Shown piece after piece: positions 1 through 35,583 of a DNA stretch of 35,583 nucleotides. Within the stretch, counting starts at the first letter, position 1. The number at the start of each line of letters is the position of its first letter. This DNA is from a virus (lineage: Duplodnaviria; Heunggongvirae; Uroviricota; Caudoviricetes), in the IMG/VR virus record IMGVR_UViG_2711768048_000005, positions 1 through 35,583 of that record; one strand, given 5' to 3'. The position numbers and the translations under genes were made by a program. Below the pieces are notes generated by a model. The model was not told the DNA's origin and did not search any database. It saw only the letters and a program-made list of their open reading frames with translations.

Positions 1-8700: not shown

Positions 8701-9499
8701 CTTGTTTACGTACTTTCAGGAATGAATCAACGTTAATGTTTTCAATTGGTACGGATAAGCCATATTTTTCATTTGTTAGGTAGTGGAAAATCTGATCCAC
8801 GCCGTTAGTGCTAGCCTCAATAGCATTGGTTTCAAGGTTACGGATTTTAAGGCCGCAAACGTCTACTGCTACCTGGCTATTTGGCTGGAGAATATCAACA
8901 CCAGCAGCAAGAGATTTGTCATCACGACGCAACACAATACACATGGTCGCAATGCCGTTACCCTTGAAAGCGTCGGTCCAGTCTGAGCCTAAATGACGTT
9001 TTGCCAGCGACAAAGCGGTGTTAGGATTCTTGCCCGTGCGGAACTCGACTTCTAATACTTTACGATATTCTTCTTTAATGTTGCCCTTATCGAGAATACC
9101 ATCACGGATCGTCATGTTCTTACCAACAAGAACATTTTTATTATCAATAAAGAGTGCTTTGTAATGGTCGATTTCACCCTCGGCTACAGAGAAGATTTGC
9201 ACTAGCTTATTGTTTTCTTGCTTAGAAACTGCTTTGTAAACACAGTTTGTGCCAGTGCGGGTAGTACCGAAAACGACTGGTATCACCGCTTTCGGATCGT
9301 TTGATGTTCCTAGTGTCACCGCATTATCTGGGCTTTGTACTTTAGGTGTTTTTGGTGCGCCTACAGTGGAAGCGATCAAGGTCATTGCACCAGCAGCCAT
9401 ACCGATAGCGACTGCGGTCATAACAGAAAATGTTGCAGCAGCAGCCATCCCAGCAGACGCACCAGCAATAACCGCGCCTACCAATATTTCAAATCCCAT
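5723..9499 (-). CDS. central tail fibre / host-specificity protein (lambda J-like)
   Basis: 1258 aa directly downstream of M/L/K-like genes. The C-terminal ~150 aa resemble the lambda J receptor-binding region as I recall it. The N-terminus has a Gly/Ala-rich hydrophobic segment. Confidence 0.8.
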   Translation of the reverse strand: MGFEILVGAVIAGASAGMAAAATFSVMTAVAIGMAAGAMTLIASTVGAPKTPKVQSPDNAVTLGTSNDPKAVIPVVFGTTRTGTNCVYKAVSKQENNKLVQIFSVAEGEIDHYKALFIDNKNVLVGKNMTIRDGILDKGNIKEEYRKVLEVEFRTGKNPNTALSLAKRHLGSDWTDAFKGNGIATMCIVLRRDDKSLAAGVDILQPNSQVAVDVCGLKIRNLETNAIEASTNGVDQIFHYLTNEKYGLSVPIENINVDSFLKVRKQVRQMDLHSNGACDPNASFKENLTNLMQTFGGVMFESFGRITLKLDAPDIVKHTFNEDNIMMGKVSLKTGGTNGYFNTINAMYQEPSIDYSEQMLRYPADAENDATVRADGRIIAKDVEYRFVKSKDQIDKLASIERNKSRITQVISFMTTDAFTAEVWDVISVTYDELKLNNSLWRITAIDRSIDSGIAGMMTITATEYNSQVYTDLNYAATPDNRPSGLPDSMTVQKPTNFRIKATGETIYGKNVTLTWDAPEDFNRYGFQIDYRVSGSPNWIKLGQTSQQIFSVNALAKDRSYDYRVCAFGIIARSDWVELVNQNPTVTYELPTPVIRIKNQGSTPGTFEGNDLIIEWENQQQLDVMINGETNKFSDLFEAYIIKVTNKAGKSIQYRTRDPESWTYTLDMNQFNGLSRQLTVEVSAKGYNNSESAPARLVAINPQHKPMKGFNARGGFNTAFVSWADDVEHDYAGSIIQYATDNTFSDARAVSTNSVSHTSFDIADGDYYIRGAHYDIFGMDDAVWSEPYFMQMKSTISWDDQDKEALEDLIGLQDRLDETIADAIAQAGANADAKIDAMHKQITTETGKTVQASADTLKSLIASGDKASSTKIDQVKAELKGDITKEVSASATTLKQAIATSEAASASKIDQVRVEMDGKIAGVNQEADVKIDALKGTINSKYNLAVNADGRVAGIHMSATNDPAQPTKIIFTADKIAVAPQNGTDVCPFGIEGNKVYLDNAMIRNAAIGTAQINDAAITTAKIGNAAINSAKIQDGAITNAKIVNGAIDNAKIGNYIQSSNWNGSTGWHINKNGSATFMNATVKGNITADSGTLNNVTINSSCVIKGMLEATQVKGDFVKVIGRKFPHRDVNVDNGYAGYPQGTVTVRVEDDHKFDRQIVIPAISFGGLRAREGSNNNTYYDTCRLIVRKNGSELYNRAYGGNTGLYSGVIDMPAGKGAVTLTFEVQSSAINNWTPSTWISDLTVMVTKKATTGITVS

Positions 9500-10074
9500 T
9501 ATTCACCCCCGAATCTATAAACTTGTTCATAGTCAATGTCTGAAACAGGAATGGTCATCCAGATACCATCTTCTTCAACGAGGCCATAACCGGAATAATG
9601 AGGAACTACAGAATAATAATTACGGTTTCCTAATTTGTGGGCTGTGACCAGTAAATCGCCGTCCTGTAAATCATCAGTGACTAATTTGAAATGTTTCTTA
9701 ATTGGTTGAAGGATATTTGAATACCCGCTTAATTCTTTGCAGATTTTCAAGCCTTCTTCTTTAGTTGAATATTTTTTATAAAGAGAATTATATAGGTCAG
9801 TACCAGCGAGAATATCGATGATCTTACATGCAATGAGATTGCAATCATTCTCGCCTTGAACGAACTCCTGACCTATTAAAGAATTGATGTAATCGGTGAT
9901 AAGCCTAGTTTTTAGCATGTTGAATACCTCCATGCTGTTATTTACTAGGCTTAGGGTGAAGGGATTATTTCTTCGATGAATGCCACTTGCTTTCTGAGTT
10001 CCACTTCCCGGCACGGGAGAAGAATAGATCGTTCTCGTTTCCAACATAGGATCGGTGGATACCATCGGAGGCAT
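9499..10074 (-). CDS. tail-tip protein with NlpC/P60-like domain (lambda K-like)
   Basis: Cys-containing motif ENDCNLIACKII with downstream His, resembling NlpC/P60 papain-like hydrolases. Its stop overlaps the J-like start (TAATG). Real start probably downstream of the track start. Confidence 0.55.
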   Translation of the reverse strand: MPPMVSTDPMLETRTIYSSPVPGSGTQKASGIHRRNNPFTLSLVNNSMEVFNMLKTRLITDYINSLIGQEFVQGENDCNLIACKIIDILAGTDLYNSLYKKYSTKEEGLKICKELSGYSNILQPIKKHFKLVTDDLQDGDLLVTAHKLGNRNYYSVVPHYSGYGLVEEDGIWMTIPVSDIDYEQVYRFGGE

Positions 10075-10672
10075 GACTACGAGCGTTTTTATCTAGAACT
10101 TCCCAGATACTATTAAGCTGAAATTCTGATTCGTTTTTACACTCATCATCTTCATGTTCGATGTTAATCCCGATGGAATCGACTACCCCACGGAAAACAG
10201 GGTAAGTAGTTTCAACCTTGCCCGTGTTGGGGTTAAGGAAAACCATCTCGATTTTCACATCAGATTTATCGAATTGCTTGTTTCGAATCAGGGTAATGTA
10301 TTCTTCGCGAACGTTAGAAACAGTTACGTTGATCCCGTTGTTGTTGATCTCCTTCTCTTCGGTATTCGATGAGATTTGAAGAAAATCACCCGTTGCGAGA
10401 TACGTAAATCCGTTATAGTCCAAATCGAAATACCCATCTGTAAGCCGTAGAACGTCCCCTGACGCTGTTATCACTTCGATAATGTGAAACATCGATCCAG
10501 TAGAGAAAAGTTGCGGTAGCGTCAATCTGGTAACGTTCTGCCCTGTCTGGTCGTTGTATACCTCGATGAAGTCCAGATTTGTGCATAGTTTGCTGAATGA
10601 TTCCTGAATAGTTGCCATTATACATTCTCCACTAATTCGAATTTCATCTTGCCAATCTGGGCGATCTTCCAA
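9965..10672 (-). CDS. minor tail protein (lambda L-like by position)
   Basis: Positional call within the M-L-K-J-like block. Track start overlaps the upstream gene, so the true start is probably an internal ATG (MATIQES...). Confidence 0.45.
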   Translation of the reverse strand: MEDRPDWQDEIRISGECIMATIQESFSKLCTNLDFIEVYNDQTGQNVTRLTLPQLFSTGSMFHIIEVITASGDVLRLTDGYFDLDYNGFTYLATGDFLQISSNTEEKEINNNGINVTVSNVREEYITLIRNKQFDKSDVKIEMVFLNPNTGKVETTYPVFRGVVDSIGINIEHEDDECKNESEFQLNSIWEVLDKNARSHASDGIHRSYVGNENDLFFSRAGKWNSESKWHSSKK

Positions 10673-11214
10673 TCGATGTTTTCAGTTTTGAGAACAAATT
10701 CACCTTCTACGTTCTGATACTTGATCACCTCACCAGCCAGGACGTTTTGACGCAAGTTAGGGAAGAGTTTCATTTCACCACCTGATTTCACGTCTTCGGT
10801 GATCGTGTAGATTTTCTTGTGGTTCTCAAACTGGATGATAGTTCCCGCTTTCAGTGTTCCGGTGAAGTTGGAGAGTCTTACCTTGCGTCCACCGCGAGCA
10901 GTACCAGCAGCAGCCGTTACCATCTGGCGTACATCACCTGTATATTTTGAAAAGTAAGACAGTGGCACACTAAAAGGACGACCAAAAAGGTGACGTGCTA
11001 CAAATTCTTTTACTTCGTTAATATCCTGAGCCATGTAATTCGCGGTAAATTCTGCTTCGTAAAAATGGATGCCAGTAAAGCGACGCTGGAACTTACCGGA
11101 GATAGATTGCGCCTTGAAGAAAGGTTGTTTTGATTTAAGAGTAAAATCTGTGATTTTAATATTCTTGGATTTGAACATAGAAAAAGCCCCCATAGTTTTA
11201 TGATTATTTATCAC
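10618..11214 (-). CDS. distal tail protein (lambda M-like by position)
   Basis: First gene after the tape-measure gene. Track start is a GTG inside a hairpin; likely start is MFKSKNIKI at about 11175. Confidence 0.45.
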   Translation of the reverse strand: MINNHKTMGAFSMFKSKNIKITDFTLKSKQPFFKAQSISGKFQRRFTGIHFYEAEFTANYMAQDINEVKEFVARHLFGRPFSVPLSYFSKYTGDVRQMVTAAAGTARGGRKVRLSNFTGTLKAGTIIQFENHKKIYTITEDVKSGGEMKLFPNLRQNVLAGEVIKYQNVEGEFVLKTENIDWKIAQIGKMKFELVENV

Positions 11215-11223
11215 TATGGGGGC
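11186..11223 (-). promoter_or_regulatory. strong intra-operon stem-loop between tape-measure and distal tail genes (attenuator-like)
   Basis: 10-bp inverted repeat gcccccatag / ctatgggggc with an 18-nt loop, followed on the minus strand by TTTTT and then the next gene's ATG. Confidence 0.5.
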
Positions 11224-11229
11224 TTTTAA

Positions 11230-13662
11230 TTACATCTTACGGCGTTGTGCGTCTTCTACCGCCTGAGCAACTAACTTAGCGTGACGTTTGATAGCATCCA
11301 TGACCATCTTGTCTGAGCTATTAACGTTGCCGTTAATGTTCAAAGGTGCGTTAACTTCAATCGGCTGAGAGTTGCCACCGCCTGATTTTTGAGCAGCAAG
11401 GAAGTCTTTCAAATCACCGTTAGTACGCTGATCAACTACTCGTTCACCCTTATCAAGCAACCATGTACCCTCACGAGGGATGTTATCAATACCATCATGA
11501 GCCATACCGCTAACGTTAGTAGACTTGATGTTTGCGATGTTCCCCATGTTCTGAGAAACAGCCAATGCAGCAGCAGCAATTTTTTGACCTGTGGTGACGT
11601 TGGTCGGATCGTTCCATGCATCGGTAGCAGCCGTCCACATGTTCACCGTCGCTTGTCCAATGGAGAATGCCTTATGAGCATTGAAAGCCATCTGCATAGC
11701 CTTTGTGTTTTCCTGCCCGAAGAGAGTCATTGCAGCAGCAAAACCGCCGTACATATCATCAGCTATAGACTGGCGAGCATCAGCATATTTCTTCTCAATT
11801 GCAGCCATTCGTTTTTGATGGTTTTCATTGAGTTTTTCTAATGCTTCCATCCGTTTAGCCGGATCGGTGATCCCATCAATCTTGAGTAGTTTATCGGTCT
11901 TATAATCTTGTTCCGCTTCCGATTTCTCTTTATCGATTGCATTAAATTTAGCAAACGGATTATTTGAGTCTTGATAGTCTAAGCTATTGGTCAACTGATT
12001 GGTTTTAAAACCATCCATTCCCTGTAAAGCATTGCCAATTTGACTATAATTCTGATTGGTATCATTCACACGACGCATATATTCATCGTAGGAGATAGCC
12101 TTACCATCAAGTAACCGTTTATGGCTTTCTAACTCATTGTCCCTGATTTGTTGCAATTGTGTTAAAGCATTCAGCGCATCAACAGGATCAGCACCTAAGA
12201 CCATTTTGTATACGTTTTCAGTATTCTGATCGATTAGCGCCTGGCGTTTCGCGGCTGCGTCTTGTTGAGAGATTAAGCCCAGATCTAAAGCAGTATCCAA
12301 ATCTTTCAAGCTGGCTTCTAACTGCTTGTTTTGAGAAGCAATAGACGCTGCAACTTGCCCTTGCAATTTAACATCAAGTGCATTCAGACGCTTGATTGCA
12401 TCCTCACGTTCTTTCTGTGCTTTTTCTGCGGCTTCCTTAGCCTTTTTAGCTGCCTCTTCCGCTTTCTTGCGTGCTTCTTCCTCGGCTTTCTTCTCGTTGC
12501 CAGATTTACCCAATGATTCTGGTCTTACTGGTTTATTTGGTAGAGTTAAATCAGTGTTAGGATCTGCCTTGCGTGTCAGATGTTCACCAGCATCTACGAC
12601 AATCAGAGCACCATTTTTCTTATAAGACCCACCAAAACGTTTCTTAAATCCTTCTACATCAAAGCCAGCAGTACGAGGATCGACACCAGCACCACGGATC
12701 GCGGCCTTTTCCCAATCTGCTAGATTATTCCAACGCTTTTCTTTATTGTACTTGTCAATAATCTTTTGAGCGTCTTTATGGTTGGCGTTAAGAATACCAC
12801 CCGTAGCGGTCGCACCTTCTTTATTCAGTCGGTCTAATGCCCTGAATAGAGAACTCTTTTCCCAATCAATATTAAACCAGTCAAATAACCAGTTTAAGCT
12901 ATCAACCAAAGGACCAGAAATGGTCATAGCTGCGCCTTTCAGGTTATTTTCCAAAGTATCGATATTCTTAGAGAATTTATCAAATTTCTTTGCGTTTTCT
13001 TCGGTGACTTTAACAGATTGATTCTGGATAGCGGTCATCGCTTCTTGAGCATTATTATATTTCTCAAGCTGACTGGTCATATGACTTGAATCGCTGGCTA
13101 AAGATTCCATCATGAATTTGATTTCAGCCATTGATTTTCCGGCTTTCTTCATGTCATAGAACACTTGGATCGCCGCTTTCATACCACCTTGCGGATCTGT
13201 CATGAAGTGAGCATAGTTTTCTAACTTAAGCCCAACCGATTCTAAGTCATCGGCAATACCACCACCGTTAGCCCATGCATCCCCCATTTTATCTAAGGTG
13301 TCTTTGTTGATATCACCAAATTTTTCAACTGTTAGGCCAGTGCCAGAAAATTCCTTTTCTAGTCTTTGAAGGGATTCAATCGAGAGTCCGGTCGCCTTAG
13401 ATACTTCTGAATACTGTTTAACGTAATCAGCACCAACTTTAACCAGTCCAACCATTGCCCCCGTGACACCTAGAACACCACCAACGGCAAGACTAGCAGA
13501 TCCACCCAATCCCCTAAGAGAGCTACCTAAACTAGATAAGCCACCAGAAAAATCAAGTTTAGATGCCTTATCCGCAAGGTTATCAAGCATATCAATTGCT
13601 TGATTTGTGCTTTTCCTTAAGCCGCTATTATCCCCTTCCATTGTTACTATATGTCTTGTCAT
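11230..13662 (-). CDS. tail tape measure protein
   Basis: 810 aa with long coiled-coil-like stretches (EEARKKAEEAAKKAKEAAEKAQKERE) and a Gly-rich N-terminus; immediately downstream of a chaperone-like gene pair. Confidence 0.85.
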   Translation of the reverse strand: MTRHIVTMEGDNSGLRKSTNQAIDMLDNLADKASKLDFSGGLSSLGSSLRGLGGSASLAVGGVLGVTGAMVGLVKVGADYVKQYSEVSKATGLSIESLQRLEKEFSGTGLTVEKFGDINKDTLDKMGDAWANGGGIADDLESVGLKLENYAHFMTDPQGGMKAAIQVFYDMKKAGKSMAEIKFMMESLASDSSHMTSQLEKYNNAQEAMTAIQNQSVKVTEENAKKFDKFSKNIDTLENNLKGAAMTISGPLVDSLNWLFDWFNIDWEKSSLFRALDRLNKEGATATGGILNANHKDAQKIIDKYNKEKRWNNLADWEKAAIRGAGVDPRTAGFDVEGFKKRFGGSYKKNGALIVVDAGEHLTRKADPNTDLTLPNKPVRPESLGKSGNEKKAEEEARKKAEEAAKKAKEAAEKAQKEREDAIKRLNALDVKLQGQVAASIASQNKQLEASLKDLDTALDLGLISQQDAAAKRQALIDQNTENVYKMVLGADPVDALNALTQLQQIRDNELESHKRLLDGKAISYDEYMRRVNDTNQNYSQIGNALQGMDGFKTNQLTNSLDYQDSNNPFAKFNAIDKEKSEAEQDYKTDKLLKIDGITDPAKRMEALEKLNENHQKRMAAIEKKYADARQSIADDMYGGFAAAMTLFGQENTKAMQMAFNAHKAFSIGQATVNMWTAATDAWNDPTNVTTGQKIAAAALAVSQNMGNIANIKSTNVSGMAHDGIDNIPREGTWLLDKGERVVDQRTNGDLKDFLAAQKSGGGNSQPIEVNAPLNINGNVNSSDKMVMDAIKRHAKLVAQAVEDAQRRKM

Positions 13663-13665
13663 AAA

Positions 13666-14016
13666 TTACCCCGTTTGTGCGCTTCTGAGTTTCTCAAGCA
13701 AAGATGGATCGAACATGCTCAATGTTGCAGCTTTACGTTCTTCTTCTTTCTTGCGTGCAAGTTCTTCCAGTTCTTCTTTAGTTTTAAAGAGTTTTTCTTC
13801 TCTAATTAATTGGAATTGGCTAGGCTTGAGTTTCTTTGCAGTTTCACGAGTCATTCCTTGCGACGTCATATACATGGAATATTGCAACATCGCATTCTGC
13901 ATATCATGAAACGCGGGGCTTTGTGGTTCTAAGTAGGTGTCGAAAATATATAATTTCCAAAACAGAGTGATTGGCATATTATCCATTTCATCTTTACTAA
14001 GCCCCGATCGCATCAT
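13666..14016 (-). CDS. tail assembly chaperone, frameshift partner (lambda T-like)
   Basis: Its frame is open upstream across the stop of the preceding gene in the -1 frame, consistent with a G-T type fusion. Confidence 0.5.
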   Translation of the reverse strand: MMRSGLSKDEMDNMPITLFWKLYIFDTYLEPQSPAFHDMQNAMLQYSMYMTSQGMTRETAKKLKPSQFQLIREEKLFKTKEELEELARKKEEERKAATLSMFDPSLLEKLRSAQTG

Positions 14017-14045
14017 TTGCCGAAAATAGAAATTCAGAAGCGGGT

Positions 14046-14354
14046 TTACTTTACCTCGTTTTCAATTACTGCCGGATCTTGCATCAATGATGCTTGAGCA
14101 ACCAAACCGATTAATTCACTGCGGACGTTAGTATACAGTGCCTTAACTTGTTCCATAGATTCAAATACTGGCTTACCATCTTCATCTTCAATACAACGAA
14201 GAATAGAACGTTCATCACGGTCTTCTTTATCAGTATTGAAAACATGTTCGTTAAATTCTTTTACTGACATAGGGCGAGCATAGAAAGTAAATCCACCGAT
14301 GGTCAGAGATTCACGTTTCGGGGAAAGAGCTTTCAGCATTTCATTAATATTCAT
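14046..14354 (-). CDS. tail assembly chaperone (lambda G-like)
   Basis: 102-aa acidic protein immediately upstream of the tape-measure region. Ends ...GTA AAG TAA, with the -1 frame continuing into the next ORF. Confidence 0.55.
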   Translation of the reverse strand: MNINEMLKALSPKRESLTIGGFTFYARPMSVKEFNEHVFNTDKEDRDERSILRCIEDEDGKPVFESMEQVKALYTNVRSELIGLVAQASLMQDPAVIENEVK

Positions 14355-14396
14355 TCTTGTTTCCTCTTAAGTTAATTAGATATGTTTATTTAGAAT

Positions 14397-14903
14397 TTAA
14401 GAGATTTTCAAAGTCTGCTTAGTACCAGTCTTCTTAATGTTATTGAGGAAAGCAGCCGGAGGATTGCTTAACCAATAGTAATGAAAACCATTTTGCATAC
14501 TGTTATAAGGAACAGTGACAGCAGCACCACCCAAATTAACGGTTATATTCCCTGCTCTACCGTTCTGGAGATATACAGCCATAGTAGGAGTACCACCATT
14601 GAATTGACCAACGATAACGCCTATCAGACGCCCTACGCCCACGTTTTCGGGGTTCTCCATAGATCCTTTACCGCGCATGTCAGTTACTGGATAGTTTGAA
14701 GCAGTTACACCCCAGTTATTACCCAATGAAGTAGACCATGCAGCAGTAGTTACAAACGTGTCCATACCACGACCACACATCGCGCTCATATTGGCAGGAC
14801 GACTAACCTTTAATGCGTTCATTGCTGCGCTCATCCACCGTTGACCAGTTACAGAAACAGCCGATGATCCGACCCAACCGGGCTTATTAACGACATTTGC
14901 CAT
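14397..14903 (-). CDS. virion structural protein (168 aa, Gly/Asn/Ser-rich)
   Basis: Track ORF between the putative tail tube gene and the chaperones. No motif recognised. Confidence 0.4.
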   Translation of the reverse strand: MANVVNKPGWVGSSAVSVTGQRWMSAAMNALKVSRPANMSAMCGRGMDTFVTTAAWSTSLGNNWGVTASNYPVTDMRGKGSMENPENVGVGRLIGVIVGQFNGGTPTMAVYLQNGRAGNITVNLGGAAVTVPYNSMQNGFHYYWLSNPPAAFLNNIKKTGTKQTLKIS

Positions 14904-14916
14904 TTTGATTACTCCA

Positions 14917-14946
14917 ATAAAAAAGCCCCACCATTAAGGCAGGGCT
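14917..14946 (-). terminator. rho-independent terminator after the tail tube gene and its extension
   Basis: Minus-sense agccctgccttaatggtggggct followed by tttttt. Near-identical to the terminator at 20788-20815. Confidence 0.6.
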
Positions 14947-14951
14947 TAAAA

Positions 14952-15077
14952 TTAATTCTTAGCCTTGCGGCCTCGTTTTGCTGTGGCTTTCGCCGTAACT
15001 TCTTCTACTTCTGGAATCACCACCGCTTCATGTTCCGGTAGTGGTTCCGGTTCTATTAAAGGAAGTTCTTCGTTAGT
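14952..15077 (-). other. in-frame 41-codon extension downstream of the TGA stop of 15078-15551 (candidate read-through C-terminal extension)
   Basis: Translation past TGA (15078-15080) gives TNEELPLIEPEPLPEHEAVVIPEVEEVTAKATAKRGRKAKN, ending at TAA 14952-14954. Shares the VTAKAT-plus-basic-tail ending and a 19-nt identity with 20821-20949. Confidence 0.45.
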
Positions 15078-15551
15078 TCATCCGGCAGTGAAGATTTCCT
15101 GTTTGATCGGCTTTCCGTCCACCGCGAAGGTAAACTCTTTAGTTACCACTTCTTCATCGCCACCGTTCATAGCAACTTTAGAAATAAAGCCGTTGAAAGC
15201 GGTGCGAATACCAGTCTGTTTTGCTGCATCAACATAGTATTCAATCTTGATCTGAATACGAGTACCGTCTTCGGCAGCTTTAATGAGCTTCTCGTGTACC
15301 GCATCGCCAGGAATGTAGTTAACGGTCAGAGTCAGATCAGGAACGTTCAGTTTACCTACCAGCTTACGGTTATACTGAGAAGAGAAGGATTTAACTTCTA
15401 CAGTGCCGCGCTCGATACCAGTTTCAGGAAAACCAGCACACTCTTTAATTTCTTCGTAGCTTTCGTGATTGAGAGCGGTGTTAGTGGTATCGGCGTGATA
15501 GAACAGACTTACCAGACCACCAGTAAAAATATCTTTAAATTGCTGAGACAT
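15078..15551 (-). CDS. putative major tail (tube) protein, 157 aa
   Basis: Small structural protein upstream of the chaperone/tape-measure block, followed by a strong terminator. Ends in TGA where nearly all other genes use TAA. Confidence 0.5.
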   Translation of the reverse strand: MSQQFKDIFTGGLVSLFYHADTTNTALNHESYEEIKECAGFPETGIERGTVEVKSFSSQYNRKLVGKLNVPDLTLTVNYIPGDAVHEKLIKAAEDGTRIQIKIEYYVDAAKQTGIRTAFNGFISKVAMNGGDEEVVTKEFTFAVDGKPIKQEIFTAG

Positions 15552-15608
15552 AGAATTACCCCTTAATTAAAATTGTTTATAACGGGGGAGCTAGTCCCCC
15601 GACTTTTA

Positions 15609-18600
15609 TTATTTAGTTGCTTTCAGCTCGGCAATCTCTTTATGTAATGCTTCGATCTGCGCTTTATATTTGGCGTCCATTTCCTGCATTGCTTTAATAA
15701 TCAGAGCATTGACAGCAGAGTTAGAAATAGTCTTGATTGCTTCTGGATGTTCTGGATCTTCTGTGGATTGAATACCTACTGCTTCCGGCAATACTTTTTC
15801 CAGATCCTGAGCAATAATACCTACTTCGCGTTTAATCACCGTGTCATCGGAAAGAGATTTAACTTTATCGTAGGTGTAGACTTTCAGTGAGTTTACTTTC
15901 TCTAATGCACCGTCCTTTAATTCTTCCTTGTTAATTTTCAAACGGGAGTCAGAGCGAATGTAAACATCGTTAAAGCTACCGTTACGACCTGCGGTAAAGT
16001 CACCAGAGGCGTTAAAGTCAAAGTTAGTATCATGAACATGGAGACGAACAAGAGCGTTACCGATAGTACCGCTAGGAACATGTACACCCATTGCTGCAAT
16101 GTGATATTGACCCCAATGAGTAGCTTTCCAGATGTTATGTGCTGAATCTTTTGATTGGGGGCAATCAACTTGCAAACCGGAAGCACGGTCACGCCAACTA
16201 GACCAGCTACCACCAGAAACGTTACCACGAATCAAACCTTTATCAGATCCACCGACGCTACCAGATTCAAGATGAATCATCTTATCCGCAAGTTTCCACA
16301 CCTGGGCTTGTTTCTGACCACGGAAGCGAATAACACCAGCATCATCGGAATACATCAAACCTAGTTCTAATCCAGTTGGATCTCTAAACCAGATATGCTT
16401 ATTACCAGTGCGACGAAATTCAATATCAGCACCGTTCAAAAGAATATTGCCGCCAGTGTGAATTGCTTGAGGCTTAACAGTACCGTTGATGGCAAACTCA
16501 ATTGCCGTAGTACCCGGACCGCCCGGACGTTGGGTATACCAATGCCAACCACTTTCATCTACACACTCGAAAACCTGTTTACGGGAATCACTATTACCCC
16601 AAGCACGAATATTGAAACTAGAAGTAGCTGTACCCTTACCCCACGTTAATTTTCCTTCGGTAGTTAAATCCCCTCGGAAATGAGCAAGCAAACCACCAGA
16701 TCCGTTGCGTTCAGTGGTAAAGTGAGTTCCGCTAGTGTCCTGGAATTGCAAAACGTTATATCGATCGGCATTACTATTCCCCCAATGGTTAATCGTGAAA
16801 GAATCCATCGACTGATTCCCACCCGCAGAGAAAGTAAGCAATCCTTTTTCTAAGAATACGTTGTTGCTAAAACGGGCAGCACGGCTATCTCTTTCAAGAA
16901 TTAATGCACCTTCGTTACCATCACCGCCTAAAGTAACTTTACCGTTAGTCAAATCGTAAATGAACGGTCTGTTTCCATTCCACCCGCCCAATTTATCATT
17001 TTCGGCAGTAGAAAGAAGATAAACTTTAGTGCCGTCATTACGCCAGAATGCACCATAATTACCGTAGATCATGCGGTAAGCGTCGCTATTCATTGAGATG
17101 AATTGAGCGTTAGTATAAACTCGCTTCATGTTACCTGTCTGAAATTCGATCTGCCCGTCGATGTGGTGACGAATAGAACTACCACCCACATCGCTATACC
17201 ATTCAAAAACGTTAGTATCAGCATTGGCATAACCGATCCAACCTTGACGCGTAATATCTCCAGTCCGGTTATCTTGAAACGCAATGTGGTTAGATTGACC
17301 AGCAGGTCGGCGTAGTGTAATGGCATTAGATCCGCCATTTAACAGCATACGACCAGAAATAATATTACCTTTATGAGTTCCGGCAATTGAGCTACTAGAT
17401 TCAATAGTCATAATTTCCTGAGCATCAGTGCTACCAGTAGCCAGACGATAACTGGAACCTTGAACCGTCTCATGCCAGATCATTTCATTATAGTTACTAC
17501 GGAATTTACGAATATATTTCCGTCCAGTACCTCTATCATTGCTTAGATGAACAATGTCATAGCTGTTTTGTGTATTGTCGTCAAAACTCAACACACCACG
17601 TTTATTTTCTGTATTGAATAGAGTAATGATGCGCCCACCAATAACACCAACAGAAGGTTTAATTAACGTGGCTTCCGGTGTATCGTGAACAGTCAGATTA
17701 ACATAAACACTTTTACCAAATTCAACAATAACGTTATCAGTGTAACGCTGATATTTCACATAAATGTCATAGTTATCACCGGATGTATTGACGGCAAATA
17801 CATCAAAATCTTTGACGGTATTTCGACGATATGCAACTACGTTAAGTCCTTTAGGTCTATCGTTACCACTACGGAGAAGAATTTCTACTACATCAACTTG
17901 GTCATATGCCGTAACGTTGTAACCATTACCACCATGAATACGGAAAAACACACTACGCCCGTTTTGTGGAATTGTTGCGGTTGCCAATTTGAAATATGCA
18001 GATACGTTTTCGCTAGAATTGGGAACAGACATAACGACGTTTTTAACAAACATCTTATCAACTTCGGCTTTGGTGTATGCACCAATCTCGCCAGGAGTCG
18101 GCTTATCACCTTCGTGATACATCTTATAGCTAAAGTTCTTCTGTCCTTCTCTATCAAAACCATAGGTTTCAACACGAGATCCACCAGACGCATAACGGAA
18201 AGTAAATCCGCGACCGTGCGCTTTACCGGAAGAGTGAGGAACGTTAAGAGTTAGATCCATGAGTCCATCTTGACCATTGGTACGGAAAGCACCAAAGTAG
18301 TTAAGATCTCTCGCTGTCTGGTCTTCCAAATAGTTAGCTGTCTTGCTTAACAGATACCCACCATGCTTAGTATTGGTATTCTTCTTGATGTAAGCAGCAT
18401 CGGCACTACCTTCAATAGAATCAATTCGCTGGTTAGTTGCGGCAATTGCGGCATCGGCACTGGCCTTGTTATTTGCAACAGTTCTTTCAATGGCTGTCTT
18501 ATTCGCAGAGACCGTACTAGTAAGATTGGTGATCTTCGTGTCCGCATCTTTCTTATTATCCGCTACCGTCTTTTCTATTGCTGATTTATTTGCTGAGACA

Positions 18601-19139
18601 GTATTCGTTAAGTTAGTAACGTTGGTATTAGTCTGATCAACTCGTGCATTAATATCTGTCTTGTTCTTGTTAATTGTTGCGTTGATAGTATCGCGGGTTG
18701 AAGTAATAGTCTGATTCAGTTCAGTCTTAGCAGCCGCCAGAGCGTTAGCCGCTTCGGTTTTATTGTTACCTACTGTGGTAGTCAAAGCATCAATTCGTTT
18801 GTTGGCTGCGGTGTCGCCAGCAGTGATTGAAGCATTGAGAGCATCACGGGTAGAAGTGATAGTCTGATTCAGTTCAGCTTTAGCACTAGCCAGATTATCA
18901 GCAGCTTCTTTCTTATTTGCTGCAATAACCTTATCTGTGTTGGCCTTGTTGGTGTCTACTTTCGTATTCAGTTCAGCGTGTTTTTCTGGAGAAACACTAA
19001 TTTGAACTACGTTATTATTTTTGTCTTTGGTGTAAATCACATGATCCGCCAGTTGTAAGGCGATCTCACCCTGTGATAATTGTTCCGGCGTTGGTTTTTT
19101 ACCAGCCGTTTGTGTGCGTTTAAATTGGATCGACTGCAT
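15609..19139 (-). CDS. long tail fibre (L-shaped-fibre-like) with C-terminal intramolecular chaperone-like domain
   Basis: 1176 aa. N-terminal repeated heptad-like segments (NQTITSTRD..., TNLTSTVSANKTAIERTVANNK). The C-terminal ~130 aa (SDSRLKINKEELKDGALEKVNSLKVYTYDK...) resemble the self-cleaving chaperone domain of endosialidase-type fibres. Confidence 0.75.
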   Translation of the reverse strand: MQSIQFKRTQTAGKKPTPEQLSQGEIALQLADHVIYTKDKNNNVVQISVSPEKHAELNTKVDTNKANTDKVIAANKKEAADNLASAKAELNQTITSTRDALNASITAGDTAANKRIDALTTTVGNNKTEAANALAAAKTELNQTITSTRDTINATINKNKTDINARVDQTNTNVTNLTNTVSANKSAIEKTVADNKKDADTKITNLTSTVSANKTAIERTVANNKASADAAIAATNQRIDSIEGSADAAYIKKNTNTKHGGYLLSKTANYLEDQTARDLNYFGAFRTNGQDGLMDLTLNVPHSSGKAHGRGFTFRYASGGSRVETYGFDREGQKNFSYKMYHEGDKPTPGEIGAYTKAEVDKMFVKNVVMSVPNSSENVSAYFKLATATIPQNGRSVFFRIHGGNGYNVTAYDQVDVVEILLRSGNDRPKGLNVVAYRRNTVKDFDVFAVNTSGDNYDIYVKYQRYTDNVIVEFGKSVYVNLTVHDTPEATLIKPSVGVIGGRIITLFNTENKRGVLSFDDNTQNSYDIVHLSNDRGTGRKYIRKFRSNYNEMIWHETVQGSSYRLATGSTDAQEIMTIESSSSIAGTHKGNIISGRMLLNGGSNAITLRRPAGQSNHIAFQDNRTGDITRQGWIGYANADTNVFEWYSDVGGSSIRHHIDGQIEFQTGNMKRVYTNAQFISMNSDAYRMIYGNYGAFWRNDGTKVYLLSTAENDKLGGWNGNRPFIYDLTNGKVTLGGDGNEGALILERDSRAARFSNNVFLEKGLLTFSAGGNQSMDSFTINHWGNSNADRYNVLQFQDTSGTHFTTERNGSGGLLAHFRGDLTTEGKLTWGKGTATSSFNIRAWGNSDSRKQVFECVDESGWHWYTQRPGGPGTTAIEFAINGTVKPQAIHTGGNILLNGADIEFRRTGNKHIWFRDPTGLELGLMYSDDAGVIRFRGQKQAQVWKLADKMIHLESGSVGGSDKGLIRGNVSGGSWSSWRDRASGLQVDCPQSKDSAHNIWKATHWGQYHIAAMGVHVPSGTIGNALVRLHVHDTNFDFNASGDFTAGRNGSFNDVYIRSDSRLKINKEELKDGALEKVNSLKVYTYDKVKSLSDDTVIKREVGIIAQDLEKVLPEAVGIQSTEDPEHPEAIKTISNSAVNALIIKAMQEMDAKYKAQIEALHKEIAELKATK

Positions 19140-19218
19140 CGAATCACCTCACTATAAAACAGGAATAAGGGAGGCGTTAACCTCCCAGCGTTCATGTTTT
19201 ATTTAGGTAGGAGAATCC

Positions 19219-20052
19219 TTAGTATTCGCCGAAATCGATCCGGTCAGTCTTAGCCACTGCGCCAATTTCGCTAGGTGTCGGTTTCTCATTGGAGGAATAT
19301 ACCTTGATCCATTCAGAGCGACCGTTTTCCTGAATATTTCGGACGCGTAAACGTGGTGCGCCAGAAGTATTACAGGTTAATTGCCATGCGCCATGCTCAT
19401 CAGCTTGAAGGTGAATTAATGCTGTGTCGGTTGAATATGGATTACCGCTAGCAGTTCCCTTGTAAGTTACGAAACGGTTTCCGGCTAATGCCTCGCTATC
19501 AATCGGACCCGTGAATGGATTTACACCAGCACCCAAACCAAAATCACCCTGACGTAAGATCCGGCCTTCGGTAGCAATACCCCTTGCCAAAATCCCGCCA
19601 TCTGGTTCAAGTTTAAATTCCAGTGTTACAGCTTTGTTATCTGCGCCACGGGTTTTGTGACTAGTGACATAAGCGTCATAGATGACATAGTAACCAGTGT
19701 TAGCAGCACTATAGCCAGAGTTCACAACATAGAACATACGGAAGCGTAAAGGTGTTTTATCCTCTACCGCTTTCATCAACATTGCTTGATGTTCATCGTC
19801 AAGAACACGGTTTAATGTGAGTGTTGTCGGTTCCAGTCTACGATAACCAGCAAGTTTCCCCGTAGCGTCCTGATCGTACTCTTCCAGAGTTTCTATCTCT
19901 GTGGATTCGGTTAGCGTAGGGAATGCTGCGATGTTCTCCATAGAACTAAAGCTAGGATCGAAAAAGTCGACCTGATTGTCTATCTGGTTAGAGATCGACA
20001 CTTCAACATGTGATCCAGTGAAAATATCTAAGTTATCTTGTGTAATATTCAT
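19219..20052 (-). CDS. tail/fibre-associated structural protein (277 aa)
   Basis: Shares a KPTPxEIGA motif with the long fibre (KPTPSEIGAV here, KPTPGEIGAY in the fibre). Position between head-tail connector genes and the fibre. Confidence 0.45.
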   Translation of the reverse strand: MNITQDNLDIFTGSHVEVSISNQIDNQVDFFDPSFSSMENIAAFPTLTESTEIETLEEYDQDATGKLAGYRRLEPTTLTLNRVLDDEHQAMLMKAVEDKTPLRFRMFYVVNSGYSAANTGYYVIYDAYVTSHKTRGADNKAVTLEFKLEPDGGILARGIATEGRILRQGDFGLGAGVNPFTGPIDSEALAGNRFVTYKGTASGNPYSTDTALIHLQADEHGAWQLTCNTSGAPRLRVRNIQENGRSEWIKVYSSNEKPTPSEIGAVAKTDRIDFGEY

Positions 20053-20061
20053 TATTACCCC

Positions 20062-20532
20062 TTAAAAACGCGCTAGATAAGAAAATTTAAGGCTAAGTGT
20101 CCCAACGATACCCCCATCACTAGAATCATCGTCATAATCGGTATTAGAGGCTACTGGAGTGATATCTGAAATAGAGAAGCCCAAATCTTTAAATCGTGGG
20201 TTATCCGGCTGAATCTGGATTATCTGGCAAATACCCTCATGAATTTTCGTTTCATGAATCTGAGAATATAACTGCATTTCGATAACGCATTCAGCTTGGA
20301 TTGCATTACCGCCACGAACACGCGTATAAGTTTCATTCATTCCAGTAATCCAACAAACCACATCATCACTAAAGCCTTGCTGAGTTTGTTCTACGTTTAA
20401 AGCCAGACCTAAATCTTGTTCGATAATATCTTGCAAGGCGCGTTTGATTTTCAGTCTAGGCATGTTATTAACGGTAGCGAGCATGTGTACCCCCTGCCAG
20501 AGTAATAAAGCAATCAGTGGTATTATCACCAT
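20062..20532 (-). CDS. head-tail connector / tail completion protein (positional call)
   Basis: Small ORF between capsid and tail genes. Track start overlaps the upstream gene, so the true start is probably internal. Confidence 0.35.
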   Translation of the reverse strand: MVIIPLIALLLWQGVHMLATVNNMPRLKIKRALQDIIEQDLGLALNVEQTQQGFSDDVVCWITGMNETYTRVRGGNAIQAECVIEMQLYSQIHETKIHEGICQIIQIQPDNPRFKDLGFSISDITPVASNTDYDDDSSDGGIVGTLSLKFSYLARF

Positions 20533-20758
20533 TGCGCTTAACGTATTGAACTTTGAAACGCTGATTTTCTACAGTGACAACATCACCCTGATTTAAGTCT
20601 CCCTCACGACAGAATAGAAATTCTGTTTCTGTCATTACCCCTTGTTCGTCGGTAGTAGTAATTTCATGATAAGCACGAATTGATTTACCACCTTCCACCG
20701 AAAATACAGGAGCACTCTTAAACATTCTTGATAATTGTGATTCTGATAATTTGAACAT
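20468..20758 (-). CDS. head completion / head-tail adaptor protein (positional call)
   Basis: 96-aa ORF immediately downstream of the capsid gene terminator. Confidence 0.35.
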   Translation of the reverse strand: MFKLSESQLSRMFKSAPVFSVEGGKSIRAYHEITTTDEQGVMTETEFLFCREGDLNQGDVVTVENQRFKVQYVKRNGDNTTDCFITLAGGTHARYR

Positions 20759-20787
20759 AGTTACCCCCTTTATGGAGTATTTACATA

Positions 20788-20815
20788 CAAAAAAGCCCCA
20801 CCGTTAGGCAGGGCT
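20788..20815 (-). terminator. rho-independent terminator after the capsid gene and its extension
   Basis: Minus-sense agccctgcctaacggtggggc followed by tttttt. Near-identical to 14917-14946. Confidence 0.6.
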
Positions 20816-20820
20816 AATTA

Positions 20821-20949
20821 TTATTCTTTAGTTTTACGTTGTTTTTTAACTGTGGCTTTCGCCGTAACCGTCTGGGAATCTTCTTCCGGTTTAGGAATCA
20901 GATTTTCTTCCCCCAAATCGGGGGAAGGTTCAGAAGGTTCTACGCTAGT
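20821..20949 (-). other. in-frame 42-codon extension downstream of the TGA stop of the capsid gene (candidate read-through C-terminal extension)
   Basis: Translation past TGA (20950-20952) gives TSVEPSEPSPDLGEENLIPKPEEDSQTVTAKATVKKQRKTKE, ending at TAA 20821-20823. Same TGA-ACT-A context as the tail tube gene. Confidence 0.45.
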
Positions 20950-22956
20950 TCAGTCAGCGGAGATGTGAAGAACTTTCAGCGCTTCCGGCTGGGTTACAAC
21001 GTAATCCAGATCTACCCAGATACGCGGAACGATAGCAGACTGTGCGCGGTAGGTAGTGTCATCAATGTCAAGTTCCAGACCACCCCATTCACCGATGGTA
21101 ATAGCGTCGAACGATCCCAGAACGATGTGGTCTACCGGAATAACACCTGAAGTAACTACGTCGTAACCAGCCAGTTTACCGTTTTCGATGATATAACCGG
21201 AAACACCGTTATCTTTCAGGGTAGATTCCAGTTCAGCAGCAGTTGCACCGCTCATTGCAAACTTGATCGCCTGAGCAGGAACGCCAGCGTCGGTCAGTTT
21301 AGCAATTTCTTTCAGGAAGTCTTTATAAGAGAAAGCAGCTTTCTTCTCTACGCGACCAGCATCTACCAGTTGTTTAATCACACCAGCCGGACCACGAGCA
21401 TTTTCTTTATCGGACAGAATCAGTTGTTCCAGTTTGATGCGAACAGCCTGGTTAATGTGATCAGTGATCAGGGTAGCGATCCCAGGAACGGTCTTGAGGC
21501 TAGCCCTAGAAATTGGGTTGCCACCAGCAAAAGTTTTCGGAGCCATTTTCACGTTCGCAAATTCGGCTTTACCTTCCGGTGCAGCACCGTTTTCATCAAC
21601 GAAGCCGAAAGATTCAACGCTAGAAGCGGTCATTTTCGGAATAGCGGTCGGCGAAGTCAGACCAGACAGGACTTTCACACCCAGACGACCCAGAACGGAT
21701 TCCGGCATCAGCATCGCTACATAGGAATCATTCAGCAGTTTTTCGTCAGTTACAGCGGTCAGAGTAGCTTTGGTGTTACCATCAGCAGCAGCACGCATAG
21801 CAGCAGTAGGAACGAATACGGAGCCACCGCGAGCAGCACGACCACGCTGCATAGTTGCAGTAGCAGCCATTGCAGAAAACTCGGCTTCGTTAGCACCCAG
21901 AGCTTCACCATCTACCAGAGAGCGAATTACGTTGTTCAGGTCAAAAGTTTTTTCCATTTTAGAGTCCTTAATTTGTTGTTCGTTATTACGTTGAGCATTG
22001 GTAATGTTATTTAGTGCCTTAGTGCGGAATGCTTCCGGCGTCATGTCTTTAATTGCCAATGCGCGTTCTAATTCTTCGTCGTTAATATTTAGTTCGCGTG
22101 CAATTTCGCGAATTTCTAATTCGTCTTCTTCGGAACGTTCAGCCACTTCCTCGTTTTTTTCTTCTTCAACCGGAGCGGCTTCACGTTCTTCTTTTACTTC
22201 TTCTGTTTCCCGAACAGTTGAACTATCATCATCAACACTTTCAGGATGTTCAGCGTCTTTTCCGTCTTCGAGATTTTCATCTTCTTTATTCTCTTCAACT
22301 TGGCGCTCTTGAGTTTCTTCAACTTCCGATTCTTTATTTTCTTCTACCGGAGTTTCTTCAACCTGAGCGGATTCTTGTTCTTCTTTGATTTCTTCAATTT
22401 GTTCTTTAGTCATATCGCGTTTAGCCTCCAAATTAACTGTGATAGTATTTAGAGAGCGATTTAAACCGACCGTATCGTCTGCGGGAACGGTGACAAATGA
22501 GAGTTCATAGGGTGCCCACTTAGTAACAATCAATTGCCCTTTGGCGTAATCGATGTGATATTCTTTAATGTCATAGCCGACAGAAATTTTTTCCATCGTA
22601 CCTTCAATGACTTTATTACGAACATCATTAGCCAAAGTGCCATGTTTAGAGAATTTAACCAGAGCACGGCCTACGTTATCCGCATCGATTCGAGCGTCGC
22701 AGACTACACCTAAATGATTATCGAAATTATGATTGAACAGCAACGGAGCGTTATTATTCAGACGAGACAGATCAACCGCTTCCGGTGTATGTACCAGAAT
22801 TTCATCTAATACCACCATTTCTTGATTTTGCTCATCCCAGAATTGGCGCTGATAAGGCTGTTCACTGGAGAAAGCAATTTCAAATTCGTATTGATCATTA
22901 TGCCCTTCGTTAATAACTCCACCGTAACCGTTAAGATCGCGGCGAAATTTAAGCAT
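20950..22956 (-). CDS. prohead protease - acidic scaffold-like linker - HK97-fold major capsid protein fusion
   Basis: 668 aa. The N-terminal ~180 aa carry HK97-type prohead protease features (LLFNHNFDNHLGV, ELSFVTVPAD). The middle is an acidic E/K-rich low-complexity region. The C-terminal ~300 aa look like a major capsid protein. Ends in TGA. Confidence 0.8.
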   Translation of the reverse strand: MLKFRRDLNGYGGVINEGHNDQYEFEIAFSSEQPYQRQFWDEQNQEMVVLDEILVHTPEAVDLSRLNNNAPLLFNHNFDNHLGVVCDARIDADNVGRALVKFSKHGTLANDVRNKVIEGTMEKISVGYDIKEYHIDYAKGQLIVTKWAPYELSFVTVPADDTVGLNRSLNTITVNLEAKRDMTKEQIEEIKEEQESAQVEETPVEENKESEVEETQERQVEENKEDENLEDGKDAEHPESVDDDSSTVRETEEVKEEREAAPVEEEKNEEVAERSEEDELEIREIARELNINDEELERALAIKDMTPEAFRTKALNNITNAQRNNEQQIKDSKMEKTFDLNNVIRSLVDGEALGANEAEFSAMAATATMQRGRAARGGSVFVPTAAMRAAADGNTKATLTAVTDEKLLNDSYVAMLMPESVLGRLGVKVLSGLTSPTAIPKMTASSVESFGFVDENGAAPEGKAEFANVKMAPKTFAGGNPISRASLKTVPGIATLITDHINQAVRIKLEQLILSDKENARGPAGVIKQLVDAGRVEKKAAFSYKDFLKEIAKLTDAGVPAQAIKFAMSGATAAELESTLKDNGVSGYIIENGKLAGYDVVTSGVIPVDHIVLGSFDAITIGEWGGLELDIDDTTYRAQSAIVPRIWVDLDYVVTQPEALKVLHISAD

Positions 22957-23001
22957 TTAATCACCTTTAATTAATTGGGGGCATTGCGCCCCCGTTGGTT
23001 A

Positions 23002-24513
23002 TTAGGGATCGGCTGGGGAATTTTTTTCTTCACCCTCGCCATTAACGATAATATTTAGTGCGCTCTTTTCGGCTTGAATCTCTGAGAATACTTTTTCAGG
23101 ATCATCACCACGTTCTAATATAACGGCAGTACGTGATTTAAGTCCTTTATCAATTAAAGCAATATCAGCGTTTACGTCTTTAATAACATCGACAGACTCG
23201 AAACGTGGCCTGATAATAGTAGTGTTATCGATAATATGTGGAATTGCAGTAATACGAATCGGAACAATACCACGCGCGGAATAATGACGCAGATACGCTT
23301 CGAAAATTGGCAATACCACTGTTTCAATCAATTTGTTTTGCAGCGATTTAACACGGTTACGTTGAAGTAGTTCACCGAAACGCGCGGCTGAGTAGTTGAT
23401 TTGTGAACAATCTCCTGTTAAGCCCTGATTGAACACGCCAAGACCCATTGCTATGCTAGTGAACATACCAGCGTTAAAGGAAATGAAATCATCGCCGCTT
23501 TGCGTCGCCTGGATGCTCTTGATCGTTGCCCCTTCCGGCAATTCCTGAATAGTACCCGGCGCGAAATCGTGAATAACTTCCGGCGCTTGATATTGGTCTT
23601 CATCTTCACCAGTATCAAAATCGTCACCAGAATCTTTCGGACGCTCGATGAAACACATAGAGCTAGCTGCAATACGTTTCTGGACCAGTACAGCTTCGCG
23701 GAATGCGTCTTGATGTGCGATATCCTTAATCACTGGCAGGAAGTCAGTCACACCACGCAGAGATTCAGCCGCAAGTGGTTGATAATAATGGCATACTTGC
23801 GAAGCATCTACGCGATAGTTATCACCTGTGTAAGTCTGAGTCAGTAGGTTGATTTTACGAAACCAGTATGCTACGGGCTTCATCGTCTCTACGTCATACT
23901 CCACACCTTGATATATCGCACGGTCTTTGCTTACTTCACGGTTTAGCGCCCAGTCGCACTTATCAGCAGACAGGATAGAAACATTTAACTCATTGTTTTC
24001 TTTGGTTAAAACGATGAAGCACTCACCACCCATAACGCGCTCACGTTCAGCCATTACCAGCAGTTCACGGAAGTTAAAACGACCATTGCGGGAGAAGCGT
24101 TTAGCATTCTGCGCCCACTTCCAGAAAGCATTCTCGATCTGCTTATTCAGTGCGCTATCAAGTTTTCCATTTGATTTAACAACTGACGGCTTCGGATCTA
24201 GGCCAGTACCTACCACCATATCGGTGATGTATTGCGTGTAGCGACTGCCTACGGAAGTGTTTAAGGCCAGAGTACGACCCTGATCATAAAGGCGCTTACC
24301 GTTCGATTTGAGAGCCTTATTGAAGGTTCCTGTGATAGTATCTTGTTGAAGCGATCCATCAATGCGATCACCAACTAAGCCCAAAGAACGCTTAGACAAA
24401 TCTTTCTGGAATTTTTCTACTTGTTTGTCGATAAAGATTTTTTGTTGTTGCTGGCGGTGATTAGTTTTAACTGGAGTTTCTACCGCCTTATTGCGTCGAA
24501 AAAGATTAAACAT
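23002..24513 (-). CDS. portal protein
   Basis: 503-aa ORF between the terminase large subunit and the capsid gene; size and position typical of a portal. Confidence 0.75.
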   Translation of the reverse strand: MFNLFRRNKAVETPVKTNHRQQQQKIFIDKQVEKFQKDLSKRSLGLVGDRIDGSLQQDTITGTFNKALKSNGKRLYDQGRTLALNTSVGSRYTQYITDMVVGTGLDPKPSVVKSNGKLDSALNKQIENAFWKWAQNAKRFSRNGRFNFRELLVMAERERVMGGECFIVLTKENNELNVSILSADKCDWALNREVSKDRAIYQGVEYDVETMKPVAYWFRKINLLTQTYTGDNYRVDASQVCHYYQPLAAESLRGVTDFLPVIKDIAHQDAFREAVLVQKRIAASSMCFIERPKDSGDDFDTGEDEDQYQAPEVIHDFAPGTIQELPEGATIKSIQATQSGDDFISFNAGMFTSIAMGLGVFNQGLTGDCSQINYSAARFGELLQRNRVKSLQNKLIETVVLPIFEAYLRHYSARGIVPIRITAIPHIIDNTTIIRPRFESVDVIKDVNADIALIDKGLKSRTAVILERGDDPEKVFSEIQAEKSALNIIVNGEGEEKNSPADP

Positions 24514-24523
24514 GATTTACCCC

Positions 24524-25018
24524 TTATCGCGTAAGACGTAATTTGATATTTTTAATCGGGCTAATTCCCTGTTTACGTCGTTCGGCTTGAATTAATTTAG
24601 ACAGTTGACGTTCATAATCAGTCTTTAATTGCTGGAGAACACCTAATGACTCATAGGCGAAAGTATTCCCTTTCACGGTCATTTGAGATAATGCGGCTTC
24701 GTCCCCAGATAAACGGGCGAAAATAACTTGCTCGATTGTGGCGATAGTTTCCCGCAGATATTCTTTTTTGGATTGTTTGGCGAATACTGGCAAAACAGTT
24801 AATTCCTGCATTGATACCAGTTCTTCTTCCAAAGTGGTTACGATGGTATATTTACCTTCGGCAAAATCTAAGGTTTTAATCTCATGATTAGCCGGAGAAT
24901 CATCAACCTGATAGATGATACCTTTATTATTTCCTACCTGAATTGTTACACCCTCTTCATTCGCCAGCGTGATTTTTTCGCCTTTACGAATTACTAAGGG
25001 AATTAGTTCTAAACTCAT
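24524..25018 (-). CDS. hypothetical head-morphogenesis protein (164 aa)
   Basis: Track ORF between terminase and portal. No motif recognised. Confidence 0.4.
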   Translation of the reverse strand: MSLELIPLVIRKGEKITLANEEGVTIQVGNNKGIIYQVDDSPANHEIKTLDFAEGKYTIVTTLEEELVSMQELTVLPVFAKQSKKEYLRETIATIEQVIFARLSGDEAALSQMTVKGNTFAYESLGVLQQLKTDYERQLSKLIQAERRKQGISPIKNIKLRLTR

Positions 25019-25090
25019 AATTACCCCTTATTTAATTGTTATTGGATTAACAATATTTAGGAGTAAGCCGCCCCGAAGGACGGCGAGTTA

Positions 25091-26995
25091 TTAGAACGAT
25101 GTTACCCAGCTACGGCCTCTATTTGGGCGTCTGGCGATGTTTTTACGTTGTGGTCGTGTGATTGGCTTAGTTTCTTCGATTTGCTCGTTAGATTGCGATT
25201 TAGGAGCTTCTACGGATTCTTCTGGTTCACGGTTCAAACTATCTTTGATGGCTTCGAGTTTTTCCCATGACATTTTATTGAGTACATGACGAGAAGCAGC
25301 ATAGGAATAAGCCAGGCAGTCCAACGCTTCGTTTCGTGTTTGTCCAACTTTTACCCAACGTGTGGTATTACCCTGCCGTTTCAACTGTTCAGAAAGCAAT
25401 TGCTCGCAATAGTCATCAGGAACGTCACCAATCTGGAAGACAGTGTGAGGATCGCCATCTCTCAAGTTCCGGTTAATCATTTCACGGATCATCGTTTTAA
25501 GGTTGTTTACGCCCAGAATTTTAAGGGTAAAACCACCCGTTCTTGTGTCTTTTACCGGAAGGATTGGTGCATCAACATTGCTTGCGCCTTTAATGGCGGT
25601 TAGATTTTGCCACCGACTACAGAATCGATAGATCACGTTTGTAGCTCGTCCGTTCGATGAGTCCACGAAAGCAGATAACATCGGGATTCGTTCACCGGAT
25701 CGGGTATAGAATTTAGCTTTCAGGAAGTTGTAAAGCTGGTTATATGCTGGTGATTCGTGGCGTTCGCAGTTCACATCATAGAATGATCGGTGATCAACTA
25801 CGCATAGCCCTTTACGAGAAATACCCAGCAAGGTAGATTCCAGACGGTCTTTTTGCTGGTCAACTCCACCTACCAGAGCCAGTACATCATCAGGAATATT
25901 GTCTAGGCTAATATCAGTTTTCAGCGTTTCCAGTTCGTCGGCTGTGCGATCTTCGTTAAGATCATCGAAGGTTTCACCGAGCACCACATTATAGAACGTT
26001 GCCAGCGACATATTCGCGTAGCTATCAGCAAAGTCCACCACACACGCACGGATAGAACTAAACGGAGACATAAGGCGGTTAGCATGAAAACCGATTACTT
26101 CCGCATTTGGTTCGGTGGCGACCCATTCCCCCTGAGCAACAGCACGGAGGCGATCTGGTTCTGACCAATCAGTTTCACATGACGGGCAACGGTAAACGGC
26201 TGTGTCTGGATTCGGCAGTGATTTACCATTGATTACATGCCAATCAAAGAATACTCTACTCCATTCCATTACGTGTTTGTGTCCGCAATGCTGGCAAACG
26301 ACGTGGTATTTTCTTTTATCCGAGAGTTCCCATTGTTGGTTTATCGCCCCATCCCGCGAAGTTGGAGTAGAAGCAATTACGATCCTTGCATCATCACCGA
26401 AAGTGGTTGCGCGTTGTTCCGCTAGCTGGATCGGGTTCCCTTCGTCTGACTCATCAGCCGCATCAACTTCATCCAGAATAATCAAAGGCAGTGTCTTACC
26501 GCGCAAGTGTGATGGACTGTTCAGCGACATGAAATACATGAATGATCCGTTACGAAGCTGAATAATCGATGAGTTGTTAACGGCATTGCGATCTGATTTG
26601 TCGGTGATCATCGCCTTTAATTCTGGGGTTGCCTCTAATACTGGCTTCACCTTACCCGCAATCCATGAGTTCAATTCTCGAACGTTCGCTTGCAAAACAC
26701 CGATATTAGTAGGGTTACTGGCGATCCTGTGAAAGATAATACCGTTTAGCACAAGAGTTTTACCCAACTGCGCCGAGCACTTTAGCACAATTTTTCGCCT
26801 ATCTTCGGTGATCGCGTCCATCATTCCACGTTGGAAGGGATGCAACTTAATTAGAGATCCGGCTTTAACACCATCGGTTGCAACTACATTAGCCTCTACC
26901 CATTCGCTAGGTTTCATCGTTTTAGGTGGGCGAATTGCCGCAGAGATATTTTTAAGAATCTTTTTTAATTTGGCCTTATTAGAAATCAGTTTCAT
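25091..26995 (-). CDS. terminase large subunit (GpA-like)
   Basis: 634 aa. N-terminal ATPase with Walker-A-like LKCSAQLGKT; Cys cluster CQHCGHKH...YRCPSCETD as in GpA-type terminases; C-terminal nuclease-sized region. RBS GAGGGT upstream. Confidence 0.85.
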   Translation of the reverse strand: MKLISNKAKLKKILKNISAAIRPPKTMKPSEWVEANVVATDGVKAGSLIKLHPFQRGMMDAITEDRRKIVLKCSAQLGKTLVLNGIIFHRIASNPTNIGVLQANVRELNSWIAGKVKPVLEATPELKAMITDKSDRNAVNNSSIIQLRNGSFMYFMSLNSPSHLRGKTLPLIILDEVDAADESDEGNPIQLAEQRATTFGDDARIVIASTPTSRDGAINQQWELSDKRKYHVVCQHCGHKHVMEWSRVFFDWHVINGKSLPNPDTAVYRCPSCETDWSEPDRLRAVAQGEWVATEPNAEVIGFHANRLMSPFSSIRACVVDFADSYANMSLATFYNVVLGETFDDLNEDRTADELETLKTDISLDNIPDDVLALVGGVDQQKDRLESTLLGISRKGLCVVDHRSFYDVNCERHESPAYNQLYNFLKAKFYTRSGERIPMLSAFVDSSNGRATNVIYRFCSRWQNLTAIKGASNVDAPILPVKDTRTGGFTLKILGVNNLKTMIREMINRNLRDGDPHTVFQIGDVPDDYCEQLLSEQLKRQGNTTRWVKVGQTRNEALDCLAYSYAASRHVLNKMSWEKLEAIKDSLNREPEESVEAPKSQSNEQIEETKPITRPQRKNIARRPNRGRSWVTSF

Positions 26996-27038
26996 GTAAT
27001 TACCCTCATTACGAAATATGAAGGTATTTATTAAATTG

Positions 27039-27066
27039 TTGATATTTTGATAAATACGGATATTAA
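27039..27066 (+). promoter_or_regulatory. candidate sigma70 promoter (TTGATA-16-TATTAA) for the repeat-containing gene
   Basis: Hexamer match only; it would place the transcript start very close to the SD, so weak. Confidence 0.25.
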
Positions 27067-27082
27067 GATTTAAGGGGGGTGT

Positions 27083-27196
27083 ATGCTAATTAATCAGCAA
27101 GAAAGAGATGAATTAGAATTAGCCTTGTCTTGTCTTGTCTTGTCTTGTCTTGTCTTGTCTTGTCTTGTACCGATCATGAATATCGTTTGCCAGTAA
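27083..27196 (+). CDS. leader ORF: ATG with strong SD reading through (CTTGT)9 and stopping out of frame (current OFF state)
   Basis: SD AAGGGGGG then ATG 27083. The frame passes through the repeat and ends at TAA 27194-27196 (37 aa). It is in a different frame from the 196-codon ORF. Confidence 0.35.
   Translation: MLINQQERDELELALSCLVLSCLVLSCLVPIMNIVCQ
27124..27168. repeat. perfect pentanucleotide tandem repeat (CTTGT)9
   Basis: 45 nt of nine uninterrupted CTTGT units read directly from the sequence. Confidence 0.95.
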
Positions 27197-27720
27197 AACA
27201 TAAGCACTTAAAGACTGATTACACAACATCTGGCTTTAGTCGTGAGGAAGCGAAAGAGATTTTAATAGAGTTTTACCGCGATAATGGTTATACAGACGTT
27301 CACAACTTCTTTAAGAAGCATAGAACATCACATACAGAGTTTCGGAGAGTCCGAGAATGGTTTGATTTTGATATCAAGCGTTATTATCGAGTGGATGACG
27401 GTCCAATCTATCGGTTGCAGTGGAAGCCGATCAGGGAAGTGCTTAAACAGAAGAGATTGAATCATGCCATTACACGCTATCGTAACGTGGCTTTCAAGAA
27501 AGGCTATGGTGATACAAGGGAATTGTTTGTAGAACTCGCTAACGTGCGATATAGCCACTATTACAGGAATCCTAAAGAGTTCTTCGAAGTGCTGCGCAAG
27601 GTTGATATTAGTCGGGGTACATATTATTCACGGTTGAAGAAGTACGGGATTAAGGCAGAGTTCTTTATGTCGGTTGACGATGGAGAACTTTTTCCGATAA
27701 AATGTAAGTCCTCTAAATAA
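27130..27720 (+). CDS. 196-codon open frame with no in-frame ATG (candidate phase-variable gene; basic, Tyr/Arg-rich product)
   Basis: Track ORF begins at a TTG inside the repeat. Its C-terminus shares a motif with the two small paralogues (27756-27980, 31052-31231). Confidence 0.45.
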   Translation: MSCLVLSCLVLSCTDHEYRLPVKHKHLKTDYTTSGFSREEAKEILIEFYRDNGYTDVHNFFKKHRTSHTEFRRVREWFDFDIKRYYRVDDGPIYRLQWKPIREVLKQKRLNHAITRYRNVAFKKGYGDTRELFVELANVRYSHYYRNPKEFFEVLRKVDISRGTYYSRLKKYGIKAEFFMSVDDGELFPIKCKSSK

Positions 27721-27722
27721 AG

Positions 27723-27980
27723 GTGAACATTCACTTTAATTTGGAGAAAATGACTATGACTACTAAAGCTACTCGCGGTCGCCCTGTCCGTTTTAATCGT
27801 GAACAACTGGCAGCGATTGTAAAAGCGTACTATCAAGCGCCGAAAGGTAAAGCCGAAAAAGAACAAGTATTGAGTGAACACGGTATTTCAATTGCTCAAT
27901 TCTACAAATCACTCCATAAAGTTGATTTGAAATTCTTTGTTCAGGTTGACGGTGAAATGGTAGAAGCAACAGGAATTTGA
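27723..27980 (+). CDS. small putative DNA-binding protein, paralogue A (likely start ATG 27756, 74 aa)
   Basis: RGRPVRFNREQLAAIVKAYY...GISIAQFYKSLHKVDLKFFVQVDGE aligns with the product of 31052-31231. Terminator follows. Confidence 0.5.
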   Translation: MNIHFNLEKMTMTTKATRGRPVRFNREQLAAIVKAYYQAPKGKAEKEQVLSEHGISIAQFYKSLHKVDLKFFVQVDGEMVEATGI

Positions 27981-27986
27981 TTCTCT

Positions 27987-28017
27987 AGGCCAATCCTTCG
28001 GGGTTGGCCTTTTTTTA
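27987..28017 (+). terminator. rho-independent terminator
   Basis: aggccaatcc-ttcg-gggttggcct followed by ttttttt. Confidence 0.65.
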
Positions 28018-28084
28018 TGCACATGCGCTTAAAGTTCAGCGCATCTATATTCTTCCGACAAATCCAAATCTGGATGCACCAAAT

Positions 28085-28109
28085 ACAAAAAGCCCCTGAA
28101 ATTCAGGGG
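28085..28109 (-). terminator. rho-independent terminator for the Rha-like gene
   Basis: gcccctgaa-a-ttcaggggc hairpin with a T-tract on the minus strand. Confidence 0.6.
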
Positions 28110-28117
28110 CAAAATTA

Positions 28118-28960
28118 TTACAGTCCGAAGACTTCCAGTGATCCAGCATTCTGACGAATCAGCAAAGCGGTATTATTGACGATTGCTCGCGAGTTATTCG
28201 GTTGTGGCAATTTCAAAGTTGCGGCTTTTTCTTCTTCAAGCAATCCGAGTTTTACAAGATGCGGGATAGCATCAGCAGTGAACTCAATCTGACCGTGTGC
28301 CGACATACGAGCGAACATATAGCCAGGAGGAAGCAGATCATAGCCTTTAGGCTTACCAGAAGCATCCAGACGACGCTCAAGAACACCAGCAGCACATAAA
28401 CCTTTCAGAATCATTTGTACCTTCGTAGAGCCTCGTTTTTCGCCTAATAAGCGGCTAAGACTGTGTGTGTCGATAGCTTTACGAACATGCAATTCAACCA
28501 GTTGTTTCTTTTCTTGAATCAGTTGTTCGTTTGCGGCTTCCAATTCCATTGCCTCACGAATCCAGTCGAGCTTAGTCATGTTTGCGTAAGGGTTGATTTG
28601 CTGAGAACGCAGTTTTTCATTTTCTTCTTTCAGTCGCTTCCATTCCTGAATAACAACCATTCGACGCTTAACATCGTAACCAGTGACAAGAGTCAGCGTC
28701 ATTTCTTCGTCTAAGTGATATACTGGTTCTTTAACAGCATATCCTAAGTTATTGATTCTCTCGACAAATTCAGTTTTGAGCTGATCGATAATACCTAAAG
28801 ATTCGTACATTTCGCGAATATCGCGCATTATATTGCTGTGCTTCTTATCGGTAAATTCAGCGATCTGACGAGAAGACATGGTCAGCGGTTTGGTGTTATC
28901 AACAACCAGAGACACAGAAGCAGTTTTAACAGCAGTATTCATAGTAGTAACAGTATTCAT
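28118..28960 (-). CDS. phage regulatory protein Rha-family (antirepressor-like)
   Basis: N-terminal segment LTMSSRQIAEFTDKKHSNIMRDIREM matches the conserved Rha-family N-terminal motif as I recall it. Confidence 0.65.
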   Translation of the reverse strand: MNTVTTMNTAVKTASVSLVVDNTKPLTMSSRQIAEFTDKKHSNIMRDIREMYESLGIIDQLKTEFVERINNLGYAVKEPVYHLDEEMTLTLVTGYDVKRRMVVIQEWKRLKEENEKLRSQQINPYANMTKLDWIREAMELEAANEQLIQEKKQLVELHVRKAIDTHSLSRLLGEKRGSTKVQMILKGLCAAGVLERRLDASGKPKGYDLLPPGYMFARMSAHGQIEFTADAIPHLVKLGLLEEEKAATLKLPQPNNSRAIVNNTALLIRQNAGSLEVFGL

Positions 28961-29050
28961 AGTAAAATCCCCCTTAAACGGTTTTGCGATTTAATCCTCC
29001 CTGTTCCGGCAGCATCACCGGAACAATTTTATTTATAAGAAGTTTTTATC

Positions 29051-29197
29051 TCATTTAGATTCAGCAATCGCGCGATCAATTTCTTCTTGAATGCGACGCT
29101 GGCGTTCATGGAAGTCAACCATTGAGAAATTCAGGTTTGGGGTCCACGGTTTGCGGTTCGGGTTTTTACGTCCATCAATTTTCTTAGTAGTGTTCAT
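29051..29197 (-). CDS. small basic protein (48 aa), speculative
   Basis: ATG with AGAGGG 9 nt upstream; product MNTTKKIDGRKNPNRKPW...; sits between a predicted promoter and the Rha-like gene. Below the track cutoff. Confidence 0.25.
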   Translation of the reverse strand: MNTTKKIDGRKNPNRKPWTPNLNFSMVDFHERQRRIQEEIDRAIAESK

Positions 29198-29255
29198 AAT
29201 TAACACCCTCTTTACAAATCTAGGTCAAGTAGGTTCAAAGTTGTCAAGTGCGATA

Positions 29256-29283
29256 ATCATAAAAAAGTCATAAAATTTGTCAA
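29256..29283 (-). promoter_or_regulatory. sigma70-like promoter on the minus strand (TTGACA-16-TATGAT) with flanking palindromic operator-like sites
   Basis: -35 TTGACA is the reverse complement of 29278-29283 and -10 TATGAT of 29256-29261. Flanked by TTGTCAA-N6-TTGACAA (29277-29296) and TAGGTCAAGT (29221-29230). Confidence 0.5.
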
Positions 29284-29318
29284 TACTCCTTGACAAGACG
29301 CCAAAGGGTTGACCTAAC

Positions 29319-29786
29319 TTACAGCATATCTAAGCCTTCGTCGTAACCGTAGAAGCCATTCTGAGAAGAGAAACAGATTGGTGCGTAGTCGTCGTCATCT
29401 TCGTCTTGTTCATCTTCTTCTGGGGCTTCCTGAGCGGTTTCTTTGCCGTAGTTAAACATTGCTTCATCCAGTTCATAGACAGTAACGAAGCTACCCAGAT
29501 CAATGTCACCGGAACGAACTTGAAACGGCAGATCATCACGAACAATAATTGCTGGTAGATTCTGGTACTTTAAGCGTTCTTCATCGGTGAAGACGTTAAC
29601 AACAATGGTCGGCTTCTTATTACGGCAAAACGCATACCATGCACTAGAGAAATGAGATTCATCAGAGTTGAAAAGAATGTTGTAACCACGTTCACGGAAC
29701 ATCTTCATTAACTTGTCATTGTGGAAGCTATCAGCATCAAAACCTAACAGGATGAAAGGAGTAGTGGTAGTCATTTTATGGTTCAT
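29319..29786 (-). CDS. hypothetical protein with acidic C-terminal tail (155 aa)
   Basis: Track ORF with RBS AGAGGA; C-terminus EEDEQDEDDDDY. No motif recognised. Confidence 0.45.
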   Translation of the reverse strand: MNHKMTTTTPFILLGFDADSFHNDKLMKMFRERGYNILFNSDESHFSSAWYAFCRNKKPTIVVNVFTDEERLKYQNLPAIIVRDDLPFQVRSGDIDLGSFVTVYELDEAMFNYGKETAQEAPEEDEQDEDDDDYAPICFSSQNGFYGYDEGLDML

Positions 29787-30361
29787 AGTGGAAATCCTCT
29801 AAAAGAAAGTGAATCAATCTAATATTATTTATAAAGAGAAAATTCTTGTTATTATGAAAAGAGTGATTGTATTCAGTCGGGCAAAGCCCTCCTTCATGAT
29901 TTGATTAAATCATCATCAAAACGAAGAAGTATCTTTAGAATATAAGAATCTTTCTTTTGGAGAAATAATAATAATCAGGAAGCAATTTAGCAACCGAAGG
30001 TTGCAATCCCGAAGGGATACCAATACCTTTCTAGAAAGTGATTGTTACTCACTTCGTTCGTTTACTAGAATCAGTTAGTAACTAGTATTAAATCCCTTTC
30101 TAAGAAAATCCTTTCAAAAGCGAGTGAACGCCGTAGGCGTGAACGTGAGCGAAGCGAACTATCCAATCCCTTTCGAATCCTGCTTGCAGGTCTTAGAAGG
30201 TGTTGATGGGCGCTTCGCGCACGGCTACGCCGTATTCTTTTTGCGAGATCTTTCTTGAACGTAGTGAGAGAAAACGAGCAAAAAGGAGAACGTTAGTTCG
30301 AATTTTATATTCTATGGTCTGTGGGGTGAAATGTCTTTCAAGATCATACAATTATGAGATT

Positions 30362-30486
30362 GAAGTGTAGGGTTAGTGTAGGTGTGTAGGTTTCATAGTG
30401 TAGGTTTGAGGGTGTTATAGTGTAGGTTTACTGGCTAGTGTAGTGTAGGCCAATCCCTTTAAAGCGTAGGTTTGTAGTGTAGGTTT
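30362..30486. repeat. iteron-like array: about 8-9 copies of (TA)GTGTAGG(TTT) at irregular 8-23 nt spacing
   Basis: GTGTAGG (one copy GCGTAGG) read at about 30365, 30376, 30384, 30398, 30420, 30442, 30465 and 30475, with a partial GTGTAG at 30437. Lies inside a 1.25-kb stretch with no ORF of 60 aa or more in any frame. Confidence 0.7.
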
Positions 30487-30680
30487 TTCATCAAAAATTT
30501 TGATAGAAAATCCTTGTGTATTATTTAACCGGAAAATCACCAAAAATCGCTGTAAATGCATGATTTAAAAAGAATTATCAAAAGGTCGCCGTGCTATAAT
30601 AGGTTATAAAGGTTGATAATCGTTATCCGCCATTTTCACATAAAAATTTTGATAGTCATTTCTCGCTTAGGTCAAGTGTA

Positions 30681-30709
30681 TTGACAACTGTCAAGGATTA
30701 TTTTATACT
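30681..30709 (+). promoter_or_regulatory. near-consensus sigma70 promoter (TTGACA-17-TATACT) overlapping a palindrome TTGACA-AC-TGTCAA
   Basis: Hexamers and spacing read directly. The same TAGGTCAAGT 10-mer (30668-30677) occurs at 29221-29230. Confidence 0.6.
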
Positions 30710-30844
30710 TTTTCTCTTTGATAGGGGTTGAAATTTTCGAAACAATCCCCATATTGATGATAAGCAAGATTTTTTCGTGTATAAATACATGCATGAAATG
30801 ATTGTTCACTTCTGAAAATCCCCTGATTCACTGTTAACACATAC

Positions 30845-30872
30845 GGCACTGGTTAAACATACAGTGCCTTTT
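30845..30872 (+). terminator. intrinsic terminator/attenuator in the leader downstream of the 30681 promoter
   Basis: ggcactg-gttaaacata-cagtgcc followed by tttt. Confidence 0.45.
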
Positions 30873-31036
30873 CGATTGAATAATGTACGAATTGATTAAT
30901 TATTAATCTTCTCTTTAGCAATTCGTGCTCCCACTGATCAGATATACAGTGGTTTTACAGGGTTTTCTGAAATGACTTTTATAAATAGAAGTATCGAGGG
31001 CGAAAAGCTCTTTTTATTGTCCTTATTAATCCACAT

Positions 31037-31231
31037 TTGAGGAATCTACTTATGGCTAGACCTGTTAAGTTTACTCGTGAAATGATTGTTGATATTGCTA
31101 AACGCTTTTATGGCGATACTGAACGAGGCGGCGAGAATTTCTTTAAGAAGGAAGGAATTGATAGAAGCGGATTCTATAAGCTAATGAAGAAATACGAAAT
31201 TCAGATAAAGATTAACGTTCAAGTTTGTTAA
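31037..31231 (+). CDS. small putative DNA-binding protein, paralogue B (likely start ATG 31052, 59 aa)
   Basis: MARPVKFTREMIVDIAKRFYG...GIDRSGFYKLMKKYEIQIKINVQV aligns with the product of 27756-27980. RBS GAGGA 8 nt upstream. Confidence 0.5.
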   Translation: MRNLLMARPVKFTREMIVDIAKRFYGDTERGGENFFKKEGIDRSGFYKLMKKYEIQIKINVQVC

Positions 31232-31347
31232 TCCACTTTCACTGAGAATTATATGATGGCTTTAAAAATAAAAAGCCTCCCTTGTTGCAGCAAAGGAGGC
31301 TTGAAATGAACAATTAAAACTAACACAGCATTCAGGAGTATTTATAA

Positions 31348-32349
31348 ATGAAAAATTCTAAGCGCATCACCTTCAACCTGTTTATTAAATCCAACGGCAA
31401 ACTGAACATTACCGTCATGGAAGGTAAAGCAAGCAAACAAGACAAATCCTTTGAAGTAGTATCCGGTAAGACTCTGACCGAAATGCGTCAGAATGCTGGC
31501 ATCAAAGACGGTGCTGAATGGCAGATCACTAACCGTTTCGACAAACGTCACGTTAAACCTACACTGGTAGAAGGTGAATCCGTTTATTGCTTCGCTCGTG
31601 CTGTTAAAGCCGATGAAACTTACTATCTCGCTGTTGTTAAAACTGCTTCCGGCTTCCGTGCTGTAATGCATCACAAGAGCAAGCGTAACGAATACGGCGT
31701 AGAGACCCAGGAAGTCGCAAAACGCTTCCGTACTGTTGCTACTGAATCCACTGTAAAGGATGTTTCTGGTACTGTTAACACCGCTAAAGGCGGTTCCTTC
31801 TACAACCACGCATTACAGGTTACTTCCTCCTTCTTCTGCAAAAAAGAAGCACAGAAAGAAGTTGCTCCGGTAGTAGTTGAAGAAGTTAAAGAAGAAGTTG
31901 CAGTGGTTGAATCTTCCGAAGTTGAAGCACTGAAAGCACGCATTGCTGAACTGGAAGCTGAAAACGCATCTCTGAAAGCTGAACTGGCAGCGCAGGAAAC
32001 CACTTTCGAAGTAGCAGCGGTTGAAGTTGAAGCAGTTGAAGAAAAATCCATTGATGAAGAACTGGAAGAACTCCTTAACTATCGCTGGGGTAACGGTGAA
32101 AAAGTAGAACAGGAAGAACAGAAAGAAGCTGATCCGGTAGTAGTTCCGGTTGAAGAAAAATCCGCACCTGTTACTAACTTTGAATCCCTGCGCAATAACT
32201 TTATGGCTAAATTCAAAACCACTTGGGAAGATACCGAAGAAGAACAAGAAGAGATTGAAGTAAACGAAGACGAGATCCGCGAAGCACAGATGGCACTGCA
32301 TGACGCTATCTACGACACCAACTACAGCGCCTACGCATACGCAGCTTAA
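31348..32349 (+). CDS. hypothetical protein, basic N-terminal domain plus long acidic coiled-coil C-terminal half; strong codon bias
   Basis: 333 aa with RBS AGGAG. Codon choice (cgt, ggt, ctg, tcc, acc, gaa, aaa) looks like highly expressed E. coli genes, unlike its neighbours. C-terminal half is E-rich. Confidence 0.6.
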   Translation: MKNSKRITFNLFIKSNGKLNITVMEGKASKQDKSFEVVSGKTLTEMRQNAGIKDGAEWQITNRFDKRHVKPTLVEGESVYCFARAVKADETYYLAVVKTASGFRAVMHHKSKRNEYGVETQEVAKRFRTVATESTVKDVSGTVNTAKGGSFYNHALQVTSSFFCKKEAQKEVAPVVVEEVKEEVAVVESSEVEALKARIAELEAENASLKAELAAQETTFEVAAVEVEAVEEKSIDEELEELLNYRWGNGEKVEQEEQKEADPVVVPVEEKSAPVTNFESLRNNFMAKFKTTWEDTEEEQEEIEVNEDEIREAQMALHDAIYDTNYSAYAYAA

Positions 32350-32364
32350 TAGAGGGGTGAATCT

Positions 32365-32607
32365 ATGATGAATCAAAACAAAGAATTTCTGGGTAATCTG
32401 ATGTTAGAAATTACCAGAATGAAAGAAAGAATGGTAGCGATGGAATCAGAGATTAAAACTCTTAAAGCTGATAATAAGGCGTTGAGAAAGTCCTTAAAGC
32501 TGATTGATGAGACTAATGCGGTTATGATGGATCATGTATTCCCTGAGTGGCGAAATGAAACTAAACCTACACAACATAAGAAACTTACACTTCGAATTGT
32601 TGCATAA
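32365..32607 (+). CDS. small coiled-coil protein (80 aa)
   Basis: Track ORF 12 nt downstream of the previous stop, with a GAGGGG RBS. Confidence 0.45.
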   Translation: MMNQNKEFLGNLMLEITRMKERMVAMESEIKTLKADNKALRKSLKLIDETNAVMMDHVFPEWRNETKPTQHKKLTLRIVA

Positions 32608-32632
32608 AAAAAAGGGACTCCGAAGAGTCCCT
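32606..32632 (-). terminator. terminator (A8 / agggactc-cgaa-gagtccct)
   Basis: Hairpin with a T8 tract on the minus strand. Ends minus-strand transcription coming from the terminase small subunit side. Confidence 0.55.
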
Positions 32633-32709
32633 AGTAAGTTTAGGTTAGGTTTGCACAACAAAGATGAGGTTATAATGAACATAATGCTACATTATTCTTT
32701 AAAGCCAGA

Positions 32710-32733
32710 AAAATAACCGCCCCGAAGGGGCGG
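32710..32733 (-). terminator. GC-rich hairpin terminator (ccgcccc-gaa-ggggcgg)
   Basis: Stable stem with a T-rich tract on the minus strand. Confidence 0.5.
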
Positions 32734-32882
32734 GAGGATTAATACTCAATCTATACTTGTTATGTTTTTGTGTTGTATGGATCACTGACTATGAAAACAC
32801 TGTTTTTATGGCTTTTAATCGGGAACTCTCTTTCGAAAATTCCCTGTTAAAACCACATAAGGAGAAAAGGCAGATTACAATA

Positions 32883-33056
32883 TTATTTAGTGTCTGATTT
32901 ACAGCAACTAAAAAGAATAAACAGGATTAAACATACCCAGCCGTAAGGCGTACCGATTAGAAATTTGAAAAACACCACCAGCGATATAAAAATCAATTTA
33001 ATGCCAGCGACGATAGTCAAAAACAGCAGAGTAGCAAAGTAGACAAAAAGATCCAT
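32883..33056 (-). CDS. small two-helix membrane protein (57 aa), speculative
   Basis: ATG with GAGGAT upstream; product MDLFVYFATLLFLTIVAGIKLIFISLVVFFKFLIGTPYGWVCLILFILFSCCKSDTK is highly hydrophobic. Below the track cutoff. Confidence 0.3.
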   Translation of the reverse strand: MDLFVYFATLLFLTIVAGIKLIFISLVVFFKFLIGTPYGWVCLILFILFSCCKSDTK

Positions 33057-33109
33057 AGATAATCCTCTTTGAAAACGACCATCATCTATAGTTCAATTCA
33101 TCGATTTAA

Positions 33110-33211
33110 TTAATGATACTTGAAAGCATTACACACAGCAGAAATGCCAATGTGAGCAAATGAATATACGATAGTTAATCCTACAGCCAGATAAATCAAA
33201 AATTCAACCAT
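33110..33211 (-). CDS. small hydrophobic peptide (33 aa), speculative
   Basis: ATG with GAGGA 8 nt upstream; product MVEFLIYLAVGLTIVYSFAHIGISAVCNAFKYH. Confidence 0.25.
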   Translation of the reverse strand: MVEFLIYLAVGLTIVYSFAHIGISAVCNAFKYH

Positions 33212-33241
33212 AGGTAAATCCTCAAATAAGAAAAAGGTTAG

Positions 33242-33260
33242 CGGGGGATGTTCTCCCCCG
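33242..33260 (-). terminator. hairpin terminator downstream of the terminase small subunit candidate
   Basis: cggggga-tgttc-tcccccg with a T-tract on the minus strand. Confidence 0.45.
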
Positions 33261-33307
33261 TAGACGTTGACCATCAACATCTTTCATACATTTATTTATA
33301 ACGCGTT

Positions 33308-33862
33308 TTAAGACACATCAAATTCATCGTCTTCTTCTGGTTCTTGTTCCGGTTCATCCATTAATGGTAATTCTTCTTCCTCGTCTTCTCCCAAATCAGC
33401 ATTTTCGAACAAGTCCCCTACTTCATTTAAACGACGCTCGATGATCTCCCTTAGCTTATTCTTCAATGTTTTCTGATCGGTAGCAGATTCGAGAATTTCT
33501 AAAGCATCGATCGTACAAATCTGCAAGATAGTCTGCTTCACCTTCCCACAATATTCAGCTAGCTCCTGTTCTACATAACCGACCGGAATCAGGAGGTTCA
33601 TCGCTTCCTGGTTCTCTCGTTCGGCTGCATCTGCTAAAGCACGTTCACGGCGTAATTTCTCTACATCGATTTGTTCTTTGATAGAAGTTTGTTTAAGCGG
33701 GTTGATAATATTTTTCAAGACCCATTCTGTTCCTTCTTTGGCTGGCACGCGGCGGGTATTGGTGTTAAATGGCAATCCCCTTTCTATCCATCGCTTAGCG
33801 CCACCATTCAATGAATAGCCGTATAAACGGGAAATTTCTGTAAGGGTTAATTCTTCTTTCAT
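33308..33862 (-). CDS. terminase small subunit candidate (Nu1-like HTH protein)
   Basis: 184 aa. N-terminal HTH-like segment (LTLTEISRLYGYSLNGGAKRWIERGLPF), central EKLRRE motif and acidic C-terminus, matching lambda Nu1 architecture as I recall it. Unusually, it is 6.3 kb from the terminase large subunit. Confidence 0.5.
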   Translation of the reverse strand: MKEELTLTEISRLYGYSLNGGAKRWIERGLPFNTNTRRVPAKEGTEWVLKNIINPLKQTSIKEQIDVEKLRRERALADAAERENQEAMNLLIPVGYVEQELAEYCGKVKQTILQICTIDALEILESATDQKTLKNKLREIIERRLNEVGDLFENADLGEDEEEELPLMDEPEQEPEEDDEFDVS

Positions 33863-34220
33863 TGGTTATCCTCCATTAAATTTGCGTAATTTTATTTATT
33901 GGTTTTACGCACAATCTAAGCGCCTAAATCGCATTCTAACGAAGGGAAAGATCCAGTAATGGTAAGGGTTAGGAAGTGGGTTAATAGTCGCGTAGCGACC
34001 GCGCCATGAGTGAAGTGATCACGTTTTAGATCCTGACGCGCACATGAAACACCGCCGTGCCGAAAACTCCCTTTATTTCATCCGTGGAACAGTACCTTTT
34101 TAATTTGTCAAGCATTAATTTCTTAATTTAATTACTAAATCTCATCCCAATAATTGAAAAAATATCAAAAATCAATAAAGTAAGCATCTAAAAGTCAGTC
34201 CATACCAAAAGAGGTATAAA

Positions 34221-35000
34221 ATGAAAAACATTATCGCTGCTATCGTGCTTTCTGCTACTGCTTTCGGTGCTGATGCTGCGTCCTTTGATTGCACTAAGGC
34301 TACTACCAAATCAGAGAAGTTTATTTGTGCTAACGAGTCTATCTCCGCGCTGGATTCTAAACTCCATGAGGTATATGTTAAGGCTGTTAAGATTGATCCG
34401 TCGCTTAAACAAGAGCAACGCAACTGGAATAAAACTGTTCGTGATACAATGATCAATATCGGGCAGATTCAGCCACTGGAGGCTGTATACAACGCTCAAA
34501 TCCAAAACTTGATGAATGTATTATCTAAAGAAGAAACCGCGTCAGAGAGCGATTCAGAGACTTCTGCGAAGGTTGAAGAAGAACAACCGAAACAGGAAGA
34601 AGTAAAGAAACTGAATGTTACCGCGATTTACGCATGTACTACAAAATTTACATGGAAAGTTATCGATGGTGAGGAAACAGAAGCTGTAAAAGATAAACTC
34701 TACGGAAACAAAACTTTTGATAATAACGGCGGTAAACTTAAGATCAAAATGGTAGACGATGTTCCGGTATCTTTTGTGTATTCCGACAAGTATGATGTTT
34801 ATAAATCAAGTCTCAAGCCATCTAAAGAGAATCCAAACGCAATGGAAGGTAAATCCAAACAGGATACTATTGGACGTGTTAACACTTATAACATCTGGGT
34901 AAGCAAAAAAGGTGACATGCGTCTTGAAGTAATTGAACCAAAATTTGATTCTGAATATAAACACACTCAATTTGCATGTGACATGGTAGACGCAGAGTAA
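34221..35000 (+). CDS. secreted protein with N-terminal LprI/DUF1311-like (lysozyme-inhibitor-like) domain; moron
   Basis: Signal peptide MKNIIAAIVLSATAFGADA. The following FDCTKATTKSEKFICANESISALDSKLHEVY resembles the Cys-containing LprI-family N-terminal motif. Confidence 0.55.
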   Translation: MKNIIAAIVLSATAFGADAASFDCTKATTKSEKFICANESISALDSKLHEVYVKAVKIDPSLKQEQRNWNKTVRDTMINIGQIQPLEAVYNAQIQNLMNVLSKEETASESDSETSAKVEEEQPKQEEVKKLNVTAIYACTTKFTWKVIDGEETEAVKDKLYGNKTFDNNGGKLKIKMVDDVPVSFVYSDKYDVYKSSLKPSKENPNAMEGKSKQDTIGRVNTYNIWVSKKGDMRLEVIEPKFDSEYKHTQFACDMVDAE

Positions 35001-35008
35001 GAGGTGAA

Positions 35009-35089
35009 ATGATGCAATTCAATAGCATGAAGATTACTCAAAAATGGTGGGATGCGATGAAAGCTAACCACCAGAACGATATTAATTAA
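35009..35089 (+). CDS. small ORF (26 aa), speculative
   Basis: Strong RBS AAGAGGTGA then ATGATG; product MMQFNSMKITQKWWDAMKANHQNDIN. Confidence 0.2.
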   Translation: MMQFNSMKITQKWWDAMKANHQNDIN

Positions 35090-35232
35090 GTAACATTTTA
35101 GATATACAGCACCCAGCTAACAGATCACCTTTTATGGATTTCATTATAACCCCTTTGATCTGGAAACTATGTTAATTAGTTGATTTCTAAGCCTTGTCCT
35201 TGTGATGGGGCTTTTTATTGCAAAATTTTTAG

Positions 35233-35583
35233 TTATTTTGGGTTGACTACATTCGGGTTGCCAATTCGCCTGGCTAACTCTTGCTGAGTGATTTCTGACT
35301 GTAAAAAAGCATTTAACAGCAATACCTTAGAGGCGACGCTCAAAGGTACTTCAATAAAGTGATCGTGACTATTTAATGGCGAAGGTAAAGGGATAAGCTC
35401 GTTATCTTCAAAATAAAAATCAAATGCGGTCAGTAAAGCATCTTTTGCCGCTTCCATCGCTTCAGCGACAGTTTCGCCCTGGGTCAACGCTTCAGGGATA
35501 TCCACAAAAGAAACCATATAACCGCCTTCCGGCGCGGGTGTAAGAGTGACGGGATAACGCATAATTTCGACTGTCTCTCGCAT
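35233..35583 (-). CDS. hicB: HicB antitoxin, 3'-truncated at the prophage junction (host gene; real start MRYPV at about 35562)
   Basis: Translation MRYPVTLTPAPEGGYMVSFVDIPEALTQGETVAEAMEAAKDALLTAFDFYFEDNELIPLPSPLNSHDHFIEVPLSVASKVLLLNAFLQSEITQQELARRIG matches E. coli HicB as I recall it, then diverges into NPNVVNPK-stop at about codon 101. Confidence 0.75.
   Translation of the reverse strand: MRETVEIMRYPVTLTPAPEGGYMVSFVDIPEALTQGETVAEAMEAAKDALLTAFDFYFEDNELIPLPSPLNSHDHFIEVPLSVASKVLLLNAFLQSEITQQELARRIGNPNVVNPK

What the first reader, a model, noticed from the sequence alone, without database searches (positions are those of the whole stretch)
35090..35583. Prophage-host junction inside hicB: antitoxin truncated and given a short phage-derived tail
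The minus-strand ORF at the right edge encodes roughly the first 100 residues of what I recall as E. coli HicB, then diverges into NPNVVNPK-stop exactly where the AT-rich phage-like sequence begins (about 35236-35262). The N-terminal toxin-binding part would be retained, but the C-terminal DNA-binding domain that autoregulates hicAB would be lost. Integration may therefore alter expression of a host toxin-antitoxin system.
Basis: partly seen in the sequence, partly recalled or inferred. Interest (0 to 1): 0.55.

Follow-up and report, generated by a model that had tools for sequence, protein, structure and literature searches.

The report
Prophage end splitting the hicB gene
The right edge of the window is where a temperate E. 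coli phage, inserted by its own serine integrase, has cut the host antitoxin gene hicB in two. The case is clean but fairly ordinary, and there is no sign that it harms or reshapes the host.

Summary
Confirmed. Window 35260-35583 (minus strand) is the 5' part of chromosomal E. coli hicB and matches K-12 base for base. Identity ends at the dinucleotide TT (35258-35259), which is the AA of Lys102. Phage DNA then adds eight codons (NPNVVNPK) and a stop.

The rest of the window is a ~35 kb prophage that encodes a large serine recombinase (1503-3182). In six complete lysogens the missing 120-nt hicB 3' piece lies at the recombinase end, next to ydcR. Joining the two pieces at TT restores an intact 138-aa hicB in all six.

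37 of 5426 complete E. coli genomes carry this junction, and NCBI's PGAP annotation pipeline already marks both pieces as pseudogenes. Sister phages whose integrases differ in the DNA-binding region split ycdX, also at a TT, or codB. The target therefore looks sequence-driven.

The truncated HicB keeps the HicA-binding domain. It loses the recognition helix and everything after it, including the C-terminal dimerisation strand. Loss of autorepression with retained neutralisation is inferred, not shown.

An apparent excess of a hicA-null allele among lysogens vanished once a second null allele was counted (27% versus 24%). Verdict: new member of a known kind, moderate-to-low interest.

The parts
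35260..35583 (-). Host-derived 5' part of hicB. It holds 21 nt of upstream sequence, the K-12-annotated start at 35562, and codons 1-101 of HicB. This is the B' arm of attR.
   Evidence: 100% identical to K-12 hicB. tblastn with HicB, E=5e-67. Pfam HicB_lk_antitox only, no HTH_3. PGAP pseudogene 'missing C-terminus' in related genomes.
35258..35259 (.). Inferred crossover dinucleotide: TT on the + strand, which is AA of the Lys102 codon in the hicB sense.
   Evidence: It is the only sequence common to the host-derived parts of attL and attR across the family. In the ycdX-targeting sister phage the attL/attR overlap is exactly TT when compared with K-12 ycdX. It is the best dyad centre of the reconstructed attP, 11 of 18. 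Joining the two host parts at TT restores hicB in 6 of 6 lysogens.
35233..35257 (-). Phage-derived tail of the truncated ORF. It completes the codon AAC, then gives PNVVNPK and the TAA stop at 35235-35233.
   Evidence: Related prophages have KPKCCKPQ* or NPKCCKPQ* instead, with the stop at the same position. The tail therefore follows the attP arm sequence rather than any protein constraint.
35240..35257 (.). P half-site of attP, the phage arm of attR: GGGTTGACTACATTCGGG.
   Evidence: It forms an imperfect inverted repeat with the P' arm GCCTAATATCATGTACCC seen at attL of relatives. It is conserved, with variants, in all lysogens and in the ycdX-type phage.
35189..35222 (+). Intrinsic-terminator-like hairpin plus T run. 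It closes the rightward phage genes just inside the attachment site.
   Evidence: Consensus scan: 10-pair stem, then TTTATTGCAA. Conserved in relatives that otherwise differ. Function not tested.
1503..3182 (+). Large serine recombinase (phage integrase), 559 aa.
   Evidence: Pfam Resolvase + Recombinase + Zn_ribbon_recom, all above their curated cut-offs. PGAP 'recombinase family protein'. It is the only recombinase annotated in the element.
1..35257 (.). Prophage body as held in the window. The P' arm and attL, about 42 bp plus the hicB 3' remnant, lie just beyond base 1.
   Evidence: Terminase large and small subunits, portal, major head, tail tube, tape measure, tail tip, tail fibre, endolysin and Ant/Rha-like regulator. 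62 of 5426 E. coli genomes hold relatives. Window base 1 is the ATG of the first phage ORF, 43 nt from the crossover.

Best explanation
The right end of the window is attR of an integrated temperate phage.

**Mechanism (inferred from sequence).** The phage's large serine recombinase (1503-3182) recombined attP with an attB inside chromosomal hicB.
- attP is roughly GGGTTGACTACATTCGGG-TT-GCCTAATATCATGTACCC.
- attB, in window orientation, is ...CTCCTGTTTAGGT-TT-GCCAATTCGCC...
- The strands were exchanged at the 2-bp TT, which is AA of codon Lys102.

attP and attB share almost nothing beyond that dinucleotide. The phage therefore does not rebuild the gene, and hicB is split into two pieces:
- a 5' piece (HicB 1-101 plus 8 phage-encoded residues, then a stop) beside hicA at this end;
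- a 120-nt 3' piece beside ydcR at the integrase end, just outside the window.

Shown here: the junction, the integrase domains, the reciprocal remnant in relatives, restoration of an intact ORF by joining at TT, the population frequency, and the alternative targets of sister phages.

**Consequence (inferred from published HicAB biology).** The truncated HicB keeps helix alpha-1 of the N-terminal domain, which packs against HicA, so it probably still neutralises the toxin. It lacks the HTH recognition helix and the C-terminal dimerisation strand, so it can no longer repress the HicB-controlled P2 promoter. P2 makes an antitoxin-only transcript. The likely net effect is constitutive production of a harmless antitoxin without a DNA-binding domain, and little or no fitness cost.

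hicB appears to be hit because of its sequence, not its function. Excision would need a directionality factor, which I did not identify, and would restore hicB exactly.
For: **Junction and breakpoint**
- Sequence and alignment with K-12.
- PGAP pseudogene halves and K-12 synteny in lysogens.

**Integrase**
- Resolvase, Recombinase and zinc-ribbon domains.
- No tyrosine integrase is annotated in the element.

**Crossover at TT**
- attL and attR variants across the family.
- The ycdX case pins the overlap to exactly TT.
- Dyad symmetry of attP variant A centres on TT.
- Conservative recombination; in-silico excision gives a 138-aa HicB in 6 of 6 lysogens, three of them identical to K-12.

**Distribution**
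- 37 of 5426 genomes carry the junction.
- 62 carry the phage family.
- Metagenome contigs show the same attL in hicB (4 contigs) or ycdX (3 contigs).

**Sequence-driven targeting**
- Integrases from phages in hicB (n=15) and in ycdX (n=3) differ at 33 fixed positions. 28 of these lie within aa 196-351, the recombinase and zinc-ribbon DNA-binding domains.
- The two attB sites share TTT.GG.-TT-.CC.
- Integration also occurred in hosts where hicA and the 5' part of hicB were already deleted.

**Domain loss and consequence**
- Pfam HTH_3 at 88-134 is cut at residue 101.
- PDB 6HPB, 6HPC and 6U0I are this protein.
- Published statements that the N-domain neutralises HicA independently of the DNA-binding domain, that a beta-strand after the HTH dimerises EcHicB, that P2 is HicB-repressed and antitoxin-only, and that HicBs without a DNA-binding domain are the commonest classes: PMC11594946 and PMC10865869.
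- 27 of 37 lysogens keep an intact hicA.
- Deletion of ydcQ (= hicB) is viable in K-12: PMC2215328.
Against: - No free or circular attP form was found in IMG/VR, JGI metagenomes or deposited phage genomes. Activity of the integrase and excision are therefore inferred only.
- For this window's own genome attL is not visible. It is inferred from relatives whose integrases are 99.8-100% identical.
- Dyad symmetry round TT is weaker for attP variant B: 8 of 18, with a better off-centre score.
- The functional consequence rests on literature about full-length HicB. Nobody has tested HicB(1-101). The remnant of the HTH plus the foreign tail might destabilise the protein, and loss of dimerisation might weaken neutralisation.
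- No recombination directionality factor was identified.
Confidence: 0.85

Rival explanations
1. Integration into hicB is adaptive. The prophage acts as a reversible switch on the toxin-antitoxin module ('active lysogeny'), or it disarms or rewires a HicAB-based anti-phage defence. On this view the choice of hicB is about function.
For: Joining at TT restores an intact gene, as with SPbeta/spsM (PMC5499854). HicA modules have been proposed as defence elements (PMC10865869). Loss of hicB has phenotypes in K-12: suppression of rpoE lethality and lower envelope stress (PMC2215328).
Against: Sister phages with a swapped DNA-binding region target unrelated genes, ycdX and codB. Lysogens also arise in hosts where hicA is already deleted. 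The overall fraction of hicA-null genomes is the same in lysogens (27%) as in the species (24%). About a quarter of E. coli lack functional hicA, so the module is dispensable. No excised form was seen.
Confidence: 0.12
2. The junction and mechanism are as described, but the truncated HicB is unstable or inactive. HicA would then be partly unleashed in lysogens, giving the phenotype of a ydcQ/hicB null: growth cost, altered envelope stress response, rpoE suppressor.
For: The C-terminal dimerisation strand is lost and a foreign 8-residue tail is added. The 22-bp hicA deletion allele is over-represented among lysogens: 8 of 37 versus 203 of 5426 overall, odds ratio 7.3.
Against: 27 of 37 lysogens keep an intact hicA. 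The 444-bp hicA deletion is under-represented (2 of 37 versus 20%), so total hicA loss is not enriched, p=0.70. The pattern looks like host-lineage structure. HicA neutralisation uses helix alpha-1 of the N-domain and is independent of the DNA-binding domain, and natural HicBs without that domain are common. hicA is made only from the Sxy/CRP-dependent P1 promoter.
Confidence: 0.2
3. The hicB-like segment is phage cargo (a short antitoxin without a DNA-binding domain carried by the phage), or a naturally short hicB allele, rather than a disrupted host gene.
For: The segment lies inside several IMG/VR 'viral' contigs, and short HicBs exist in nature.
Against: In those contigs it always sits at the extreme end, cut at the hicB start codon, which is a prophage-boundary overshoot. 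It is 100% identical to the chromosomal gene and is followed by hicA-yncJ-rlhA in lysogens. It is absent from 50,697 phage genomes. The complementary 3' half lies at the other end of the prophage. Nearly all the other genomes that match lack this junction and align only on the hicB side.
Confidence: 0.02

Closest known systems
SPbeta prophage / SprA serine integrase splitting spsM in Bacillus subtilis (PMC5499854). The skin element / SpoIVCA splitting sigK is similar (own knowledge).
   Same: A large serine recombinase inserts the element inside a protein-coding gene. attP and attB share only a tiny core, so the gene is not rebuilt. Precise excision reconstitutes the reading frame.
   Different: In those systems excision is developmentally programmed and a directionality factor (SprB) is known. 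Here no factor, no excised form and no programmed excision have been shown. The host is E. coli and the target is an antitoxin gene.
Listeria phage phi10403S/A118 in comK, and mycobacteriophage Bxb1 in groEL1 (own knowledge, not checked here).
   Same: Intragenic attB for a phage serine integrase, a 2-bp non-palindromic crossover, and a host phenotype caused by gene disruption.
   Different: Those integrases are only distant relatives. The best match of this integrase in the phage collection is about 30% identity (Bcep176, lambdoid YbcK-type recombinases). A consequence for the host has not been demonstrated here.
E. coli K-12 ydcQ (hicB) deletion mutants (Button et al. 2007, as cited in PMC2215328).
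   Same: Loss of HicB's C-terminal function in an otherwise intact hicAB locus. The mutants are viable.
   Different: The laboratory allele removes the whole antitoxin. The prophage allele keeps the HicA-binding domain, so the rpoE-suppressor and low envelope-stress phenotype may not apply.
Class 1 and 2 HicB antitoxins that naturally lack a DNA-binding domain (Gerdes 2024, PMC10865869).
   Same: An antitoxin made of the partial RNase-H-like N-domain only, which is what the truncated product resembles.
   Different: Those are evolved stand-alone proteins. This one is an accidental truncation that carries about 14 residues of a broken HTH plus 8 foreign residues.

Membership tests
Large serine recombinase (phage serine integrase) | N-terminal resolvase-type catalytic domain | tested here: met
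   Pfam PF00239, E=2e-14, residues 11-158 of the 564-aa ORF, above the curated cut-off. An IRFSS motif is present near the N-terminus. The catalytic serine itself was not assayed.
Large serine recombinase (phage serine integrase) | C-terminal recombinase domain plus zinc beta-ribbon domain | tested here: met
   PF07508 (203-291) and PF13408 (315-373), both above their cut-offs.
Large serine recombinase (phage serine integrase) | Crossover at a 2-bp non-palindromic dinucleotide, with attP and attB otherwise dissimilar and no long direct repeats at the prophage ends | tested here: met
   The attL/attR overlap is exactly TT in the ycdX-type phage. Family-wide overlap in hicB is TT. The shared core in single hicB lysogens is 5 bp (TTGCC), 7 bp (TTGCCAA) or 9 bp (TTTAGGTTT), depending on attP variant. 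This is inferred from junction sequences, not from cleavage mapping.
Large serine recombinase (phage serine integrase) | Imperfect dyad symmetry of attP round the crossover | tested here: inconclusive
   Variant A gives 11 of 18 centred on TT, the best centre. Variant B gives only 8 of 18 there.
Large serine recombinase (phage serine integrase) | Excision needs a separate recombination directionality factor | not tested
   Small ORFs of unknown function flank the integrase (1-273, 273-710, 1020-1439). They have no Pfam hit and match only PHROGs of unknown function.
HicB antitoxin, HTH class (E. coli HicB) | N-terminal partial RNase-H-like, HicA-binding domain | tested here: met
   PF15919, E=5.5e-8, above the cut-off. 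Residues 1-101 are identical to PDB 6HPB chain B.
HicB antitoxin, HTH class (E. coli HicB) | C-terminal Xre-type HTH DNA-binding domain and dimerisation strand | tested here: not met
   HTH_3 (88-134 in K-12) is not detected in the truncated ORF. The sequence ends at native residue 101. This is a disrupted member of the family, not a functional one.
HicB antitoxin, HTH class (E. coli HicB) | Encoded directly downstream of hicA | tested here: met
   hicA lies beyond the window edge. It is adjacent in the six lysogens fetched whole. In a seventh, EC42405, hicA is deleted. hicA is intact in 27 of 37 lysogens.
Regulatory-switch prophage ('active lysogeny') | Precise excision restores the interrupted gene | tested here: met
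   In silico only. Joining at TT gives an intact 138-aa ORF in 6 of 6 lysogens.
Regulatory-switch prophage ('active lysogeny') | Excision occurs in living cells without lysis, is reversible, and is coupled to a host programme | not testable with these tools
   No attP or excised form was found in any collection searched.

The most novel reading that the evidence does not exclude
Lysogeny by this phage family could be a reversible switch on hicAB. Integration would turn the autorepressing HTH antitoxin into a constitutively expressed antitoxin without a DNA-binding domain. That would change HicA activity, envelope-stress or defence phenotypes, and excision would restore the wild type.

Separately, the integrases that target hicB, ycdX and codB form a natural series. 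In it, target choice maps to a roughly 155-residue block (aa 196-351) while attP stays nearly constant. That could serve as a guide for retargeting serine integrases.
Probability: 0.15. Interest if true: 0.6.

Novelty: new member of a known kind. Interest (0 to 1): 0.33.

Why it matters
- **Annotation.** The work explains a recurrent 'hicB pseudogene' annotation in about 0.7% of complete E. coli genomes. It also identifies hicB as the attachment site of an uncharacterised E. coli temperate phage family that uses a serine integrase. Prophage predictors that include the hicB fragment have overshot the true boundary by 324-326 bp.
- **Toxin-antitoxin biology.** The lysogens are a natural allele that separates HicB's neutralising function from its DNA-binding function. 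That makes the two-promoter model easy to test in wild strains.
- **Integrase engineering.** The closely related integrases that target hicB and ycdX are 92% identical. Their differences cluster in the DNA-binding domains, and both use the same TT crossover. They are a compact natural experiment in target specificity.
- **What it does not show.** None of this suggests a new kind of system.

Tried and rejected
1. **Free or circular phage form.** I searched for attP with an exact 18-mer in IMG/VR and got two chance hits. A degenerate 25-mer in IMG/VR and in JGI metagenomes gave nothing. A search with the P' arm alone returned only attL forms in hicB or ycdX plus one unrelated soil contig.
2. **Related isolated phage.** None was found. 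Only the tail-fibre and LprI-family segments match, and they match lytic RB49-like phages. The best integrase match is about 30% identity.
3. **Relatives in GTDB species representatives.** None with close-match patterns.
4. **Phage-borne HicA or HicB that might compensate.** tblastn of both proteins against the window finds only the host-derived fragment.
5. **Does lysogeny select for hicA loss?** At first it seemed so: the 22-bp hicA deletion is in 8 of 35 listed lysogens versus 3.7% overall, p=4e-5. I rejected this after finding that a 444-bp deletion removing hicA is present in 20% of all genomes but only 2 of 37 lysogens. Total hicA loss is 27% versus 24%, p=0.70. The skew probably reflects which lineages the phage infects.
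6. **Literature.** Searches for integration into hicB or ydcQ, and for ycdX plus prophage, gave nothing relevant. The primary papers on EcHicB structure and promoters (Manav 2019; Turnbull & Gerdes 2017) are not held, so I used reviews that describe them.
7. **Rfam scan of the window.** No family was matched.
8. **Structure prediction.** Not run. The full-length protein has solved structures, and a single-sequence model of the fragment would add little.

Full report
**1. The observation**

The window ends in a minus-strand ORF, 35583..35233, of 116 aa. Aligned with the K-12 hicAB locus, its DNA is identical to K-12 from the upstream ATG down to window 35258. After that the two sequences are unrelated, apart from a few scattered matches.

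The start codon annotated in K-12 and used in the crystal structures (MRYPV…, 138 aa; PDB 6HPB, 6HPC, 6U0I) corresponds to window 35562. The product is therefore HicB residues 1-101 followed by NPNVVNPK and a stop, 109 aa in all.

Pfam finds the HicB_lk_antitox domain in both proteins. It finds the HTH_3 domain (residues 88-134) only in the K-12 protein.

**2. It is a prophage-host junction**

The same junction occurs in 37 of 5426 complete E. coli genomes. Nearly all of the other genomes that match align only on the hicB side, from window 35252 rightwards, so they lack this junction. In the lysogens, NCBI's PGAP pipeline annotates the segment as 'hicB, incomplete, missing C-terminus'. It is followed by hicA, yncJ and rlhA in the K-12 order.

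I fetched six lysogens end to end: 14EC017, H2, ETEC1717, MEI003, PRO_A-1412 and L3Cip3. In each a 33-39 kb prophage separates this piece from a 120-nt 'hicB, missing N-terminus' piece that abuts ydcR.

The window begins at the ATG of the first phage ORF, 43 nt inside that left junction. This is why the other half of hicB is not visible in the window.

Joining the two host pieces in silico restores an intact 138-aa ORF in all six lysogens. Three of the six are identical to K-12 HicB. No host base is lost or duplicated.

The hicB segment is absent from 50,697 deposited phage genomes. In IMG/VR 'viral' contigs it sits only at the extreme end, cut at the hicB start codon, which is a prophage-boundary overshoot.

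**3. Mechanism**

The only recombinase in the element is the ORF at 1503-3182. It has Resolvase, Recombinase and zinc-ribbon domains, all above Pfam's cut-offs, which makes it a large serine recombinase.

Junction sequences from 6 genomes, 4 IMG/VR contigs and 4 metagenome contigs show several attP variants.
- At attL, host sequence runs through …TTTAGGT-TT. It is followed by GCCAAATATT, GCCTAATAT, CCCTAATAT or CACTAATAT.
- At attR, the phage arm …CATTCGGG, …CATTTAGGT or …CATTTAGGG precedes TT-GCCAATTCGCC.
- The only host-derived sequence common to both junctions across the family is TT (window 35258-35259).

A sister phage inserted in ycdX settles the point within a single genome.
- K-12 ycdX reads GGGA-TT-TCCGGG.
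- attL reads GGGA-TT-CCCTAAT.
- attR reads TTCGGG-TT-TCCGGG.
- The overlap is therefore exactly TT.

The reconstructed attP of the window's type is GGGTTGACTACATTCGGG-TT-GCCTAATATCATGTACCC. Its best dyad symmetry is centred on that TT, 11 of 18. The second attP variant is less symmetric there.

A 2-bp non-palindromic crossover with otherwise dissimilar attP and attB is the hallmark of serine integrases. It explains why the gene's 3' end is not rebuilt, in contrast to many tyrosine-integrase phages. In the hicB reading frame the crossover is the AA of Lys102. This phage's arm then reads C CCG AAT GTA GTC AAC CCA AAA TAA.

Other arm variants give KPKCCKPQ* or NPKCCKPQ*, with the stop in the same place. 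The tail is a by-product of the attP arm. A terminator-like hairpin on the + strand (35189-35213, then a T run) lies just inside the arm.

**4. Why hicB?**

62 genomes carry this phage family. Those not in hicB are in ycdX (CFSAN061761, PSJ-22, 14EC007) or, with a 73%-identical integrase, in codB (39EVA). All of these sites are intragenic.

Integrases from phages in hicB (n=15) and in ycdX (n=3) are about 92% identical overall and differ at 33 fixed positions. 28 of those lie within residues 196-351, the recombinase and zinc-ribbon domains that read DNA. Variation within the hicB group is mostly in the catalytic domain.

The two attB sites share TTT.GG.-TT-.CC. Two lysogens (EC42405 was examined) carry the prophage in a hicB that had lost its 5' part and all of hicA through a 444-bp deletion. 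That deletion is common in the species. Target choice therefore follows sequence, not the function of the toxin-antitoxin module.

**5. Consequence for the host (inferred)**

Published work on E. coli HicAB, as summarised in PMC11594946 and PMC10865869, says the following.
- HicA is neutralised by helix alpha-1 of HicB's N-terminal domain, independently of the DNA-binding domain.
- EcHicB dimerises through a beta-strand after the HTH.
- The upstream promoter P1 (Sxy/CRP-dependent) makes both proteins.
- The downstream promoter P2 is repressed by HicB and yields antitoxin only.
- HicBs without a DNA-binding domain are the commonest natural classes.

The truncated protein keeps the whole N-domain and the first part of the HTH. 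It lacks the recognition helix and the dimerisation strand.

The most likely outcome is loss of autorepression, so P2 becomes constitutive, while neutralisation is retained. That would be a nearly silent change. Two observations agree with this. 27 of 37 lysogens keep an intact hicA, and even a full ydcQ/hicB deletion is viable in K-12 (PMC2215328).

I tested the opposite idea, that lysogeny selects for loss of hicA.
- A 22-bp microhomology deletion in hicA is over-represented among lysogens: 8 of 37 versus 203 of 5426 overall.
- A 444-bp deletion that removes hicA is under-represented: 2 of 37 versus 1093 of 5426.
- Total hicA loss is 27% in lysogens versus 24% in the species, p=0.70.

The skew is best read as host-lineage structure. 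It also shows that hicAB is dispensable in about a quarter of E. coli.

**6. What remains unshown**

No excised or circular form (attP) was found in deposited phage genomes, IMG/VR or JGI metagenomes. Every occurrence of the P' arm is an attL in hicB or ycdX. No directionality factor was identified.

The prophage in the window looks complete. It has terminase subunits, portal, head, tail, tail fibre, endolysin and an Ant/Rha-like regulator, and no IS insertions. Its activity is nonetheless untested. The window's own attL is inferred from relatives whose integrases are 99.8-100% identical.

**7. Comparison and novelty**

The closest known systems are gene-splitting elements driven by serine integrases: SPbeta/SprA in spsM (PMC5499854), skin/SpoIVCA in sigK, the Listeria comK phage, and Bxb1 in groEL1. 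The last three are from my own knowledge.

The features of a large serine recombinase that can be read from sequence are met. The defining C-terminal feature of an HTH-class HicB is, by construction, not met by the truncated ORF.

I found no paper in the held library that describes hicB as a phage attachment site. PGAP already flags both halves as pseudogenes.

This is a new member of a known kind. The finding is correct and cleanly explained, and its interest is modest. The most valuable by-product is the natural hicB/ycdX/codB series of integrase specificities.

Noticed in passing
window 34221-35000 (+), especially 34215-34602: A phage accessory gene for a lysozyme-inhibitor LprI-family protein. 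About 380 nt at its 5' end is 95-97% identical to a hypothetical gene of lytic T4-like RB49-group phages (Krischvirus). This points to recent exchange between a temperate and a virulent phage.
   Followed up: partly
window 15609-19139 (-), match at 15678-18356; also 14397-14903 (-): The 1176-aa tail fibre is about 74-81% identical at DNA level to the gp37 long-tail-fibre distal subunit of RB49-like Krischvirus phages. The ORF corresponding to 14397-14903 is annotated 'receptor recognizing protein Gp38' in strain MEI003. A T4-type adhesin module sits in an otherwise unrelated temperate phage.
   Followed up: partly
window 1503-3182; loci L033, L050, L051 (ycdX) and L052 (codB): Sister prophages split ycdX or codB instead of hicB. 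Integrases for hicB and ycdX are 92% identical, and 28 of their 33 fixed differences fall in aa 196-351 (DNA-binding domains). attP and the TT crossover are almost unchanged. The integrase for codB is 73% identical.
   Followed up: partly
outside the window: hicA in L047 (PRO_A-1412) 540-694, and L065 (EC42405) around 2715: Two hicA-null alleles are common in E. coli. One is a 22-bp TGCG-microhomology deletion, in 203 of 5426 genomes. The other is a 444-bp deletion removing hicA, its promoter-proximal region and the 5' part of hicB, in 1093 of 5426 genomes including Nissle 1917 and ATCC 11775. About 24% of complete genomes therefore lack a functional HicA.
   Followed up: yes
window 29790-31340: A stretch of about 1.5 kb with no ORF longer than 64 aa, also left unannotated by PGAP in relatives. 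It holds at least five closely spaced copies of a (T)AGTGTAGGTTT-like motif at 30374-30486, which resemble iterons or operators. It may be an origin or control region. Rfam finds nothing.
   Followed up: partly
related prophages L003, L047, L048, L033: Copies of the prophage differ by insertions of IS elements (IS1, IS421, ISKpn26, IS3-family) and of GIY-YIG or NUMOD3 homing-endonuclease genes, and by a DEAD-box helicase gene next to the integrase. The window's copy has none of the IS elements.
   Followed up: no
NZ_CP157110.1 (strain UTME-9): This genome seems to carry two prophages of the family. It has a hicB junction near 2.81 Mb and a second, full-length match at 3.38-3.41 Mb whose insertion site was not examined.
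   Followed up: no
window 20950-22956 (-): The 668-aa 'major capsid' ORF matches both major-head and head-protease PHROGs. This suggests a fused protease-capsid protein.
   Followed up: no
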